Positions 1 to 64,000 of a DNA stretch of 64,000 nt are shown here, piece after piece. This stretch comes from Candidatus Bathyarchaeia archaeon. Lineage in GTDB: Archaea; Thermoproteota; Bathyarchaeia; Bathyarchaeales; Bathycorpusculaceae. Made by a program: the position numbers and the translations under genes. Under the pieces are notes generated by a model. The model worked only from the letters and a program-made list of their open reading frames with translations, was not told the DNA's origin and ran no database searches. The DNA lies in contig JAVZNC010000002.1 of NCBI GenBank assembly GCA_038882955.1, positions 221,209 to 285,208 of the forward strand, read 5' to 3'. Within the stretch, counting starts at the first letter, position 1. Each line of letters opens with the position of its first letter.

Positions 1-1013
1 CCGCCAGCACCGTCAAAGTATACCGCGTCAATCTTTGCTTCGGAGGCTATTTTTAGGGTGTATGCCACTGCTGTTGGTCTGTATGCGCCAGTTTTTAGTG
101 TCACGTGCTTTGCGCCTTGCTTGCGCAGCCATTCTATGTCTTCAATCATGTTCTTTTCTTTCGGTATTCCAACGCGGCTGTGTCTCTCGAAGGATTTGAA
201 GACTCCTTCTTTGAATGCTTGCTGCACTGTAGGGTCTTCTGGGTCTGGGATAACTATATATCCTCTTTTCTTTAGCATTATCGCCTTTTGCAAGTCTCTT
301 ACGCGAACCTCGCCTCCAATCGCCTTTGCTCCTTGTCCCCACTTTCTCTCTATTACGTTGACTTCCAGTTTTGAGATGGCGTAGACGTCAACTCCCAAGC
401 GTTGGTCTTCAACGTTTGTTTGGACGGCTATGTCTCCGTATTTTTCATCCCAGAACTTCCTGAACAAGTCTACTCTGCGTTTTAATTCTTTCGAATAGGT
501 GACCTTGCCATTTGTGAATTGCGCTTCTGGGTCCATGCCGCAGACGTTTTCTCCGACGATTATTATGGCGCCTGACAATGCTGTGCCTATGGCTAATCCT
601 TCCCAGTTTAGTCTTGCAACGTCTGTTGAGCCGAAGGCGCCGCATAAAACTGGTATTTTTAGTGGTATGCCTGCAACGACCGTTTCTGTGCTTGCGTTTG
701 GAAACAGCGCAACATCGGAGTTTTCCTCTATTCCTAAAGCTTCAAAAAGTCCAGCTTGTATGTTGAAGTGTGACCAATCCAGTCCAAAGTCTTTGAGGGC
801 GCCTGCTGTGCTGTATCCGAATTGTACTGGTTCTGGGTATAGTGCTTCTCTTCCTCTGAAAGCTGAAAGTCCAATTTCGCACATTATTGGGCAGTCGCGG
901 ATGCATATCGGGCACATTCCGCTTGTTGGGCTTGTGTCTTTGACTCGTGTGGTTGTTCCTGTTGTCGATTTTCCGTTCAAATAAGAACTGTTTCTAAACA
1001 CGCGTTCGGTCAT
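1..1013 (-). CDS. FMN-binding glutamate synthase family protein (archaeal GltB2-like), 5' part; runs off the window
   Basis: Absent from the ORF track (no stop in window). Manual translation from ATG 1013: MTERVFRNSSYLNGKST...SGMCPICIRDCPIMCEIG...ERKWGQGAKAIGGE...LKTGAYRP...DGAGG, carrying the KxGQGAKxxxGG and DGxxGG motifs of the glutamate synthase FMN domain. Confidence 0.85.
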   Translation of the reverse strand, partial: MTERVFRNSSYLNGKSTTGTTTRVKDTSPTSGMCPICIRDCPIMCEIGLSAFRGREALYPEPVQFGYSTAGALKDFGLDWSHFNIQAGLFEALGIEENSDVALFPNASTETVVAGIPLKIPVLCGAFGSTDVARLNWEGLAIGTALSGAIIIVGENVCGMDPEAQFTNGKVTYSKELKRRVDLFRKFWDEKYGDIAVQTNVEDQRLGVDVYAISKLEVNVIERKWGQGAKAIGGEVRVRDLQKAIMLKKRGYIVIPDPEDPTVQQAFKEGVFKSFERHSRVGIPKEKNMIEDIEWLRKQGAKHVTLKTGAYRPTAVAYTLKIASEAKIDAVYFDGAG

Positions 1014-1100
1014 CTTCTTCACCCTTTTACGTTTGTAAATTTCGGTATGAAGGGGTTAATTTTAGTCAACATTTAAACATTACCCTAGAAACAGCGAAAA

Positions 1101-1120
1101 ATGAACATGAATGTACATGA
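1101..1120. promoter_or_regulatory. Putative operator, tandem ATG(A/T)ACATGA
   Basis: ATGAACATGA-ATGTACATGA, a 10-bp direct repeat ~90 bp upstream of the gltB-like start; the same core recurs at 1961-2007 and 3845-3873. Confidence 0.5.
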
Positions 1121-1142
1121 AGCGTGCAATTTTACCTCGCCA

Positions 1143-1868
1143 TTAAAGAACATCTATTTGTAAGCCCTTAACTGTGTACTCTCGCCGCTGATATGTTTGC
1201 GGATTATACCTTCCACCAGCCTTCTTTATCTGCAAAAAGTTTTTGTCACCCTGCCTTGAAAGGTCAATAACAACTTGTGTCATATGCTCAATTATTGCAC
1301 AAAACTCTTTTGGATGCGCGTTCTTCGCCATCGTCCAACAAGCAAGAGTTTGATAAGCATACAATGCGGGGCAAACATGCCCAAAAAACGTCTTGACCGC
1401 GTCTCTTCCCCAATTATGCTCCATAATTGACAAACTGTTAAAAACAAGCCTTGTACCTGGAGTTACAAATTCTCTTTCAATTCTCCCGAAAAAGTGGTGA
1501 AAACGCTCTGGATCTTTGGAGCTTGGAACTTTTCTAATCCACGTTGGTGCCTTGTCATAAAAATCACTGAATATGAGTTCGCCTTGTCCAGCTGCTTCTG
1601 AAAAACAGTCTAATACTAGCAGTTTCTTTTCCCATCCGTCTGGCAATGACTTGGTTAACGGTTCAAGTTGGAGTATCAGCGCTTGTGGAGGATATATGAA
1701 ATCTAGGTAAATTACCTGCTTTCCTTCTAATAGTCCTTGACGCATAAATGAATATAAAAATTCTCTCGCGAAGGTTCCAGATTCAACCTCCCACAAAACA
1801 TTCTCTCCTAGGAATAAACCGCCTTCAAGGAGCTTGTCTAGGCTTTTTATTCCAGTTGAATGAGGCAT
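1143..1868 (-). CDS. KaiC/RAD55-like RecA-fold protein with degenerate Walker motifs
   Basis: STGIKSLDKLLEGGL N-terminus and LQIKKAGG C-terminus are typical of KaiC-like domains. Walker A reads EVESGTFAR and Walker B reads VFNSL. Start taken at MPHSTG (1868); the ORF track extends to 1967. Confidence 0.8.
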   Translation of the reverse strand: MPHSTGIKSLDKLLEGGLFLGENVLWEVESGTFAREFLYSFMRQGLLEGKQVIYLDFIYPPQALILQLEPLTKSLPDGWEKKLLVLDCFSEAAGQGELIFSDFYDKAPTWIRKVPSSKDPERFHHFFGRIEREFVTPGTRLVFNSLSIMEHNWGRDAVKTFFGHVCPALYAYQTLACWTMAKNAHPKEFCAIIEHMTQVVIDLSRQGDKNFLQIKKAGGRYNPQTYQRREYTVKGLQIDVL

Positions 1869-1960
1869 TTGTTTTTCGCTTGTCAATGTTGTGCACCGTG
1901 TGTAAGAGTTTGCGGGCACCATTAAAAATGTTATGTTGTAATTTGGTTGTTTTATTGTGT

Positions 1961-2007
1961 TGTACAAGTGTGTACATAATGGACATAATATTTCTATAGT
2001 TGAACAT
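1961..2007. promoter_or_regulatory. Putative operator array in the divergent kaiC-like/gdh promoter
   Basis: TGTACA(1961), TGTACAT(1971), TGGACAT(1980), TGAACAT(2001). Confidence 0.5.
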
Positions 2008-2031
2008 TGCTTTTGTTAGTCTTCGGAAGGT

Positions 2032-3819
2032 GTGAAAAAGATGTTGAACTCGGTAGAACTTTCAGCTCGTGAATTAGGAATGCTCAAGTTAATGGTGGAC
2101 TTCTTCGCCGAAAAACCAGAGTTAACAGCAAAAATAGAAAGTTACACAACAGCCCACTATGCCTTACTGACAACGTACTCTGAAAACTTTGGCATACCCA
2201 TAGAAGATTCTCTAAAGGCTTTTGAAGAGCTAAGGAAGAAGTTGATGGATGCCGAGTACGTCCATGTGAAAGCGCCAGAACCCATAAAGAAACTTTTGCC
2301 CTTAACACGCGATGAACTTAATATGCTGCGCGTTCTCGCTGACTATTTCTCCGAGAGTCCAAAAATGGCTCCTGCTGGGGCTTTCCTCTCTAGGAAAGAA
2401 GACGCTTTAGTTGAGACGTATTTATGGTTTTACGGAAACAGTGAAGGCAACGGCGAAGTAGCGAGGGAAACTCTCAAAAACCTAGTTGAGAAACTCCAAA
2501 CGGCAGTTTTCGTCAAAGTGGATACATTGGCTCCTATTGCGGTTGCGCCAAACCCTTACGAAGCCGCCCTTAAACAGCTAGACGTGGCTGTCGAAAAACT
2601 GAATCTTGACCCGGGCATACACGAAATATTAAAGCGTCCAATGCGTACCCTCATCGTTAACATTCCAGTAGTCATGGACGACGGCAGCATTCAAGTTTTC
2701 ACCGGATACCGCGTGCAATACAATGACGCTTTGGGTCCAACAAAGGGCGGCATAAGATACCATCCAGACCTAACCCTGGACGAAGTCACAGCCCTAGCCG
2801 CTTGGATGACGTGGAAAACAGCCGTAACAGGTTTGCCTCTTGGCGGAGGCAAAGGTGGAATCAGATGCAATCCTAAGGAGATGTCAAGGGCAGAGCTTGA
2901 GCGCCTCACAAGAGGATATGTACGTGCCATAGCAAAGTTCATAGGACCCTTCACGGACGTGCCTGCCCCAGATGTGTACACAACTGCGGAAATGATGGCT
3001 TGGATAATGGACGAATACAGTGAAATAGTCGGTTATCCAGTTTTCGGCGTGGTGACTGGAAAACCTGTTCATGTTGGCGGTTCTCATGGAAGAAGCGAGG
3101 CTACATCAAGGGGACTCATGTACACAGTTGTCGAGGCAGCCAAACATCTCGGAATAAATCTCAAGGGTGCAACAGTTGCAGTGCAAGGATATGGAAACGT
3201 AGGCTATCATGCGGCACGCCTGCTACATGAAATCGGATGCAAAATAATCGCGGTTTCAGACTCTAAAGGTGGCGTTTATAACCCAGAAGGTTTGGACCCG
3301 GAAAAAGTTCTTGTTCACAAGGAGAAAACTGGTTCGGTGGTTGAATACCCTGGCAGCACTTTCATAACAAATGAGCAATTGTTAGAACTAGAATGCGACA
3401 TCTTGGTTCCAGCGGCGTTGGAAAACCAAATAACAAAGGAAAACGCTGCAAACATAAAAGCGAAAATCGTTGCAGAAGGGGCTAACGGACCTACAACTCC
3501 AGAGGCGGATGAAATTCTGTTCAAAAAAGGCGTTTTCGTAATCCCCGACATTCTCGCCAACTCCGGCGGAGTGATTGTCAGCTACTTTGAACAAGTGCAA
3601 AATCAAATGAACTATTACTGGACTGAAGAAGAGGTTAGGAATAAACTGAAGGAAACAATAACCAAAGCTTTCCACGATGTGCTCAAAATGTCAAAACAGT
3701 ACAATGTGAACATGCGCACAGCAGCCTACATGTTGGCCGTAAAAAGAGTGGCAGACGCGCTTGTAGCCAGAAAGGGCACAACGTTCAGCCCCATCGTACC
3801 ACCATTAACACCAAGTTAA
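2032..3819 (+). CDS. gdhA: Glutamate dehydrogenase (Glu/Leu/Phe/Val family) with a ~170-aa duplicated N-terminal extension
   Basis: Core from about aa 174: GPTKGGIRYHP, WKTAV..LPLGGGKGG, DVPAPDV, QGYGNVG, AEGANGPTT, PDILANSGGVIVSYFE. Confidence 0.95.
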   Translation: MKKMLNSVELSARELGMLKLMVDFFAEKPELTAKIESYTTAHYALLTTYSENFGIPIEDSLKAFEELRKKLMDAEYVHVKAPEPIKKLLPLTRDELNMLRVLADYFSESPKMAPAGAFLSRKEDALVETYLWFYGNSEGNGEVARETLKNLVEKLQTAVFVKVDTLAPIAVAPNPYEAALKQLDVAVEKLNLDPGIHEILKRPMRTLIVNIPVVMDDGSIQVFTGYRVQYNDALGPTKGGIRYHPDLTLDEVTALAAWMTWKTAVTGLPLGGGKGGIRCNPKEMSRAELERLTRGYVRAIAKFIGPFTDVPAPDVYTTAEMMAWIMDEYSEIVGYPVFGVVTGKPVHVGGSHGRSEATSRGLMYTVVEAAKHLGINLKGATVAVQGYGNVGYHAARLLHEIGCKIIAVSDSKGGVYNPEGLDPEKVLVHKEKTGSVVEYPGSTFITNEQLLELECDILVPAALENQITKENAANIKAKIVAEGANGPTTPEADEILFKKGVFVIPDILANSGGVIVSYFEQVQNQMNYYWTEEEVRNKLKETITKAFHDVLKMSKQYNVNMRTAAYMLAVKRVADALVARKGTTFSPIVPPLTPS

Positions 3820-3844
3820 CATCCCCCCTCCCCCCTTTTCTCTT

Positions 3845-3873
3845 ATGTACATTCAAGAATTTTTTATGAACAT
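3845..3873. promoter_or_regulatory. Putative operator upstream of the RHH regulator
   Basis: ATGTACAT...ATGAACAT, cores 21 bp apart, just before TTTAAAA (TATA-like). Confidence 0.5.
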
Positions 3874-3914
3874 GTTTAAAAGCAACCGATTCAAAAAATA
3901 ACCCGTGAAACAGC

Positions 3915-5873
3915 ATGTCCGTACACCTTCACACAACAATAACCAAAAAGACAAACGAGGTACTTGAAGAACTAGCAAAAACCTATGGCACAAAAAGCCG
4001 CGTTCTCGAAAAAGCCGTAGAAACTCTGCTTAGGGTTGACAAAGTTGGTTCTTGCGATGATTGCACAATAAAAGCAAAAATTAACGAACAAACCAAACTG
4101 AGAGAGGCGCTTGACCTAACATCGGTTAGCAGAAAAAGCCTTGACAGCCTCCTTGAAGTTGCCCTTGGAAACAGAACAGTTGAAGACTTGATAAGGGAAC
4201 AAAAAGCAGAGGCAAAGAACATAATCGAGATACTAAAAAGCTCTGTTGCATGGAGGGCTCCATCGACCTTCAAGGAGTTTCTACTGGTCCTAGAAGAGAT
4301 AAAAGGGCTTACAAACCTCTTTGACATTCCATCATACAGCGAAATCGACAGTGTAGCCGTGCTAAGACCCAGAGTCTTTAAACGCTTACCCGTAATGGTT
4401 GCCTTCCAAATTGCCACAATATTAGAGGGCATAGGCGTAAATTTCGACTTGCGAATTATGGGTGAAGACATAGCCATAAAAATGATTCGCCCCGAAATTT
4501 ACCCATTAAGGAGAAAGGAATTCGGCGAATTCTTGGAGCAACAGATTGAAAAAGAACTAGCAAATGTAACTCCAGGCTTGTTCAAAAACACACTTATGCT
4601 TGTTGGACCAGCCTTCATGAATTGGGCTGAGAAGCATCTTGAGGAACCAGTAACAGAATTGGGCAACTTCATAGAAGATGCAAGAACCGTTCTCGGCATC
4701 GACGAGTTTCCGAGGGAGCCAAAAGATTTTGTTAAGACTATTCTTTCGGCCTTTGTCAAAATGAACTGGTTTAGGCAAGTTAAAGTTTTAACAGAGAAAG
4801 AAGAGAACACCTTAGAACTTGTTTTCCAAGCAACGACAGCTCAAACAGCTCGTTTATCCTTAACAGTACTTTCGATAATGCTTGCAACACGCGGATGGAA
4901 GCTACTGCATCACTCAATTGAACATGCAAACGTGAACATGACAATAAAATACGTAGGCGCAGAAGACCAAAGCATCCTAGATCAACTAGCAGAACTCAAC
5001 CTTTTCCAAATAATAGGAAAACAATTCCTAGATGTTGTTCCAATCCCCCGCGACCTCTTCAACTCCTTCGCTGCAAAAGTATACGAAAGTGACAGACAAA
5101 AATTTGAAGAAATATACCGCGCAACAGGAGTCCGCATCTCCAACGCCATCCGCATGCTTGCTCGGGGCGACCCAGAAAAAATTGGTAGACTTTCCAAAAA
5201 CTTTATCATCAAAAGCATCAGCGTGACGCAGCCCGACGCTGAAGTAAGGTTTGTTGACGACGAGCACTTCACCATCATTTTTAAGCGGATAGACCCCCTT
5301 GTAATGAACAGCCAACGCATCTTAATAGAATCCATGTTTAAGGAGCTAGGCTACGAAGTTTCAACAACGACATTCCAGAACCTACTAAGCTTTAAACTAA
5401 AACTTTTGGAAAAGCCAGTTCTAGAACCCTTACCGCGGAAAAAGCTTATGCAAACACTAATCGAAGGAATGTCATGCAACTCCATCGAAGAAGCTTTCGC
5501 CGTTGAAAGAGAACAGTTGGACGCGCTTTTTCCAGAAGACTACCCGTGGACTATCAAAGATGTCGGTGAAAGGCTTATTGACATGTACCGCGAACTCGGC
5601 ATAGAAGTTGAAATAGAATATTTTGAAGGCGGCTTCACTCTCAAATACAAAAGTTGCCCCTATTACAAACTGGTCAAAACCAATCAGAAGACTTGGCTCT
5701 GCGGTCTTCGGAAGAAAACACTAGAATACATTATTTCTAGGGTTAGCCACGGCAAAAAGGGGCGAATGAAAATAATAAAATCTCTGCTCCAGAATGAGCA
5801 TCCATGCGAATACGCCATATTCCTAACAGGCTTCCTTGAAAAAGAAGAAAAACCAATTGAGACACAAAGCTAG
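3915..5873 (+). CDS. Multidomain putative regulator: N-terminal ribbon-helix-helix, repeated V4R-like alpha/beta domains and a C-terminal Cys-containing V4R-like domain
   Basis: MSVHLHTTITKKTNEVLEELAKTYGTKSRVLEKAVETL fits the RHH strand-helix-helix pattern, followed by CDDC. The C-terminus has YKSCPY...WLC...HPCEY, a V4R-like three-Cys pattern. Confidence 0.6.
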   Translation: MSVHLHTTITKKTNEVLEELAKTYGTKSRVLEKAVETLLRVDKVGSCDDCTIKAKINEQTKLREALDLTSVSRKSLDSLLEVALGNRTVEDLIREQKAEAKNIIEILKSSVAWRAPSTFKEFLLVLEEIKGLTNLFDIPSYSEIDSVAVLRPRVFKRLPVMVAFQIATILEGIGVNFDLRIMGEDIAIKMIRPEIYPLRRKEFGEFLEQQIEKELANVTPGLFKNTLMLVGPAFMNWAEKHLEEPVTELGNFIEDARTVLGIDEFPREPKDFVKTILSAFVKMNWFRQVKVLTEKEENTLELVFQATTAQTARLSLTVLSIMLATRGWKLLHHSIEHANVNMTIKYVGAEDQSILDQLAELNLFQIIGKQFLDVVPIPRDLFNSFAAKVYESDRQKFEEIYRATGVRISNAIRMLARGDPEKIGRLSKNFIIKSISVTQPDAEVRFVDDEHFTIIFKRIDPLVMNSQRILIESMFKELGYEVSTTTFQNLLSFKLKLLEKPVLEPLPRKKLMQTLIEGMSCNSIEEAFAVEREQLDALFPEDYPWTIKDVGERLIDMYRELGIEVEIEYFEGGFTLKYKSCPYYKLVKTNQKTWLCGLRKKTLEYIISRVSHGKKGRMKIIKSLLQNEHPCEYAIFLTGFLEKEEKPIETQS

Positions 5874-5931
5874 GTTTAAGCACCGTTCAGTAAGCATTTA
5901 TTAGCACTAACACGTATGAAAACTATGAGGG

Positions 5932-6909
5932 TTGTCCTTGAGTTTTGAGATGTGGGCTGAAAAGTACAGACCAAAAACATTGGATGAAATGGTTGACCAA
6001 AAGGAGATAGTTGAGCGATTAAAGAGCTTCGTTAAATCCAAAAATGTGCCACATTGCATTTTCGCTGGACCGCCTGGAACTGGAAAGACCACTGCTGCGC
6101 TTTGTTTGGCTAGGGACTTGTATGGAGATGCTTACCGAGAGCACATAATGGAGTTGAACGCTAGCGACGAGAGGGGTATAGACGTTGTGAGGGAAACTGT
6201 CAAAACCTTTGCTCGTGTGCGGTCTATTGGCGAAATACCATTTAAACTTATGATTTTAGATGAAGCGGACAACATGACTGCCGATGCTCAGCAAGCCCTA
6301 AGGCGTACAATGGAGCGGTATACTGAAACATGCCGTTTCATTTTATGTGCAAACTACAGCGGAAAAATAATTGAGCCTATACAGTCACGCTGCGCCCCGT
6401 TTCGTTTCACATTTCTGCCAAGGGAAGAACATGACAAATACCTTAAGTGCATAGCGGAAAACGAAGGCATCAAACTTCTGAAGGACGGATTGGACGCGAT
6501 TTTTGAGGTTTGCGGCGGCGATTTGCGAAAGGCGATAAACACGCTTCAAGCTGCTGCATCGCTGAACAAGCCAATAGACGCGAAGGTTGTTTATTCCATT
6601 GCGGGTAGGGCTCACCCAGCAGATGTGCAGAAAATGATAGAAACTGCGATTAACGGCGACTTTCTAGAAGCCAGAAAACAACTGCGCGACATGATTCAAA
6701 AATATGGTGTGGCTGGAAGCGACATAATTAGGCAAATTCACACCGAAATTTTCAGAGCGGATATTCCAGAGCCTTGGAAAATAAAGTTGGCAGACATTGT
6801 CGGCGATATAGATTATAGGCTTGTTGAGGGCGCAGACGAGGAGGTTCAGCTAAGCGCCTTGTTGGCGAGGCTTGTGGAGGCTGGCTACGAGATTAAAAAG
6901 ACAAGTTAG
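5932..6909 (+). CDS. rfcS: Replication factor C small subunit
   Basis: WAEKYRP, GPPGTGKT, ELNASDERG, LDEAD, IQSRC; no intein. Confidence 0.97.
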   Translation: MSLSFEMWAEKYRPKTLDEMVDQKEIVERLKSFVKSKNVPHCIFAGPPGTGKTTAALCLARDLYGDAYREHIMELNASDERGIDVVRETVKTFARVRSIGEIPFKLMILDEADNMTADAQQALRRTMERYTETCRFILCANYSGKIIEPIQSRCAPFRFTFLPREEHDKYLKCIAENEGIKLLKDGLDAIFEVCGGDLRKAINTLQAAASLNKPIDAKVVYSIAGRAHPADVQKMIETAINGDFLEARKQLRDMIQKYGVAGSDIIRQIHTEIFRADIPEPWKIKLADIVGDIDYRLVEGADEEVQLSALLARLVEAGYEIKKTS

Positions 6910-6920
6910 GTGCAAAGTGT

Positions 6921-8180
6921 TTGTACGCTGCTTGGACTGTTAAGCACAAGCCAAAATCCCTAGACGAAATCGTTGGAAACAAAGAGGCTATCCAAACCTT
7001 TATTGAATGGATAAAATCTTGGGAGAAAGGCATACCCAAAAAACGTGCAGCTTTCATTTTTGGTCCTCCAGGCATTGGAAAAACAGTTACCGTTGAGGCT
7101 CTTGCCGCTGATTTTAAGATGGAACTTGTTGAGAAAAACGCAAGCGACTATAGGACTGAAGAGGCGATTAACCGTTTTGCTGGTTTAGCTTCGCAGTATG
7201 GCTCGCTTTTCGGCGGCAAAAGAATCATACTGTTGGATGAGCTTGACGGGCTTACTGGCACAGCTGACAAGGGCGGCGTTAAAGCCATAACAGACATTGT
7301 TAAAATTGCCCAGTGCCCAATAGTTTTGATTGCAAACAACGCTTATGACCCAAGATTTGCCAATCTCCGCAACTACTGCCTACTAATAGAGTTTAAGAAG
7401 CCGCCAACAAGCGAAGTCATGAAACATTTGAAGCGCATATGCATCCGTGAGGGAATACAAGCAGACGATGACGCCTTAAAGTTTATTGCACAGCGTTCAG
7501 AAGGCGATGTCCGCTCGGCAGTTAATGACCTTCAAGCATTAGCCCAAGGCAAGAAGAGACTGACGTATGAGGATGTTTCTTGGCTTGGCTATAGGGATAG
7601 GCAAGACACCATTTTTAATGTTTTGAGAATGATAATTTATGCGCGTACATGCAACAGCGCAAAACAAGCGTTTGACATGGCTGACGTTGACATTGATATG
7701 CTTTTTGAGTGGATTTACGAGAACGTTCCAGCGCATTTAACTGAACCGCACGATTTGGCAAGGGCTATGGATGCGCTTTCGATGGCAGACGTCTATCGGG
7801 GCAGAATCCGCTCCACACAAGATTGGAGTTTCACGCGCTACGTTATTGATTACATGACCGCTGGCGTTGCAATGGCTAGGCAAAACACGAAGACACGCGG
7901 GTTTATACCATTCAAGTTTCCAACGCGCATACAAATGTTGTCTAGGTCCAAGGCTGAACGTGCAATACAACTAAACATTGGACAGAAGATTAAGCGAAAA
8001 TGTCACATATCCGCTAATAGAGCTTCAAAGGAGATAATCCCCTACCTTAAGATAATATTCAAGAATAATGTTGAAATGGCTGCCGGACTTGCAAAATGGC
8101 TTGATTTGGACGTGGAAATGATTGAGTATCTGACAGAGGATAAGAAAAAAGCGGATGCCATTGCTAAACTTGTAGGTTAA
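6921..8180 (+). CDS. rfcL: Replication factor C large subunit
   Basis: WTVKHKP, GPPGIGKT, NASDYR, LDELD, GDVRSAVNDLQ; follows rfcS. Confidence 0.95.
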   Translation: MYAAWTVKHKPKSLDEIVGNKEAIQTFIEWIKSWEKGIPKKRAAFIFGPPGIGKTVTVEALAADFKMELVEKNASDYRTEEAINRFAGLASQYGSLFGGKRIILLDELDGLTGTADKGGVKAITDIVKIAQCPIVLIANNAYDPRFANLRNYCLLIEFKKPPTSEVMKHLKRICIREGIQADDDALKFIAQRSEGDVRSAVNDLQALAQGKKRLTYEDVSWLGYRDRQDTIFNVLRMIIYARTCNSAKQAFDMADVDIDMLFEWIYENVPAHLTEPHDLARAMDALSMADVYRGRIRSTQDWSFTRYVIDYMTAGVAMARQNTKTRGFIPFKFPTRIQMLSRSKAERAIQLNIGQKIKRKCHISANRASKEIIPYLKIIFKNNVEMAAGLAKWLDLDVEMIEYLTEDKKKADAIAKLVG

Positions 8181-8216
8181 AAAGAAAAGGGAAGATTAAA
8201 TTTTCCGCTTTTGTTA

Positions 8217-10316
8217 TTACTGCGGTGGCTGTGTTGGTTGTGCTGGTGGTGCCGCTTTTGGTTTTCTAAAAGGCATTAGGAGCGCTATTGCCGCCAAAAC
8301 TAGTGCTATTATGCCGAGTCCTAAGCCGCCTAGAGCAAACATGAGTGTTGTAGTGTCAACAGCTTGAGCCGTTAGCGTTGTTGATGCGCTTTCGGCCGCT
8401 TTATAAATGTCGTCTCCGCTCCAGCTTGCTGTTATTTGCCATTGTCCAATTTGGTCTGCTGTGAATGTGTCTGTGAAAGCTCCTGCTTGGTTTGAATAAA
8501 CAGTTTTTGTGCTTATTGAACCGTCTGGCTTCGTGTATTTGAGGGTTATTGTCGCTATTTTTGCTGGGTACAATGTGCCGCTTACGCTTATGTTTCCTCC
8601 GACTGTTGTTGTGTAGCTTGAGAGTGTTAGGACTATTAGGCTTGAAGCTTTTTCAACTGTGAATGTGGTTGTTGCGGCTGCTGTTTCATGCTCATAGTCG
8701 CCTTTCCAGCTTACTCGAATCATGTAGTTTCCAGCGGCTTCTGGGATCCAAGCGAACGTGTATTCTCCATTTTCGTTTGTTATAACCTTGTCTAATGTTA
8801 TTAGAACTGGTAAGGGGTCACGTGAAAATTCTATTGTTACTTCAGCGTTTGGTATTGGCGTGTCACCCGTTTCGTTTGTTAATCTGCCGCTTATTGTCAC
8901 TTGATTGCCTATAACAATGCTTGGCGAGCTTACATTCACAGTTATTGAACTCGCAACTTTGCTGACGCTCCATATTGCTAATTCAGATTTTTCTGTAACA
9001 ACCATGAGTTGCCATTTGTAACCCGCTGTTAGTACTTCGATGTTTCCATCATTGTCCACGTCGCCACAAGTGACATCTTCAATGTTTGACGCTTCTTTCC
9101 ATTCTGCTGTATCTTTTGTGGTTAAAGTTTTTCCGTCCCACGAGAAAATTGTGATAACTGGTGTGGAGCTGAAAAGTATTGCAACGTCTGAGCAGGCAAT
9201 TATCTCGTTTTTGCCGTCCTTATCTATATCATATATCGTCACCGCTTTGCCTGATGTACCTGTAAGAAGCCCTACTAAGCCATTCTCCACACTTAACTTC
9301 AATATTAAGAGGTTTCCGTCCCACGACCATATTCTTAATTGTGAATAGTAGTTTTCTCCGTTGAATTGTTTTCCAATTGTAACAATTTCTTTCTTTCCAT
9401 CAGAATCTATATCTCCTACCGCGGCGTCGACTGAGTATGTGTCTAGGTATGTGTACCATTTGGTGCTTGCTTTCCATGTAAGGTCTGCACCGTCCCAAGT
9501 GCATATCCCAAGCACTGCACAATCATGGCCAAGTGTTTTGTCGTAGAAGTATCCAGTAATAATTATTTCAATGGTTCCGTCCCCGTCTACATCGTCCACC
9601 GCCACCGAATGCCATTCGGTGTTTCCGCTGATGAGCCGCTCTTGGCTTGTTTCAAGTGTCAATTTTGTGTCAGTGATATTCCAAATTGTTATTACTCCAT
9701 GAAATCCTGTTCCGGAGAGTGACGTGGTGTTTCTGTAGCCTACGGCAATTATCTCTGTCGTGTTGTCTTTATCCACGTCGCCTATTGCAACATCAAAAAA
9801 CTTCGTTTCATTGACCTCAGTAGGCCAGTACTGAATGGTTTTCCTTTCCATCGCCGTTCCATTCCAACCTAAAACAATTAGCAATCCTTGTTCCATTATG
9901 CCTAGGAGTTTTCCGTACCCGGCTACCACAATTTCTGTGTCTGTTTTGTTGTCAACGTTTCCTAACGCTACGGCATAAAAGCGTGTGTCGGAGGACCACG
10001 TATATGTTTGGTCAATGATTTCTTTATGTTCTTCTGTTAAATATGTGCCATTCCAGTTCCAAACGTTCACTTCGCCCCAGTAAAAGTTCCACGTGGAGTT
10101 GTAAGTGTATCCCGCTGTAACAATTTCCGTTGCTCCATCTCCATCGATGTCTCCTGCGGCATTTGCCAATGAATAGCTATCATTTTCCGTAAGCCATTCT
10201 TGATTCTTTTCTAAAGTGAGCCCGCTTGATGCGTGTGCTATGTTTGGCATAAAAGTCATTAGCAACGTTGCGACAATTAAAAACCCTACAAATTTTTTGC
10301 CTAGTTTCTCTTTCAT
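8217..10316 (-). CDS. Membrane-anchored surface protein with a 7-blade FG-GAP/VCBS propeller and Ig-like stalk
   Basis: Signal peptide, seven D(I/V)DxDGxxEI-type repeats, two Ig-like beta domains, C-terminal TM helix and Pro-rich tail. Confidence 0.8.
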   Translation of the reverse strand: MKEKLGKKFVGFLIVATLLMTFMPNIAHASSGLTLEKNQEWLTENDSYSLANAAGDIDGDGATEIVTAGYTYNSTWNFYWGEVNVWNWNGTYLTEEHKEIIDQTYTWSSDTRFYAVALGNVDNKTDTEIVVAGYGKLLGIMEQGLLIVLGWNGTAMERKTIQYWPTEVNETKFFDVAIGDVDKDNTTEIIAVGYRNTTSLSGTGFHGVITIWNITDTKLTLETSQERLISGNTEWHSVAVDDVDGDGTIEIIITGYFYDKTLGHDCAVLGICTWDGADLTWKASTKWYTYLDTYSVDAAVGDIDSDGKKEIVTIGKQFNGENYYSQLRIWSWDGNLLILKLSVENGLVGLLTGTSGKAVTIYDIDKDGKNEIIACSDVAILFSSTPVITIFSWDGKTLTTKDTAEWKEASNIEDVTCGDVDNDGNIEVLTAGYKWQLMVVTEKSELAIWSVSKVASSITVNVSSPSIVIGNQVTISGRLTNETGDTPIPNAEVTIEFSRDPLPVLITLDKVITNENGEYTFAWIPEAAGNYMIRVSWKGDYEHETAAATTTFTVEKASSLIVLTLSSYTTTVGGNISVSGTLYPAKIATITLKYTKPDGSISTKTVYSNQAGAFTDTFTADQIGQWQITASWSGDDIYKAAESASTTLTAQAVDTTTLMFALGGLGLGIIALVLAAIALLMPFRKPKAAPPAQPTQPPQ

Positions 10317-10406
10317 GTTTTTCCATCCTTTTTACAAACGACCAAATATTGTGCAGTGCTGTGGTATTTAACAATTATTGAATGAATTTTTTCCGAAGTC
10401 TAAATT

Positions 10407-10757
10407 CTAATGGATTTTGCTTCCTTCCGTTATGTCCTTTTCTGGCTGGAGTACCACTACGTTGCTCTTCTCGTCTTCAGCAGCTAAAATCATGCACTGC
10501 GATTCAACGCCCATAAACTTTCTTCTCTGAAGGTTCAGTATAAACGCACATTTCTTGCCAACAAGATCTTGGGGCTTGTACCATTGTAGTAAGCCAGCAA
10601 CTGCTTGCCGCTTTTCTGTCCCAAAATCCACAACCATCCTGATTAGGTTTCGCGAGCCTGGAATCTGGTTTGCCTCCAAAATTTTTCCAACGCGCATATC
10701 CAATTTTTGGAATTCCTCAAACGATATTTCCATTTTATTCGCCGTCCTTTTCAACAT
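10407..10757 (-). CDS. Stand-alone tRNA-binding OB-fold protein (CsaA/Trbp111/MetRS-C family)
   Basis: ISFEEFQKLDMRVGKI...NLQRRKFMGVESQCMILA. Confidence 0.9.
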   Translation of the reverse strand: MLKRTANKMEISFEEFQKLDMRVGKILEANQIPGSRNLIRMVVDFGTEKRQAVAGLLQWYKPQDLVGKKCAFILNLQRRKFMGVESQCMILAAEDEKSNVVVLQPEKDITEGSKIH

Positions 10758-10775
10758 TTTTCAATAAAACTGCTA

Positions 10776-11492
10776 TTAAGTTTTTGCGGCTTCCCTCTTA
10801 CGTTTTAGATTTTCCACCGTCTTTGCGACACCATTCCAGCCTTCAGTTGCCTTCGAATGAATTATTTCAAAAGCCTCCCTTGATGTCAGCTTTGGCAGTT
10901 CTTCACCAACAGCTCTTCTTGTTAGATAGGCTGCGGCGTTAAGCACTTCTCCGTTTAGGCGTGAATCAATTAAATCTGCTAGGTGGCAAATTAGTGCTTC
11001 TATTGTGTGCGGTCTGATTGGTCCGTACTCACCATGATGTGCTGAGATTACATGAATAACTTCTATTGGAAATTTTCTTCGTACAAGTTCTGCTATCACC
11101 ATTGAAAGGTGGTCCATATAATCTACTAGGCTTGTCGTTGCGTAGCTTCCATTCTCCTTCGCAATGTATGTTAAAGGTTTAAAAATGTCGTGGAGCAGCA
11201 CTCCAGCCAGAACAAAGTCGCGGTTTACTTTTCCATGATACACTTTTTCCACGCAGTCGCATATTGTGAGCGCTATTTTCGCTGTTGAAACGACATGTTC
11301 AATATATCCTCCAGCGTAACAGTGATGATGCGACAAGCCAGCGGGCGACACGTCGAGAGGCATGCCAGAATAAGTTTTTCCGCCAACCTCAAACGTTGGA
11401 TTCTCCAAAAACTCCATAACTTTCTTCCGCAGTTTCTCATCACGAATTTTGTTGGCTACCGCTTTAAGCTTCGGGTTAAGCAACATTCTCAC
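10776..11492 (-). CDS. HD-domain hydrolase, YhaM-like
   Basis: PAGLSHHHCYAGGYIEH, LLHDIFK, AHHG, LADLIDS. Confidence 0.85.
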   Translation of the reverse strand: MRMLLNPKLKAVANKIRDEKLRKKVMEFLENPTFEVGGKTYSGMPLDVSPAGLSHHHCYAGGYIEHVVSTAKIALTICDCVEKVYHGKVNRDFVLAGVLLHDIFKPLTYIAKENGSYATTSLVDYMDHLSMVIAELVRRKFPIEVIHVISAHHGEYGPIRPHTIEALICHLADLIDSRLNGEVLNAAAYLTRRAVGEELPKLTSREAFEIIHSKATEGWNGVAKTVENLKRKREAAKT

Positions 11493-11495
11493 TTG

Positions 11496-12176
11496 TCACA
11501 TGTTAAGAGCCTTACGCATATTGATTTTTCGTTTTTCCGCGGTAGCCGCCTCATGCGCCTTTAAGATTGGCTCGGGAATCCTTCCAGTCACAGTGCAGTG
11601 TTGAACAGTTTTAACCGCAGTTTCCAAAGAAACCATGTGTCCAACGCTAACGTAAACGGGCTTACATCCGTTTTTTGTTACAACCGCGGCGCCAACAACT
11701 TTACCTTTATGTTTCAAAAAAGTAATAGATCCTCCATGGATACGTTCTTCCTCTCCGAATAATCGACTTTTGGCTACACCGATTGTTGGTTTTCGCAAAA
11801 CCAATCCTAAATGACTTGCGAAACCGCAGTGGTATGGGTGGGCGAAACCATGTCCATCAACAAGAAAAACGTCAGGTTGCGTCTGCAACTTTTTTATGCT
11901 TAGTACTGTGGGAGGGACTTCTCTAAAAGACAAAAGTGTCGGAACGTATGGAAAGCGTGTCTCACAAGCGGCGGTTTTGCACTCTAAAAGCCTAAGCGTG
12001 TCATAATCCAACACTGCCACGGCGCCTAACGACAAATTCTTCGCGTATGCCACATCAACGCCAGCAACATAACGTATTTTCCTAGGCAATTTATCCTCAA
12101 AAATTATCCTTTGCGATAGGCGAATTTGCGTTTTATGAGCCTTCCCAACAGAAAAATTCTTGGGTACCTTGTTCAT
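11496..12176 (-). CDS. nfi: Endonuclease V
   Basis: AGVDVAY, FPYVPTLLSFRE, VDGHGFAHP, IGVAKS, PVYVSVGH, RIPEP. Confidence 0.95.
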   Translation of the reverse strand: MNKVPKNFSVGKAHKTQIRLSQRIIFEDKLPRKIRYVAGVDVAYAKNLSLGAVAVLDYDTLRLLECKTAACETRFPYVPTLLSFREVPPTVLSIKKLQTQPDVFLVDGHGFAHPYHCGFASHLGLVLRKPTIGVAKSRLFGEEERIHGGSITFLKHKGKVVGAAVVTKNGCKPVYVSVGHMVSLETAVKTVQHCTVTGRIPEPILKAHEAATAEKRKINMRKALNM

Positions 12177-12180
12177 AATT

Positions 12181-12816
12181 TTATTTTTTCCTTAAATGGT
12201 GCTCTAAACCCTTGAGATATTTTTCTAAAGCGCTTCTTCTAATCTCTTGGGTTACGTCGCCCCGCGTAGTCTCAATAATTTTTCTTGCAGTGTCGCATTT
12301 TCTTCGTAAGCCTGGAACAAGCATGTATGCTTCGTTCATCGCCATAAGCTCAATGTAGATTTCATCCATTATTTTCAAACATTTCTCACTCTTTTTAACG
12401 TTACCTTCTCGCAATGCATCAAGAGCCAAACGCCTATATTCTCCTATAACGTCTGCTAGCCCAAGAACATAATCCACAGAAGGCACGGCAATCTCTTTTG
12501 GCGTTACAAAGCGCTCTTCCTCTACTATTTTTAGGAATATGTTTGCTTCAGAGTACTCTTGAAGCGCCGCGTCATAGAGTCCACTGTAAATAATGTCTGG
12601 ATGGGCGGCGGAAGCGTTGTTAAGTTCTAAAATAATCTCTTTTGCCTTTTTAACGAGTTTTTCCGCTTCCTTCAATCTCTTTTGATGTATGAAGAGTATT
12701 GCCTGTTTTGAAAGGCTTGTTGCCTTTCGCATGTTGTTTTGTGCGTTTTCTCGAATTTTTTCTTTCTCTTTCAGTTCTTTGCGTATCTCTTCTAAAACCG
12801 CCTTTAATGAACTCAT
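12181..12816 (-). CDS. Translin/Trax (C3PO-like) family protein
   Basis: All-helical, with QEYSEA and YVLGLADVIGEYRR motifs. Confidence 0.85.
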   Translation of the reverse strand: MSSLKAVLEEIRKELKEKEKIRENAQNNMRKATSLSKQAILFIHQKRLKEAEKLVKKAKEIILELNNASAAHPDIIYSGLYDAALQEYSEANIFLKIVEEERFVTPKEIAVPSVDYVLGLADVIGEYRRLALDALREGNVKKSEKCLKIMDEIYIELMAMNEAYMLVPGLRRKCDTARKIIETTRGDVTQEIRRSALEKYLKGLEHHLRKK

Positions 12817-12918
12817 TTGCTTTTCGCCTTTGCATATATCTAGAATTGTTTGTGCTTATAATTTTCGTGATTAAAAATAGTATGGGAATGGGAGAACGTT
12901 AAAGGATGGAAAATGCAC

Positions 12919-13119
12919 TTATTGTTTTTGTTGTGGTGGTTCCTTCCATCGTTCTATGGTGAGTTTTTCTTCTCCGCCAACCTTAAAACCGACCTTCACG
13001 AACACGGAGTCTGCACCTTTGAATGGAAACATGCTGTCCTCTGCCAAGTCTTTTGGTATGTAAATCAAGTATTTTCCATCCTTTCTTCTGAACAGTCTAC
13101 CTCTTCCTTCGTTGACCAT
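12919..13119 (-). CDS. Small hypothetical protein, possible AbrB-like swapped hairpin
   Basis: 66 aa, KYLIYIPKDLAEDSMFPF; TATA-like sequence upstream. Confidence 0.55.
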   Translation of the reverse strand: MVNEGRGRLFRRKDGKYLIYIPKDLAEDSMFPFKGADSVFVKVGFKVGGEEKLTIERWKEPPQQKQ

Positions 13120-13259
13120 TGTTCCACCTCAATTTAATCTTGAGTTTAAAGCGGTATAAAGGCGAATTATATAAGGTTTATTCTCATTTAATTCATTAAA
13201 AATTGTTTACATTTAAAATAACACTGAAAAAATGAATTAATTGCCAGAGGAATCCGCAG

Positions 13260-14216
13260 CTATCCAAATCTGATGGCACGCTGCACTTTACCCAACAATA
13301 CAACTCTGCTTTCTGGCGCCTCATCAAGAACGTCATAACCCGTTTCCTCTGCAATCTTGTACGCGAAATCGCAAATTTCTCCGTGGCTTGGCATGTTTTC
13401 AAATCCCAAACGTAGCCGCGAGAATCCAACATGCATGTACGCTTTTGGTTCCACGTAAGTGGGACTTGCCTTTTCAATTAGCTTCGCATAACCCTCAATG
13501 TTTCTCATGTTCAAATCCTTAACTGAAGTTATCCTGATAACGGTTGGACATTTAAAACTGGGCAAAAGCTTCAAAGTCTCGTTAAGCCTTTCCCAAGCCT
13601 CTGGAATCTGTGGACGGCAAATTTTTTTGAATGTTTCTTCGTCTGGAGCGCAAACAGAGATGTAGAGCTGTGTGGGCTCTTCTTCAAGGTTCGCTAAAAC
13701 TTTGGGCAATGTTCCATTAGAGACTAGAAATGTTGTAAAACCTCTCTTGTGAAATGCTTTAATCAAATCGCTTATATGCCCATACAATGTGGGCTCACCA
13801 GTCAAACTTATGGCAGCATGTCTGGGAGTGGAGGCCTCTCTAAATTTTTGTTTATCTGCTTTGGGGTTGCCTTTGTATCCGCTTAAAATTTTAAGTTGGG
13901 CTTTGATGCTTTCTTCCACTATGAGTTCTGGTGAGTCCCACTTTGGCGTTTTTGTTTCGTTCCATTGAATTTTTAAGTCGCCGCTTTGTGCCCTCCAACA
14001 GAATAGGCATTGTTGTGTGCAATAGAAGAGTGCGGGGGTCATTTGTATGCACTGGTGCGTCTTTATTCCATAAAATTTCTGTTTGTAGCATGGTCTGTTG
14101 TTGATTAGGGTTTCGTAAAACCATCTGCACCTTTTGACGGCTGAGTGTCTGCCTATGATGTGGTATTTCTGCCTTTTTAGTGCTTGTATTAGCACTTGTG
14201 GAACCGCGTTTTCCAA
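13260..14216 (-). CDS. taw1: 4-demethylwyosine synthase (radical SAM)
   Basis: HSAVKRCRW, CYKQKFYGI, CTQQCLFC, SLTGEPTLY, YVEPKAYMHVG. Confidence 0.95.
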   Translation of the reverse strand: MENAVPQVLIQALKRQKYHIIGRHSAVKRCRWFYETLINNRPCYKQKFYGIKTHQCIQMTPALFYCTQQCLFCWRAQSGDLKIQWNETKTPKWDSPELIVEESIKAQLKILSGYKGNPKADKQKFREASTPRHAAISLTGEPTLYGHISDLIKAFHKRGFTTFLVSNGTLPKVLANLEEEPTQLYISVCAPDEETFKKICRPQIPEAWERLNETLKLLPSFKCPTVIRITSVKDLNMRNIEGYAKLIEKASPTYVEPKAYMHVGFSRLRLGFENMPSHGEICDFAYKIAEETGYDVLDEAPESRVVLLGKVQRAIRFG

Positions 14217-14266
14217 GTTTTCTCACTCATGCTAATAGCGTAAAAGTGCGCCCTAAATAAAACAGT

Positions 14267-15484
14267 TTATTCGTCAAAGCAGTATTCCAGCTTTTGGAAT
14301 TCAGCGCAAAGTTTGGCGACATCTCTTTTAACATTTTCAGGTCTTTCCTCGTCGACAAGCACTCTTTTTATCAGTTCAGCTATTCTATGCATTTCAGCCT
14401 CTTTCATTCCACGCCTAGTAACCTCACAAGTGCCAACCCTTATGACACAGTCCACAATTATGTTTACACGTTGAAGTTTCTCCGCCTTTGCCCGTCCCTT
14501 TTCATAATCGCCATAATCCAGCAAAATCTGATGCGATTGCGTAAAGCCCAGATGTTTGCATGCAACTGGAAGCCCGTAGTCGTACAGAGCCTTTGCCAAC
14601 TCTTGTGCGTTTCTCACAACTTGCCGTGCATAGGCTTTGCCGAACTTTTTCATTTCAGCCAAAGCTAGGGTTAATGCTGCAATTCGGTTCCAATGCGCGT
14701 TATCCACAAATGCTGGATAAATTTTCTCCTTGAGAATTTCTCCATGCTCCCTATCCGCCAAGATTATTCCGCCTTGCGGACCAAAAAATGTTTTATGGGT
14801 TGATCCGAAAAGCGCGTGTGCGCCTTCTCTTAGCGGGTCTTGGAACTGTTCTCCAGCAATCAGTCCCATAACATGTGAACCGTCAAACCCGACGGTCGCG
14901 CCGTTTTCCTTTGCAATTTCAGCAAGTTCCTTGACTGGTTGTGGAAAAACGATTATGCTTGCGCCAAAAACAACAAGTTTTGGCTTGACGCGTTTTATTT
15001 TTTCTTTTGCTTCTTCTACTTTTATGCTCATGTCGCTTTTTGAAAAGGGGAAGGGCACTGCGTTTAATTTTAATAGTCTAGCTAGTCCGTCCTTCCACAT
15101 TCCAGGGTATCCGCCGTTATCTGGGGATAAGCACATGAGCGTGTCGTTTGGCTTTGTGAAGTTGGCTATGAATATTAGGTCTGCGATGTGTCCCGAAAGT
15201 GGGCGTAAATCGGCAACTTCAGCCTTAAAGAGGTCTTTTGCAAGTTTTTCTCCATATGCTTCAACTTCGTCTAGAAAGCGTGTTCCCATGTAAAAGCGGT
15301 CTCTTGCTGTATAGCGATTTCCGAACTCCGAAGAAAGGAGCTTTCGGACAGATGGGCTCATTACATTTTCTGAAGGGATTAGGTTTAGGCATTGTTTTCC
15401 GCGCCATTCTTCATGCTGCTCAGCCAAGGCGAGAATTTCCTCAATCACCTTATTCACCACGAATGTGCAAAGTTTACCGCGCAC
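14267..15484 (-). CDS. glyA: Serine hydroxymethyltransferase (archaeal type)
   Basis: NLIPSENVMS, DGSHVMGLIAG, STHKTFFGPQGG; the true start may be slightly downstream. Confidence 0.9.
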   Translation of the reverse strand: MRGKLCTFVVNKVIEEILALAEQHEEWRGKQCLNLIPSENVMSPSVRKLLSSEFGNRYTARDRFYMGTRFLDEVEAYGEKLAKDLFKAEVADLRPLSGHIADLIFIANFTKPNDTLMCLSPDNGGYPGMWKDGLARLLKLNAVPFPFSKSDMSIKVEEAKEKIKRVKPKLVVFGASIIVFPQPVKELAEIAKENGATVGFDGSHVMGLIAGEQFQDPLREGAHALFGSTHKTFFGPQGGIILADREHGEILKEKIYPAFVDNAHWNRIAALTLALAEMKKFGKAYARQVVRNAQELAKALYDYGLPVACKHLGFTQSHQILLDYGDYEKGRAKAEKLQRVNIIVDCVIRVGTCEVTRRGMKEAEMHRIAELIKRVLVDEERPENVKRDVAKLCAEFQKLEYCFDE

Positions 15485-15641
15485 GTAAATTTACTTTTCT
15501 ATTTTCGCCTAGTTTTCTTGACGTGTTTTGCGGCTCTAATTACGTTTAAGGTAGTTTAAGCCATGTTATCGAAAGTAAAGTTAAAATGCTCCCTAGTATT
15601 AGAAGTGTTCACATCTCGCATGTATTTCAGAGGGAACATGC

Positions 15642-17753
15642 TTGAAAACAACTGTGCCAAACAAAATTAAGTCAATCCTGTTCTTATCACTTCTGCTGTC
15701 ATCAATCCTGTTTACATTTTCATTTTTTCCTTCAGCAAAAGCTGAAACAAAAATCCTCTCTATAAATCCCACTTCTGGGAATGTTGGAACAAACGTCACA
15801 TTAACAGCAAACGTGAGCAATCTAGGCGCGTATAGAATATTGTTCGACGGGAATGAAATTTTAAGCGGAGAAGCCACAGAAAACAACATAACAGCAAGCT
15901 TTATCATACCGCATGCGCCGCAAGGCGCCCACAACATTACGTTAATTGATGCAATGGGAGAAAACGACACCGGAAGCTTTACCATTTTAACGTTTCAGTC
16001 GTTTAAGCCTCAAGTTCCAGAGCCTCCAGCACAGCTACAAGAGGGTGCAAGCTTGACAATCACTGTTAATATTACCGGGGGCTTGGCTAATCACACCTAT
16101 CCGAAAATTATGGTTCAAGCGCCACGCGAAGACTTGAACTATACCTTGCGAAATGGCGTCAACATCACAACTGATGCTTCTGGAACCTGCCTCTTTAATG
16201 TCACATACCCAGACGATTTCGCGGAAGGCGCAAATACAAACTTCACTGGGTATTATAAGATATTTTTCAATGAAACCTTTGCAGACTATTTTTTTGTTGG
16301 CATTACGAACGCAAGAGCCTATCATAGAGGAGATATCGTCAACATAAAGGCGGTTAACTATCCAGTAAACGGGAACGTCACGATTGCAATAAAGTTTGGA
16401 AACGAGACAATAGACACTATAACCTACAACGCCACGGATGGAACAGTAAACTATGATTGGCTTGTTCCAAATAACGTGCTTGTAAGCAACGCAACCCACA
16501 CCTACAATGTAACCATAACGCCAGTGCCAACAACCAAGAACTTCACAGACACTCAGACATTTGATATTTTAGGCTTTAACACGACAGTTTATACGCTTAA
16601 TCGTGCTGGAAAAAGCGTTTCAGGTGTTTTGGTAAAGGTGCACGATATATCTGCGAATGCCAACTATACAAACAGCAGCGGAGTAGGCGGATATGCCAAT
16701 TTTATGCTTGAGATAGGCGATTATACGGCTGAAGCCTACTTCAGGGACGTGAAGGTTGGCGATGGTTTACTGTTCAGCGTTACGAGAGATGCTGTGCTAA
16801 ACTTTTCCTTTACTTGTAACATAACAAGCCTAAACATAATTGTCGAAAATGAGCGTGGCGTGCGCATTCCACGCGTGAACATAACGCTCACTTATAATTA
16901 CACTACAAATTATGGCACGCCAGAAAACAGAACCGCCACAGAATACAATGAAACAAAAATTGATGGGTTAGCCGTTTTTCCAGCAGTACTTCCCAACGTA
17001 ACATGCGTGGTGAATGCTTCACTTTATGGGCTAGTTTTTAACATTGGCAACAACACCATTCCCGATTTACCAGTCGCCGAATGCGTTAACGTGATGGTTC
17101 TTTATCCAACCAGAAGGCTTAACATTCAAGTTTTAGATGTAAACAACCAGCCAATTCCATCGGCAACATTGAAAGCCCAAGAGCTAACCGTTGGATTGTT
17201 TACTGAAGGAGATGTTGTTAACGGAAATGCCACCTTAAACTGCACTTTCGGAAGATACTCTGTCAAAATTTTCTTTAGCGATATACTCTTAAATGAAACG
17301 GTGTTTGATTTAACTTCTGGCGATGTTGAATTTAATGTAACAATCAAATGTCAGCTTTACGGCTTAAACATAGCAGTCAAAGTTGTCGATTACTTTGGTC
17401 AACCAATATCTGGTGCCAACGTAATATTGCATCGCGGTTTGTTACAAGACGCTAAACAGACAGATTCAGGGGGCACAGTCACGTTCGCAAATGCCGTTGG
17501 CGGAGAAATACAAATAAACGTCTATATGCCAGGGCATTCAGAACCATGTGTCACCAAGAATTTTAATGTTGGAGTTTCAACGGTGCTTACCATCAAGATT
17601 GATAGATATGTTGTTCTAGCTGGCTTTCTTGTGGAGACGGGATGCTTGGCTACTGCAATGATAATTGTCATAACAGCTCTAGTCATAATAGTCTTGGAAG
17701 TTTATAGGAGAAAGCGTTTCAAGCGTCAAGAGGCTAAAGAGGAGCAGAAATAA
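15642..17753 (+). CDS. Predicted heavily N-glycosylated surface protein with Ig-like/carboxypeptidase-regulatory-like repeats
   Basis: Signal peptide, ~34 NxS/T sequons counted by eye, V.D..GQPISGANV-type repeats, C-terminal TM helix and basic tail. Confidence 0.8.
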   Translation: MKTTVPNKIKSILFLSLLLSSILFTFSFFPSAKAETKILSINPTSGNVGTNVTLTANVSNLGAYRILFDGNEILSGEATENNITASFIIPHAPQGAHNITLIDAMGENDTGSFTILTFQSFKPQVPEPPAQLQEGASLTITVNITGGLANHTYPKIMVQAPREDLNYTLRNGVNITTDASGTCLFNVTYPDDFAEGANTNFTGYYKIFFNETFADYFFVGITNARAYHRGDIVNIKAVNYPVNGNVTIAIKFGNETIDTITYNATDGTVNYDWLVPNNVLVSNATHTYNVTITPVPTTKNFTDTQTFDILGFNTTVYTLNRAGKSVSGVLVKVHDISANANYTNSSGVGGYANFMLEIGDYTAEAYFRDVKVGDGLLFSVTRDAVLNFSFTCNITSLNIIVENERGVRIPRVNITLTYNYTTNYGTPENRTATEYNETKIDGLAVFPAVLPNVTCVVNASLYGLVFNIGNNTIPDLPVAECVNVMVLYPTRRLNIQVLDVNNQPIPSATLKAQELTVGLFTEGDVVNGNATLNCTFGRYSVKIFFSDILLNETVFDLTSGDVEFNVTIKCQLYGLNIAVKVVDYFGQPISGANVILHRGLLQDAKQTDSGGTVTFANAVGGEIQINVYMPGHSEPCVTKNFNVGVSTVLTIKIDRYVVLAGFLVETGCLATAMIIVITALVIIVLEVYRRKRFKRQEAKEEQK

Positions 17754-17844
17754 GGAGTCGTGTGGAAAAAAGTTTAATATTCCCTCTATGCAAGAATATT
17801 TCAGAGAGCCGTTGATGCGAGAAGTTTTGAAACAATAAAGGGTT

Positions 17845-18141
17845 GTGCGTGTGTTGGCGCAGGGGAAAACTTGTTCTCCAACATGTCAAGCCTTCAAGTG
17901 CACCCAGAATGCTGCAGTCTATAGGCGTGATGGCGTGTGGTGTAGGTGGACTGAAGAGACATGCGACGTTGCAAACTGTAGGTACGCTATTTGCGTTAAG
18001 AGGCGCCTACTCCCTAGAGGGATATGCGGCGAAACCGTGAAAAGAAAAACTGTTGAAAAGCCACCAGAGGAAGTTGTTGGACCCGCAATAAAGCTTCGCG
18101 GTAGAGCGCTTCGCAAAATTGGCGAAAAAGAAATCTTTTAG
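17845..18141 (+). CDS. Cys-rich hypothetical protein (8 Cys, putative metal-binding)
   Basis: CSPTCQAFKC...C..C....C....C..........CG, basic C-terminus. Confidence 0.6.
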   Translation: MRVLAQGKTCSPTCQAFKCTQNAAVYRRDGVWCRWTEETCDVANCRYAICVKRRLLPRGICGETVKRKTVEKPPEEVVGPAIKLRGRALRKIGEKEIF

Positions 18142-18170
18142 GCGTCTGTTAAACGGTTCACTCTCTCTTT

Positions 18171-18338
18171 TTATCTTGCCTGAATTCGCTTAACAACAGG
18201 AGGCTTTATCTTCTTTAAAATTCTATAGCCGCAGGTCGTGCACTTTATTTCCCCACCGCGGAGCTCCAACTCTTCAGATGAAACTTTTGCCCCGCACCTT
18301 ACACACTCGTACACAATTCCAGTTTTAGCCATAACCAT
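18171..18338 (-). CDS. rpoP: RNA polymerase subunit P (Rpo12)
   Basis: YECVRCG...IKCTTCGYRILKKIKPPVVKRI zinc ribbon. Confidence 0.93.
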   Translation of the reverse strand: MVMAKTGIVYECVRCGAKVSSEELELRGGEIKCTTCGYRILKKIKPPVVKRIQAR

Positions 18339-18411
18339 CCCTTTACCAAGAGAAGGCATTTTGCTTTTAAATGTTTCCAAACACAACTAATCTGGTGAAG
18401 GATGAAAAGCC

Positions 18412-19269
18412 TTGAGAAAACGCTTGAAAAACGCTTTGTCAATGGTGCTTTCTCCAAGCGAACTTGCACATTTGTATAGCTCCTACGACATTGTGGGAGA
18501 CATAGCAATCATACGCCTAACACCACAATCAAAAGGGCACGGCGAAGTTATTGCAAAAACGCTGATGGGAATACATAAAAATGTGCGAACAGTTCTAGCG
18601 CAAACAGGACCAGTTGCTGGAGAGTTTAGACTTCGAACATTGGAGCACATTGCTGGCGAACGCAAAACAAACACTGTTCACAAAGAGTCTGGATGTGTCT
18701 TCCATGTTGATGTACAAAAGTGCTACTTTTCTCCAAGACTTTTTTACGAGAGAATGCGAATCGCGAAACAAGTAAAGAGTGGGGAAACAGTCGTAAACAT
18801 GTTTGCTGGTGTTGGCTGCTTTTCAATTATCATTGCAAAACACTCCGATGTCTCAAAAGTGTATTCAATTGACATTAACCATGCAGCAATCGAGTACGTG
18901 AAGGAAAACGTAAGGCTGAATAGGGTTTATGGCAAAGTCGTGCCTTTGCTTGGCGACGCAAAGGAAATAATTGAAGACAAATTGCGTCATGTTGCTGACC
19001 GCGTTCTGATGCCTCTGCCGGAAAAAGCCTTTGAATACTTGCCCTACGCTTTGTTGGCGCTTAAAGAAAATGGCGGATGGATACACTACTACGATTTTGA
19101 ACACGCAAGCAAGAACGAGGATGCCGTTAAGAAAGTTAAGCTAAAAGTTGCCGGCAAACTCGCCGAATTGGGCGTTAATTTTGAAATCCCGTTTGGACGT
19201 ATAGTAAGGGCTACGGGTCCAAACTGGTATCAAGTTGTTTTAGACGCTAAAGTTAATCCTCAACATTAA
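18412..19269 (+). CDS. Trm5/Taw2-family tRNA methyltransferase lacking the N-terminal D1 domain
   Basis: YDIVGDIAI, GEFRLR, YFSPRL, NMFAGVGCF, DRVLMPLP. Confidence 0.88.
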   Translation: MRKRLKNALSMVLSPSELAHLYSSYDIVGDIAIIRLTPQSKGHGEVIAKTLMGIHKNVRTVLAQTGPVAGEFRLRTLEHIAGERKTNTVHKESGCVFHVDVQKCYFSPRLFYERMRIAKQVKSGETVVNMFAGVGCFSIIIAKHSDVSKVYSIDINHAAIEYVKENVRLNRVYGKVVPLLGDAKEIIEDKLRHVADRVLMPLPEKAFEYLPYALLALKENGGWIHYYDFEHASKNEDAVKKVKLKVAGKLAELGVNFEIPFGRIVRATGPNWYQVVLDAKVNPQH

Positions 19270-19324
19270 GTGGGCATAAAATGTTTTATAGGTTTGAAGC
19301 CAAAGTGTTTGGAGATGATGCGAT

Positions 19325-19606
19325 ATGAAGCGGAAGCTTATGGAAATCCTTGCATGCCCCATCGATAAACACTATCCGTTAGAACTTCATGTATTCGAGG
19401 AAAAGGATGAGATTGTTGAAGGCTTGATTGTCTGTCCAAAATGTTTGAGGTGGTATCCTATACGCGACGAGATCCCAGAAATGCTGCCCGACGAGCTTCG
19501 GAAAGAAAGCGAGGATTTGCCGTTTCTAAAAAAGTGGAAGGAGAAGATTCCAGAAAAAATTTTGCTCGAAGGCAAGCCATTCAACTTAAAAGGTAAACAT
19601 GCCTAA
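19325..19606 (+). CDS. trm112: Trm112 methyltransferase activator
   Basis: LMEILACPIDK...CPKCLRWYPIRDEIPEMLPDE. Confidence 0.9.
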   Translation: MKRKLMEILACPIDKHYPLELHVFEEKDEIVEGLIVCPKCLRWYPIRDEIPEMLPDELRKESEDLPFLKKWKEKIPEKILLEGKPFNLKGKHA

Positions 19607-19680
19607 TCGTGAAAAACTAGAGAGGGCTATCAATTTAGCAATTTTCGAACTGCTAAAATCGATGCAGACATGCGAAAGGG

Positions 19681-20646
19681 CTAGAATTCTCCTTTTAAAT
19701 TTATCACTTTGCCTTTAGCTGAAGATCTTAATGCAGCTTCAGCTACTTCTAGGGCTTTTAAGCCGTCAACTCCAGTTATAAGTGGTTTCTCTTCACCTAA
19801 AATACACCTTGCAAAGTGTTGCAGTTCAAGTTTTAGCGGCTCTTGCCATGCAAGCCGTGGCTGCACCGTTTCCTTTGCGCTTTCCACAGTTAATTCCTGC
19901 GTTATATAATCAAGTTTTATTATGGCTGCACTTCCAGTAACCGTCAATATTCGCGTTTTATAAGGTGTAAGCCAATTTGACTCTATAAAGGCGCTTCTTC
20001 CCCCCTCAAAAGTCAACATTATCTGCGCGTAATCCTCAAACTGTCTATGCTTCATGCTTCCAGTTTTTGCAAAAACGGCTACTGGATTATCTCCAAAAAG
20101 ATACCGCATTATGTCTATGTCATGAATTGCCGTGTCTTTAACAACACCAACATCTCCGATTCTTTCTGGCCACTCGGAAACTCTCTTTGCCGTGGCGCAC
20201 ACAAGCTGTCCGATCGTTTTGTTTTCTATGGCTTTTTTGATGTGCTGGATTCCAGGTATAAAGCGCATCAGAAAACCAACAGTGATGTGCACTTTTTCTT
20301 TTTCTGCAGTTTCCAGCAACTGTTTTGCTTGTTTGATGTTTGTTGCCATGGGCTTTTCGATTAGGACGTGTTTTCCAGCTTTTATGGCTTTCATTGCCTC
20401 TTTCGCAAGGCTGGTTGACCACGTGCATATACTGACGGCTTCTATTTCCTCCATTTTCAGCATTCTTTCAGTTTTAGCGTATGGCTTTACTCCAAACTGC
20501 TTTGCTACGGCTTTCGCCCTTTCAGAGTCAATGTCGCAAACCGCCAACAGCTCTGTTTCAGCCAGTTCCTTGTAAACTCTAGCGTGGTTTCTGCCCCAAA
20601 AACCAGTTCCTATAACTGCCACTCCAACTTTTTTCATTTTGTCCAC
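19681..20646 (-). CDS. Gfo/Idh/MocA oxidoreductase, probably acting on a nucleotide sugar
   Basis: GTGFWGRNH, HVLIEKP, DTAIHDID; sugar-nucleotide operon context. Confidence 0.9.
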   Translation of the reverse strand: MDKMKKVGVAVIGTGFWGRNHARVYKELAETELLAVCDIDSERAKAVAKQFGVKPYAKTERMLKMEEIEAVSICTWSTSLAKEAMKAIKAGKHVLIEKPMATNIKQAKQLLETAEKEKVHITVGFLMRFIPGIQHIKKAIENKTIGQLVCATAKRVSEWPERIGDVGVVKDTAIHDIDIMRYLFGDNPVAVFAKTGSMKHRQFEDYAQIMLTFEGGRSAFIESNWLTPYKTRILTVTGSAAIIKLDYITQELTVESAKETVQPRLAWQEPLKLELQHFARCILGEEKPLITGVDGLKALEVAEAALRSSAKGKVINLKGEF

Positions 20647-22025
20647 ACACCCCTTCCCAAACCACGGTATATGAACCCTTCCTTTTCAACTGCAGATGGC
20701 TCCACTATTCCCTCCAAATCCACAATGGCGGCTGGCATTTTCATTACAACTTTCAATTCTTTAAGGTTTAAGCGCCTAAACACGTCGTGACTCGTCAGTA
20801 TCACAGCGCAGTCTGCTCCTTCCAAGGCATCAACTAAACTTTTCCTTAAATTTGAAATTTCACTTGCCTCCTCCACTGTGACATATGGGTCGTAAACGCT
20901 GAGCCTCGCGCCAGCCGCATCCAACATCCTAATTAATTCTACTGCCACACTTTTAAGAGGCGCCTTTGAATCTCTTGAACGTGTAACCCCTAAAACGGCG
21001 ATTCTTGCCCTTCGTAAGGTTTTTGAACAGCCCTTTAAGGCATCCCTAACCAAGTTTGCCGCATGCTTGACTATTACCGTGTTCACATCATTGGCAGCTT
21101 TTAGAACACGCGCTTTTATGTTAAGGTTTTCAGCGTCCTCTAAAAAGAAGTATGGTTCAATGCTGTGGGTATCATCAAAATGCAGCGCAGAAAACAAGGC
21201 GCTCAGATCTTTCTTTGAAAGTTTAGCTACTTCCACATGATCTATTCCCGCTTTTTCACAGAAGACTGCAAACTCTCTGGCTAAGGCAGCATTTGCACTG
21301 CTTTGTATCGCTTCAAAAATTGCTGCGGCTTCAGCAGCCTTCACGTTCAGCGTCTTTTTCAAGGAGCATCTGGTAATAACCTTTAAGAATATTGATGCAG
21401 CGTTTAAGCTATTCTTGTCGAATGCCGCGACAATTCTTTCGCCTTTCCCCATTGTCTCCAACGTTTGTCCATCCAAAGATTTAACTGGGCTGTAGGCTAA
21501 TCCAAAATCAACTCCGCATTTAAGTCCAGAAGCGTTTTCCAAGCTTTCCCTTATCAAAGATTGTGTTGTGCCTACACCTACCGTGCTTGCGAAAACTACC
21601 AAAGAGCCGCGGTGAAGACCTAAACCCACTTGTTTGCATGCGTTTACAATTTTTGAATAATCAGCTTTTCCCTTTTTGTCCACTTCTGCATGAACCGTTA
21701 TTATGATTATGTTACTTTGCGCTGCAGCCGTTTTGGCGTCTGTTGTTAAGTTTAATGCCTCGCTCTTTGCGCAGTTTTTCATTTTTAATGCTATTTCGTT
21801 TTGTATGAAGGGGATCCTTCCCTTTGCAATATCGTTTAGAATAGTTCTATTTGCATCTGCGCAGTAGACTTTGAACCCCTTTTCAATTGATAGCCACGCG
21901 TGAAAAATGCCTATGTGTTTGCAACCAATCACGCCGACGGTGTAGTTTGTACGTTTTTCCGTTGCATCCAAGTCTTCTGGTCTTATATTCAAAAAGTTTA
22001 GGGACATTTTGTTTTCTCCACGCAA
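20634..22025 (-). CDS. Nucleotide-sugar dehydrogenase homolog with degenerate catalytic motifs
   Basis: UDP-ManNAc/UDP-Glc dehydrogenase layout is retained (STVGVGTT, LAYSP, YDPYV, LTSHDVF), but GxGxxG, the catalytic Lys and the catalytic Cys are absent. Confidence 0.8.
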   Translation of the reverse strand: MRGENKMSLNFLNIRPEDLDATEKRTNYTVGVIGCKHIGIFHAWLSIEKGFKVYCADANRTILNDIAKGRIPFIQNEIALKMKNCAKSEALNLTTDAKTAAAQSNIIIITVHAEVDKKGKADYSKIVNACKQVGLGLHRGSLVVFASTVGVGTTQSLIRESLENASGLKCGVDFGLAYSPVKSLDGQTLETMGKGERIVAAFDKNSLNAASIFLKVITRCSLKKTLNVKAAEAAAIFEAIQSSANAALAREFAVFCEKAGIDHVEVAKLSKKDLSALFSALHFDDTHSIEPYFFLEDAENLNIKARVLKAANDVNTVIVKHAANLVRDALKGCSKTLRRARIAVLGVTRSRDSKAPLKSVAVELIRMLDAAGARLSVYDPYVTVEEASEISNLRKSLVDALEGADCAVILTSHDVFRRLNLKELKVVMKMPAAIVDLEGIVEPSAVEKEGFIYRGLGRGVWTK

Positions 22026-22036
22026 GACTCCTTGTA

Positions 22037-23419
22037 TCAGCCCTTTAGGCTTTTTATCATCTTTTTAAGCTTTAACGCGTATTCTTCGACAAGCTGTTTT
22101 GCCCTTTTCTTGTTTTTAGCTTCAGCGTACAATCTGTAGATGGGTTCTGTGCCGCTTGGTCTTACAAGAATGGCGCTTTTATCTTCAAACCACACTTTTA
22201 CCCCGTCTATGGTGTTCATGTTTTGCCCTTTAACTTGTTCTATGAGCTTCTCAAGTGTTTTCTGCTTTAGACTTTCTGGGCATTCAACTTTCCCTTTCTC
22301 AATAAAGTACTTTGGCAGCTCTTCCAATAAACTTGAAAGTTTTTTTCCAGTTTCCGCCATAATGTTCAGAGTTAAGGCTGTTGCCATCGCACCGTCCCTA
22401 ACTGGCTGGTGCGGTCCATAGAATATTCCGCCATTTTCCTCTCCCCCAAGCTTCGCTTTTAGTTTCTTCATTGTTTGGGAGACGGTTACGCTGCCAACTT
22501 TTGTTAGGACAAGTTTTCCACCGTAAGCGTCAGCGATGTCGCTAATTAAAGTTGAGGAACTCACTGGCGTAACAACTTTTTCGCCTGGATTTCGTTCCAA
22601 AAAATGTTTTTCAACAAGAGCAAATGTTTTGTCCCCCCAGTGAATTTCGCCTCGCTCATCAACAAATATCGCGCGGTCAGCATCTCCATCAAAGGCAACG
22701 CCCAAATCCGCTTCAACAGCCTTTACAGCCGAGGCTAACTCGCCCAAATTTTCTGGTCGCGGTTCAGGTAGTCTTCCAGGAAATGTTCCGTCGATGTCTC
22801 CGTTTATCGTTGTGACTTTGCATCCTAATTCGCGGATTAAACGCGGTATTGCTAGGTTGCCAACACTGTTGGCAGCATCAATAACAACATGATAATGTCT
22901 CCTTGCTATTTTGTCCACATTCACATGCCCTTTCACGGCTTCCACATATTCGTCGATTATGCCGTTGACTGTGCTCACTCTTCCAATTTTTATCCATTCA
23001 GCATAACGTGTCTTTTCATCAAAAAAAATGTCTTCAATTTCAATTTCTTGTTCACGTGAAAGCTCTATTCCATCATTCCACACGACTTTTATTCCGTTAT
23101 ATTCCGGCGGGTTATGCGAAGCAGTTACTATCACGCCGCCATCCATTCTGCAGCCTTTAGTTGTATACTGCAATGCTGGGGTCGGCGCCATCCCCCCAAA
23201 AATCACATCGCATCCAGTTGCGTTTAAACCAGCAATAACAGCGCTTGTAAGCATGGGACCGCTTGTTCTAGCGTCGTGCCCCACAATCAGTTTTCCTTGT
23301 TTGAAAAATGTGCCTATTGCCCCTCCGATTTTTGCTGCTATTTCGGGAGTCAACTCTTTGTTGGCTATTCCACGGATTCCATTTGTCCCAAAAAGTCTTC
23401 TCGCACTCAACATTCGCAT
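22037..23419 (-). CDS. glmM: Phosphohexomutase (GlmM / PMM-PGM)
   Basis: LFGTNGIRG, TASHNP, FDGDADR, GGEENG, VRPSGTEP. Confidence 0.9.
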   Translation of the reverse strand: MRMLSARRLFGTNGIRGIANKELTPEIAAKIGGAIGTFFKQGKLIVGHDARTSGPMLTSAVIAGLNATGCDVIFGGMAPTPALQYTTKGCRMDGGVIVTASHNPPEYNGIKVVWNDGIELSREQEIEIEDIFFDEKTRYAEWIKIGRVSTVNGIIDEYVEAVKGHVNVDKIARRHYHVVIDAANSVGNLAIPRLIRELGCKVTTINGDIDGTFPGRLPEPRPENLGELASAVKAVEADLGVAFDGDADRAIFVDERGEIHWGDKTFALVEKHFLERNPGEKVVTPVSSSTLISDIADAYGGKLVLTKVGSVTVSQTMKKLKAKLGGEENGGIFYGPHQPVRDGAMATALTLNIMAETGKKLSSLLEELPKYFIEKGKVECPESLKQKTLEKLIEQVKGQNMNTIDGVKVWFEDKSAILVRPSGTEPIYRLYAEAKNKKRAKQLVEEYALKLKKMIKSLKG

Positions 23420-23426
23420 CTTCTCC

Positions 23427-24524
23427 TTAAGCTATAAATCCGCATGTTATAGTGTTGTCGGCAACCTCCTTTGCTGGACAAACTGAAACCCTTTTTACAA
23501 GGGAAACGCCATCCTTAACTTTAACACCGTCAGCGAGAATGCACCCCCCTCCGATTTTTGCTTTCACACCAATTACCACGCGTTCACCAATTATCGCATT
23601 ATCAATTGACGCATAATCTGACACTGTGGTTTCTGGAAAAATTATGGCGTTCTGTATGCGCGCTTCTCGTCCAACCCTAACGTTTCTACCCAGAACAGCA
23701 TATGGACCCACAATTGATTTTTCGCCAATTGAAACTCCCTTATCAAGCGCCACGGGTTCCACAAGTTCTCCCTTACACACAATTTTATGCTCACATTTGT
23801 CTGCATGTAAGTTTAGTAAAAACTTGTTTATTTCCATATAATCTTCAGGTTTGCCAACGTCGGACCACAAACCGTTGAAAACGTACCCGCAAAGTTTTCC
23901 TTCCTCTGCAAGTTTTGGAAATATTTCCCGTTCAAGAGAAACCATGCGTCCGCTTGGTATGTAGCCAAATATTTCTGGGCTTAAAGCGTAGACCCCGGCA
24001 TTTATCAGATTGGTTGGGGCTTCCTCCCTTCGCGGCTTTTCAATAAACTTTTTAATGCGCTTTCCATCTGCTAGCTCGGCGACGCCAAATCTGCTAGGAT
24101 CTTCGACCTCGTGAAGGGCTATCGTTGCAACAGCCTTGTTCTCCCTATGTTCCTTCAAAATTTCTGTGTAGTTTACATCTGCGAATATGTCTCCATTTAA
24201 CACTAGAAATGGCGAACCATGTCCAATGAGTTTTTCAGCCTTCTTTATTGGTCCACCCGTTCCAAGCGGCATTTTGGGCGGATCAAGCGAGTAAATTACG
24301 TGTAATCCACACTTTCGGATTCTATGCTGTTTTATTAGGACTTCAGTTTGTTTATTAACCGCAAGTATCGCTTCTTTTATGCCGTTCCGCGCTATCCTTT
24401 CAAAAGTCCATTGCAGTAGTGGCTTGTTTATTATTGGGAAAAGACTTTTTGGTCTTGTGCAACTTAGTGGTCTAAGCCTTGTGCCGAAGCCTCCGGCAAG
24501 AATCAGCGCCTTCAATGTTTTCAC
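23427..24524 (-). CDS. NDP-sugar pyrophosphorylase (mannose-1-phosphate guanylyltransferase-like)
   Basis: ILAGGFGTRLRPL, LGTGG, NGDI, FIEKP, C-terminal hexapeptide repeats. Confidence 0.92.
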   Translation of the reverse strand: MKTLKALILAGGFGTRLRPLSCTRPKSLFPIINKPLLQWTFERIARNGIKEAILAVNKQTEVLIKQHRIRKCGLHVIYSLDPPKMPLGTGGPIKKAEKLIGHGSPFLVLNGDIFADVNYTEILKEHRENKAVATIALHEVEDPSRFGVAELADGKRIKKFIEKPRREEAPTNLINAGVYALSPEIFGYIPSGRMVSLEREIFPKLAEEGKLCGYVFNGLWSDVGKPEDYMEINKFLLNLHADKCEHKIVCKGELVEPVALDKGVSIGEKSIVGPYAVLGRNVRVGREARIQNAIIFPETTVSDYASIDNAIIGERVVIGVKAKIGGGCILADGVKVKDGVSLVKRVSVCPAKEVADNTITCGFIA

Positions 24525-24579
24525 CAATTTTGGAACTGCAGACTTATATTCGCGTGTATTGTAATATAAGAATTCCCAA

Positions 24580-25353
24580 ATGGAGGCTTGCACCGTGAAA
24601 GTCCTGCTTCACGAGATGAGTTGGACTGAAGCTAAAGAATACTTTGGAAAAAGCGACATCGCCATCATCCCGGTTGGGTCAAATGAGCAGCATGGACCGC
24701 ATAACCCTTTAGGAACAGACCATCTTATAGCAAAAGCGTTAGCAGAAGAGGTTGCCAAGCGCACTGGTGTCCTCTGCGTTCAAGTTGTTCCTTTCGGCGT
24801 TAGCTCACATCATAAACAGTTTTGGGGAACAATCTCCATAAGACCTGAAACGCTTCAAGAGTATGTTAAAGACATTTGCCTATCGCTCAACTATTATGGC
24901 ATAAAGAAGATAGTCATTGTTAATGGGCATGGCGGCAACTTTAACGCCCTCACAGACCTAGCCAGAAAATTGAGGGAAAACGGAATATTCATATCAGTCT
25001 TCCAGTGGTGGCCAGCAGCAAGTAAACTCCTACCAGAACTGTTCAAGCCAGAAGAAAGGCGGCATGCCTGCGCCGAGGAAACATCAATGAATTTGCTGTT
25101 ACATCCAATGCTTGTGGATGTGAGTAAGGCTGTGGATGATGTGCCACGTGAAAGCGCATTGCAAGCAGAGGGTGTGGCGCTTCCATTTGATACTGTAGAT
25201 TATACTTCATGGGGCGTTTTTGGCAAGTCCACAACTGCGTCAGCCGAAAAAGGAAAGCGTGTTTTTGAAGCTGTTGTCGAGGAACTGTCAAGGCATGTTA
25301 ATGCCCTTAAAAAGGCTAAAATTGAAGAGTTGATGCAAAAGTCAAAGGTTTAA
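24580..25353 (+). CDS. Creatininase family amidohydrolase
   Basis: GSNEQHGPHNPLGTD, NGHGGN, HACAEETS. Confidence 0.9.
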   Translation: MEACTVKVLLHEMSWTEAKEYFGKSDIAIIPVGSNEQHGPHNPLGTDHLIAKALAEEVAKRTGVLCVQVVPFGVSSHHKQFWGTISIRPETLQEYVKDICLSLNYYGIKKIVIVNGHGGNFNALTDLARKLRENGIFISVFQWWPAASKLLPELFKPEERRHACAEETSMNLLLHPMLVDVSKAVDDVPRESALQAEGVALPFDTVDYTSWGVFGKSTTASAEKGKRVFEAVVEELSRHVNALKKAKIEELMQKSKV

Positions 25354-25492
25354 GTGGCAAATTAGGCTGCGAAAAACTTATTTTTATCCCTTTCAAGTTT
25401 GATTTTTGCTCTGCGGAGGCAAGCCGACCAAATAATGTTTGGCGTTCAAACATGCAATGCGTGCATTCCATCCTTCATGGGAGGGAGTGCAT

Positions 25493-26056
25493 ATGCGGAA
25501 ATCGTCAATACTGTTCGTCACTACGTTAAGTACTTTAAGCACTTTGGGAGTCGGCTTGCTAGGTCCCGTATATCCCATATTCATAATAAACCGCTTTTCA
25601 GCTTCTGCTGTTGATTTAGGCGTGCTTTATGCGATTTTTTGCTTTACAACCGCAATTTTCAAAGTACTTTCTGGAAAACTTGTTGACAGCCTTGGCAAAA
25701 GCCAAGTTTTCTTTGTCGGAGTCGCTATTGGCGCCGTATGTTCACTTTCTTACATTTTCGCCGTGGACATCATTCAGCTCTACTTAATCGAATTTTTCTA
25801 TGGACTTTCGTATGCTTTGCAGCGTCCAGCGTTGTTGACCTTAATGTTTGACGCAAGTAACACTTGTAACAGAGGATTCTTTTTGGGGATGTTTGAGTCG
25901 ATTTACGATCTTACAGAAGCGTTTGCTGCTGTATTCTCCGTAATCATAGTTAGCAAGTTTGGCTTTGAACCGCTCTTTTTGATGTGTTCCGGCTGCCAAG
26001 CAACAACAGGCATTTTAATTTTAAAAGCTGAAAACAAGTTTTTCCTTAAGCGTTAA
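25493..26056 (+). CDS. Half-size (6-TM) MFS transporter
   Basis: GKLVDSLGK (MFS motif A) and about six hydrophobic segments in only 187 aa. Confidence 0.75.
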   Translation: MRKSSILFVTTLSTLSTLGVGLLGPVYPIFIINRFSASAVDLGVLYAIFCFTTAIFKVLSGKLVDSLGKSQVFFVGVAIGAVCSLSYIFAVDIIQLYLIEFFYGLSYALQRPALLTLMFDASNTCNRGFFLGMFESIYDLTEAFAAVFSVIIVSKFGFEPLFLMCSGCQATTGILILKAENKFFLKR

Positions 26057-26067
26057 GGCAAAAAGCG

Positions 26068-27612
26068 TTATTCCCATTCAATTGTTGCTGGCGGCTTATG
26101 CGTTATATCATAAACAACGCGCGTAACTTCTGGAATTTCGTTGGTTATCCTTGTTGAAATTCTCTCCAAAACCTCGTAAGGAATCTTCGCGAAGCTTGCG
26201 GTCATTGCCTCGCGGCTTTCTACTATCCTAACAGCTACAACATGACCGTACGCTCTTGCATCTCCCTTAACACCAGTAGCCTTTGTGTTTGTTAAAACGG
26301 CAAAGTATTGCCACAAGTTTTCCGCTAAACCGCCCTTCTCGATTTCCTCGACAATAATCTTATCTGCCTTCTTCGCAATTCTAACTTTCTCCTTCGTTAA
26401 CTCACCAATCACCCTAACCGCCAAGCCTGGACCTGGAAAAGGTTGTCTAAAAACGATTTCTTTCGGCAGTTCAAGTATTTTGGCAACCTTTCTAACTTCA
26501 TCCTTATACAAGTCGCGCAGTGGCTCCACAATCTTTTTGAATTTCATTTTTATGGGCAAACCAGCAACATTATGATGCGTTTTTATCTTGTCAGAGAACT
26601 TCCTAAACCCAGACTCAATCCTATCCGGATAAATCGTCCCCTGAACAAGATAATCAGCACCAGTTTTTTCAGCTATCTCCTCAAAAACTCTTATGAATTC
26701 TTCGCCTATAATTTTCCTCTTCTTTTCGGGGTCTGTAACGCCCTTAAGTCTTGCCAAAAATCTTTCTTGTGCATTTACAATGAGCAAGTTTATTTTAAAT
26801 TTTCCAAAACTCTCTTTGACGAATTCTGGTTCACCTTCGCGCATGAAGCCATGGTCAACAAAAACCGCTGTAAGTCTATCTCCAATCGCATTTGCTGCAA
26901 GTACTGTTGCCACGCTTGAGTCTATACCGCCGCTTAAGGCGATTATTGCCTTTCCCTCACCAACTTCCGCCTTTATCTCGTCAACCATTTTTCCAATCTG
27001 GTCTTCCATTTTCCAATTTGCTTCACACTTGCAAACTTCAAATATGAAGTTTTTAAGCATCTGCATGCCTTTTTCAGTGTGGACAACTTCTGGATGCCAC
27101 TGTAAACCATAAATCGGCTTTTCCTTGTGCCTAAAAGCCGCAACTGGACAATTTTCCGTATGCGCTAAAACCTCAAATTCCATTGGCAAGGCAAAAACCG
27201 TGTCACCGTGACTCATCCAAACCTTTTCTCTTCTCTCCAATCCTTTTAAAACGCCAACTGGCTTGTCAACACTCACATAGGATACTCCGTACTCCCTATT
27301 TTCTGCCTTTTCAACTTTTCCGCCCACCATTTGGGCGATTAGCTGATGTCCATAACATAAACCTAAAATTGGCAATTCTAAATCTAAAATTCCTCTTTCT
27401 ATTTTTGGTGCATGCTCCTCGTAAACGCTTGCTGGACCACCTGATAGGATTAATCCTTTTATGTTGAACTTTTCTTTTAACAGTTCAATTTCCTTTGGTT
27501 TTATGTCGTGTGCAACAATTTCCGAGTAGACCCCATTTTCCCTTATTCTTCTCCCTATTAGGTGGCAGTACTGTCCGCCAAAATCGAGGACAAGTATCGT
27601 GTCATACTTCAT
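26068..27612 (-). CDS. guaA: GMP synthase, fused GATase + ATP-PPase
   Basis: [51 protein letters not shown]. Confidence 0.97.
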
Positions 27613-27648
27613 TGCGCATCGCTTTGCATTACAGACGTGCCCTTATAC

Positions 27649-29049
27649 TTAAACGTAAAGATACTTCTGCAACTCCCAAGACGTTACATGCTCTTCGATT
27701 CCAGAAGCGTGCTTTTCGTATTCCCTCCACTCTTGCATCTTCAGCTCAAAATATTTCTCAGAGTTTTCCCTGCCTAAAGCACGTACACAAACTTCGTCGC
27801 TTTTCCATTCTTCTAGCGCCTCTTTGAGTGAAGATGGCAAAACCTTTATGCCCAACTCTTTTCGTCGGGACTCGCTTAAACGGTAGACATTCATTTCAAC
27901 TGGTTCTCCAGGGTCAATCTTTCTCTTAATTCCATCCATTCCAGCCTCCAAAACCACCGCGTAGGTGAGGTAAGGGTTACAAAGCGGGTCTGGACATCTG
28001 AATTCTATTCTTGCCTCGTTTTCTTTTCCTGGAAAATACTCTGGCACTCTTATCAGTGACGAGCGGTTTCTTTTGCTCCATGTGACATAAACTGGGGCTT
28101 CATAGCCTGGCACAAGCCTCTTGTAACTGTTTACGGTTGGGGCTACTATTGCGCATAAAGCTCTTGCATGTTCAAGTAAGCCGCCTATAAAGTATCGGCA
28201 TTTCTGTGAAATGTTCGCGTAGCCTTTACCATCATAGAAAATGTTTGTTCCATTTTTCGCGTCAAAAATGCCAATGTGAATGTGCATACCGCTTCCAGGC
28301 TTTCCAAACCACGGCTTTGGCATGAACGTCGCAGTCCACCCATATTTCTTTTCAGCCACGGCTTTTGCCGCAAGTTTGTAGCGCATTATGTTATCAGAAG
28401 TTGTCAGCGGGTCTGAATATTTGAATGTAATCTCGTTTTGAGCAGACCCAGCTTCGTGGTGTTGGCGTTCGACGGTTATTCCCATTATGCTTAGGGTGTT
28501 GGATAGTTCCATGCGGTACTGTTCCGTAAAGTCTCTATTTGGGGCTATGTCAAAGTATCTATGTTTATCTATCAAGTTATTTTCAACAGGGCAAATTTCG
28601 TCTTTCTCGTCTTTCTGTACTAGGTAGAACTCTATTTCCGCGGCTGCCGTAGGCTTATAGCCTTCGCTTAAAGCCTTTTCCATTGCCTTCTGGCATATGT
28701 ATCGGGAATCGCCTTCAAAACGTTTGCCATCTGGTCTGTAGATGTCGCATATGAAGATTGCAACGCTTTTTTCGTAAAAGTAGTATGGACAAACCGTAAA
28801 TGTTGTTGGGTCGGGCTTCATAATCATGTCGCTTTCTTCTATGCCGACGCCGCCTATTATTGAGGAACCGTCGAAGCCTACTCCTTCTTTTAGGGCGTTT
28901 TCGCCTTCTTCTGCCGGGATTGTTCTGCCCTTAAGATACCCCAAAATATCCGTAAAGTGTAAGAGTACGTAATCAGCGTTCTTCATAAGCCTAATACATA
29001 AATCAAACTTTTTAGCGTGGTTCTCTTCTGCGTATAGCATGGCTTTCAC
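27649..29049 (-). CDS. glnA: Glutamine synthetase type I
   Basis: FDGSSI, EIEFY, HHEAG..QNEI, FMPKP..GSGMHIH, NSYKRLVPGYEAP, NRSSLIRVP, EFRCPDP. Confidence 0.92.
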   Translation of the reverse strand: MKAMLYAEENHAKKFDLCIRLMKNADYVLLHFTDILGYLKGRTIPAEEGENALKEGVGFDGSSIIGGVGIEESDMIMKPDPTTFTVCPYYFYEKSVAIFICDIYRPDGKRFEGDSRYICQKAMEKALSEGYKPTAAAEIEFYLVQKDEKDEICPVENNLIDKHRYFDIAPNRDFTEQYRMELSNTLSIMGITVERQHHEAGSAQNEITFKYSDPLTTSDNIMRYKLAAKAVAEKKYGWTATFMPKPWFGKPGSGMHIHIGIFDAKNGTNIFYDGKGYANISQKCRYFIGGLLEHARALCAIVAPTVNSYKRLVPGYEAPVYVTWSKRNRSSLIRVPEYFPGKENEARIEFRCPDPLCNPYLTYAVVLEAGMDGIKRKIDPGEPVEMNVYRLSESRRKELGIKVLPSSLKEALEEWKSDEVCVRALGRENSEKYFELKMQEWREYEKHASGIEEHVTSWELQKYLYV

Positions 29050-29157
29050 CTGCTTATGAACAAATTTTTAATAAAAGGAATACTTTGTATAAGTATAAAA
29101 AGTTTCTTTCTAAAATTAAGCGCAAATGTTAAATAATAAACGTTGTAGACTAAATAG

Positions 29158-29625
29158 ATGTGCATTTTGGATGTGGGGGCTATGGTGCTAGACGAAACGG
29201 ATATTAAAATACTAAAAGTGTTGACTTCCGATGCTAGGCTTTCGTCGAGGCAAATAGCTGACCAATGCGGAGTTTCCGTTGGCACGGTTCTGTCGCGCAT
29301 AAAAAGAATGGAAAACGAGGGAATAGTGCAGGGTTATTCAGCCATTCTCGACCATGAAAAGCTAGGATATGAACTAACTGTTGTCAGCGAAATAACGGTT
29401 TCAAAGGGCAGACTGTTGGAAGTTGAAAATGAGATTGCAAAACTACCAAACGTTTGCTGCGTCTACGACGTGACAGGACTAATAGACGCAATAATAATTG
29501 CAAAATTCAAAAACCGCCAAGAACTAAGCAAATTCACAAAACGCCTACTCTCGCTGCCATATGTTGAAAGAACAAACACCCACGTAGTGCTAACAACAAT
29601 AAAAGAAGACTTCCGCATAATCTAA
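29158..29625 (+). CDS. Lrp/AsnC transcription regulator, divergent from glnA
   Basis: LDETDIKILKVL..DARLS HTH, RIKRMENEGIVQGY, VYDVTG. Confidence 0.93.
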   Translation: MCILDVGAMVLDETDIKILKVLTSDARLSSRQIADQCGVSVGTVLSRIKRMENEGIVQGYSAILDHEKLGYELTVVSEITVSKGRLLEVENEIAKLPNVCCVYDVTGLIDAIIIAKFKNRQELSKFTKRLLSLPYVERTNTHVVLTTIKEDFRII

Positions 29626-29705
29626 AAGCCTAAACATGCAATTTCCAGTCAAAGCAACATTTAATTCCAACCAAAAATAGAAGATAGAAAAGAGTAAATC
29701 ATCAG

Positions 29706-29790
29706 GCGGGGGTTGCCAAGCCTGGCCAAAGGCGTAGCCCTGAGGCGGCTATCCCATAGGGGTTCGTGGGTTCAAATCCCACCCCCCGCA
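29706..29790 (+). tRNA. tRNA-Leu(GAG)
   Basis: GCGGGGG/CCCCCGC acceptor stem, TAGCC-CTGAGGC-GGCTA anticodon arm, long variable arm, GTGGGTTCAAATCCCAC T-arm; CCA not encoded. Confidence 0.95.
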
Positions 29791-30223
29791 CTTCATCTCG
29801 CCTGAGAGTTTAAAACTGTCAGTTCATAACATACAATCCGCCTCTGTAATGTGTGTTGGTACCACATTACGAAGATTTTTTAGACATATCCGTCACATCA
29901 AATATTTGACCATAAAAACTCGAAGTTTTAAGTTATTTAGTGCTTTTTCATTTCTATATTACTTTGTGACCAAACCTCTCAAATATATAATGCGGCGGTC
30001 TTCGTAAGGACATAATATTTGAAGGACACTTTTACTACAGCCATTGTATTTTTTTCTTTTTGCTTCGCGTTTAGCCTCTGCGACATTGTCCTCATGGCGT
30101 GCGATTGCCTCTTACAGGTATTGTTGGTATCTGGACACAAAACTCGATAAGCGTTTTTAAATTCACATATTGCTGCTCACCATGAGTTTTTTCAGCTTTA
30201 AATCTTCTTGACATAGGTATTCC

Positions 30224-30841
30224 TTAATGCAAAAGGGAATTAATTAACACCCAAAAAATAATTATTAAAACAAATTCCCCAATTATGCCAAAAACAAGCA
30301 AGTCAATTGCCATATCTTCATCTCTATCTTTTGTTCCAAGGTAGCCGATTATTCCGCCGATTAATCCAAAAAGAAATGCAACCAAATACCACGCTGTGGA
30401 CGGTTTTTCAACTAAATCATGTTCCTCGCTATAAAGTCGTGAAAGGTATTTTTGTGAGTCAAACACTTCGGGGTTTTTCTCGAGTTCTCTTAAGTCGTTT
30501 ATTTTGCTTTCAAGTCTTCTTACAGACCTTAAATAAGATTCCTCACTAATTTTACCTTCAGCGAAGAAAACTGACAATTTTTCAATACTTTTCTGATACT
30601 TGTATATTTCTTGATTTATTCTGGTTATTTGACTTATTTTCCCCAGCTCTTTTTCGCTTCCAAAGCCAAGATAATCACAACTAATTTCACAAGTTTCTCG
30701 AGATGGACACATATAGCAACAAAAATTCCACTTTTCATTTACACAAAATTCATCTCTTAATGCTCTGCCCTCTGGATTCTTCACTATCGCTTTGCATGAA
30801 CCATCATCAGATAGGTACTCACATTTTACTCTCTTCGTCAC
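30224..30841 (-). CDS. Hypothetical membrane protein (Cys-rich N-terminus, SHOCT-like segment, 2 TM helices)
   Basis: CEYL..DGSC..C..CCYMC...C.ISCDY, EGKISEESY, WYLVAFLFGLIGGIIGY; AT-rich context. Confidence 0.65.
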   Translation of the reverse strand: MTKRVKCEYLSDDGSCKAIVKNPEGRALRDEFCVNEKWNFCCYMCPSRETCEISCDYLGFGSEKELGKISQITRINQEIYKYQKSIEKLSVFFAEGKISEESYLRSVRRLESKINDLRELEKNPEVFDSQKYLSRLYSEEHDLVEKPSTAWYLVAFLFGLIGGIIGYLGTKDRDEDMAIDLLVFGIIGEFVLIIIFWVLINSLLH

Positions 30842-31175
30842 ACTATCCGTTGGTGGTCTGGTAAATTGTCTTCCACTCCCTTTAATTCATTAAAAATAGT
30901 ATTAGCTCTTCTTAAATGGTTTGTTAAACAACAACATAAATTAGTTATTAAATGTAAAGCAGTGCTAAATTAAAAGAAGTTTTATATGCAAAGCGACTTG
31001 ACAGTTTTAAACGATAGTATAAACCTAATTCCCCGCACTTTTTAGCCATTATTAAATGCAGCTTCCTACTTTGGCGCGTAGGGAAGAAACTGCGCGTGTT
31101 TCCATTAATTTTTTGGGTCTCATTCAAAAGCGTGCGGCGCATCAAATTGGAATGATGGATAAAAGGGTCTAATGG

Positions 31176-32285
31176 TCATTGTAGTTCCTTTATGGTGGTT
31201 TTTGTTAAGGCCCTTATGTTGTTGAACTCTGCAAGTTCTCCATAACCTACAAGCGTTATGGCTGTTCCTTCGCGCCCCATTCTGGCTGTGCGACCTATTC
31301 TGTGAAAATAGACTAATGCATCTAGTGGGACATCATAGTTTATTATGTGGGTTATTCCTTGAATGTCCAAGCCTCTTGCGGCAACATCAGTTGCAACAAG
31401 CAATTTCAGTTTTCCATTTCTGAAAGAATTAATTACGAGGTCTCTTTGAGGTTGCGTTAAACCGGCATGTAATGGTTTTGCGTCGTATCCTCTGGTTTTC
31501 AGTTTGTCAGCGAGGGTGCTTGTGTCCGCGCGTGTTTTGCAGAATATTATTGCGCGGTCTATGTGGTTTTCGTTTAAAATGTTGCATAGCGTTTCGAATT
31601 TGTTGTGAGGGTTTACAACCATGTAATATTGGCTTATTTGTGTTAGGGCTATTTCATCTTTGCTTACGAGTATCTTTTCTGGGTTTTTCATGTATCTGCT
31701 ACATATTCTCATTACTGGCTGGTCTATTGTCGCTGAGAAAAGGCTTGTCTGCCTGTTTGACGGCGTCCTTGCAAGTATGTATTCGATGTCGTCTATAAAG
31801 CCCATGTCAAGCATTCTGTCCGCTTCGTCGAGAACTACGATCTTTACTGAAGAAAGATTTAGAATGCGCCGTTTAAGCAAGTCGATTATGCGGCCTGGCG
31901 TGCCCACGACAATTTGAACGCCTTGTTTCAGCGCGTGTATCTGCTTCCCTATAGGTTCTCCTCCATAAACTTGCAAAACTTTTAATCGCGCATATTTTCC
32001 TAGTTGGCTAATGTGCTCTGCAACTTGGACAGCAAGCTCGCGTGTCGGCACCAACACCAAACCCTGCACACTTCTATCCTCCGGGTTCAACCGTTCAATC
32101 ATTGGAACTCCGAAAGCCGCAGTCTTCCCAGTTCCCGTTTGCGCTTGGCCAATAACGTCTTTGCCTTCAAGCAACGGCATTATGGCTTGAGCTTGAATTG
32201 GAAAAAGATTATGGAATCCAAACTCTTCAACGCCTTTTAAAACCTCCATGCTTAAGGGTAAGTCTTTAAAGTTTCGTATTTGCAT
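31176..32285 (-). CDS. DEAD-box RNA helicase
   Basis: Q motif, AQTGTGKT, PTRELA, DEAD, SAT, TDVAARGLD, HRIGRTAR. Confidence 0.97.
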   Translation of the reverse strand: MQIRNFKDLPLSMEVLKGVEEFGFHNLFPIQAQAIMPLLEGKDVIGQAQTGTGKTAAFGVPMIERLNPEDRSVQGLVLVPTRELAVQVAEHISQLGKYARLKVLQVYGGEPIGKQIHALKQGVQIVVGTPGRIIDLLKRRILNLSSVKIVVLDEADRMLDMGFIDDIEYILARTPSNRQTSLFSATIDQPVMRICSRYMKNPEKILVSKDEIALTQISQYYMVVNPHNKFETLCNILNENHIDRAIIFCKTRADTSTLADKLKTRGYDAKPLHAGLTQPQRDLVINSFRNGKLKLLVATDVAARGLDIQGITHIINYDVPLDALVYFHRIGRTARMGREGTAITLVGYGELAEFNNIRALTKTTIKELQ

Positions 32286-32482
32286 ACTTTTTCATTTCTC
32301 CTGCCACAAAATTTTTCATGCATCTCGTTAAAAGCTTCAAAAGCTTTGTCAATTACATGAATTAATGTGACAACACTAAAGAGCATCGATTGTTTTATAA
32401 AAAGGTTTACTTTGTGAAGGAAAGAAAGAGCCGTGTTAACAGTTCGTTTCGAATTTTATAAGAGAATAATGCTGCATATAGG

Positions 32483-32575
32483 CGGGCGGGGTGGGATTTG
32501 AACCCACGACCACAAGCTTTCTTCTGGCTTATGGTTTAGGAGGCTTGCGCCCTATCCATGCTAGGCTACCCGCCC
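32483..32575 (-). tRNA. tRNA-Arg(CCT) with an 18-nt intron at 37/38 (32519-32536)
   Basis: Reverse complement: GGGCGGG TAGCCTAGCATGGATAGGGCG CAAGC CT CCT A [AACCATAAGCCAGAAGAA] A GCTTG TGGTC GTGGGTTCAAATCCCAC CCCGCCC G. Confidence 0.92.
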
Positions 32576-32670
32576 TGCAAGCATAACTTGGCTAAATTTA
32601 AATTTTAACTTAATGCTGTTTGTGTTCGCCAAAAGCTTAAACTATGCTGCGTTACCAAAAATAGTGCTGT

Positions 32671-32793
32671 GCGGGGGTACCCGAGCCAGGTCTAAATAGG
32701 CTACTTGGGGCACAGACCAGCCTAAGACAAGGGGGAGGACTTAAGATCCTCTGGCGTAGGCCTCCGTGGGTTCGAATCCCACCCCCCGCACCA
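32671..32793 (+). tRNA. tRNA-Leu(TAA) with a 35-nt D-arm intron (32696-32730), CCA encoded
   Basis: GAGGA-CTTAAGA-TCCTC anticodon arm. Removing 32696-32730 gives an 85-nt Leu cloverleaf. GTCT/AGAC central helix, AAA bulge, TAGGCT/AGCCTA helix. Confidence 0.9.
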
Positions 32794-32998
32794 AAATTGA
32801 ACCCAGTGAAGTGGAGCTTGTTCAGTTTGGTTTGTGGCTGCTTGGGGAAGGTGATAATAAAGTGCTTTTAGAGGACATTGAACTAAAAATCTAGGGGGGG
32901 TAGGTCGCTATTGGCTGATTTTCAGGTCAAAAATGGTGATTCTTGCTGGTGTGGTGTTCGTTGTATTTATAAGGAGGTTTGTGTATTTCTGAAGTGCG

Positions 32999-33042
32999 GT
33001 AACGTTGTGCTGTTAGAGGGCTAAGAACAGAGGCAACGTTAC
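32999..33042 (+). promoter_or_regulatory. Hairpin in the probable 5' UTR of alba
   Basis: GTAACGTTG/CAACGTTAC plus CTGTT/AACAG stems, between TATA-like TTTATAAG (~32966) and the RBS-like GGGGTGA. Confidence 0.45.
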
Positions 33043-33078
33043 ACAAGACTACAACGGTAAAAGCGGGGTGATGTATCA

Positions 33079-33363
33079 ATGTCTGAAAAGTCCGAAACAA
33101 TACTTATTGGAAGAAAGCCTGCGATGAACTATGTCTTGGCAATTGTCACCAGCCTTTCAGCTTCTGACACCAAAGAGATAACAATAAAAGCACGGGGTCG
33201 AGCAATCACAACAGCGGTTGACGTTGCAGAAATCGTGAGGAACAGATTCCTAAAAGACCTGAAAATAAGCAAGATATCTATCGGCACTGAGGAGATGCCG
33301 CCGAAACAGGGACAAAATAGGTCGCGAATGGTCTCAACGATGGAAATAACGCTTACAAAGTAG
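33079..33363 (+). CDS. albA: DNA/RNA-binding protein Alba
   Basis: ILIGRKPAMNYVLA, IKARGRAITTAVDVAEIVRNRF, VSTMEITL. Confidence 0.96.
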   Translation: MSEKSETILIGRKPAMNYVLAIVTSLSASDTKEITIKARGRAITTAVDVAEIVRNRFLKDLKISKISIGTEEMPPKQGQNRSRMVSTMEITLTK

Positions 33364-33431
33364 GATTATTGAAAACAAAATGGAAACGGCGATTGCCCTC
33401 ACTTTTCTTTAATTTTATTTTGTTTATATTG

Positions 33432-34208
33432 TTAATGTGCGAGAGAGTCGCCGTACTGCGAGATGTCAGAAGCCTGTAGGATTTCTCTTCTTTTCACGAT
33501 TTCCTTAAAATCAACGTAACCGCCACCAACTATCTTTAGTTTGGCGTCAACCTTCCTGCCTTTAATTTCCACGACGTTATATGAATTGCAAAAGAAGCCC
33601 CTCAATTTTTCACATGAGACACTTCCCGCATGAACCACGAGCATGTCCTCGATTTTCCATCGCCATGGTCTGTGGCGGTGTCCGCAGAGAACCAAATCTA
33701 CTTTAGACTTTACTAGACTTCTTAATACGTCGCCGGCATCCACAATTGTAATTTGGTCTGCTCCCGTATCTGGAACGGGAATGATGTGGTGGTGTATTGT
33801 CACTATTTTCACCTTATCCTTATACTCTTCGAGTGTTTTCTCAAGCCACAAATTTTGCCTATGTCCAACCTCGCCGTCATCCCTGTCTGGTCTTGCTGAA
33901 CTGAGAACCACAATAACCGCATCATCGGTTTCCGTTACTTGTGAAAATGGGAAGAACTCTCGGAAGAGCAGATATCCAGTTGAACGGTAGTCGTGGTTTC
34001 CGCTTAAATATATCACCTTTTTAGTCTTCAGCCTTTTCAACTCTTTTGAGGCGTCAGTAAATTCAGATATTAAGCCATTTTCAGTTAAATCGCCAGTCAC
34101 AAGAACAACATTGGGCGACAAGCCATTAATTTCTTTAATGGCCGTTCGTAAGGTTTCTCTCCGCAGCATTGGACCGCAATGGACGTCTGAAATTTGGGCA
34201 AGCAACAT
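33432..34208 (-). CDS. Calcineurin-like metallophosphoesterase
   Basis: SDVH, TGDL, GNHD, HHH, GHRH. Confidence 0.9.
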   Translation of the reverse strand: MLLAQISDVHCGPMLRRETLRTAIKEINGLSPNVVLVTGDLTENGLISEFTDASKELKRLKTKKVIYLSGNHDYRSTGYLLFREFFPFSQVTETDDAVIVVLSSARPDRDDGEVGHRQNLWLEKTLEEYKDKVKIVTIHHHIIPVPDTGADQITIVDAGDVLRSLVKSKVDLVLCGHRHRPWRWKIEDMLVVHAGSVSCEKLRGFFCNSYNVVEIKGRKVDAKLKIVGGGYVDFKEIVKRREILQASDISQYGDSLAH

Positions 34209-34220
34209 TCGTGATGCGCC

Positions 34221-34907
34221 TTATTCTCGACTTGCAAGTATCACGATGTAATCTGCAGTGTCTGCGCACATGTCTGCGGCGTACTCAATAAACTCAACTA
34301 GATCATCAAAAATCACCATGGCGCCACAGTTCATTTTCTCCGAATATTTAATGAATAGCGCTTTCGTTTTCAGGTATTCCTCATCAATTTTATGTTCAAT
34401 TTCCTCAACTTTCTTTGCCCCTTGAATGGCTTCAGCGGGATTCGCTGTAATCTTTTCAATGCTTCCCCGTAATGCGTCAGCACATTCCACTAGTGTGGAA
34501 GTCATGCAAACGGTGTTATCCCACAGTTCTTTCGGTATGTCAGAATCAGAAAGCATTCTCACGCATCTTGCCACGTCCTTCACGTGATCCGCCAGAGTGT
34601 CAAGGCGTTTTACGAGGTGCATTAAATCTTCACGGTACTCAGCAAAAAGTGCAGCGCCCTTAGACAGTTCCTTAAAAACTTCCGTTCTTAAACCGTCGAC
34701 CTCCTTCTCCATCTTGAAGAGATTTTCGATGCTTTGAAGCGCCTCTTTCCTCTTTGCCTCTGATATGTTTTTCACTGCTTGATGAAGCAAAGTCACCGTG
34801 CCAAGAGCCTTTGTTATTTGTTCTTGAGCCAAATCCAGTGCCTTTGTTCTTCGACGTCTCTCAAACCATGCATAACTTTTCTTTTCCAATTTTCTCTCCA
34901 CCACCAT
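34221..34907 (-). CDS. DUF47 / PhoU-like protein
   Basis: Duplicated helical E..VD.LR and LDTLADHVKD / IEYAADMCAD motifs. Confidence 0.85.
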   Translation of the reverse strand: MVVERKLEKKSYAWFERRRRTKALDLAQEQITKALGTVTLLHQAVKNISEAKRKEALQSIENLFKMEKEVDGLRTEVFKELSKGAALFAEYREDLMHLVKRLDTLADHVKDVARCVRMLSDSDIPKELWDNTVCMTSTLVECADALRGSIEKITANPAEAIQGAKKVEEIEHKIDEEYLKTKALFIKYSEKMNCGAMVIFDDLVEFIEYAADMCADTADYIVILASRE

Positions 34908-34936
34908 AGTTTTTGAAGTGTACCTTATAACATTTC

Positions 34937-35392
34937 TTAACCTACATTCTTCTCAGATACCCAATAAGTAGTTATCTCTCCCTTTTCATCTATTAGATAC
35001 TCCTTTTTGAATATGGGCGCTTCCCTTTTGTATCTTTCAACCGCTTCTTTCAGCACTGGAAATACGTTATCACGGTGAGAACCAGCGACGAGAACATAGA
35101 CGATGTCTTCGCCAACATTAAATTCGCCGAGTAAATGGTGAATTTGCAAATCCACTATTCCAGGTTTTTTCTTTAAATCAGCACGAATAGTTGATAAAAT
35201 CTCGTTCGCCTTTTCCTCGTAAGCTTCTAATTCCAGTCTGTAAACTTTCTTGTTTTCTCTTTCTTCCCCGCGTACAATTCCAATAAATATTGCAATTGCT
35301 CCCACCTTCTCAAAATCCGGTTTATCTTTCATGTCCCTCAAAACGTCCAGCAACGAAAATTCTCCTTTTTTGTGAACACTCGTTTGGTTCAT
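34937..35392 (-). CDS. moaE: Molybdopterin synthase catalytic subunit
   Basis: GAIAIFIGIVR, LELEAY, HHLLG, GSHR, KREAPIFKKE. Confidence 0.9.
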   Translation of the reverse strand: MNQTSVHKKGEFSLLDVLRDMKDKPDFEKVGAIAIFIGIVRGEERENKKVYRLELEAYEEKANEILSTIRADLKKKPGIVDLQIHHLLGEFNVGEDIVYVLVAGSHRDNVFPVLKEAVERYKREAPIFKKEYLIDEKGEITTYWVSEKNVG

Positions 35393-35429
35393 AATATCAC
35401 TCTCACATAAAATACCATGTAACAAATCC

Positions 35430-36467
35430 TTATTCAAGGCTATCTATGTAATTGCGTATGTCCTCGGTTGCAGCTGAAGGAATTGGCAAGTCTTTCATTG
35501 TCAATAACCCTGGGCGTGCCTTAATCACCTTTGGAATTGCATTTGCAACCATCGCGACGGTTCCTATGTCACCGTGGATGCATGGTTGTATTTTTTGCCT
35601 TATTTCTGGGACTCCTTCAATTGTTATGGCGTCATACTCTTCTTCAGCGCCTAGATAAGCTTGGAACTCAAGCGTTATTACTTCTTTGTTCTTCATCATC
35701 CCTTTAGCCTTTTGTTTCAAACCTGCCACATCGCCAGCCTTAACTTCTATAAATTGACTTTTTACTGGTTTTTTGGCAATGACCGGTTCAACCTGTTCGG
35801 CTATGATTTTATCTAGTTTCCATGCAAGGGCGTCAGCAAACATTGCTATGGATTGTTCAAGCCCCACATGTCCAGTGATCTGTTTGCTTTCCATTTTTTG
35901 CCTAAATTCTTCCACGGTTAGTCCAGCACCTATCTTTTTTTGGAATGGTAATCGCCTTTTTGTCGCATCCATAACCCTTGCTGCTTCTATTTTTTCGATT
36001 TTCTGGCAAACCGCCGTTAACATTATGACAAGCGTGTCCATCAAGAAGCCCGGGTTAATGCCCGTACCAAGCACCGTAGTGTTGTATTTTTTGGCTAGGG
36101 CGTCTAATTTTTTTGCAAGTTTTGGCTCAGTGTAGTATGGATAAGTCAATTCTTCACACGTGGATATCACTTTTAAGCCGTTTTTTACAAGTGAAGCTAT
36201 TTGCGGGTACGTATCTTTAAGATAGGATGATGTTGCGTGTATTGCCAAATCCGCTCTAACCTTAGATAGGGCTTCATCAACGTCCTTTGAAATTTTTATT
36301 CCAAGACTTTTTGGCGCTCCTAATACTTCGCTCAAGTCTTTGCCCACCTTATCTTTCGCAACGTCTACGGCTCCAACGATTTCTACGCCATCCTTTTCCA
36401 ATAGAAATTTGGCGATTAACGTTCCAACTGCGCCAACGCCGAATAGGATAACCCTTACTTTGCGCAT
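35430..36467 (-). CDS. NAD(P)-dependent oxidoreductase, 2,4-diaminopentanoate dehydrogenase/DapB-like family
   Basis: GVGAVG, STCEEL, LGTGINPGFLMD, RRLPFQKKIGAG, GHVGL, GDIGT. Confidence 0.8.
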   Translation of the reverse strand: MRKVRVILFGVGAVGTLIAKFLLEKDGVEIVGAVDVAKDKVGKDLSEVLGAPKSLGIKISKDVDEALSKVRADLAIHATSSYLKDTYPQIASLVKNGLKVISTCEELTYPYYTEPKLAKKLDALAKKYNTTVLGTGINPGFLMDTLVIMLTAVCQKIEKIEAARVMDATKRRLPFQKKIGAGLTVEEFRQKMESKQITGHVGLEQSIAMFADALAWKLDKIIAEQVEPVIAKKPVKSQFIEVKAGDVAGLKQKAKGMMKNKEVITLEFQAYLGAEEEYDAITIEGVPEIRQKIQPCIHGDIGTVAMVANAIPKVIKARPGLLTMKDLPIPSAATEDIRNYIDSLE

Positions 36468-36596
36468 GTGTGTTTCACCTTCTCTTCTCTTCATTGTTTT
36501 TAGCTTATAAAATGTGCTTGCAGCATTTGTGGGATAGAGCATTGTTTAGAAACCTTTACATTTGTAAACCTTTATATCCATGAGAAAACTCAAACT

Positions 36597-38045
36597 ATGA
36601 GAGGGCCTCAAGTCTTGGCGACTGCAGAAGCCACGATGCATAAGGAAGAAATCAGAAAGCTTCTGAGCACTGAAAAGCTTAAGCACTGCTTTGAATGTGG
36701 CATTTGCACCGCAAGCTGTTCAATGGTTGAACTGCTTGGAGATGATTATAATCCACGGGGGCTTCTCGAAAAAATTTTCTTAAATGCGGAAGACGCATTA
36801 TCTTCGCATGAGCTTTGGCTATGCGCATGGTGTTACAAATGCCATAGGCGATGTCCACAAGCTCTAGAAGTTCCAGAAATCTTTCTTCTTATGCGAACAA
36901 TCGCCGTTAAACGCGGCTATATACACCCTCTGGAAAAAGCTATACAAAAAGTTGCACGAAACATCCCATTACCCCTCATAGTTACACTTGTATGCTTGCA
37001 TCCAGAGCGTGCTGGACTTAACATACAAGACGTTTTGGAAAAGGTTCAGGATGAACGCACTAAACTGAAAATGAAAAAGACGCTAAAAGGCAGTAAATGT
37101 AAAGTAGCGGTTTTAGGTTCTGGACCAGCAGGTTTAACTGTTGCTTATGAGCTTGTTCGAAAGGGTTATCCAGTAACGGTTTTTGAGTCTCTTTCAGAGC
37201 CCGGGGGAATGCTTAGAAAGTGTATACCGGAGTATCGCTTGCCAAGGGACGTTTTAGAGGATGAATTGCGTTTTTTGGAGAGTTTAGGTGTTGAGTTTAA
37301 AGTTAACGTGCATGTAGGTAAGGACTTGGGTTTTGATGATTTGTGGGATGAAGGTTATAGGGCTATTTTTGTTGGTGTTGGCGCCCATAAAAGTCAGAAA
37401 TTGAAGATTGATGGCGGAGACTTGAAGGATGTTGTTCACGCTCTAGATTTTTTGTGGCAGGTTAAAAGCGGCGTGAAAGTTGAGCTTGGCAAAAACGTTG
37501 CAGTTATTGGCGGCGGAAATGTGGCTGTAGATGCCGCCAGAACCGCTTTAAAACTCGGCGCAGAAAATGTGACAATATTCTATCGAAGGTCGAGGACTGA
37601 AATGCCCGCGAATCCGTGGGAGGTTAAGGAATCAGAGGAAGAAGGCGTAAAAACAGAGTTTTTGGTAGCTCCAAAGAGAATTTTAGGAGAAAATGGACAC
37701 GTTTCAGCTGTTGAGTTTGTCCGCATGCAGCTAGGCGAATTGGACGAGTCTGGTAGAAGAAAACCTTTACCAATAGAGGGTTCAGAGTTTGTTTTCAAAG
37801 CGGATACCATTATTTTGGCGATTGGCGAGGCTCCAGACTTAGAGTTTTTACCTAAAGGCATCGTTCTTAATGATGATGGAACAGTTTGGGTTAACCCCAT
37901 AACCATGGAAACAAGTATGCGTGGAGTTTTTGCTGGTGGAGACGTTGTTACTGGTCCAGCATCGGTTATTGAGGCTATTTGCGCTGGAAAACGTGCCGCC
38001 AACTCCATTGACCGCTACCTAAAGGCTGAGGGAGGCATGGGTTGA
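36597..38045 (+). CDS. HdrC-like 2x[4Fe-4S] domain fused to a GltD/NfnB-like FAD/NADPH oxidoreductase
   Basis: CFECGICTASC and WLCAWCYKCHRRCP (HdrC type), then GSGPAG, IPEYRLP, GGGNVAVDAAR, YRRSRTEMPA, GVFAGGD. Confidence 0.88.
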   Translation: MRGPQVLATAEATMHKEEIRKLLSTEKLKHCFECGICTASCSMVELLGDDYNPRGLLEKIFLNAEDALSSHELWLCAWCYKCHRRCPQALEVPEIFLLMRTIAVKRGYIHPLEKAIQKVARNIPLPLIVTLVCLHPERAGLNIQDVLEKVQDERTKLKMKKTLKGSKCKVAVLGSGPAGLTVAYELVRKGYPVTVFESLSEPGGMLRKCIPEYRLPRDVLEDELRFLESLGVEFKVNVHVGKDLGFDDLWDEGYRAIFVGVGAHKSQKLKIDGGDLKDVVHALDFLWQVKSGVKVELGKNVAVIGGGNVAVDAARTALKLGAENVTIFYRRSRTEMPANPWEVKESEEEGVKTEFLVAPKRILGENGHVSAVEFVRMQLGELDESGRRKPLPIEGSEFVFKADTIILAIGEAPDLEFLPKGIVLNDDGTVWVNPITMETSMRGVFAGGDVVTGPASVIEAICAGKRAANSIDRYLKAEGGMG

Positions 38046-40483
38046 TGGCTGAAGAAAAGGTGCAGAAACTTGGCGATGTTTCGGAAGAGGTTCGCATAGG
38101 TGTTTATGTTTGCCATTGCGGATTAAACATTGCTGGCTCTGTAGATTGTGAAGAAGTAGCCAAATTCGCCTCTACGCTTCCGTGTGTTGTTCTTGCCAAG
38201 GACTATAGATACACTTGTTCAGATCAAGGGCAAGCCATGATAAAGAACGATGTTAAGGAGCATAGGCTTAACCGTGTTGTTGTAGCCTCTTGTTCGCCGC
38301 GTCTTCATGAACCAACATTCCGCAAGGTTTGCGAAGAAGCTGGGCTAAACAAGTATCTTTTTGAGATGGCGAACATACGTGAGCATTGCAGTTGGGTTCA
38401 CTTGTATGATCGTGAGGCTGCCACCGAAAAAGCTAAAGATTTGGTTAAAATGGCTGTTGCAAAGGCTGCTCTGCTTCAACCCTTTGAGGAAATTGAGGTT
38501 CCAATACTTCGAAAGGCGTTAATTATTGGTGGCGGTGTTGCTGGAATTCAAGCTGCCCTAGACCTCGCAGACACTGGTTATGAGGTTTATCTTGTTGAGA
38601 AAGAGCCTAGCATCGGCGGGATGATGGCGCGAATAGACAAGACATTTCCAACAATGGACTGTTCGATCTGCATTCTTGCGCCCAAGATGTCGGATGTGGG
38701 GCATCACCCGAACATTGAACTTTTAACTAACAGCGAAGTCGTAGAGGTGAAAGGCTACATTGGCAATTTTCACGTAAAAATACTGAAAAAACCCAGATAT
38801 GTCACGAAGGACTGTTCTGCATGTGGCGAATGCACAAAAGTTTGTCCAGTCACAGCCCCAAACGAGTTCGACGCAGGCTTAGCCATGAGACACGCAATTT
38901 TCACTCCTTTTGCACAAGCAGTTCCAGCCACTTACATAATAGACATGAACCTCTGCCTCAACAAGGAAGGCATAATCGTCTGCGACAAATGCATACGAGC
39001 ATGCGAAAGGCAAGCCATAACCTTTGACATGAAACCAGAAACAGTAGAAATAGACGTTGGCACCATAATCGTGGCGACAGGCGCAGACGTTTTTGACCCT
39101 TCAACATTACCAAATTATGGATACGGGAAATCCCCAAACGTCATAACTTCACTGGAATTTGAAAGACTCATTAACGCTGGCGGGCCCTCTGGCGGACACC
39201 TAATAAGGCCAAGCGACAAGCAAATACCAAAGCGCGTGGCATTCGTCCAATGCGTAGGCTCCCGCTCCAACAGAAGCGAAAGGCAGTATTGCAGCAACGT
39301 CTGCTGCATGAACACTATTAAGGACAGCCTCCTAATCAAAGAACATTGGCCCGAAACAGAAATCTACGTCTCCTATGTTGACATAAGGGCTTATGGCAAG
39401 GGATTCGAAGACCTTTACAGACGGGCGAGAGAAGAAGGCGTCAAATTCATACGCGGATTACCCGCAGAAATAATTGAAGATAAGAAAACGCATAACTTGT
39501 GGCTTGTAGGCGAAAATACGCTGCAAAAAGAGCTATACAAAATAAATGTTGACATGGTGATATTGTCGGTTGGCTTGGAACCGCGAAAAGACAGCGAAAT
39601 GATACAGCGGCTACTCACCCTCTCCCGAACACAATACGGATTCTTCATGGAGGCGCATCCAAAACTAAGACCAGTGGACGCTGCAACTGGCGGCATATTT
39701 TTTGCCGGATGCGCTGAAGCGCCTAAAGACATAAAAGACAGCGTGACGCAAGCAAGCGCCGCTGCGGCTAGAGCTGGAATTTTGATGGCTAAGGGCAAAA
39801 TAGCTGTTGAGGCGATAACGCCTATAACTTTTCCAGAAAAATGCAAAGCTTGTGGACTCTGCACAAAAGTTTGTCCCTACAACGCTTTAACTTTAAATAA
39901 AGAGTTGAAGCGTGTAGAAGTGATAGAGGCGGCTTGCGGCGGTTGCGGAACATGCGCAGCCGAATGCCCATTCGAAGCCTTAACCCAAAAACACTTCACA
40001 GACGAACAGATTCTTGCGCAAATAGACGCCGTAACGGAACATGACGCACATAAGAAGATTGTTGCTTTCTGCTGCAACTGGTGCGCCTATGCGGGCGCGG
40101 ACTTCGCTGGAGTAAGCAGAATGCAATATCCGCCAAGTGTCCGAATAATAAGAACCATGTGTTCTGGGCGGGTTTCACCAAAATTCATTGAAAGAGCCTT
40201 TGCAAGGGGCGCTGCAGCGGTGCTTGTTGCTGGTTGTCATCCAGGAGATTGCCATTACATAAACGCCAACTACCAAACGCAGAAGCGTGTGGATCGCTTC
40301 TGGAAAAGAATGGAACAGCTAGGATTGAATAAGGAGAGACTTCAACTTTTGTGGGCTTCTGCGGCGGAAGGCGAAAGAATTGCCTCAAAAATTCGTGAGA
40401 TGCACAAGATGATAGAGAGCATTCCGTTTGAAGAAATAGAACGTTCCAAAAAGGCTTTTGAAAAAGCTTTTGGAGGAAATTAA
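38042..40483 (+). CDS. hdrA: Heterodisulfide reductase subunit A fused to a C-terminal MvhD
   Basis: GVYVCHCG, ASCSPRLHE, ANIREHCSWVH, GGGVAG, KTFPTMDCSIC, QCVGSR, YCSNVCC, then MvhD FCCNWCAY..IRTMCSGRV..GCHPGDCHY. Confidence 0.95.
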   Translation: MMAEEKVQKLGDVSEEVRIGVYVCHCGLNIAGSVDCEEVAKFASTLPCVVLAKDYRYTCSDQGQAMIKNDVKEHRLNRVVVASCSPRLHEPTFRKVCEEAGLNKYLFEMANIREHCSWVHLYDREAATEKAKDLVKMAVAKAALLQPFEEIEVPILRKALIIGGGVAGIQAALDLADTGYEVYLVEKEPSIGGMMARIDKTFPTMDCSICILAPKMSDVGHHPNIELLTNSEVVEVKGYIGNFHVKILKKPRYVTKDCSACGECTKVCPVTAPNEFDAGLAMRHAIFTPFAQAVPATYIIDMNLCLNKEGIIVCDKCIRACERQAITFDMKPETVEIDVGTIIVATGADVFDPSTLPNYGYGKSPNVITSLEFERLINAGGPSGGHLIRPSDKQIPKRVAFVQCVGSRSNRSERQYCSNVCCMNTIKDSLLIKEHWPETEIYVSYVDIRAYGKGFEDLYRRAREEGVKFIRGLPAEIIEDKKTHNLWLVGENTLQKELYKINVDMVILSVGLEPRKDSEMIQRLLTLSRTQYGFFMEAHPKLRPVDAATGGIFFAGCAEAPKDIKDSVTQASAAAARAGILMAKGKIAVEAITPITFPEKCKACGLCTKVCPYNALTLNKELKRVEVIEAACGGCGTCAAECPFEALTQKHFTDEQILAQIDAVTEHDAHKKIVAFCCNWCAYAGADFAGVSRMQYPPSVRIIRTMCSGRVSPKFIERAFARGAAAVLVAGCHPGDCHYINANYQTQKRVDRFWKRMEQLGLNKERLQLLWASAAEGERIASKIREMHKMIESIPFEEIERSKKAFEKAFGGN

Positions 40484-40486
40484 AGC

Positions 40487-40777
40487 ATGCCAGAAAGAAT
40501 TTGGCGTAAACCCCTTGACAGCGAGAAAGCAAAGCCACTGAAAGCAGAAATTCACATAATTCGCGACCAGTGTAAAGGCTGCGGCTTCTGCATTCAATAC
40601 TGCCCCCAAAAAGTTTTGGAAGAATCAAATGATATTAATGCGCGTGGGGTTCACCCGCCAAGGGTTGTTAACGAAAGCAAATGTGTTTTGTGCAGTTTTT
40701 GCACATCGGTTTGTCCAGATTTCGCCATATTCGTGATCGAAAAGAAGGAGCGAGAAGAAAATGTCAAGCATAATTAA
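40487..40777 (+). CDS. korD: 2-oxoacid:ferredoxin oxidoreductase delta subunit (ferredoxin)
   Basis: CKGCGFCIQYCP and CVLCSFCTSVCPDFAI. Confidence 0.85.
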   Translation: MPERIWRKPLDSEKAKPLKAEIHIIRDQCKGCGFCIQYCPQKVLEESNDINARGVHPPRVVNESKCVLCSFCTSVCPDFAIFVIEKKEREENVKHN

Positions 40778-41924
40778 AAAGAAGGCCATACTGACGGGCG
40801 CCCACTTCATGAACGGCGACTTTGCATGTGCAGAAGGAGCAATAGTAGCGGGCTGCAGATTCTTTGCGGGATACCCTATCACTCCAGCAACGGAAATTGC
40901 CGAGCGTCTTGCGGAAAGAATGCCAGAAGTAGGCGGAATCTACATTCAAATGGAAGACGAAATTGCATCAATTGCGGCGGTTATAGGCGCTTCCTATGCT
41001 GGATTAAAAGCCATGACCGCTACTTCTGGGCCGGGCTTTAGCCTAATGCAAGAGAACATCGGTTTGGCTGTTATGACGGAAACTCCGTGCGTAATCGTTG
41101 ATGTTATGCGTGGCGGACCAAGTACGGGACAGCCGACGATGCCGGGGCAGCAGGATGTTATGCAAGCTAAGTGGGGTTCTCATGGAGATTACGAAATTAT
41201 TGCTTTGTCGCCTTCCTCTGTTCAGGAAATGTTTGATTTGACGGTTGAAGCTTTTAACTTGTCCGAGATTTATCGTGTCCCAACGATATTGTTGGCTGAT
41301 GAGGTTGTTGGGCATATGTGGGAAAAAGTGGTTATTCCACCGCCTGAAAATTTGAGAATTGTTAATCGTAAAAAGCCAAATGTTCCGCCAGAAAAGTATT
41401 TTCCATTCATGCCCGACGACGACCTTGTTCCGCCTATGGCATGTTTCGGAGAGGGTTTCGCTTTTCACGCTACTGGTTTGACACATGATGAGCATGGTTA
41501 CCCGCAAACGCAGAGTTCAGAAGTTCAAGAACGACTTGTTAAGAGGCTCTGCGACAAGATACGAAAGAACGTGGACAAAATAGTGAAGGTTGAAGAGGTT
41601 ATGCTTGAGGACGCGGACGTTGTGGTTGTTGCCTACGGCATAGTTGCAAGAGCCGCTTTAAGCGCCGTTAGAAAGGCTAGGGCAGAGGGCATAAAGGCTG
41701 GACTTCTCCGTCCAATCACATTGTGGCCGTTCCCAGAAAAGCATGTAGGAAAAGCCGCGGAAAAAGCGAAGAAAATAGTTGTTGCAGAAATGAACTGTGG
41801 TCAACTCTTACGCGAGGTTCAAAGAGCAGCTAAAGAAACTCCAGTTGTTTTCCTTACGAAACTGGGTGAAGAACCACATACGCCTATGGAAATTTTGGAG
41901 GCAATTAGGAGGAACAATAAATGA
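40761..41924 (+). CDS. korA: 2-oxoacid (likely 2-oxoglutarate):ferredoxin oxidoreductase alpha subunit
   Basis: FFAGYPITPATE, QMEDEIAS, TSGPGFSLMQE, RGGPSTG. Confidence 0.9.
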   Translation: MSSIIKKKAILTGAHFMNGDFACAEGAIVAGCRFFAGYPITPATEIAERLAERMPEVGGIYIQMEDEIASIAAVIGASYAGLKAMTATSGPGFSLMQENIGLAVMTETPCVIVDVMRGGPSTGQPTMPGQQDVMQAKWGSHGDYEIIALSPSSVQEMFDLTVEAFNLSEIYRVPTILLADEVVGHMWEKVVIPPPENLRIVNRKKPNVPPEKYFPFMPDDDLVPPMACFGEGFAFHATGLTHDEHGYPQTQSSEVQERLVKRLCDKIRKNVDKIVKVEEVMLEDADVVVVAYGIVARAALSAVRKARAEGIKAGLLRPITLWPFPEKHVGKAAEKAKKIVVAEMNCGQLLREVQRAAKETPVVFLTKLGEEPHTPMEILEAIRRNNK

Positions 41925-42760
41925 CAACGGAGGTTGAACATCCGCTCTCACGGTATTTGCGAAAGGCTATGATGCCTCACATATGGTGTTCTGGATGTGG
42001 CAACGGCATAATCCTCAACTGCTTCGTTCACGCAGTGGATGAGCTGCAAATGGACATGGACAAGCTTGTGGTTGTTTCTGGAATTGGCTGTATTGGGCGT
42101 GCAGCGGGCTACATAAACACAAATTCCTTCCACACAACACACGGTCGCCCAATAGCTTTTGCTACTGGAGTGAAACTTGCTAACCCAAACCTTGAAGTAG
42201 TCGTCATAAGTGGCGACGGCGACCTCTTCGCAATTGGTGGAAACCACTTCATACATGCAGCGCGGAGAAACATAGGGATAAAGGTGATCTGCGCAAACAA
42301 CTTCAATTATGGAATGACTGGTGGACAACAGGGACCAACAACACCACTTGAAGCAATTACAACAACAACGCCTTATGGAAACATTGAGCATCCATTCAAC
42401 CTTGTTCACCTCGCTGCGGCTTCTGGGGCAACGTATGTGGCCAGGTGGACAACGCTTCATGTGCGCAGGTTGACGCAGTCAATTAAGAGGCTCTTGCAGA
42501 AGGATGGCTTCGGCTTTATTGAAGTTGTTTCGCCATGTCCCGAAATTTATGGTCGGCACAACAAGATGAGAACTGGACTTGAAATGATGGAGTGGTTTAG
42601 AAGAAGCTCCGTGGTGGAAAACTTTTCCGATCCTGCGAAGGCTGAAATTACTCCGCAAAGGATAGTTGTTGGAGAATTTATGAACATAGATAAGATAAGT
42701 TATGAGAGATTTCTCCATGAGAAGATAGCGCATATAAATGAGGAGAAAATGTGGCGGTGA
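41921..42760 (+). CDS. korB: 2-oxoacid:ferredoxin oxidoreductase beta subunit
   Basis: WCSGCG, SGIGC, HTTHGR, GDGD..AIGGNH (TPP motif), YGMTGGQ. Confidence 0.92.
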   Translation: MTTEVEHPLSRYLRKAMMPHIWCSGCGNGIILNCFVHAVDELQMDMDKLVVVSGIGCIGRAAGYINTNSFHTTHGRPIAFATGVKLANPNLEVVVISGDGDLFAIGGNHFIHAARRNIGIKVICANNFNYGMTGGQQGPTTPLEAITTTTPYGNIEHPFNLVHLAAASGATYVARWTTLHVRRLTQSIKRLLQKDGFGFIEVVSPCPEIYGRHNKMRTGLEMMEWFRRSSVVENFSDPAKAEITPQRIVVGEFMNIDKISYERFLHEKIAHINEEKMWR

Positions 42761-42767
42761 TTTAAAT

Positions 42768-43313
42768 ATGCGAGTTGAAGTTAGATTTGCAGGTTTCGGC
42801 GGTCAAGGCATAATAAAATCTGGCATAATTGTGGCGTCAGCTGCATGTATTTACGGCGGAAAAAACGCCGTCCAAACACAGTCTTATGGTCCAGAATCTA
42901 GGGGTGGCGCTTGCAAATCCGAAGTTGTCATAGCCGAAGAGGACATCGATTTTCCCAAAGTTGTTGAACCAGACGTGTTGGTTGTGATGTCTCAACACGC
43001 CTACAACGAGTATGCGGAAAACGTTAAAGCTGGTGGAACAATACTTTTAGATCCAGACATGATCCCCCACGAGAGAGATTTACGTGGCGTAAAGGTTTTT
43101 CGTGTACCAGCAACGCGAATTGCTGAAGAACTTGGCAGAAAAATTGTTGCCAACATAGTTATGCTTGGCGCTTTTGCGTCAATCACCAAACTTATTGATA
43201 AGGACGCTGTGAAAAGCGCCATTAAAGACAATGTGCCCAAAGGAACTGAAGAGTTAAATCTCAACGCTTTCGAAATGGGTTATAATTATGGAGAAAACCT
43301 TCTGAAAAGCTAG
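42768..43313 (+). CDS. korC: 2-oxoacid:ferredoxin oxidoreductase gamma subunit
   Basis: AGFGGQG, SYGPESRGG, ANIVMLGA. Confidence 0.9.
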   Translation: MRVEVRFAGFGGQGIIKSGIIVASAACIYGGKNAVQTQSYGPESRGGACKSEVVIAEEDIDFPKVVEPDVLVVMSQHAYNEYAENVKAGGTILLDPDMIPHERDLRGVKVFRVPATRIAEELGRKIVANIVMLGAFASITKLIDKDAVKSAIKDNVPKGTEELNLNAFEMGYNYGENLLKS

Positions 43314-43314
43314 T

Positions 43315-43956
43315 TTATCCAGCTTTCTGCGTTTGCGGTTGCGCCACTTGGGTCACTAGCTTTGATTTTCTTATGCCCACGTGCCTTAGTGGAATAACTT
43401 TTTTCGCTTCGTTGTATATGTCTGACGCTATTTTCCCAAGAACTATTTCTTGAGCAAACTGGTCTAATGTTAGGTTTGCAGCTTTCTCATTAATTATTTT
43501 CTCCATTATTGTTCTAACGGCTTTTTCTTGTGATGTTTTGATTCTTGAAAGCGTAAAGGCGGATGCTGCTAGACGTAGTTTGTATCCGTCCTTTGTTGTA
43601 ACGTTAAATATTCCATCAACCTTCGTGGTTCTTCTTCTAACGAGGCTGCGTAGATAGTCCCTTGCGTACTCGTGCCCCTTAAACATGGTTTTGGCTGTTT
43701 TCCCATCAACTTCTGTTATCTGGAAGTACATTTTCAAGTATTGATGTGCAAAATCGTTTGTGATATCATAAAGTGTCGAATCGATAACCCTTCCTATGAG
43801 TTTTTCTGGTTCGTCTGCTGGCACCGTGCCTAACTCTACGTTTCCAAAGTACGGTGGCGCTAACACGGTGTACCATGCTTTGCTTCGCCACTTATCCCGA
43901 ACTTTCTTTGTTTTTGTTGACAAGCCAATCCTCCGTGTTGTAGCTTTGAAATTCAC
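43315..43956 (-). CDS. rps3ae: 30S ribosomal protein S3Ae (eS1)
   Basis: DKWRSKAWY, DYLRSLVRR, PLRHVGIRKSK; the true start is probably ~43923. Confidence 0.95.
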   Translation of the reverse strand: MNFKATTRRIGLSTKTKKVRDKWRSKAWYTVLAPPYFGNVELGTVPADEPEKLIGRVIDSTLYDITNDFAHQYLKMYFQITEVDGKTAKTMFKGHEYARDYLRSLVRRRTTKVDGIFNVTTKDGYKLRLAASAFTLSRIKTSQEKAVRTIMEKIINEKAANLTLDQFAQEIVLGKIASDIYNEAKKVIPLRHVGIRKSKLVTQVAQPQTQKAG

Positions 43957-43974
43957 ATCAAAGTATTAAAAGCT

Positions 43975-45276
43975 TTACCGTTTAGCTTCTATTTTCTCTA
44001 TGCCGCCCATGTACCTTCTTAAAACTTCTGGAACTATAACCGACCCGTCTTCTTGCTGGTAATTTTCAAGTATGGCAACCATGGTTCTGCCAGTGGCTAT
44101 GGCTGTTGAATTCAACGTGTGAACAAACCCCTTTGGTGGAGCGCCTTCTTTTTCTCTATACTTTATGTTTAGTCTCCTAGCCTGATAATCCGTGCAGTTG
44201 CTGCATGAGACTATTTCTCTGTAGGCGTTTTGCGCGGGCATCCACGCCTCTAAATCATACTTTTTCGCGGCAACTGTTCCGATGTCTCCAGTGCAAACGT
44301 TTACCACGCGGTAGGGCAACCCAAGTTTTTGAATGATTTCTTCCGCGTTTCTTATGAGTTCTTCATGCATCTTCCACGAGTCTTCTGGCTTGCAAAATAT
44401 GAACTGCTCAATCTTGTTGAATTGGTGCGTTCTAAATATTCCTCTAGTGTCCTTGCCATGTGCGCCTGCTTCTTTCCTAAAGTTTGTGCTTACTCCAACA
44501 AACTTTAGCGGTAAATCCTCTTCCTTCAATACTTCGTTCATGTACATGGCTGCTATGGGATGCTCGGAAGTTGCAATCATGTACAAGTCTTCATCTTCAA
44601 CTTTGTATAGGACATCTTCGAAATCGCTTAGCGAAACCACGCCCTCATAAGGTTTTCTTCGCATCATGAATGGTGGCTCTATTGGCTTATATCCTCTCTT
44701 AATCATCTCTTCTAGGGCAAAGTTCATCAGCGCCATGTCCAAAAGTACTCCCTCGTTTTTTAAATAAAAGAATCTGGCACCAGCGATTTTTCCAGCTCTT
44801 TCCACATCCATTATGTCAAGTTTTAGTGCCATGTCGATGTGGTCTCTGACTGGAAAGCTGAACTTGGGTATTTCTCCCCAAGTTCTTATCGGCACATTAT
44901 CGTTTTCATCCCTGCCTACTGGCACGCTTTCATGCAAGAGGTTTGGCAGACGCATTAAACAATTGTGCACTTTTTCTTCGTAATCCGCTACTTGCTTCTC
45001 TATTTTTTCTATCTCTAAATCAATCCTTTTTGCCTTTGCTAGCTCCTTCTCGGCGCTTTCCCCTTTCTTCTTTAATGCTGCAATTTGCGTGGTTACAATT
45101 CTCCTTTCATGGCGGAGTTCATTCAAGCTCGCTAACAGTTGACGCCACATGCGGTCATAATTAATTAACTCGTCCAGTATCCTAATGTTTTCTGGGTCTC
45201 CCCTCTTCATCAAGTTGTTTTTTACGAATTCTGGTTTTTCACGGATGAATTTAATGTCAAGCATTTTATCACGCAA
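43975..45276 (-). CDS. serS: Serine--tRNA ligase
   Basis: MLDIKFIRE, ATSEHP, FRKEAG, THQFNK, SCSNCTDYQARR, HTLNSTA. Confidence 0.97.
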   Translation of the reverse strand: MRDKMLDIKFIREKPEFVKNNLMKRGDPENIRILDELINYDRMWRQLLASLNELRHERRIVTTQIAALKKKGESAEKELAKAKRIDLEIEKIEKQVADYEEKVHNCLMRLPNLLHESVPVGRDENDNVPIRTWGEIPKFSFPVRDHIDMALKLDIMDVERAGKIAGARFFYLKNEGVLLDMALMNFALEEMIKRGYKPIEPPFMMRRKPYEGVVSLSDFEDVLYKVEDEDLYMIATSEHPIAAMYMNEVLKEEDLPLKFVGVSTNFRKEAGAHGKDTRGIFRTHQFNKIEQFIFCKPEDSWKMHEELIRNAEEIIQKLGLPYRVVNVCTGDIGTVAAKKYDLEAWMPAQNAYREIVSCSNCTDYQARRLNIKYREKEGAPPKGFVHTLNSTAIATGRTMVAILENYQQEDGSVIVPEVLRRYMGGIEKIEAKR

Positions 45277-45414
45277 GACTATGGTTATAGCTTCTTTTAG
45301 TCTTCTAACTTTACATTTTGAATTAACTATTTAACCTTGCGATATAAATGAGGTGAATATGGGAAAGTGTTTTATCTTCCTATTCACAACCATCTTGTTT
45401 CTGGTTGGGTGGTT

Positions 45415-45654
45415 ATGCCAACAGCCTTCGTGTTAATTAACGCTGAGCTGGGTTCTGAGGGAAATGTGCTGCAAGAATTGAAGAAAATCGAAGGAGTTGA
45501 GGAAGCGTTCAACGTTTACGGAACCTATGACATTGTTGTAAAAGTGAAGTCTGACACGATGGACAAGCTTAAGGAAATCGTGACTTGGCGTATTAGAAGG
45601 CTTGACAATGTACGGGCAACATTAACATTGATGGCAGTTGAAGAAACGAAGTAG
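45415..45654 (+). CDS. Stand-alone Lrp/AsnC ligand-binding (RAM) domain
   Basis: AFVLINAELG...VYGTYDIVVKV...IRRLDNVRATLTL; no HTH. Confidence 0.88.
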   Translation: MPTAFVLINAELGSEGNVLQELKKIEGVEEAFNVYGTYDIVVKVKSDTMDKLKEIVTWRIRRLDNVRATLTLMAVEETK

Positions 45655-45655
45655 A

Positions 45656-45907
45656 CTATCTTTCCTTTTTCCTTAATATTTGCAAGCTTTTCTCTGCCAC
45701 AGAAACGCAGGAGAGTAAATCGTCAATTGTGGAGATAAAAGTCTGAAATTTCTCATAGCATTTGATTTTAGTGACAACTTTCGAATCTTCGCAAAAAGTG
45801 TCTACAGTCAAGCCTTTTGGCGTTTTAAAATTGTCTGGCGAAACAGCATTTGCTATAGCACTTGCCACATTGCTGTCGTCGTACTCAATTGTTATTTCAG
45901 CTTCCAA
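45656..45907 (-). CDS. pcc1: KEOPS subunit Pcc1
   Basis: AIANAVSPDN...STIDDLL; conserved position after the recJ-like gene. Confidence 0.8.
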   Translation of the reverse strand: MEAEITIEYDDSNVASAIANAVSPDNFKTPKGLTVDTFCEDSKVVTKIKCYEKFQTFISTIDDLLSCVSVAEKSLQILRKKER

Positions 45908-47360
45908 TTTTTTCGCCTTTCAACTGTTTTCCAATAAGTTCATCAACAATTTTAATAAAAACGTCAACATTCGCCATTGGAACCTGCGCACCAGCCGCAA
46001 CATTATGTCCTCCGCCGTTCCCCATGCACTTCTCAGCTGCAATCTGCATTATTTCTCCGAGATTTATGCCCTTATTTACCATCATATCTATGGTTCTCGC
46101 CGAGAACTTTGCAAGGTTTTCTTCTTCAACGTTTGCGTACGCAATTAAGGGTTTTTCCGGGTTTGGAAGACTTGTCGACAAGATTGATGAAACAGCGCCA
46201 ATTATCTTATCGTCTATAAAATCTTCGCCGTAAACAACGTAAATATTGTCCATTTCGCGCATTCTTTCAGCGGGCTTTTCCATAACCCATCCAAGATACT
46301 TGCTGATTGTTCCCCTATATTCCTCAAGCACTTTTATCGCGTTTTCAAGGGCTGATCCCCTATCTCCCATACAAATGGAGACGCCGAGACTCGGTTTATC
46401 CATGCGACCAGTAGCGTTCAGTAATACCGCAAATTCTCTTGCATCTCTGAGGGGCGTCCACGGCTCCTCGTTTTTTAATGTGTAAACATGTCCTATTAGG
46501 TTTCCAATTTCGTAGTGCAATCCTTTCGAGATTAAGTGGTCAGCGATTGCTGAGCAGAGCGCTCTTTTTTCCTCTTCAGATAGATCTCTTAAAGCGCGCC
46601 ACTTTTCGCCGTTCTTCAATTTTATGTTTAGGCTTGCCAAAAACTCCACGCTTTTGTCTTCTCTTCCACTTATGTCTGGTATGAACGGATTTGTAGTTGA
46701 AGCCAAACTTTTATGGATTGGACGTGTTTCCCTACCAAAAAATATTAGGTCTTTCTCAACAGTCACTAATCCCGCATTTAAGGCGTCTTCAACTATTTTT
46801 GCGTTGACGCCGCCGAGCATCCGCTGATCATACTTATCTTGTAAGTCGCCCAACGCTCCGACGATGGCTACGGGCGCCAAATCCACATTATTCTTGTCAA
46901 CAGCTTTTGCCACGAGGTAGGCGACTCCAGAGCCGCTGATATCGCGTGCACCATCTATCCCGTGCAGATGCGGGTTTACTTGTACGAAATTGGGTGACTC
47001 CTTTTCAGCGACTTGGTGGTGGTCTAAAACTACTATCTTGAAGTCTGCAAGTTTCTGGTTTAACATATTCATGTATCCGCTTCCAAAGTCTGTAAAGATT
47101 ATGAGTTTGGGCTTGTCCGATATGATTTCGCCGACAATTTTTTCGTCAACCCACTGGGTTATTCTAATCCTAAAATTAGCATCAAGTCTAAACAGCATTT
47201 TTCCAACAATTCCAGCTGCTGCCACGCCATCAGCATCTAAATGTGAAAAAATATGGATGAAACCGTCTTCTTTGGCGATTTCCAGTATTGTTTTAGCCGC
47301 GCGGTTGGTGGAATCTAAAAATTCTGACATTTGTTTTTCTTCGTTATTCATTGTAATCAT
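45897..47360 (-). CDS. RecJ-like DHH protein (GAN/Cdc45 homolog)
   Basis: HLDADG, TDFGSG, LDHH, GGGHNVAAG; rps15-DHH-pcc1 synteny. Confidence 0.88.
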   Translation of the reverse strand: MITMNNEEKQMSEFLDSTNRAAKTILEIAKEDGFIHIFSHLDADGVAAAGIVGKMLFRLDANFRIRITQWVDEKIVGEIISDKPKLIIFTDFGSGYMNMLNQKLADFKIVVLDHHQVAEKESPNFVQVNPHLHGIDGARDISGSGVAYLVAKAVDKNNVDLAPVAIVGALGDLQDKYDQRMLGGVNAKIVEDALNAGLVTVEKDLIFFGRETRPIHKSLASTTNPFIPDISGREDKSVEFLASLNIKLKNGEKWRALRDLSEEEKRALCSAIADHLISKGLHYEIGNLIGHVYTLKNEEPWTPLRDAREFAVLLNATGRMDKPSLGVSICMGDRGSALENAIKVLEEYRGTISKYLGWVMEKPAERMREMDNIYVVYGEDFIDDKIIGAVSSILSTSLPNPEKPLIAYANVEEENLAKFSARTIDMMVNKGINLGEIMQIAAEKCMGNGGGHNVAAGAQVPMANVDVFIKIVDELIGKQLKGEKIGS

Positions 47361-47402
47361 AAGAGGCTAGTACGCCTAATTATTTAAGGGTTAAACAAAT
47401 TT

Positions 47403-47843
47403 TTAGGCGATAGAGGCTATTTTGGGTTCATATTTCCAGTTTGACGGTAAGACGCCTTCTCTCTTATAATATCTTGATAGTTTGTGGATTTTCGCTTCCA
47501 CAAGCTGCAGTGCCCTTTTGTTATGCAAATCTTTCTTGTTTTTTTCAAGGTGGGCAGCGAGGCTTTCAGCCTTTTTAAGCAAGTTTCCCAAGTCCTCTGG
47601 AATTGAAGGCGCGAGTCCAGCATCCTTAAGTATCTGCGTTATGGTTTTTCCTGTTATGGGCTTAACTAATGGTATTGCATACTGATCGCGTAGCATCGTG
47701 CCTATGCGGCTTGGCGCGTGTCCTTCCCGAGCAAGCTTGATGATTAGGGCTTCTACTTCTTCTGGTTGATATTTGCACCAGCTTGGCGGTCTCTTGCTTA
47801 CTGGTCTTGTTTGATGGGATTTTCCTTTTTCCTGCTTTGGCAT
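47403..47843 (-). CDS. rps15: 30S ribosomal protein S15 (uS15)
   Basis: IGTMLRDQY, PEDL, HLEKNKKDLHNKRALQL, RYYKREGVLPSNWKY. Confidence 0.96.
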   Translation of the reverse strand: MPKQEKGKSHQTRPVSKRPPSWCKYQPEEVEALIIKLAREGHAPSRIGTMLRDQYAIPLVKPITGKTITQILKDAGLAPSIPEDLGNLLKKAESLAAHLEKNKKDLHNKRALQLVEAKIHKLSRYYKREGVLPSNWKYEPKIASIA

Positions 47844-47908
47844 CTCTTATCCCTTTAAGCTCTGTATGAGCGATGGTAGCCAGATATTTAAAATTATTGA
47901 TGAAAGTT

Positions 47909-48511
47909 TTATCCTTTGCTTTTGTCGGAAGCTTTATACCATTCCGCAAACTTGCGTAAAGCCATTGCACGATGCGAAAACATGTTCTTCTCGGCTATAC
48001 TCATCTCAGCAAAAGTTTTGGCGCTGTTCAACGGTTTAAAGATGGGGTCAAAGCCAAAACCAGATTTATTTTCGCCTCTCCTCTCCTTTCTCGTTATTTC
48101 GCCCTCAACCTCCCCAACAAAGCATGTTGGGATAGCAAAATCTGAGGAGCAATAGGCAATTACTGAGCGGAATACCGCCTTTCTGTTTTCCAAATTCTCC
48201 ATTAAGCGAAGTAAACCCTTGTTGCCTATTGTCTTGTACACGTAGGAAGCGTAGGGTCCTGGGAAACCGTTTATGGCTTCTATGAACAATCCTGCGTCTT
48301 CTACGATTATTGGTAAACCGCATTTTTTATATGCGTCCAGGGCGCTTGTTTTTGCGATTTCTTCTAGGCTTTCGCTTTGAATTTCTAATGTTTTAACTTT
48401 CAGCATTCCAACTGCAATTTTGTGTTTTGCCAGTTCGATGCGTGCCTCGTTGAATTTGTTGATGTTGTTTGTTGCGAAGAATATTACTTTGCCCTTCAAT
48501 GGGAAACTCAT
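47909..48511 (-). CDS. rdgB: XTP/dITP diphosphatase (Ham1/RdgB)
   Basis: ATNNINKF, EDAGL, GFPGPY, GFGFDPIF, KNMFSHR. Confidence 0.93.
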   Translation of the reverse strand: MSFPLKGKVIFFATNNINKFNEARIELAKHKIAVGMLKVKTLEIQSESLEEIAKTSALDAYKKCGLPIIVEDAGLFIEAINGFPGPYASYVYKTIGNKGLLRLMENLENRKAVFRSVIAYCSSDFAIPTCFVGEVEGEITRKERRGENKSGFGFDPIFKPLNSAKTFAEMSIAEKNMFSHRAMALRKFAEWYKASDKSKG

Positions 48512-48918
48512 TGTTTCTCACGGCTTTTCTTAGCGCCTTCTGCAGCCACGCTAAAATATTTTTCCCAGTTCATCTGCACTATTTCTAGTATATTGCCGTC
48601 GGGGTCTGTAAAGCTTGCTTGTTTTCCACCCCAAGGTTCCTCATGCAATTCTTTAACGAATTTAACTCCTTTTTGTTTGAGCATCTCGCATGCTTCTTCA
48701 ATGTTGTTTACAAGAAATTCCACAGAAGGCGATGATTGACCCACTTTTTGTCCTTTTTCTAGTTTTGGAATCAAACCTATCTCGATTCCACCACACTCAA
48801 AGCCCACGTAGCTTGAATATTCATACTTCTTCTCTAAACCCAAAATCTTCTCATAAAATTCCTTTGCTGTCTTTAAATCTGAAACATAGAATGTTACACA
48901 CCAAACAGTCTTAATCAT
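48508..48918 (-). CDS. VOC/glyoxalase family protein
   Basis: YVSDL..AKEFY..ILGL, PWGG..ASFTDPDGNILE. Confidence 0.9.
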   Translation of the reverse strand: MIKTVWCVTFYVSDLKTAKEFYEKILGLEKKYEYSSYVGFECGGIEIGLIPKLEKGQKVGQSSPSVEFLVNNIEEACEMLKQKGVKFVKELHEEPWGGKQASFTDPDGNILEIVQMNWEKYFSVAAEGAKKSREKQ

Positions 48919-49580
48919 GCCTTTTTCTCTCTCCTTTCAGCGACATATCTCCCTCTTCTCTCTATCTCCCTAACCTTTTCTAAAACACTTTTCGTTTTTT
49001 CTTCGCCTAGAACTTTTGAGTATCCTTCTACTACAGCATTGAAACATTCTTCTGTGAAGTGAAAATGCGTACTCTGTAACGCTCTTTTCATAAGATGCAA
49101 GTCAACACCCATTGCTTCGAGCTCCATTGTTTTTTCGCCAAGTCCAAAATCCACAAAGTAAATTTTTCCTTCACGGTCTAGTATCATGTTTGAAGTTGTT
49201 AAATCTCCGTGAATTATGCCCTCTTCATGAAGCCTTCCAATTAATTCGCCAATTTTTACACAAATATTTTCTCTTTCGCCTCTTGTAATCTTGCTCAGCA
49301 ATTGTTTCACTTGTATTCCTTCTACGAACTCCATCGTTATTGCAGTTTCGCCCACATCAACCAGAAAAATTGTCGGCGTTGGAACTCCTGCCTTCTTAGC
49401 TTCACTAATCAATTGCGGCTCATGAATTGTTCTATACGTTCTGATTCGCTCATCAAGCTGTGCTGGGCGGTATTTTTTCGGTAAACGCTTTTTGATGATG
49501 GCCTTTCTTCCATGCCACCGCGTAAGGTAAAGGTTTGCCTCCGCTCCCTTCTTTATTAGGCTGAACTTCATTTCATCCAT
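48915..49580 (-). CDS. bud32: KEOPS kinase Bud32
   Basis: KGAEA, IHGDLTTSN, VDFGL, RRGRY. Confidence 0.95.
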   Translation of the reverse strand: MDEMKFSLIKKGAEANLYLTRWHGRKAIIKKRLPKKYRPAQLDERIRTYRTIHEPQLISEAKKAGVPTPTIFLVDVGETAITMEFVEGIQVKQLLSKITRGERENICVKIGELIGRLHEEGIIHGDLTTSNMILDREGKIYFVDFGLGEKTMELEAMGVDLHLMKRALQSTHFHFTEECFNAVVEGYSKVLGEEKTKSVLEKVREIERRGRYVAERREKKA

Positions 49581-50590
49581 GGAACATCAACTTCTTCAAG
49601 CCGCCACCTAAGTTTAACAAAGCTTTGTTCAATCGGCGTCGATACGCCATGCTTGTAGGCCAGCATGCCCGTCCAAGCTATCATTGCCCCATTGTCCACT
49701 GCGAACTCGCCTGGGACAACACAGAATCTTGCGTTGTGCTCCTCTGCAATGGCTCCAATCATGGATTGCAATCTCTTGTTTGCAGCCACTCCACCAGTTA
49801 ACAAAACCTCTTTTTTCTCTGTGTGCGCCAATGCCCTTTCAGTTATTTCTGTAACCATGGAGAAGGCCGTCTCTTGAAGGCTGTAACATAAATCCTCAAC
49901 CTCATACGCCTTGCTCTTTAGCAGATTTACTGTTGCAGTGAGCAAACCGCTGAAGGAGGCATCCATACCCTTAACGGTGTAAGGCAGGGGAACAAGCTTT
50001 TTCCCTTTCGCTGCAAGTTTCTCCACTACAGCGCCAAAGGGCATACCTGCCTTCTGTTTTAAACCAGCCTCTCTCGCAAAAACATCAATACAATTTCCAA
50101 GGGCTATGTCCAGAGTTTCTCCAAACACCCTATAACGTCCAGAATCAAAAGCCGCTACGATAGTGTTTCCTCCAGAAACATAAAGCGTAACCGGGTCTTT
50201 GGCGCCAGTTTTAAGCTTACCTATTTCGATGTGGGCTATGCAATGGTTAACCCCAACCAACGGAACCCGCAAATAGTGTGCTAGGGCTCTGGCTATTGTG
50301 GCGCCAGTTCTTAGGCATGGACCTAAACCTGGACCCTGTGAAAACGCGATGACAGATAAATCTTTTGCTTTTATTTCTGCCTTTTTTAGTGCTTCTTCCA
50401 GAACTTGGCTTGCTTTTTCTGCATGGTGCCTTGCTGCTTCGCGCGGGTGGATTCCTCCCTCTTCTGGTATGTATGCGCTTATGACGTTTGCTAGAATTTC
50501 GCCGTTTGATGTCGAGATTCCAACGCTGAAGTCGTCTGCTGTTGACTCTATTCCCAAACAGTACGTTTTTTCTGCGGCTTTTCTTTTCAT
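49568..50590 (-). CDS. kae1: KEOPS t6A synthase Kae1
   Basis: GIEST, GIHPRE, GPGLGPCL, NHCIAHIE, SGGNT, GETLD, GGVAAN, DNGAMIA. Confidence 0.96.
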   Translation of the reverse strand: MKRKAAEKTYCLGIESTADDFSVGISTSNGEILANVISAYIPEEGGIHPREAARHHAEKASQVLEEALKKAEIKAKDLSVIAFSQGPGLGPCLRTGATIARALAHYLRVPLVGVNHCIAHIEIGKLKTGAKDPVTLYVSGGNTIVAAFDSGRYRVFGETLDIALGNCIDVFAREAGLKQKAGMPFGAVVEKLAAKGKKLVPLPYTVKGMDASFSGLLTATVNLLKSKAYEVEDLCYSLQETAFSMVTEITERALAHTEKKEVLLTGGVAANKRLQSMIGAIAEEHNARFCVVPGEFAVDNGAMIAWTGMLAYKHGVSTPIEQSFVKLRWRLEEVDVPWMK

Positions 50591-50692
50591 TTCAATCCTC
50601 TGTAATGTTTCTTTTCAAGGAGGGTGTTAGGCATACACTTTTTATTTAAAATGTTTCATATATTATTAGATGGTGAGGCTGAACAGCTAGAA

Positions 50693-51070
50693 ATGGCAAA
50701 ACATAATGATTTAGAACAGAGGGCTCTCCAATACATAATACGCATGGGCGCTGATGGTGTCCTTCAGTCAGATTTATGGCGTAAATTGGGCGCAAGCAGC
50801 AGGGAAGGCTCTAGAATAGCCTTAAAACTTGAGAGTAGGGGTCTAATAAGGCGAGAAAAGGAGCTCCGCGATGGACGGTGGACTTATAGGCTTTTTCCAA
50901 AAAGGCTTCCAGCATCAATAGATTCAATAGCAGACTGCCCATGCCTAATGTGCCCAGATGCTTCAAGATGCGACCCGGCAAGCACTATTTCCCCGCAGAC
51001 ATGCGAGAGACTTACGCAGTGGCTTATTTCAATCTCTAAGACTGAGCCTACACTTTTGGGTGATAGCTAG
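50693..51070 (+). CDS. TFE-beta / RPC34-like factor (wHTH + Fe-S domain)
   Basis: wHTH followed by PCLMCP....C.....ISPQTC..L..W, the RPC34/TFE-beta cluster motif. Confidence 0.8.
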   Translation: MAKHNDLEQRALQYIIRMGADGVLQSDLWRKLGASSREGSRIALKLESRGLIRREKELRDGRWTYRLFPKRLPASIDSIADCPCLMCPDASRCDPASTISPQTCERLTQWLISISKTEPTLLGDS

Positions 51071-51072
51071 TT

Positions 51073-51690
51073 TTGCCTAAGGCTTGGATTCAGGAAAGGA
51101 GAAAGGATTACTACTACAAGAAGGCTAAGGAAGAGCTATATCGTTCAAGGGCAGCCTACAAGCTTTTGCAAGCAGTGGAAAAATATCGTTTCATTAGAAA
51201 CGGTGATGTTGTCGTTGATTTGGGCGCGGCTCCAGGCGGTTGGCTTCAAGCTGCAAGAAAGATTGTTGGAAAGAGGGGTTTTGTTTTAGGCGTTGACATT
51301 AAGTGTATAGAGCCTTTTCCAGAAGATAATGTTCGCACAATTATAAGCGACATAACCGAACAAGAAACGGTTGAGCAGATTTTGAGCATGCTTCCACGTA
51401 AGGCTGACGTCATAATATCAGACGCTTCTCCAAACATTTCTGGAGTCTGGGAGGTTGACCATGCGCGGCAAATAGACTTGGCGCAACATGCCCTAGAAAT
51501 AGCAATGGAAATCCTAAAGCCTTCTGGAAACTTTTTTGTTAAGGTTTTTCAAGGTGATATGCTCGACGACTTTATCAAGAAAGTTGAAGGACATTTTGAG
51601 CTTATACGTGTTATAAAGCCAAAGGCGAGCAGAGCCAAAAGTTCAGAGATATTCATTTTGGGATTACACCTAAAGAAACCCGCAAATTAA
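51073..51690 (+). CDS. rlmE: 23S rRNA 2'-O-methyltransferase RlmE/FtsJ
   Basis: YRSRAAYKL, DLGAAPGGW, SDASPN, KVFQG, KPKASR..SSE. Confidence 0.95.
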   Translation: MPKAWIQERRKDYYYKKAKEELYRSRAAYKLLQAVEKYRFIRNGDVVVDLGAAPGGWLQAARKIVGKRGFVLGVDIKCIEPFPEDNVRTIISDITEQETVEQILSMLPRKADVIISDASPNISGVWEVDHARQIDLAQHALEIAMEILKPSGNFFVKVFQGDMLDDFIKKVEGHFELIRVIKPKASRAKSSEIFILGLHLKKPAN

Positions 51691-51740
51691 CATCAAAGAT
51701 TAAATCCTTTAAGTATTATCTGTATACTAGGTGGAACTAT

Positions 51741-52433
51741 TTGCGAATTATTGCGGCAGACTCCTCCTCCGCCATACTGAACAGCAAATTTGAGCCCATC
51801 TATATTGTTGCGACGGCAGCGGTTGCCGTTGATCCACCATACAGAGAACCAACATTTAGCATAGCTGAACCAATTTTTGCGGATGCCAAAAACGGGCGTG
51901 AAGTAATAATTCGAGAGGCAGAACTCTGCAAGGAACTGTTGGGCAAAGTGAAAGCAGACGTCGTGCATCTTGACATGTCTTTGGGTGCAGTTTCTCTTGA
52001 ACAGCTTTCTCCAATCCAGTTTTCAGACATAAAAATTTCAAACAAGGCTAGAAGAAACCTTCTGAAGATTTTTCCAAGGATAAGGAGGGTTGCTGGCGAA
52101 ATCACCCAAAAATATGGTGTTGATGTCCTAGCCATTGGAAAAGAGAGCATACCAGTAAGAATAGCGGAGCTAACATCTGGAGCCCACGCAATTTTGTATG
52201 TGTGTGAGAAAGCATTAAAGGAGGATAAAGAATTTCTCTTGGGTTTGCCATCAAAATGTCAGCACAGAATCGCTGGAGGAAGGATTTACCTTTATTCTTT
52301 AATGCTTGCCGAACATGATGTCAGAGGGTACGCAGAAGATGGGAAAGAAGTTTTAAAAAAAGTTAATATCACTGAAATGTTAAATCCAGTTGCAAGAGGC
52401 TTCAGGATAATAAAAATAGCTAAAAAGGATTAG
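51741..52433 (+). CDS. Conserved archaeal protein (DUF4152-like)
   Basis: MRIIAADS..AIL, DVVHLD, AIGKESIPVRIAEL, NP..RGF. Confidence 0.65.
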   Translation: MRIIAADSSSAILNSKFEPIYIVATAAVAVDPPYREPTFSIAEPIFADAKNGREVIIREAELCKELLGKVKADVVHLDMSLGAVSLEQLSPIQFSDIKISNKARRNLLKIFPRIRRVAGEITQKYGVDVLAIGKESIPVRIAELTSGAHAILYVCEKALKEDKEFLLGLPSKCQHRIAGGRIYLYSLMLAEHDVRGYAEDGKEVLKKVNITEMLNPVARGFRIIKIAKKD

Positions 52434-52434
52434 A

Positions 52435-53112
52435 ATGGACAGCGAAATGGTTAAAGAAACGCAAGAAATATCGCCAGGCGCGGCTGTTCTAGCAGTGGTT
52501 GCCAGCTTCTTACTTACTTTGTTTTTGGGCTTTTTCATCATCATCTGGTTTGGCGAGGGACTTTTTATGGTGCTCGGCGAGTTGCTTATAGCGGCTGTTC
52601 CGTTTTGTTATATGATTTACAAGGGAGTTGACATTAAAGAGTACATAGGACTTGAAATAAATTTTAAGACTCTCACGTTGGGCATTGCGGTCGGTGCTCT
52701 TCTGCTTTTATTCGACATTTTCATCAGCAATGTGCTAATAACGTTACTTGGTCCTAGTGAAGCTGTTGAAGAAAGCAATAGGCGAGTGGTTGAAATGAGC
52801 AGTTCTGTGGAAGGATTAGTTTTGATTGTTGCGACTTTAACGTTGGCTGGAATATGCGAAGAATTCACTTTTAGGGGTTTTCTGCAAAATGCCATAGGCA
52901 ATAGATATTCTTCTAGCATAGCCATACTTGCATCTTCTTTGGCCTTTGGTCTTGTACACTTTGACCCACAGATGGTTTACACAATTTCTGCTTTTCTTCT
53001 AGGTTTGGTTTTGGGGTACGTTTATCATAGGTGGCGTTCATATACAATATCAGCCACGGCTCATGCAACATTGAACCTTATGGTCTTGGCTTTGGCAATT
53101 CTCTTGCCTTGA
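52435..53112 (+). CDS. CPBP (CAAX/Abi) intramembrane metalloprotease
   Basis: EEFTFRG, FGLVH, AHATLN. Confidence 0.92.
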   Translation: MDSEMVKETQEISPGAAVLAVVASFLLTLFLGFFIIIWFGEGLFMVLGELLIAAVPFCYMIYKGVDIKEYIGLEINFKTLTLGIAVGALLLLFDIFISNVLITLLGPSEAVEESNRRVVEMSSSVEGLVLIVATLTLAGICEEFTFRGFLQNAIGNRYSSSIAILASSLAFGLVHFDPQMVYTISAFLLGLVLGYVYHRWRSYTISATAHATLNLMVLALAILLP

Positions 53113-53115
53113 ACA

Positions 53116-53970
53116 TTATTTTACGATTTCTAGGCTTATGTCCAAAGTTTTTGGGCTTGCTGTTATTTCGCCTAGACTTACAATGTCAACGCCAGTTGAA
53201 GCGAATTCCATGAAGTTTTTTGTTGTTATTCCGCCGCTTGCCTCCAAAAGAACTTTTCCATAAAAACCTTCTTTCTTTAGAATTTCTATTGCTTTCCTTA
53301 TTTTTTCTGGGGTGAAATTGTCCAGCATGACTATGTCTGCTCCAGCTTTTACAGCAGTTAAAACATCTGAAGTCTTTGAGACTTCAACTTCAATTCTTTT
53401 GCTGAAGGAAACCCGTTTTCTTGCTTCTGTTACAGCCTCCTTAATGCCACCAGCCACTGCTATATGATTATCCTTTATCAAAACCATGTCGTCCAAATGA
53501 AGCCTATGCGTGTCTCCGCCGCCTATCCAAACCGCCTTCTTATCGAAGTATAGCAGTCCAGGTGCTGTCTTTCGTGTACAGGCAATTTTCGTTTTGAGTT
53601 TCGCCTTCCTTACTTCTTCAACGAGTCTTCGTGTTGTCGTTGCGATGCCACTCATCCTTGAAAGGATGTTTAGTACTGTGCGTTCAGCCGTTAATACTGT
53701 CCGTGCATTACCAAAAATTTTCATTAAAACTTGTCCAGTCTTCACGTGTGCTCCATCAGCAACTAAAGCTTCAACTTTGAGACCAAAGCTTTCTAAAAAA
53801 GTCTTTGCCTCTTCAACTCCAGCGGCAACACCGCTTTCTTTCATGATTACTTGTGCTTCAACGGTCTTTTCTGGTGGGACTATTAGCGCAGTTGTTATGT
53901 CTCCTTGTCCTACATCTTCGGCTAATATCTTTTGAAGTTTTTCTTCCAAAATTTTGCGTGGAAGGAACAT
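53116..53970 (-). CDS. nadC: Quinolinate phosphoribosyltransferase
   Basis: EDVGQGDIT, TRKTAPG, HRLHLDD..LIKDNH, EVEV, MLDN, EASGGI. Confidence 0.95.
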   Translation of the reverse strand: MFLPRKILEEKLQKILAEDVGQGDITTALIVPPEKTVEAQVIMKESGVAAGVEEAKTFLESFGLKVEALVADGAHVKTGQVLMKIFGNARTVLTAERTVLNILSRMSGIATTTRRLVEEVRKAKLKTKIACTRKTAPGLLYFDKKAVWIGGGDTHRLHLDDMVLIKDNHIAVAGGIKEAVTEARKRVSFSKRIEVEVSKTSDVLTAVKAGADIVMLDNFTPEKIRKAIEILKKEGFYGKVLLEASGGITTKNFMEFASTGVDIVSLGEITASPKTLDISLEIVK

Positions 53971-53993
53971 ACTTCTAAACTTTGCATTTTCGC

Positions 53994-55178
53994 TTAAAAT
54001 ACTTGCTTTTCACCAGCCACTTCAGCTATTATTTTTACGGCGTTTTCTAACCCATTGTATTTTGCGGCTTCCTTTTGTATTTCCATTAATCGCCTCGGAG
54101 TTTCGCTCTCCAAAATTTTTTCAACACCTTTTAGTAGCCTTTCCCTGTTTAGTTTTTCTTGTTGAATGATTTCTGCAGCGCCAATTTTTTCAGCTTGTCT
54201 AGCGTTAATGATTTGTTCCGTGTGGTTTGGTGTTGGCACAAGTATCATTGGCTTTCCATAGCATACGCATTGGGTTAAAGTGCCATGTCCAGCGCGGCTA
54301 ATCACCAAGTCGCATGTTTTCAGGTATTCAAAGCGGTTTGGAATCCATTTGTATATTGTTAGGTTGCCATAATGCATTGGTTTATCGTCAGCGTTGGGAT
54401 AGCCCAATGACATAACTATTTTATAATCTTCTGGGAATTCACGCAAAATTTTCCTTAAAATCCCGATTAGGTATGCTCTTTCCCTAATTGGACCACTTAT
54501 TGGGACAAAGATTACTGGTTTGTCTGTCGGCAGTTTTAACTTTTTCCGCAGTTCCTCCTTTGATGGCAGTTCATTTGGGTTTACCGGTAGAATTGGTCCT
54601 ATAAGCTTCACCTTCTTTCTATAAAATTTTGGAATGTTTAGATTTCCAGCGCATATTGTGTACGGTTGTGGAAAGTCTGGTATCAAAACGTATTTCCCGC
54701 TTGTCCAAATCTTTCCAATGAGCGTTAATGTTATGGAATCTGCGAACTTTGCCAGACGCAAGAAGCGTTTTCTTCTGGGAATTATTACTTGAAACTGGTT
54801 TAGGATGCATATTCTGGGGATTCCCAAAATTTTTGCTGCAATTAACGGCGAAACACGTGAATCAGAAACGACAACATTGGGCTTGAAGCGTTCAATAGCC
54901 CTTATCTCCGCGTTAATCTGTTCCAGAAGAGTGAAAGAAGCCAAAAACGGTCCAGGGTTGATTGCTGTTTGCTTGAAATCTATTGTTCCGTCTGGCTTGA
55001 CCTTAAAGCCTATTGTAGGCGCCTTTATCAACGGTAATTTTTCTTTTTCGATGTGACTTACGCCTTCACCGTATGTGGAAAACACTATTTTCGCATTTTT
55101 TTGGAGCTTTCTTGCTATTGGCGTGCATCTTCCAACATGACCTAAACCAATGCCGCATGGTGCAAAGTAAACTTTCAT
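53994..55178 (-). CDS. GT-B glycosyltransferase (GT28/MurG-like)
   Basis: CGIGLGHVGR, ISRAGHGT, VPTPNHTEQIINA; start taken at MKVYF. Confidence 0.85.
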   Translation of the reverse strand: MKVYFAPCGIGLGHVGRCTPIARKLQKNAKIVFSTYGEGVSHIEKEKLPLIKAPTIGFKVKPDGTIDFKQTAINPGPFLASFTLLEQINAEIRAIERFKPNVVVSDSRVSPLIAAKILGIPRICILNQFQVIIPRRKRFLRLAKFADSITLTLIGKIWTSGKYVLIPDFPQPYTICAGNLNIPKFYRKKVKLIGPILPVNPNELPSKEELRKKLKLPTDKPVIFVPISGPIRERAYLIGILRKILREFPEDYKIVMSLGYPNADDKPMHYGNLTIYKWIPNRFEYLKTCDLVISRAGHGTLTQCVCYGKPMILVPTPNHTEQIINARQAEKIGAAEIIQQEKLNRERLLKGVEKILESETPRRLMEIQKEAAKYNGLENAVKIIAEVAGEKQVF

Positions 55179-55182
55179 GTGG

Positions 55183-55809
55183 CTATTTCCCGCCGAGGGA
55201 TTTGCGCTTAACTTCGCCTTTTGGTTTTTCCTCTTCAAAAATTATGGCTTGGAACTTGTAGATTTTTGTGTCTTTTAAGAGCCAGGCGTCTGGCGGTAGC
55301 CCCGCTTTTATGCAGCATTGGCATAGGAATTCTTCTTCGTCCCATCCCCATTCAACTGGAACTTGGGGCAAAAGTAAGCCTTTGAATATGCCCCTTTCAA
55401 CTATTAAGCCGTCTTCTCCGACTTTGATTTTGTTTGGATAATCGCTTGTCTTTTCAACGCTTATTAGCTGTGGTGGTGTAAGCACGCTTACTTCAAATAC
55501 AACTTTGTCAAGTTCGTTCGGCGAGAGCGGGTAAAAGCGTGGGTCTTGTGTTGCGGAGCTTATTGCAGAATCAATTACAGCCTCAACAAGTGGTGTTGTG
55601 GGGTATGGGTATCCTATGCAGCCCCTTAATTCCTTTTCTTTGTTTGTAAGGACGTTTATTGTGACGAATACGCCGCATGGTTGCCGAAGCTTTTCTGGAA
55701 TGTTTTCTGGCGCTTTCGTTTTGCGTCTTGTTTTTAGGTATTCTTCTACTGCCCCGCGTGCAAGTTTCACTAACAATTTGCCTTCTTCTGTGTTTAGTTC
55801 AAATGGCAA
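55183..55809 (-). CDS. AMMECR1-domain protein
   Basis: GVFVT, LRGCIG, DPRF, EVSVL, GLLLPQV, KAGL. Confidence 0.92.
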   Translation of the reverse strand: MPFELNTEEGKLLVKLARGAVEEYLKTRRKTKAPENIPEKLRQPCGVFVTINVLTNKEKELRGCIGYPYPTTPLVEAVIDSAISSATQDPRFYPLSPNELDKVVFEVSVLTPPQLISVEKTSDYPNKIKVGEDGLIVERGIFKGLLLPQVPVEWGWDEEEFLCQCCIKAGLPPDAWLLKDTKIYKFQAIIFEEEKPKGEVKRKSLGGK

Positions 55810-55872
55810 TTTTCCTCTCCACTGAAGACCGCGAATCCTAAATGTTTCAGTAAGCCTTCTAGGCTATTAAGG

Positions 55873-56493
55873 TTAAAACTTTATCGATTCTTCCTTTATT
55901 CCATCTTTTGATATTAAAAGGAAGTCTATTCCGTCGCCGCTCATCACGTCTCTGCTTATGGCTGATTTTATTGCCCTAACAACAAGCTCCTTTGCTTCTT
56001 CCAATGGCATGTCCTCTTTGTAGCCATCCTCAATCACGCCCATAGCTATCTCCGTTCCAGACCCCACAACAGCGTACTTTTCAGATATAAGTGAACCGAG
56101 AACGTCGAGAACGTATATGGAAGCGCCTTCCTCATCTATCCCGCCTACAATTGTTTGTGTTATTAGTGGTGCTCTCCTCTGTTCAAAAAGCACATTTGAA
56201 ACTAGTTTCGCCGCAGACCTTACGGAAATTGGTCTTCCAGTTTCTAGGGCAAATAGATTTGCGAAGGCTTCAACTTCCCTAACAAGAATCTGCATGTCCG
56301 AGACTAGTCCCGCGCAGGCAGCGCCTATGCGATCTGTTATTTTGAAAACCTTTTTTCCTCCCTTGCTGACTACTAAGGTGCCGTAGGAGACGCGCTTTTC
56401 AGAAGCGAGTATGACGCCGTCTCTGCATATGACTCCAACCGTTGTTGCGCCTGGAATCCATAGGTATTCGTTTCGCTGTGATTGTTCTTCCAT
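55873..56493 (-). CDS. psmB: Proteasome beta subunit (Ala at the Thr1 position)
   Basis: PGATTVGV, ASEKR, AGLVSDMQ, VGSG, RDVMSGDG. Confidence 0.93.
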   Translation of the reverse strand: MEEQSQRNEYLWIPGATTVGVICRDGVILASEKRVSYGTLVVSKGGKKVFKITDRIGAACAGLVSDMQILVREVEAFANLFALETGRPISVRSAAKLVSNVLFEQRRAPLITQTIVGGIDEEGASIYVLDVLGSLISEKYAVVGSGTEIAMGVIEDGYKEDMPLEEAKELVVRAIKSAISRDVMSGDGIDFLLISKDGIKEESIKF

Positions 56494-56598
56494 AGGTTGT
56501 TCACCTTTTTCATGAATATAATCGGGGCAACCTATTAAACTTTAAGTTGCGGAAAACGTTATATTAGGTTGTTTTTTCCACTTTTTTGGGAGGAAGGG

Positions 56599-57756
56599 AT
56601 GATGGGGGCTAGGAGTCTTGGGCGTCTAAGCGTGTGTGCCGTCGAGATTGAGGAGTTTTGCGGTGACGAGCTGGTTGCCAGGTTTTTGGCTAAGTATTCT
56701 GTTCACGCGAAGCGAGACTATTCGAGGGTGCTGTGCCTCTTTTTCAAGTGGCTCAAGGCGAGGGGGTTGGAGCTTTCGCCTCGAGAGCTTTTGAACACGC
56801 ATTTTAGGAAGCTTTCAAGCCAGGACGTTTTGGAGAGGCAGTGGGCTAGCCACTTGGTGGCGGACTTTTTAAACAGCGACTTGTTTGAGGGGAAAAGCTC
56901 CAGCTACAAGGCTTTGGCTTTCACGGCGATAAAGTCCCTCTTCAACTTTTACGATGCACCCTTGACTTTGGCAAGGAATCCCTTGGCGATTAAGGTTAGA
57001 AGGAAACACAAGCCGAAGCAAATCAGCCTCTACGAGGCGAAGCACGTGCTGGGCGTTTTGAGACAGCGGGAGAAAACCATCTGCCTCATAATGCTACAAA
57101 GCGGAATGAGCATCGGCGACGTGCTTAACAAGTTCAATTTCATGCTGGACTATGTGAAGCGCGAAATCGCCATGGGCAAAGAGCGCATCCGCATAGACCT
57201 GGAGGACCGAAAGGGCAACGGGTTCAGCTACTTCACCTTCATCAGCCGCGACGCCATCCACGAACTCAAAAAGTGGCTGATGATTCGCGACCAGTGGGCT
57301 AAAAAGATAGGCGAAAAAAGGGTGGCAAAAGCCATATTCATAAAGAAAAACGGAAAAACCCTTACAACAAAGTCCTTCCTAGAGAAGCTCTACCACACCC
57401 TCAGACACCACAAACTCAAAAGCGGACCGTTCGACGTCACCAGCCACATGTTCCGCAAGCTTTTCAAGACTGAAAGCAGACCGCCCGAACGCAACATAGA
57501 CCAGGACTGCATAGAGTTTATGATGGGACACAAGAGTAGCTTGGACGGGGTCGGCGGACCCTACGACCGCACACCAGAGCTCTACGACAAAGTTATCGAA
57601 CGCGAATACGCCAAGCTTGAGCCCTACATAAACATCTTCACAGGCAAACAAGCCCAGGACGACGTGAAAGAGCAAGTTTGGCGGCTCTTGACAAGACCAG
57701 ACGTTCTGAAATGGCTAGAGAGGAAAGCAAAAGAAGACGGAATAGTTGTCGAATAG
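56599..57756 (+). CDS. Tyrosine recombinase/integrase
   Basis: SGMSIGDVL (box I with Ser at the Arg position), SHMFRKLF (HxxR), FMMGH, downstream Tyr. Confidence 0.88.
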   Translation: MMGARSLGRLSVCAVEIEEFCGDELVARFLAKYSVHAKRDYSRVLCLFFKWLKARGLELSPRELLNTHFRKLSSQDVLERQWASHLVADFLNSDLFEGKSSSYKALAFTAIKSLFNFYDAPLTLARNPLAIKVRRKHKPKQISLYEAKHVLGVLRQREKTICLIMLQSGMSIGDVLNKFNFMLDYVKREIAMGKERIRIDLEDRKGNGFSYFTFISRDAIHELKKWLMIRDQWAKKIGEKRVAKAIFIKKNGKTLTTKSFLEKLYHTLRHHKLKSGPFDVTSHMFRKLFKTESRPPERNIDQDCIEFMMGHKSSLDGVGGPYDRTPELYDKVIEREYAKLEPYINIFTGKQAQDDVKEQVWRLLTRPDVLKWLERKAKEDGIVVE

Positions 57757-57764
57757 CACCCGTA

Positions 57765-58256
57765 TTACAAACCCTTATCTGCGTTTCTAAGACCGCTCTC
57801 ATTATCGCTAACCATTTTATTTGATAAATACTTGCGCATTCTTATTTCGGTCAGCTGCCTTCCCACCTCATGCCTCTGCTTTGCCACTTCCATAAGGTTG
57901 ATAAAAAGGTGCAGGTTCTCCTTTGCGACAACCGCGTCCAAATTGGTCAACCCCTCAGAGTTCAAGCCGAGCGATGTAGCTAAGTCGCGTAGGTCGTTGA
58001 GAACGTCAAGTTCAACGAGTTGGCGGGTCAAGCGCTTGGGCTTCTCAATAAGCGTGGAGTATCTTTGCTTGAGCGCTTTATAGCGGGCTTCAATGTCTGA
58101 ACCGCCTTCTTCGGAAAGTCATTTTTCCAGCAAATCGTTAACCAAAGCGCAGAACCGAATGCCGAGGCGCTTGCATTTTGCCTTAGCCTTCTCCATCGTG
58201 GCTATAGACAGATAGAACGATTGATAGATAGCCCCGTCGTATTTCTGGTATTTCAT
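57765..58256 (-). pseudogene. RHH + coiled-coil gene interrupted by an in-frame TGA (58119-58121)
   Basis: From ATG 58256: MKYQKYDGAIYQSFYLSIATMEKAKAKCKRLGIRFCALVNDLLEK*LSEE..., continuing in frame into the 57765-58031 ORF. Confidence 0.7.
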
Positions 58257-58298
58257 ATTTCTCCTAAGGAAAAATCAGTATATGCCTAAGACGGGGGA

Positions 58299-58387
58299 AT
58301 CGTAATATTACGTTGGCACCAGAGCATCGTAATATTCGGGCAATTGTTATATTGCGTTGGCGTTGGAGCATTGTAATAAAACAGACA
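58299..58387. repeat. 44-bp duplicated unit with four AT(C/T)GT(A/T)ATA motifs and the palindrome CGTAATATTACG
   Basis: Motifs start at 58299, 58326, 58343 and 58370; the palindrome is at 58301-58312. Confidence 0.75.
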
Positions 58388-58402
58388 ACTGCAATAGAAG
58401 TC

Positions 58403-58467
58403 GTTCTGTAGGAACCCTCTATAAGAAGCCTCTGTAAGATTCTTCTATAAGACTCTTCTATTAATTA
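58403..58467. repeat. Five tandem 13-bp iteron-like repeats (consensus cYTCT(A/G)TAAGA)
   Basis: TCT(A/G)T cores at 58405, 58418, 58431, 58444 and 58457, an exact 13-bp period. Confidence 0.8.
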
Positions 58468-59027
58468 AAACTCTCTATGCGACCCCATTTTAGCTCTTTT
58501 CCGCTATCTGTATGTTAAGAATCACCCGTCCGCGAGTTTTCCAGCCTTGGAGTTTCCGTTGCTGATAATCAACGTTATCAGAAATGTGGGAAAACGGTTC
58601 TAGTAAGAAATTTTTGAAAAACCTTTTGAACGCGCAATATAAAGAGGAGTTTCCACCCAACCCCAAAATGTCGATAAGGTTTTTCGCGAAGAGAAAGAAA
58701 CTTGCCCCACATGTCCCTTTCAAAATTATTCACTCGTGCGGGTAATGTCGCCCAACATAGTTCAGATGCAACTATGTTAGCAATCTGAAAAACCAGTAGT
58801 TTGTCTGCTCTATTTGAATTCACTTCTTCCCTGAAAAGTGGCAAGTTTCCCAAACTCCAACTCTTCATTCCATCTTCACATTAAGGCGAATTATCGTCCA
58901 CGGTCAAGTTCTGACTCGTGAACAAACCTATTTTTCTAATAAGGGAGGCGAAACTACGGCTTCAAATGTTCCACCAGTATCTACTACTTCCTCAACGCTT
59001 GGGAGAGTTAGAGGATTCACTATTGAT

Positions 59028-59636
59028 TTGCTCTTTATTCTTTATGAAGGTGCAGCAAGATGCTGTGAGCTGTCAGAAAGAACTGGAAAACCCTCGCAAT
59101 ACGTGCGCCGATACCTTGCAAATATGCGGAAATATGGTTTGGCTGAGCAGAATGGCGCTTTTTGGTTTTTAACCGATTCCGGGGTTTCTTTTACTGAACA
59201 TCTTAAAAGACACTATGAAAATATATTAAATAATACGTTTATAGAATATAGAAAGAAAGAAGAAAGAAAAGAGAAAGATAAAAGAAAGCTTACTGAAAAA
59301 CGGAAAGCATTTCAGGCTGAGCTGAAGCAAATTTCCGCCTCTTTCTGGCTTTCCGAATCGGAGCTTTCTGTAACCGAGAAGGAAGTAGTAGAATTACTGG
59401 TGAATCATTACAATCAGTCAGGTTCAAAATTTATCCTGGTTAAAGATGAATTTGAGCTTTCAGAAAAGCTAAAGGCAAATTCAGGAGACGTTCTCGAAGC
59501 TTTAAAAAACTTGAGACAAAACAACATAATATACCTTATTCGGTCGGAGTTCAAGGGATACTGGAAAGTTGGATTGAAAAAGAATTTTTTCATTATGCTC
59601 CAAAATTCATCAGCGGAGCAAGGTCCATGCATTTAG
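59028..59636 (+). CDS. Double winged-HTH protein, candidate replication/regulatory protein of the element
   Basis: ArsR-like wHTH (ELSERTGKPSQYVRRYLANMRKYGL), K/E/R-rich linker, second wHTH. The frame stays open upstream to 58818 without a standard start codon. Confidence 0.6.
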   Translation: MLFILYEGAARCCELSERTGKPSQYVRRYLANMRKYGLAEQNGAFWFLTDSGVSFTEHLKRHYENILNNTFIEYRKKEERKEKDKRKLTEKRKAFQAELKQISASFWLSESELSVTEKEVVELLVNHYNQSGSKFILVKDEFELSEKLKANSGDVLEALKNLRQNNIIYLIRSEFKGYWKVGLKKNFFIMLQNSSAEQGPCI

Positions 59637-59863
59637 GGTTGTCGGACTACGAGGTTGGCAGATGGTTCAAAATGCTGATGGAAAAGTTCCCAGACAAATA
59701 TCCGAGTCAACAAGCTGTCGCCGACAAGTTCAAAATCGCTCAACCGCATGTCGCCAGACTGATTGAACATTACGAGTTTCTCGAAGAAATGAAAGGAAAG
59801 ATGCCGTCCTACATTATACCACGTGGCATAATGTTGCCTGAAGGCTTCATCCGCGAGGTCTGA
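59627..59863 (+). pseudogene. ParB-like HTH fragment
   Basis: LSDYEVGRWFK..YPSQQAVADKFKIAQPHVARLI resembles a ParB/Spo0J HTH. No N-terminal domain; ends at a TGA followed by in-frame RAPEEI. Confidence 0.55.
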
Positions 59864-60001
59864 CGCGCCCCAGAGGAAATTTCAGTTAAAAGTTGATGGG
59901 AGTAATTTTTAACACGTAGTTAAAGTGTAGTAGGAGGAAAGTCCTAGAAAAATATTGAGATGATGCGAGGTCGACGAGGTTGCGAGAATCTAATTTTGCT
60001 T

Positions 60002-60234
60002 TTACTTTGATTTTGTCAGAGAGGCTATTGCTTCTACTATTATTGACAAGCCTATAAGCACAATAACTGTTTGCCACAATGGTAAATTATAGCCAAGTAA
60101 TGTGGCGACTCCAAATGTTAGAGCAAAAATTCCAATTAATATGCCGATTTGGCTCAAGCGCATCCCAAAATTCTCCTGATCACGTTTAAACCTACTAAGA
60201 TAATTCCGATACCTAATGCAACGTAAGTTCCCAT
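60002..60234 (-). pseudogene. Frameshifted small membrane protein
   Basis: MGTYVALGIGIILVGLNVIRRI shifts frame into GMRLSQIGILIGIFALTFGVATLLGYNLPLWQTVIVLIGLSIIVEAIA. Confidence 0.5.
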
Positions 60235-60910
60235 TGAAACGAGTATGTGCGTTGTGGTTATAAAGCTACAAAGGAGAAGTGGAATTGCTCAAGTGGAAAT
60301 GCCCAAACTGCCTCTACAAGGTTGCACGAAAGGTGTGATCACCTGTAGTCCAAAGGATAAAAGCTGTATAACCAAACCATCGGAACCAAATTTATTATTC
60401 CATTTTCTTTTTAGGTTTCAGATAAAATTCAGTCGAGGAGTAATATTTTGAGTTTTAGGATAAAAGTTAAACGACAGCTATTTCCTCCAGCTTAGCTACA
60501 TCTATCTTGGCTTAAATGATTAAAACATTTAAAGGAATGCTTCGGCGAATGTATTCGTTGAAAATCGCCAGCTTAAAATTATGAATGCAGCCGGAGCTTG
60601 GTTCAAAAATTTTGATAAAAGGTATCGTAACACAGGATTTTATAGAATCTGGGATTTTATGCCAGATAGACTAAGCAAGGATGAAATGGAAGAATTTTAC
60701 ACCATAATTCAAAACATAAAAAATAAGGTTTCATCAAGTGGTCCGAAGACTATTTGCGGTTAGTGTCTCCTAACAGAAAAGTGAGCTGTATTGAGGACGT
60801 TTCGCAATGAAAGAGGCGTTCCAATCGACCTGACCGAATGGCTTGTACATATATAATTATATAAAATAACAAAAAGTTTTTATATTATTATATTTTTATA
60901 TTATGTTGAG

Positions 60911-61366
60911 ATGATTGACATGAGAAAGACGCATGCAGATAAAATACGCGAGGCAGTAACGGAATTGGGGCTGGCGTCTCCTAAAGAAATCATGGATTGG
61001 ATAAAAAAACATTATTCAGATGACCCTGTTAATCCCCATTCCTATAGAGCCGATATAATCGGTTGCAGCGTAAATCATAGTTCATCTCATCATTATCCCA
61101 GCATGCCCAAGTTCCTTTATTATGAAAAGAACCTAAGAAAATACAGGCTTTACAACCCTGAAAAAGATGGTAAAGAGCATGAAACATTAGAAACACTTGA
61201 GGAAGAGATACCCTACAGCAAGATCAGTACCACAGGGCAACTCTATCTACCAAGTTCCATTCAAAGAGAGCTTAATGTAAAGCCAGGAGACATAATTGTC
61301 TTTCAGAAAAATGATAAAGGAGAAATTACGCTGAAGAAGGGCAAGCTGAAGATAGAAGTCGAATAA
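60911..61366 (+). CDS. wHTH-like domain fused to a C-terminal AbrB domain
   Basis: The C-terminus SKISTTGQLYLPSSIQRELNVKPGDIIVF is AbrB/SpoVT. The N-terminal SVNHSSSHHYP...YRLYNP domain resembles ones found on restriction-type nucleases. Confidence 0.7.
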   Translation: MIDMRKTHADKIREAVTELGLASPKEIMDWIKKHYSDDPVNPHSYRADIIGCSVNHSSSHHYPSMPKFLYYEKNLRKYRLYNPEKDGKEHETLETLEEEIPYSKISTTGQLYLPSSIQRELNVKPGDIIVFQKNDKGEITLKKGKLKIEVE

Positions 61367-61442
61367 CTGAATTTGCGCGAGATTGCCAAACTAGGTAAGA
61401 AAGCATCTAAAAGACCTGTCCATTAGTGATCGTTAACAGAAG

Positions 61443-62000
61443 TTGCCATTTTGTGCAAGTTGTCATGTTATGCGGAAGAATATGCGACCTCGCGATGAGG
61501 TTTTATATGAGCCGCCAAGTGGTGTGGGAGCAAGTTTGACAATTCGTTATCTTCTACCAAGGAATCAGAGTTTAAAGGCTTTACCTTTAGATCTTAATGA
61601 TAAAACAACTCTGATGCAATCCTCTGAGCAGGTAGCTAGCGCTAAATTTGAAGATATAGCGAGAAGATTTATGAGCAAATATTTTGGCGTTACTCTTTCG
61701 CGGTGTAAGATTTTGAATATTCCTAAATCACTTGACATGGTGTCCGATGACGGTAGAATTGTTGGAGACGCAAAATATTTCACCATGGTCAGAGGCGTTT
61801 CAATTTCGCCAGCAAAGTTTTCCGTAATCGCCGAACATATTTGGCTATTAGAAAAAACTTCAGCCAAACATAAGTTCCTAGTGTTTGGAAACGATCGCAG
61901 AGTTCCATTAGAATGGCTCAAAAGATATGGGCACTTAGTAAAAGATGTAATATTCTACTTCTTAGATGTGCCAAGTCAAAAATTAGAAAAACTTAACTAA
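61443..62000 (+). CDS. PD-(D/E)XK nuclease-like protein, N-terminus probably eroded
   Basis: KFE...LDMVSDDGRIVGDAKY (D..DxK core); N-terminal CHVM..MRPRDEVLYEPPSGVGASLTIRY half-domain. Confidence 0.65.
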   Translation: MPFCASCHVMRKNMRPRDEVLYEPPSGVGASLTIRYLLPRNQSLKALPLDLNDKTTLMQSSEQVASAKFEDIARRFMSKYFGVTLSRCKILNIPKSLDMVSDDGRIVGDAKYFTMVRGVSISPAKFSVIAEHIWLLEKTSAKHKFLVFGNDRRVPLEWLKRYGHLVKDVIFYFLDVPSQKLEKLN

Positions 62001-62063
62001 GTTTAAAAAACTTTTCGCGGATATGTATCTAACTATTTACTGCCTATGGCTAGGTAGTAAAAT

Positions 62064-62540
62064 TTAACTTTCCTCATACTCACCCATTTCCTCGTAAAGC
62101 TTCGCAGCTTCCTCATATCTTCCTGCATCTCTAAGGTTATTTGCAAAAATTTTCTGGGCTTGGTGCACATACTCTCCCTCCAATATTGGATCGACATAGA
62201 TGGATGTCGGACGGGTTGTAGCAATTTGAGTATATAACTTGAACAGGTGCTCATTAGACATCCCACAAAGCATGTTCAATTTAACTCGTAACATAGTAAA
62301 AACGGTTGTTGAAAAATTTGTAACTCGGTTCCAATCAACTGTTTAAATGAATCATGCTCTATCGTTTTCAAAAGATATTGTTTAAGTTCATTTAAACAGT
62401 CCTCGTAACACTTTTTTCATCCGCTGGCTTAAATGTCACTACATGTATGCCACATTTGCTGCAGCATCTTTACCACAAATAACGCATTTAAAAATCTTCA
62501 AGAATATGCCTTTACTACCACAATTTGGACAGTTACCCAT
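62064..62540 (-). pseudogene. Fragmented Zn-ribbon/TPR-like gene
   Basis: MGNCPNCGSKG...CVICGKD shifts frame to CSKCGIH; a later piece reads DAGRYEEAAKLYEEMG. Confidence 0.5.
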
Positions 62541-62779
62541 AATTACACGCCCATAACAAGTTAAATAAGATTATTTTCAATAATTAGGCTTGCGTTTTTT
62601 ATAACATAACCCAACAAGCTTGACAGGTATTTAAGCTTCCTTAAGATTTTGGATATGAAAGGTTTTCACCTGCGCTACCATTAACGCACGCTACTAACTT
62701 CAATCGGTTACGATATACCCTAAAAAACTAAAAACTCCCAGCTTTCTGTTAGTCGCTGTTAACAGAATATCAAAGTGCC

Positions 62780-63874
62780 TTGCATTTCTTTAGTTTTAAA
62801 TATGAAATGGTTGTGATTAATGAATTGGTGTTAATCGTGTCTTTCGTGACTATTGATTCTGGTGATTTTGTTCGGAAAGGTAAGCGCGGCGCTTTTAAGG
62901 CTTGCACTGGAGTTGCTTTGACGATTGATAGGGTTGATGCGTTTGAGTCGGCTTATTTTGATCTTCTTGAGAAGTTGTGTAAAAAGTATGGTGTTGTAAG
63001 GAAGAAGTTGGTTTATAAGGCTTATGATGTCCTTTCGGCGTTGTCGCTTAAGGATGGCGTATCCTTTCTGAATGAATTATTTGACGGTCTTTCTGATTGG
63101 TTTGTGAATGTTGATTTTTACTATTCTTATTTGTTTACGGAGAAAGTGCCTGTAGTGAAGTTATATGGAGCTGATAAAAGTGGCGTTGAGGAAGTGAAGC
63201 CTGTTGAGTTTTTGAATAAGCTTAGTTCGAGTTACCCTCACTGTTGTGCTTGGAAATACGTCTATGACCATAGTGATGCAAATGTTATTTTTCATTTAGA
63301 TCATTTTGAGGGTGAAGTTACGCTTGGGTGGGAACTTATTAAGGATAGGGATTTGAATGTTTATCTTGCGGGTGACGAAATGTATCCTTTTCTTGCTGTG
63401 GCGGACATCGCTGTTGAGCTTTTGGACCGTAGATTGTATTTTTCGAAGGCTTCTCTTTTTCCAAAGAATATCTATTCTTGCTTTAAGGAGTTAGGGGATA
63501 AGCTTCGAGTGAATTTCTTGGGGCAGAAATATTTGAAGTATATAACGCCTATAAAGAAGCAGAAAATAGATGTGCTGCCTAAACTTAAACGCCCTTTGAT
63601 TTTCATTTTTAAGGAGTATCCTCCTGGTTTTAAAGATGAAAGACAGCTTGTTCAGGATTCTCCTTTATGGAGTCGTATCTGTGAATTTGCATATAATAGG
63701 AAAGGAACTGTGAAGTTTGTTGATCCAAATTCTAAGGAGGATCGTCGTTTGCTTTTGACTGGTGGAATTGCTATCTGCATAGGAGCAGAAGGTGTTAAAG
63801 CTGCAAAATATTTGCAGAATTTAGGCGTAGACATAGAAATTGTTAAAGCTTCAACATTAATTTCCAAAAAATAG
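62780..63874 (+). CDS. Hypothetical protein, possible RNase H-fold (DUF3800-like) nuclease
   Basis: VTIDSG near the N-terminus, HLDHFE, GDEMYPFLAVADI acidic motifs; the true start may be GTG 62837. Confidence 0.5.
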   Translation: MHFFSFKYEMVVINELVLIVSFVTIDSGDFVRKGKRGAFKACTGVALTIDRVDAFESAYFDLLEKLCKKYGVVRKKLVYKAYDVLSALSLKDGVSFLNELFDGLSDWFVNVDFYYSYLFTEKVPVVKLYGADKSGVEEVKPVEFLNKLSSSYPHCCAWKYVYDHSDANVIFHLDHFEGEVTLGWELIKDRDLNVYLAGDEMYPFLAVADIAVELLDRRLYFSKASLFPKNIYSCFKELGDKLRVNFLGQKYLKYITPIKKQKIDVLPKLKRPLIFIFKEYPPGFKDERQLVQDSPLWSRICEFAYNRKGTVKFVDPNSKEDRRLLLTGGIAICIGAEGVKAAKYLQNLGVDIEIVKASTLISKK

Positions 63875-63898
63875 TATATTTTTAACTATTGCGCGAAT

Positions 63899-63928
63899 GG
63901 ATGTGCCCTCTGGTCTGAGAGCACATCC
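63899..63928. other. GC-rich hairpin downstream of the last ORF
   Basis: GGATGTGC/GCACATCC 8-bp stem plus an inner CTC/GAG stem. Confidence 0.5.
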
Positions 63929-64000
63929 GCAAGAATAAACAAGTGAAAAACATTATTTAAGATTTATGGAAGATTAATTCACTGAGTTTTGTGTGTGTGT

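Follow-up and report, generated by a model that had tools for sequence, protein, structure and literature searches.

The first genes of the 64,000-nt window (the whole stretch of DNA that was analysed), which comes from an uncultivated hot-spring archaeon (Candidatus Bathyarchaeia), raise the question of how glutamate metabolism is controlled at this locus, and by which protein. A sequence-only reading had proposed a self-contained, undescribed control unit around a glutamate dehydrogenase (GDH) with a shared operator, acting as a switch between glutamate synthase (GOGAT) and GDH. The data presented here support the control unit, as well as the absence of NrpR and PII, but not the GOGAT/GDH switch. 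The ensemble of operator boxes and gene cassette looks like an undescribed switch on glutamate metabolism.

Organization of the locus

The claimed four-gene arrangement, including the extended GDH (GDH1), has been confirmed in its coordinates and strands, and comprises the following features:

1..1022, minus strand: 5' part (340 of 538 codons) of a glutamate-synthase-like flavoprotein gene, which leaves the window at its start; start candidates 1013 and 1022, the likely ATG being 1013, preceded at 7 nt by a Shine-Dalgarno-like GGTGA; gene end at G000:C2:220614 (minus strand), outside the window
1071..1078, minus strand: TATA-like box TTTAAA of the flavoprotein promoter, kept in related loci
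1102..1117: tandem boxes TGAACA-N4-TGTACA (ATGAACAT / ATGTACAT), 23 nt from the flavoprotein TATA box, on its upstream side
1143..1868, minus strand: KaiC-like gene, encoding a KaiC/RadA-fold pseudo-ATPase of about 241 aa
1922..1929, minus strand: TATA-like element for the KaiC-like gene (block GTTAAAAATGTT, conserved)
1961..1985: three phased boxes, TGTACA (1961), TGTACA (1971) and TGGACA (1980), abutting the BRE/TATA of the GDH1 promoter
1992-1998, plus strand: TATA-like TTCTATA of GDH1; a fourth box, TGAACA (2001-2006), lies 2 nt further on
2041-3819, plus strand: whole GDH1 ORF, including a 169-aa N-terminal extension
2041..2547, plus strand: orphan N-terminal domain of GDH1 (169 aa), in which a unit of about 80 aa is duplicated in tandem
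2548..3819, plus strand: catalytic part of GDH1, an ELFV dehydrogenase with a GGGKGG motif
3846..3872: boxes TGTACA (3846) and TGAACA (3867), 21 bp apart, the second abutting the P4 TATA box
3875..3882, plus strand: P4 promoter element TTTAAAAG, TATA-like, with the ATG 33 nt downstream
3915..5873, plus strand: P4, 652 aa, unannotated family
3915-4049, plus strand: P4 aa 1-45, ribbon-helix-helix-like, with H4, H6, T7 and T8 invariant
P4 aa 47-50, plus strand: CxxC, invariant
P4 aa 60-540, plus strand: no relatives detected
5568-5819, plus strand: P4 aa 552-635, MetOD1/V4R-like, with C581 and C596 invariant and H629 and C631 in all rows reaching them

The gene order, dead Walker A, translated extension and motif noted in the sequence-only reading all stood, whereas its labels GltB2, RHH (ribbon-helix-helix) and V4R were only weakly confirmed. 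A canonical second GDH (GDH2, 419 aa), which it overlooked, is encoded directly downstream of the flavoprotein gene, just outside the window. GDH2 lacks boxes and has a separate TATA-like element behind a T-run, so it may sit outside the regulon.

Operator boxes

The three intergenic regions (IG1 to IG3) total 387 bp and contain 9 copies of TGNACA, the core of ATGTACAT, versus 0.73 expected (Poisson 8e-8). A count of 9 was not attained by any of 20000 segments drawn at random from the genome, which bears out the claim of a short motif shared by all three regions. Sites of the type ATGNACAT or TGNACA lie at 1102 and 1112 in IG1, at 1961, 1971, 1980 and 2001 in IG2, and at 3846 and 3867 in IG3; the ninth box counted is TGTGCA at 1890. 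Genome-wide, only four pairs of ATGNACAT are found at 45 bp or less from each other, and two of them belong to this locus.

In related loci, almost nothing is conserved between the genes but the boxes and the TATA-like boxes, and the geometry of the arrays is kept although the flanking sequence has diverged. All 31 loci compared (30 of 30 distinct sequences) have the tandem boxes of IG1, all 42 distinct sequences have the IG2 array box-N3-box-N6-TTCTATA-N2-TGAACA, and 48 of 49 fit the IG3 pattern. The same arrays are carried by the most divergent copies (L098 and L099), in which identity is 50-52% for P4 and 38-41% for the extension. The operator is built of short symmetric subsites in helical phase and includes P4's own promoter, as in operators of the RHH type. 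Elsewhere in five genomes, tandem boxes occur at about the control rate: the box regulon is local.

A conserved cassette of three genes

The conserved unit consists of three genes, namely those of the P-loop-less KaiC-like protein, GDH1 with its extension, and P4. Of 401 sampled genomes, the same five hold full-length P4, the extension and an intact KaiC-like gene, and the order of the three genes is kept in 43 of 58 loci, the other 15 being either broken by contig ends (10) or left with only 3' pieces of P4 (5). Asgard-like copies also hold all three genes together. The linkage of four genes that had been proposed is therefore upheld for these three, but the flavoprotein gene is not part of the core. 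No published description of the cassette was found in the literature searched, in which inactivated KaiC-like (iKaiC) domains were covered by PMC5847659.

The flavoprotein gene and the nitrogen-control context

Source annotations describe the flavoprotein as glutamate synthase-related or as a member of the FMN-binding glutamate synthase family, and it had been read as a GltB2-type synthase. It holds an N-terminal CxxCxxxCxxxC motif and matches PF01645 with 42 bits, which lends that label weak confirmation, but the match is partial (model positions 185-296 of 369) and none of the NCBIfam models matches. Judged by these comparisons, the protein appears to be a divergent FMN protein and only a distant relative of the Glu_synthase fold. 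The partner domains GATase_2 (glutaminase) and GXGXG gave 0 matches each in the source genome (95.6% complete), with controls positive in 13 and 14 of 14 genomes, and an ammonium transporter (Amt) was not found in it. The NrpR domain (PF01995) and PII (PF00543) likewise gave 0 matches in this genome, and the GGAA-N6-TTCC operator appears 0 times in the window versus 1.17 expected, as had been claimed. Given the lack of Amt, PII, NrpR and a true GOGAT, and the presence of a 2-oxoacid:ferredoxin oxidoreductase encoded by the organism, the cassette is more likely to adjust the breakdown of glutamate than the assimilation of ammonia.

The distribution of the flavoprotein gene differs from that of the cassette (94 versus 5 of 401 genomes), and it is absent beside the cassette in six loci (L044, L046, L047, L049, L098 and L099). 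Its orthologue carries tandem boxes in four of the five cassette genomes, the exception being G264, which has the cassette and no boxes upstream of this gene; conversely, 24 of 25 cassette-free genomes lack boxes ahead of the orthologue. The exception here is G013, where the boxes are retained, P4 is absent and a KaiC-like pseudogene is 82-87% identical to the intact gene, so that the loss of the cassette looks recent. Where the flavoprotein gene has been relocated (L041, L053, L056 and L105), it keeps the boxes with its promoter. As far as these genomes tell, it is boxed only where the cassette is present now or was recently. Its wide occurrence, its absence beside the cassette in several lineages and its unboxed state in G264 indicate a lineage-specific recruit of the regulon rather than a core member.

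These data bear directly on the proposed nitrogen-assimilation switch, in which an RHH regulator would act on GOGAT and GDH by transcription and a KaiC-like adaptor would act post-translationally on the GDH extension. In this genome, the flavoprotein gene and GDH1 do share an operator in their upstream regions, NrpR and PII are not found, and pseudo-KaiC and extension are strictly co-inherited. However, the weak, partial PF01645 match, a genome devoid of GATase_2, GXGXG and Amt, and the gene's absence near the cassette in six loci and lack of boxes in G264 argue against a GOGAT partner, and we regard this switch as quite improbable.

GDH1 and the KaiC-like pseudo-ATPase

GDH1 matches both ELFV domains (PF00208 with 298 bits, PF02812 with 196 bits) and NF040817 with 641 bits, below the equivalog cut-off of 750, and has the catalytic Lys motif GGGKGG. 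The extension that had been claimed for it is real: it is conserved in 40 rows with a mean column identity of 77%, and its dN/dS of about 0.02-0.04 marks it as translated and under purifying selection; for all four parts, dN was 0.05-0.07 with dS saturated, and all three cassette genes are under purifying selection. The extension is internally duplicated (hhalign 97.5%, E 7e-12), and a search of 1.84 billion representatives returned 13 matches: members or fragments of this GDH family, plus one spurious coiled coil.

This duplicated domain could itself bind DNA, making the enzyme self-regulating in the manner of PutA, with P4 and pseudo-KaiC as accessory sensors or chaperones. Such a role would fit a tandem domain facing tandem boxes, its perfect co-occurrence with them, the purifying selection and the lack of a fold assignment that would exclude DNA binding. 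Nevertheless, comparison of 40 members with DNA-binding families gave only single-member noise (GerE in 1 of 40, E 0.13; GeBP-like in 1 of 40), and P4 has a more convincing DNA-binding signature as well as boxes in its own promoter; a DNA-binding GDH1 thus appears unlikely.

The KaiC-like protein had been described as Walker-degenerate, which is confirmed. Its profile shows a RecA-type core, matching SSO2452 (E 2e-5) and KaiC chains (E 1e-4); the protein scores 22.9 bits against PF06745, under the cut-off of 26.6, and 34.5 bits against PAXNEB, over the cut-off of 28. In place of the SSO2452 Walker A sequence GEPGTGKT the protein has VESGTFAR, and DFIYPP stands opposite the catalytic stretch TTEES, so that both the Walker A lysine and the catalytic glutamates are missing, as they are in all 39 orthologues listed and in the Asgard-like copies. 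Residues C86, H122, H162, C164, H183 and H193 (alignment A3 numbering) are invariant.

P4 as candidate sensor and regulator

No above-threshold family assignment was found for P4 among the family models. Its N-terminus, which had been called RHH, matches RHH_3 with 14.3 bits (cut-off 21.6) in the window copy and at E<=10 in 9 of 23 members (best E 0.011), all below threshold, which confirms the label weakly. Residues 6-40 align colinearly with model positions 6-41 of 44, and this region shows invariant H4, H6, T7 and T8 in an alternating strand pattern followed by a YG-T-K turn; from sequence only, the H4/H6/T8 alternation and the G25-x-K27 turn are compatible with a strand-helix-helix fold. 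Another similarity of this stretch, to a helix-hairpin-helix segment in NAD-dependent DNA ligase, has an E-value of 0.0077.

At the C-terminus, residues 552-635 align with positions 58-141 of the 142-position MetOD1 model (PF18546) at 16 bits, under the cut-off of 23.8; 20 of 28 members match at E<=1 (best 1.8e-4), again sub-threshold, and the domain is precomputed in 3 of the 120 P4 homologues listed. C581, C596 and C631 are invariant in alignment A1, the first two also in Asgard-like rows, and a cluster of three conserved cysteines is described for the MetOD1/V4R family (PMC5847659). No match to V4R (PF02830) itself was obtained in P4, and hhalign of six overlapping segments gave only trivial overlaps and no internal repeats; of the V4R-like domains proposed earlier, one C-terminal module survives at this sub-threshold level, but not several. 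For about 480 residues no relatives were detected. Taken together, P4 is probably a sensor protein that binds DNA, and most likely reads the boxes through its sub-threshold ribbon-helix-helix N-terminus.

Since the three genes always co-occur, comparative data cannot tell which of them binds the boxes. They could be read by an outside factor or by pseudo-KaiC, P4 being a non-DNA-binding enzyme or scaffold that travels with GDH1; P4 does fall below every family threshold, boxes outlast it in G013, and G390 has five further TGAACA-N3-TGAACA sites outside the locus versus one in the control. Yet G228 and G204, close relatives that are free of the cassette, are unboxed despite a flavoprotein promoter shared with G216 and G109, G013 resembles a recent loss (the pseudogene identity given above), and P4's own-promoter boxes are kept in 48 of 49 sequences. 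An outside factor or pseudo-KaiC as reader is considered highly improbable.

Proposed mechanism

The reading that we favour, with some confidence, is that of a three-gene regulatory cassette in which P4 is a one-component regulator that binds the boxes, senses a signal, and controls GDH1 and itself. The cassette, with the pseudo-KaiC gene divergent from GDH1 and P4 downstream of it, is passed on as one unit in some Bathyarchaeia and in Asgard-like archaea. The RHH-like N-terminal module of P4 would bind, as cooperating dimers, the palindrome-like ATGTACAT/TGNACA boxes phased at 9-10 or about 21 bp, while its large C-terminal part may sense a redox, metal or metabolite signal through the Cys/His cluster of the MetOD1/V4R-like domain. 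As the boxes bracket or abut the BRE/TATA of GDH1 and P4, bound P4 should repress both genes. The KaiC-like promoter differs in having its boxes 23-32 nt further upstream than the TATA box, as does the flavoprotein promoter in this lineage, and activation is possible there; TrmBL1 is described as an archaeal regulator that represses or activates according to site position (PMC4706686). Pseudo-KaiC and the extension may act at the protein level, and a contact between GDH1 and the regulator in the style of RocG/GltC would be pure inference.

Among the points that run against this reading, the RHH and MetOD1 matches of P4 lie under the Pfam thresholds, G013 is boxed without P4, and the flavoprotein gene of G264 is unboxed.

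A bolder version, in which P4 represses GDH1 and activates the flavoprotein gene, the duplicated domain and the pseudo-ATPase feed back on it, and the whole is a mobile unit of Bathyarchaeia and Asgard archaea, seems doubtful. If true, the glutamate node would be switched reciprocally by an archaeal 'trigger enzyme' circuit for which a dead KaiC adaptor had been enlisted.

Comparison with known systems

Ribbon-helix-helix repressors such as MetJ, Arc, CopG and omega bind tandem operator subsites. P4 would share with them a short strand-helix-helix-like N-terminal module, phased palindrome-like boxes and boxes at its own promoter. In contrast, it has 652 aa, with about 600 extra residues without known fold, its RHH match is sub-threshold, its host is archaeal and its boxes surround BRE/TATA elements. 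In PutA, an RHH domain is fused to proline dehydrogenase, placing the DNA-binding domain on the enzyme. Here too an amino-acid dehydrogenase is linked to operator control of its own locus, but the better DNA-binding candidate is a separate protein, P4.

MsvR, a redox-sensitive V4R-domain regulator of methanogens, binds its own promoter, and its cysteines alter DNA binding (PMC3729527). As far as that source describes it, P4 is similar in joining a candidate DNA-binding module to a putative V4R-type domain and in its own-promoter boxes. The DNA-binding module would differ, since P4 matches no HTH or MsvR family; P4 is also much larger, its Cys-bearing domain matches MetOD1 below threshold, and it is tied to GDH and pseudo-KaiC.

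Compared with TrmBL1 of Pyrococcus furiosus, as reported (PMC4706686), the boxes are likewise found on both sides of BRE/TATA, upstream and downstream; however, TrmBL1 belongs to the unrelated TrmB family and governs a global sugar regulon, whereas the regulon described here is local. In archaea, iKaiC domains and KaiC-like signalling hubs are known (PMC5847659). The KaiC-superfamily protein of this locus resembles them, as presented in that source, in lacking ATPase motifs in a signalling context, but it is a stand-alone protein with conserved Cys/His residues and is linked to GDH and a probable RHH sensor.

In Bacillus subtilis, the GDHs RocG and GudB act as trigger enzymes with genetic and functional coupling to GltC, a transcription factor for a gene of the glutamate-synthase type (PMC6794564). 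The cassette recalls this system in that a GDH is genetically linked to a candidate regulator of a glutamate-synthase-type gene; however, GltC is a bacterial LysR-type protein, RocG as described there has no extra domain, and the 'synthase' of this locus is no true GOGAT.

Organisation of the locus

Four genes lie within the first 5.9 kb of the window. Three of them, the KaiC-like gene (pseudo-KaiC), GDH1 (a glutamate dehydrogenase with a 169-aa N-terminal extension) and the gene of the 652-aa protein P4, constitute a regulatory cassette that is real, conserved and so far without annotation. It would comprise a one-component regulator and its operator, together with two orphan modules as putative partners. 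The fourth gene encodes a divergent FMN protein, hereafter the flavoprotein. The predicted operator is built of short TGNACA elements (boxes).

Features of the locus (window positions unless stated otherwise; G000 is the genome under study, C2 its contig, on which the window spans 221209-285208)
Running off the window start, minus strand: flavoprotein gene, full product 538 aa
1102 and 1112: boxes of the flavoprotein/KaiC-like intergenic region (IG1), TGNACA, often in the full form ATGNACAT
1143-1868, minus strand: KaiC-like gene; a longer TTG frame to 1967 is not conserved
1961, 1971, 1980 and 2001: boxes of the KaiC-like/GDH1 intergenic region (IG2), same motif and full form
2041, plus strand: ATG start of GDH1, conserved
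3846 and 3867: boxes of the GDH1/P4 intergenic region (IG3), same motif and full form
3915-5873, plus strand: P4 open reading frame, 652 aa
Downstream of P4: genes for the RFC small and large subunits
G000:C2:219284-220543 (L067:10281-11540 in locus coordinates), minus strand: GDH2, canonical glutamate dehydrogenase, 419 aa, just outside the window start and directly downstream of the flavoprotein gene

GDH2 shares 63% identity with the catalytic part of GDH1, and its upstream region shows a T-run followed by its own TATA-like box TTTTAAAA, with boxes absent. The flavoprotein-GDH2 pair is kept together after relocation (loci L053 and L105). GINS and then MCM are encoded beyond GDH2. These replication genes and RFC were considered as functional partners and rejected, since this neighbourhood has been broken up or rearranged in L044-L049, L056, L098 and L099. 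After the RFC genes, positions 8220-10316 (minus strand) encode a probable surface protein of 699 aa that combines FG-GAP repeats with bacterial Ig-like domains. PADLOC returned no match for the four proteins, nor did Rfam over positions 1-8200. Contigs from two runs labelled 'metatranscriptomic' (flagged 'probably DNA') and from one DNA run cover this stretch only with short pieces from relatives, which carry no starts, strands or levels.

A shared operator with strict geometry

The intergenic regions hold nine boxes in 387 bp, including a further TGTGCA at 1890, against 0.73 expected, and none of 20000 random genome segments reached nine (maximum six). The full form ATGNACAT occurs at 188 sites genome-wide, in which only four pairs lie within 45 bp of each other, two of them at this locus. 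In alignments of related loci, the conserved intergenic columns are almost solely boxes and TATA-like blocks. The IG2 array, box-N3-box-N6-TTCTATA-N2-TGAACA, was found in all 42 distinct sequences, and an extra box stands 4 nt upstream in about half of these. IG1 carries a tandem pair separated by N4 in all 30 of its distinct sequences. In IG3, TGTACA-N13-15-TGAACA followed by a TATA-like box is present in 45 of 49 distinct sequences, three more having N26 spacing and the remaining one (L035) a variant arrangement. This enrichment and strict geometry bear out the sequence-only reading, which had noticed the same short motif in all three intergenic regions.

The arrays consist of phased, palindrome-like boxes. 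At the GDH1 and P4 promoters, these overlap or abut the BRE/TATA elements; at the KaiC-like and flavoprotein promoters they precede the TATA box by 23-32 nt. Their placement with respect to the TATA box thus varies from promoter to promoter, so the boxes are not core promoter elements.

The boxes are confined to places that have the cassette or lost it recently, and five genomes hold few further tandem-box sites. Elsewhere in G000, places with tandem boxes fall inside long open reading frames, with one exception; a tandem pair, TGGACATAATGTACA, at G000:C6:61608 is intergenic and follows a pyrI-like open reading frame. The ATGTACAT at 44540 was discarded, as it falls within the serS coding sequence. 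The genome G390 shows five extra TGAACA-N3-TGAACA sites outside the locus versus one in the control.

Conservation and repeated loss of the cassette

A survey with one genome per species gave 58 loci, and in 43 of them the KaiC-like gene, extended GDH1 and P4 appear in the same order and orientation. The contigs of ten others stop short of the neighbours (L020, L026, L032, L036, L038, L040, L043, L050, L054 and L060). In the last five (L062-L066), P4 is represented by 3' pieces only: contig ends truncate the pieces in L064 and L066, and those in L062, L063 (with in-frame stops) and L065 are internal remnants. The near relatives of the G000 proteins all carry the name Bathyarchaeia.

In a sample of 401 genomes from the phylum, full-length P4 was detected in five (G000, G390, G109, G216 and G264), and the GDH1 extension and an intact KaiC-like gene in the same five. 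The P4 search also gave a C-terminal remnant in G228, as well as two weak 70-residue matches that were taken as chance. In G013 (L108, G013:C11:256000-270000), MCM, GINS and GDH2 persist, as does the flavoprotein gene with the boxes in front of it. A KaiC-like pseudogene in three pieces, its 5' third lost, is also present there; GDH1 and P4 are deleted. In this same locus, the match to the RFC small subunit is split by ~1.3 kb, which may represent an intein or an insertion. The P4 3' remnants of L006 (in G228), L062, L063 and L065 adjoin GINS-MCM or RFC in genomes devoid of the cassette, and look like deletion scars from repeated loss. Repeated loss of the cassette has left such scars behind.

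The most divergent copies are those of L098 and L099, with P4 proteins 50-52% and extensions 38-41% identical to those of the window; against a partial protein named Promethearchaeota by NCBI, L098 and L099 show 73% and 67% identity, respectively. Both loci retain the gene trio and the box arrays in IG2 and IG3. The flavoprotein gene is absent from them, and after pseudo-KaiC its place is taken by a PyrK/NfnA-like FeS NAD-binding gene (L098 4342-5223 and L099 2063-2896, minus strand), upstream of which no boxes were found.

The flavoprotein as a recruit to the regulon

Linkage of all four genes had been suggested. It stands for the KaiC-like gene, GDH1 and P4, which form the conserved unit, but not for the flavoprotein gene, which is missing near the cassette in several lineages (it is not within 10 kb in L044, L046, L047 and L049). 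The latter gene is present in 94 of the 401 genomes. Upstream regions were inspected for its best 30 orthologues, five from cassette genomes and 25 from genomes without it: tandem boxes appear in four of the former, the exception being G264, in which the gene is reoriented, and in only one of the latter, G013. In G228 and G204, the flavoprotein promoter has the same sequence as in G216 and G109, minus the boxes. In loci that show the gene in a new place or orientation (L041, L053, L056 and L105), the boxes are still ~24 nt upstream of its TATA-like box. From this patchy presence and box pattern, it follows that the flavoprotein gene was recruited to the regulon within some Bathyarchaeia and is not a core member.

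Database sources name this protein 'glutamate synthase-related'. PF01645 matches it in part only, at 42 bits over model positions 185-296 of 369; no NCBIfam model does. GATase_2, GXGXG, Amt, PII and NrpR were not found in the G000 genome (1.54 Mb, 31 contigs, 95.6% complete), in agreement with the earlier remark that PII and NrpR are missing. The proposal of a nitrogen switch between GOGAT and GDH is therefore right in part only: the regulatory cassette is real and conserved, but the supposed GOGAT is a partial match in a genome without GATase_2, GXGXG or Amt.

The setting of the cassette points to amino-acid catabolism instead of ammonia assimilation, because Amt, PII and GOGAT are missing and 2-oxoacid:ferredoxin oxidoreductase, HdrA2/GltD-like proteins and 2,4-diaminopentanoate dehydrogenase are present. 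Positions 35433-43310 encode the latter enzyme, followed by a GltD/NfnB-like FeS flavoprotein with an HdrC-like N-terminus, HdrA2, and the alpha, beta and gamma subunits of the oxidoreductase, an amino-acid fermentation context for GDH. G000 has two glnA genes. One of them (type I, 503 bits) and a divergently oriented gene for an Lrp/AsnC-family regulator (27652-29622) form a separate, conventional-looking unit of glutamine synthetase control; a link of this unit to the boxes was rejected, since it holds no TGNACA pairs.

P4, a candidate regulator

A search with P4 (E<=0.001) matched 487 proteins; the best 120 of these have 633-672 aa and 72-92% identity, and all the named proteins among them are called hypothetical. 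P4 was expected to combine RHH and V4R-like domains. Signals for RHH_3 at the N-terminus and for MetOD1 at residues 552-635 agree with this, but both are sub-threshold (no threshold was reached against Pfam and NCBIfam), and no internal repeats were found. According to PMC5847659, MetOD1 is related to the V4R, HNOB and ATC hydrolase domains and holds three conserved cysteines. The invariant residues H4, H6, T7 and T8 of P4 are compatible with a DNA-reading strand, and the invariant C47/C50 and C581/C596/C631 with two putative Cys sites. The P4 profile gave a sole match among PDB sequences, an HhH-like ligase stretch, and the ESM Atlas returned its own family only. No separate single-domain relative was found among shorter proteins, in which the length, coverage and identity of 53 matches fit family pieces.

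Pseudo-KaiC and the extended GDH

Pseudo-KaiC aligns with SSO2452 and KaiC chains, with VESGTFAR replacing GEPGTGKT and DFIYPP replacing TTEES. This degenerate state is conserved across orthologues, which confirms the Walker-degenerate character first ascribed to the gene, and C86, H122, H162, C164, H183 and H193 are invariant.

Comparison by hhalign (97.5%, E 7e-12) shows the GDH1 extension to be internally duplicated, and reveals no relation to P4 or the KaiC-like protein. Against Pfam and PDB, the extension gave nothing significant. Among 1.84 billion representatives, no relatives were found outside this GDH. Its 13 matches are a full-length cluster, a long, low-complexity coiled-coil protein (P0133), taken as spurious, and eleven short proteins. 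Two of the short ones, P0126 (170 aa) and P0127 (165 aa), consist of the extension only; they may be independent proteins, or the products of genes truncated by a contig end. In a FastTree phylogeny of 87 GDH rows, GDH1 and GDH2 are cleanly split on opposite sides of one branch with support 100; this includes L025, L032, L043 and L098, whose extension is frameshifted, contig-cut or below the E-value limit. Strong purifying selection acts on all four parts, with dN of 0.05-0.07 and dS >1.5 in the closest pair; dS is saturated in more distant pairs.

Proposed mechanism, significance and comparison with known systems

P4 would bind the boxes as cooperating dimers, repressing GDH1 and itself, and may activate the promoters with upstream boxes. 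Its Cys-bearing sensor part would alter binding upon a redox, metal or metabolite signal, with pseudo-KaiC and the GDH1 extension acting as putative protein partners. No description of the cassette, P4 or the extended GDH was found in the literature searched; the neighbourhood may be listed in the primary study of KaiC-like hubs or in supplements.

Few Bathyarchaeia and Asgard archaea have been cultivated, and for this reason the regulation of their genes has hardly been studied. The cassette offers compact parts for synthesis and in vitro tests: a candidate regulator, three to four promoters of exact operator geometry and two putative partner proteins. It also exposes three uncharacterised modules under strong purifying selection, namely the duplicated domain of GDH1, the body of P4 (~600 residues) and pseudo-KaiC, in which Cys/His positions are conserved, and could reveal how the glutamate node is controlled in amino-acid-fermenting archaea without PII or NrpR. 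If the enzyme extension does communicate with the regulator, the cassette would represent a new kind of transcription control coupled to an enzyme.

The dual action proposed for P4 has a counterpart in TrmBL1, whose action likewise depends on position (PMC4706686). In the case of MsvR, PMC3729527 describes binding that is changed through a Cys-bearing sensor part, as P4 would do. With regard to the putative partnership of pseudo-KaiC and the extension, the nearest logic is that of the GDH-GltC circuit of B. subtilis (PMC6794564).

Follow-up and report, generated by a model that had tools for sequence, protein, structure and literature searches.

The locus examined here raises the question of where the electrons handled by an HdrA protein would go when the genes packed around its own encode an NADP(H) flavoprotein and a four-subunit Kor, with neither HdrB nor a hydrogenase among them. 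It lies in the window, a 64,000-nucleotide stretch of a Bathyarchaeia MAG (1.54 Mb, 95.6% complete) whose source is a hot-spring archaeon. No description of this operon was found in the literature searched. An HdrA with an NADP(H) partner beside a Kor suggests a route to make or use very low-potential electrons. The features concerned are as follows.

35430..36542, minus strand: Ord-like (2,4-diaminopentanoate dehydrogenase-like) amino-acid dehydrogenase, divergent (DAP_DH_C and DapB_N domains)
36571..36577, plus strand: TATA-like box, TTTATAT, 20-26 nt 5' of the first start codon (read from the sequence)
36597..38045, plus strand: NfnB/GltD-type NADP(H) flavoprotein, 482 aa (domain models, motifs, fold)
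38042..40483, plus strand: HdrA-MvhD fusion of the HdrA2 type, 813 aa (NCBIfam NF040770, PDB alignments)
40487..40777, plus strand: KorD, delta subunit, 2x[4Fe-4S], 96 aa (OGOR_delta NF042987, 69 bits, under the cut-off of 125; motifs)
40761..41924, plus strand: KorA, alpha subunit, 387 aa (PRK08659, 597.2 bits, cut-off 411)
41921..42760, plus strand: KorB, beta subunit, TPP-binding, 279 aa (TPP_enzyme_C; PRK09628, 272.9 bits, under the cut-off of 364)
42738..43313, plus strand: KorC, gamma subunit, 191 aa (PRK08537, 251 bits, cut-off 235)

In the ORF listing of the window, the six plus-strand genes of the operon (36597-43313) are joined, in order, by a 4-nt overlap, a 3-nt gap and overlaps of 17, 4 and 23 nt, in agreement with the initial annotation, which had the genes overlapping or separated by 7 bp at most. 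Its statement that the operon is without HdrB or hydrogenase holds, domain and family models having identified neither there; the hydrogenase is missing from the operon only, as the genome has two MvhAG sets elsewhere.

The first protein begins with an HdrC-like domain for two [4Fe-4S] clusters (about residues 20-125), matched by Fer4_8/Fer4_17 at residues 28-90 and by HdrC models at residues 19-117; its score against the HdrC model TIGR03290, 69 bits, is under the cut-off of 160. Pyr_redox_2 and GltD/NfnB-type models span residues 81-478, with the FAD site GSGPAG at 174-179 and the two NADP(H) motifs already pointed out in the initial annotation, GGGNVA and YRR, at 305-310 and 329-331, aligning with those of NADP(H)-binding relatives. 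The eight cluster cysteines and the Gly, Ser and Pro positions of GSGPAG are invariant in an alignment of 40 sequences. In the PDB the N-terminal domain matched HdrC chains only (8rvv_C, 5.9e-17; also 5odc_C), and hhalign gave a probability of 99.6% (E 2e-23) against the genome's own HdrC versus 91.8% (E 7.6e-7) against its NfnB. The AF2 model of the protein (pLDDT 90.6) superimposes on 5jca_L with a Z of 41.2 (rmsd 3.3 Å, 393 aligned residues). The proposed HdrC-GltD fusion is real to the extent that an HdrC-type dicluster domain and an NADP(H)/FAD unit form one protein, but the word overstates the novelty of the architecture, because the whole protein superimposes on NfnB, NfnI-L and GltD, each of which already has an N-terminal dicluster domain. 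What differs from these, judging by sequence, is the HdrC-like character of that domain.

The second protein scores 1260.6 bits against the NCBIfam HdrA2 model (cut-off 1100). Its HdrA core spans residues 15-664, keeps all HdrA cofactor motifs, those for FAD and Fe-S among them, and can be aligned over its full length with 5odc_A (851.9 bits). The core is followed at about residues 671-794 (nt 40052-40423) by an MvhD/FlpD domain (FlpD/MvhD model match at residues 673-793), which aligns with 5odc_D at 157 bits. Mean column identity across 28 orthologues is 84%, and the MvhD part has six invariant cysteines. The HdrAs linked to the flavoprotein form one clade, apart from the genome's other HdrA paralogues (support 1.0), and score 1245-1260 bits against the HdrA2 model, compared with 787-1095 for those paralogues.

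Multimer modelling, suggested as a check on the original proposal, predicted that the flavoprotein docks on HdrA (modelled as residues 145-658 only) via the HdrC-like domain, with an ipSAE of 0.83 (runs 0.82, 0.84 and 0.83) against 0.01 for the best of three controls, a pass that may reflect model memory of solved HdrA-HdrC structures. Among solved complexes 58 of 80 attain this ipSAE mark, and among mismatched pairs 2 of 110. At least 93% of contacts agree between runs, the pLDDT of the partner is at least 84, and the predicted interface brings flavoprotein residues 27-55 and 85-89 (two Cys motifs) together with HdrA residues 404-415 and 446-500.

The arrangement recurs far beyond chance. A search across genomes, also proposed earlier, found it in 17 of 17 relatives carrying the first gene, and in 76 of 80 public loci (72 tandem, 4 divergent) the HdrA gene directly neighbours that of the flavoprotein; the two sets overlap in genomes and are not independent. 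Junctions between the pair are mostly -4 to +7 nt. Kor genes lie 3' of the pair in 58 of the 61 tandem cases with room to see them. The order in Hadarchaeota and a Thermococci-labelled MAG (loci L109 and L122) is mtd-ftr-pair-fwdDB-fwdA-fwdC, while at L119 and L123 a polyferredoxin gene adjoins the pair. The coupling to Kor suggested at the outset would be lineage-specific, with Fwd genes or polyferredoxin in its stead elsewhere. As Kor accompanies the pair in some lineages and an mtd-ftr/fwd cluster does so in others, the pair appears to be a portable NADP(H)-HdrA unit serving various low-potential CO2-handling enzymes. A hydrogenase gene was found in or beside the operon in none of the loci examined, and a CCG-domain gene beside the pair in none of those annotated.

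Genes 3-6 encode the delta, alpha, beta and gamma subunits of a Kor-type OFOR. Both CX2CX2CX3CP motifs of KorD are invariant in 22 orthologues, and the best PDB match of KorA is 1yd7_A (465 bits), followed by 8ys5_A, the alpha subunit of a 2-oxoglutarate synthase (290 bits). All 2-oxoglutarate-specific NCBIfam models score under cut-off on these genes, and the genome encodes a second Kor-type enzyme; the substrate may be the 2-oxoglutarate / succinyl-CoA + CO2 couple or a related 2-oxoacid. At 95.6% completeness the genome yielded no citrate synthase, suggesting that a Kor works in the reductive direction; SucC and a TfrAB/SdhAB-like pair were both found.

A survey for hdrB and mvhAG elsewhere in the genome, likewise recommended, found both, in the form of five CCG/HdrB-type genes and the two MvhAG sets. 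Two canonical HdrB genes sit in MvhAG-HdrBC clusters, each with its own HdrA, an HdrD-like gene faces an Etf-linked HdrA, a TfrB-like gene is about 5 kb from an Mvh-Hdr cluster, and the fifth lies 3' of the gene for a GlcD-like flavoprotein, where no HdrA was seen close by. Four of the five are thus beside or near another HdrA, or TfrB-like, and both MvhAG sets adjoin other HdrA genes. MvhA occurs in 18 of 18 related genomes with the pair and 19 of 23 without it, a co-occurrence that discriminates nothing, because MvhA is almost universal in the order (37 of 41). The molybdopterin enzymes FdhA and FwdB were not found in this genome.

The explanation given roughly an even chance is that the operon encodes a heterodisulfide-free HdrA complex carrying out flavin-based bi- or confurcation among NADP(H), Kor and a mid-potential third partner. 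The HdrA2-type HdrA-MvhD would bind the NADP(H) flavoprotein at the usual HdrC position, via the HdrC-like dicluster, and the HdrA FAD would be the branch point of three arms. The first would lead from the HdrC-like clusters through the GltD-type FAD to NADP(H), which would stand at the higher-potential end in place of HdrB and the heterodisulfide; the second, the low-potential end, from the HdrA ferredoxin domains through KorD to the Kor TPP site; and the third from the [2Fe-2S] domain of the fused MvhD part to a partner of middle potential whose gene lies elsewhere. An HdrC arm that ends at NADP(H), with no heterodisulfide, is the most economical reading of the dicluster-NADP(H) unit, its adjacency to HdrA, the predicted docking and the neighbours of the CCG genes. 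The rewired complex originally envisaged is retained in this form: from the genes, domains and cofactor motifs, the conserved pair and operon, and the predicted docking, we infer the electron path, the third partner, the reaction direction, the Kor substrate and the contact with Kor, which would be made by HdrA directly or via ferredoxin.

Retention of the MvhD domain points to a third partner, for which the likeliest candidate would be one of the two MvhAG [NiFe] hydrogenases, acting on H2. The potentials are about -320 mV for NADP+/NADPH, about -500 mV for ferredoxin or 2-oxoglutarate synthase and -414 mV for H+/H2; H2 fits thermodynamically, as the mean of the first two is near the last. 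In one direction, electrons from H2 would go to NADP+ and Kor at once, supplying glutamate synthesis with 2-oxoglutarate and NADPH; in reverse, during amino-acid fermentation, confurcation of electrons from NADPH and from 2-oxoacid oxidation would yield H2. The bifurcating flavin could instead be the GltD-type FAD, by analogy with NfnB, an assignment that would alter this wiring.

Parts of the proposed complex recur in known systems. MvhAGD-HdrABC of hydrogenotrophic methanogens (PDB 5odc, reportedly the work of Wagner et al. 2017) is alike in the HdrA core, whose Cys motifs are visibly kept, in the MvhD part and in the HdrC-like N-terminal domain. By contrast, MvhD is here fused to HdrA, HdrC ends after about residue 120 and continues as an NADP(H) flavoprotein, and the operon is without HdrB and MvhAG, in an organism that is not known to make CoM-S-S-CoB. 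The first protein has the fold found in NfnAB/NfnI, NfnABC and StnABC (PDB 4ylf, 5jca, 9n5u, 9bov, 8oh5; Z 40-42) and shares the GGGNxA...YRR NADP(H) motif with the GltD-like units of Nfn and Stn, but its adjacent partner is HdrA rather than an NfnA/PyrK-like or HydB-like protein, and in its HdrC-like dicluster domain the NfnB-type second Cys motif is degenerate. The Fdh-Hdr-Fmd supercomplex of Methanospirillum hungatei (PDB 7bkb, said to be from Watanabe et al. 2021) connects HdrA directly with an enzyme that reduces CO2 at low potential, an arrangement resembled by the pair within the mtd-ftr-fwd clusters described above; that supercomplex has HdrBC, formate dehydrogenase and a polyferredoxin bridge, none of which is in the operon here.

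Three further systems show likenesses. In Methanosarcina acetivorans, HdrA2 is also fused to an MvhD domain, and together with HdrB2C2 it takes electrons from F420H2 or ferredoxin and acts on CoM-S-S-CoB (Yan, Wang and Ferry 2017, PMC5296606); the window protein passes the HdrA2 model, but its adjacent partner is the NADP(H) flavoprotein, followed by Kor. The flxABCD-hdrA-korABCD-hdrBC rTCA cluster of tubeworm symbionts and Thioflavicoccus, whose authors proposed direct bifurcation electron delivery to OGOR (PMC6315080, PMC11636981), likewise places a four-subunit Kor beside HdrA and a pyridine-nucleotide entry module. Unlike the operon here, it is bacterial, has FlxABCD as its NADH module, keeps HdrBC and TfrAB and is described without an HdrC-GltD protein or an MvhD fusion. 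ANME-1 HdrA9-11 also combine a GltD/NfnB-type NADP(H) unit with HdrA (Chadwick et al. 2022, PMC9012536), but there the NfnB-like unit is set into the inserted ferredoxin domain of HdrA, within one polypeptide, whereas here it is a separate subunit joining via the HdrC-like domain. One-chain fusions of that kind are numerous in public data.

A rather unlikely alternative is a linear, non-bifurcating 2-oxoacid:NADP+ oxidoreductase, in which electrons would run from Kor through KorD, the HdrA clusters and FAD, the HdrC-like clusters and the GltD-type FAD to NADP+, with HdrA serving only to conduct electrons or to switch between one- and two-electron steps, and the MvhD domain having a structural role. 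The operon encodes every part needed and no third partner, 2-oxoacid oxidation is low enough in potential for unaided NADP+ reduction, and NAD(P)-linked OFORs are known, such as phenylglyoxylate:NAD+ oxidoreductase PadEFGHI, whose NCBIfam models match the subunits weakly; the conserved divergent Ord-like dehydrogenase would also suit amino-acid catabolism. However, a two-cluster GltD-type flavoprotein could accept single electrons from KorD itself, which would make so large and conserved an HdrA-MvhD superfluous, and the intact HdrA cofactor motifs and invariant MvhD cysteines speak against a passive role. The pair moreover serves Fwd in lineages whose CO2-reducing direction needs energy input, and the search that found no citrate synthase suggests a reductive Kor.

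It is quite doubtful that NADPH has the role of bifurcation donor that NADH plays in FlxABCD-HdrABC, with one electron passing down to Kor or ferredoxin and the other up to a high-potential acceptor via the MvhD domain or a distant HdrBC or HdrD, for example a disulfide re-oxidised by a TfrAB-like fumarate reductase. Searching the whole genome for CCG domains gave no hit on the 285-kb contig bearing the operon, the CCG genes found elsewhere have the other neighbours listed above, and docking via the HdrC-like motifs would leave no obvious site for a second HdrC. These observations are set against the TfrAB-like pair, HdrD-like gene and two HdrBC sets of the genome, a reductive branch's requirement for both fumarate reduction and 2-oxoglutarate synthesis, the GltD-type units that serve as NADPH entry modules in GltBD and Nfn/Stn complexes (according to PDB titles), and the tubeworm-symbiont cluster, which joins NADH-Flx, HdrABC, KorABCD and TfrAB by like logic.

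There is little likelihood that the pair is a free-standing, Nfn-like NADPH:ferredoxin module with Kor a co-regulated neighbour drawing on the soluble ferredoxin pool through no dedicated channel, for although 3 tandem and the 4 divergent loci have the pair without Kor, and the Kor subunits vary more in identity to the window proteins (means 72-81%) than HdrA (84%), Kor follows nearly all tandem pairs with room to see it, is joined in the window by a 3-nt gap or by overlaps, gives way to ferredoxin-dependent Fwd or polyferredoxin in the same position, and has a delta subunit that the genome's second Kor-type enzyme (KorABC) is without, while canonical NfnAB is already encoded elsewhere.

As for the surroundings of the operon, the TATA-like box is a possible archaeal promoter, with a leader that would be very short or absent. 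Downstream, the minus strand encodes S3Ae and SerRS. The GDH gene, with which the initial annotation had associated the complex, lies at a distance of 33 kb. Upstream, also on the minus strand, are MoaE and the Ord-like dehydrogenase; the latter, which scores 354.4 bits against NF040740 (Ord), under the cut-off of 400, is divergent from and adjacent to the pair in 44 of the 68 loci with at least 1.3 kb upstream, and is possibly a functional neighbour of the operon.

The six plus-strand genes at 36597-43313 form an operon whose successive junctions measure -4, +3, -17, -4 and -23 nt, and which encodes a 482-aa NADP(H) flavoprotein with an HdrC-like domain, an 813-aa HdrA-MvhD protein, KorD, KorA, KorB and KorC. 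It is bordered by unrelated housekeeping genes, with a divergent Ord-like dehydrogenase gene and MoaE upstream and convergent S3Ae and SerRS genes downstream. One candidate promoter element can be read from the sequence:

20-26 nt before the first ATG of the operon, plus strand: TATA-like TTTATAT, putative promoter

The source assembly comprises 1.54 Mb in 31 contigs (completeness 95.6%, contamination 6.1%), and the window corresponds to positions 221209-285208 of its contig C2. The closest public relatives of the window are MAGs labelled Bathyarchaeia, and the DNA sequencing runs containing a matching stretch are hot-spring metagenomes.

The flavoprotein contains two CX2CX2CX3C motifs (C31/34/37/41 and C76/79/82/86), all cysteines of which are invariant among 40 sequences and both of which align with those of the HdrC chains 8rvv_C and 5odc_C. 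The only solved-structure matches to residues 21-118 are HdrC chains (8rvv_C, 5.9e-17; 5odc_C, 1.1e-16), and a profile of 20 orthologous N-terminal domains aligns with the HdrC of the source genome itself at 99.6% probability (hhalign, E = 2e-23, 41% identity). The same comparison with the genome's own NfnB is weaker (91.8%, E = 7.6e-7), and places the second Cys motif of the flavoprotein on the first of NfnB, leaving only C133 opposite the second NfnB motif. The remainder of the chain is of the GltD/NfnB type, with conserved GSGPAG, GGGNVA and YRR motifs, and the segment from GGGNVA to YRR aligns with the NADP(H)-binding proteins NfnI-L, NfnB, StnC and the NfnA of NfnABC. An AlphaFold2 model built from 40 sequences (pLDDT 90.6, pTM 0.90) superimposes over the range 16-477 on NfnI-L (5jca_L; Z = 41.2, rmsd 3.3 Å, 393 residues), as well as on NfnB (4ylf_B, Z = 40.5), GltD and DPD. 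As the superposition extends along the whole chain, the HdrC-like domain occupies the position of the dicluster domain that NfnB and GltD proteins have of their own.

Neither of the simple assignments suits this protein. A free-standing HdrC has about 180-200 aa, a C-terminal part and an hdrB gene beside it; here no hdrB is adjacent, and the HdrC alignment stops at residue 120 of 183-185, beyond which the chain runs on into the flavoprotein part. The Cys pattern is not that of NfnB or GltD, a Pfam search of the flavoprotein did not detect Fer4_20, and no NfnA (PyrK-like) or GltB gene adjoins it, the neighbours being the genes for HdrA-MvhD and the Ord-like protein. On the strength of the HdrC matches, the whole-fold superposition, the degenerate NfnB motif and the lack of Fer4_20, we take the protein to be an NADP(H) module of the NfnB/GltD type, in which a domain of the HdrC type either replaced the dicluster domain or arose by its remodelling. 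The description 'HdrC-GltD fusion' in the initial annotation was right in substance, an HdrC-type domain being carried on a GltD unit, but the architecture is less exotic than that name implies, since NfnB and GltD proteins already bear a dicluster domain.

The second protein is a complete HdrA with an FAD site, residues 15-664 aligning to residues 2-649 of 5odc_A (851.9 bits) with visible preservation of the Cys motifs, and it carries a C-terminal MvhD domain (FlpD at aa 673-793, 169.6 bits; 5odc_D match, 157 bits). It scores 1260.6 bits against the NCBIfam HdrA2 model NF040770, for which the cut-off is 1100, and 28 orthologues show a mean column identity of 84% and six invariant cysteines in the MvhD part. 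The HdrB2C2 partnership in which HdrA2 acts as a CoM-S-S-CoB reductase is not seen at the level of the genes: there is no CCG-domain (HdrB-type) gene in the operon or anywhere on the contig that carries the window, C2. The gene partner adjacent to HdrA-MvhD is instead the NADP(H) flavoprotein.

A complex prediction for the complete flavoprotein and HdrA residues 145-658, with a separate alignment for each, supports docking of the flavoprotein on HdrA in the manner of HdrC. The model has an ipSAE of 0.83 (runs of 0.82, 0.84 and 0.83), whereas the highest-scoring of three controls has 0.01; the mark applied is attained by 58 of 80 solved complexes, compared with two of 110 mismatched pairs. The runs share at least 93% of their contacts, and the pLDDT of the partner is at least 84. 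On the flavoprotein, the predicted interface consists of residues 27-55 and 85-89, which correspond to the two Cys motifs, together with a small number of flavin-domain residues; the HdrA side is made up of residues 354-358, 404-415 (the CVGSR stretch) and 446-500. For the association of the two proteins proposed in the initial annotation this is support rather than proof, as the high score may reflect likeness to solved HdrA-HdrC complexes.

The distribution of these two genes, hereafter the pair, was studied among related genomes. Of 41 genomes from the order of the source genome, 18 (the source genome included) have a full-length flavoprotein gene, as do three of 201 genomes sampled across the phylum. 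In all 17 relatives with the gene, HdrA-MvhD comes next, and the Kor genes follow in 15; in the other two, the contig stops within hdrA. The 80 best public loci, which share genomes with these 17 relatives, comprise 72 with the pair in tandem, four with it divergent, three weaker paralogues and one cut by a contig end. Eleven of the tandem loci reach their contig end at or in hdrA; of the 61 with sequence beyond it, 58 have Kor genes downstream, so that the arrangement first noted in the window proves to be conserved. At one locus (L117) korD alone keeps its orientation. All six genes are complete in 47 loci. Compared with the window, the HdrAs of these loci have a mean identity of 84%, the flavoproteins 63% and the Kor subunits 72-81%. 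In a library of 1.84 billion representatives, the two-domain architecture of about 480 aa forms approximately eight clusters at 50% identity; many larger proteins in the same library have a GltD-like unit fused into HdrA itself.

No single-ORF fusion of the pair was found among the 80 loci; one apparent case (L059, 1282 aa) was rejected as its translation has an internal stop. Three loci from Bathyarchaeota BA2 (L110), Methylomirabilota (L129) and Eisenbacteria (L130), with 52%, 43% and 45% identity to the flavoprotein, were not counted, as they are different paralogues with Fer4_20-type GltD units or split HdrA genes. The L113 contig begins inside the flavoprotein gene and has no HdrA downstream; a divergent HdrA may lie upstream.

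A full six-gene operon, at 64-80% identity to the window, is also present in a complete Atabeyarchaeia (Asgard) chromosome (L078; CP147779.1, 1205370-1222761), where the Ord-like, S3Ae and SerRS neighbours were not found. Its HdrA falls inside the Bathyarchaeia clade, beside that of L071 (support 1.0), and this nesting suggests acquisition by gene transfer from Bathyarchaeia. Two contigs from MAGs with bacterial labels, Anaerolineales (L102) and Krumholzibacteriaceae (L106), encode the flavoprotein at 56-57% identity to the window, with HdrA-MvhD next in line. The four Kor subunits (D, A, B and C) are encoded in L106 as well; L102 breaks off within hdrA and has upstream genes of Bathyarchaeia type (MoaE, Ord-like). 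Both are probably mis-binned archaeal DNA.

In a few loci the pair is found in other company. In a MAG labelled Thermococci (L109) and in a member of the Hadarchaeota (L122), it is flanked by mtd-ftr on one side and by a fwdD-fwdB fusion, fwdA and fwdC on the other, with all Fwd models above cut-off; at L119 and L123 a polyferredoxin adjoins it, with an AOR close by in L123. From these gene contexts, the pair is read as a portable unit beside enzymes working at ferredoxin potential. In a tree of HdrA sequences (MAFFT and FastTree, arbitrarily rooted and including no methanogen sequences), the pair-linked HdrAs form one clade, to which the nearest paralogues in the source genome are polyferredoxin-linked HdrAs; with this arbitrary rooting, members linked to polyferredoxin or Fwd diverge below those linked to Kor.

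The lack of HdrB and hydrogenase genes recorded for the operon does not extend to the genome, which contains five CCG-domain genes, all away from C2, and two MvhAG sets, each assignable to a gene context. A 40-kb 'Hdr island' at 146-186 kb of contig C1 (L131, L132) includes TfrAB-like genes, an AOR and two MvhAG-HdrBC clusters. The first cluster, MvhAG-HdrB-HdrC-MvhD, is accompanied by a 1009-aa double HdrA and by MvhD-like, 585-aa GltD-like and GcvH-like proteins; the second is arranged HdrB-HdrC-HdrA/MvhD-MvhAG. Being encoded in an Hdr cluster, the 585-aa NAD(P)-binding protein, which has a C-terminal ferredoxin domain, is a second GltD-like partner of HdrA in this genome. Also in the island are NfnAB (C1:175-177 kb), accompanied by a polyferredoxin-MvhD protein and by a thioredoxin reductase, and an HdrD-like gene that faces HdrA/MvhD-EtfBA. 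The fifth CCG gene comes after a gene for a GlcD-like flavoprotein. Two more HdrA-MvhD genes lie downstream of polyferredoxins at C3:108-112 kb (L134) and C15:3-7 kb (L135). These are nearly identical methyltransferase-polyferredoxin-HdrA/MvhD loci, encoding HdrAs of 815 and 818 aa that score slightly below the HdrA2 cut-off (1091.6 and 1094.8 bits), and given the 6% contamination they may be strain variants rather than true paralogues. Assembly of the operon's HdrA with one of the distant HdrBC sets is the less economical reading.

Genes three to six encode, in the order delta, alpha, beta, gamma, a four-subunit OFOR of the Kor branch (POR_N, PFOR_II, TPP_enzyme_C and POR domains, with a dicluster delta subunit). 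The models PRK08659 (alpha) and PRK08537 (gamma) exceed their cut-offs, whereas those specific for 2-oxoglutarate are all below it (score/cut-off: alpha PRK09627, 411.7/579; beta PRK09628, 272.9/364; delta NF042987, 69/125). Among solved structures, KorA is closest to the generic 2-keto acid enzyme of P. furiosus (1yd7_A), with the 2-oxoglutarate synthase 8ys5_A next. 2-Oxoglutarate is the likeliest candidate substrate. The genome has two Por/Vor-type OFORs, one Ior and a second Kor-type enzyme at C1:267-270 kb (L138; alpha 375 aa, beta 280 aa, gamma 176 aa), which, unlike the HdrA-linked Kor, has no delta-subunit gene beside it.

The reading that we prefer, and hold to have an even chance of being right, is that three arms meet at the FAD of HdrA. 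One arm would link NADP(H) by way of the GltD-type FAD and the HdrC-like clusters, a second would link Kor by way of KorD and the ferredoxin domains of HdrA, and the third would reach a mid-potential partner via the [2Fe-2S] centre of MvhD. The operon encodes candidates for the first two arms; the third we infer solely from the retained MvhD domain. The relevant potentials are approximately -320 mV for NADP+, -500 mV for ferredoxin or 2-oxoglutarate synthase and -414 mV for H2, and this arithmetic fits H2 as the third partner. MvhA(G) is present in 18 of 18 related genomes with the pair, but as MvhA is present in 37 of 41 relatives of the order, this co-occurrence does not discriminate. In the source genome (95.6% complete), neither a molybdopterin oxidoreductase (PF00384; FdhA, FwdB) nor any formate dehydrogenase-type molybdoenzyme was found, and the organism may lack formylmethanofuran dehydrogenase, though other phyla link the pair to Fwd.

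A more specific and rather doubtful form of this proposal is that the pair, with MvhAG docked on the fused MvhD, constitutes an archaeal [NiFe] electron-bifurcating hydrogenase, in which NADP+ replaces the heterodisulfide as high-potential acceptor and the low-potential electron passes straight into 2-oxoglutarate synthase (Bathyarchaeia) or formylmethanofuran dehydrogenase (Hadarchaeota and the Thermococci-labelled MAG). If true, this would be an Hdr that dispenses with the heterodisulfide and is comparable in function to the HydABC/Hyt enzymes of bacteria, and it would explain the role of HdrA in non-methanogenic archaea without CoM and CoB. It is unlikely that the complex is a linear 2-oxoacid:NADP+ oxidoreductase, for which both arms are encoded in the operon. 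A still slimmer prospect is bifurcation of the Flx-Hdr kind, driven by NADPH and directed to a distant disulfide system; HdrB-type genes do exist in the genome, each within a gene context of its own. Equally improbable is a free Nfn-like module with Kor as no more than a neighbour.

Under the preferred three-arm reading, both reaction directions make sense physiologically. The reductive direction would fit the failure to find citrate synthase (PF00285) in this 95.6% complete genome, the presence of SucC and a fumarate reductase-like (TfrAB-like) pair, and the GDH and GS genes within the window, 33 kb and 8 kb from the operon; a Kor of this organism probably makes 2-oxoglutarate. The oxidative direction, serving amino-acid catabolism, would fit the divergent Ord-like dehydrogenase, conserved in 44 of 68 loci.

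No description of the pair or the operon was found in the literature covered; Appel et al. (2021), who review HdrA modules, together with S5 of PMC6315080 and S8-S10 of PMC9012536, lie outside this comparison and may bear on it. Mvh-Hdr and HdrA2B2C2 use the same HdrA, but with HdrBC and a heterodisulfide, while Nfn and Stn have the NADP(H) module in common with the flavoprotein but differ in their partners. The Fdh-Hdr-Fmd supercomplex is another of the closest known systems, as are the HdrA-NfnB fusions of ANME-1 (PMC9012536), in which the GltD-like unit is inside HdrA itself. The symbiont flx-hdr-kor cluster shares the idea of feeding Kor but differs in its parts.

HdrA homologues are abundant in non-methanogenic archaea (Bathyarchaeia, Asgard, Hadarchaeota), and papers on these groups repeatedly call the disulfide substrate unknown (PMC9723716; 10.1101/2023.11.21.568159). 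The operon is real, strongly conserved and mechanistically suggestive, with its function assigned by inference, and it offers a concrete, testable answer for one HdrA clade, in which an NADP(H) flavoprotein would stand in place of the HdrB/heterodisulfide arm. The same two-gene unit is attached to two low-potential CO2-handling enzymes, Kor and Fwd. If the proposal is true, it extends the list of flavin-based bifurcating systems and explains how uncultured archaea reach or dispose of ferredoxin-level potentials without methanogenic cofactors. As the six proteins are of ordinary size and expressible, the question is open to direct bench work.

Two further features of the window were observed. 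The GDH ORF (2032-3819, plus strand) is listed with a GTG start and 595 aa, but matches GDH only from residue 173, so the true start is probably further downstream. A phage-integrase-family gene at 56569-57756 is followed by sequence that is low in G+C (0.37 at 60-64 kb; about 0.43 in the rest) and whose ORFs lack Pfam matches, and the region 56569-64000 may be an integrated element.
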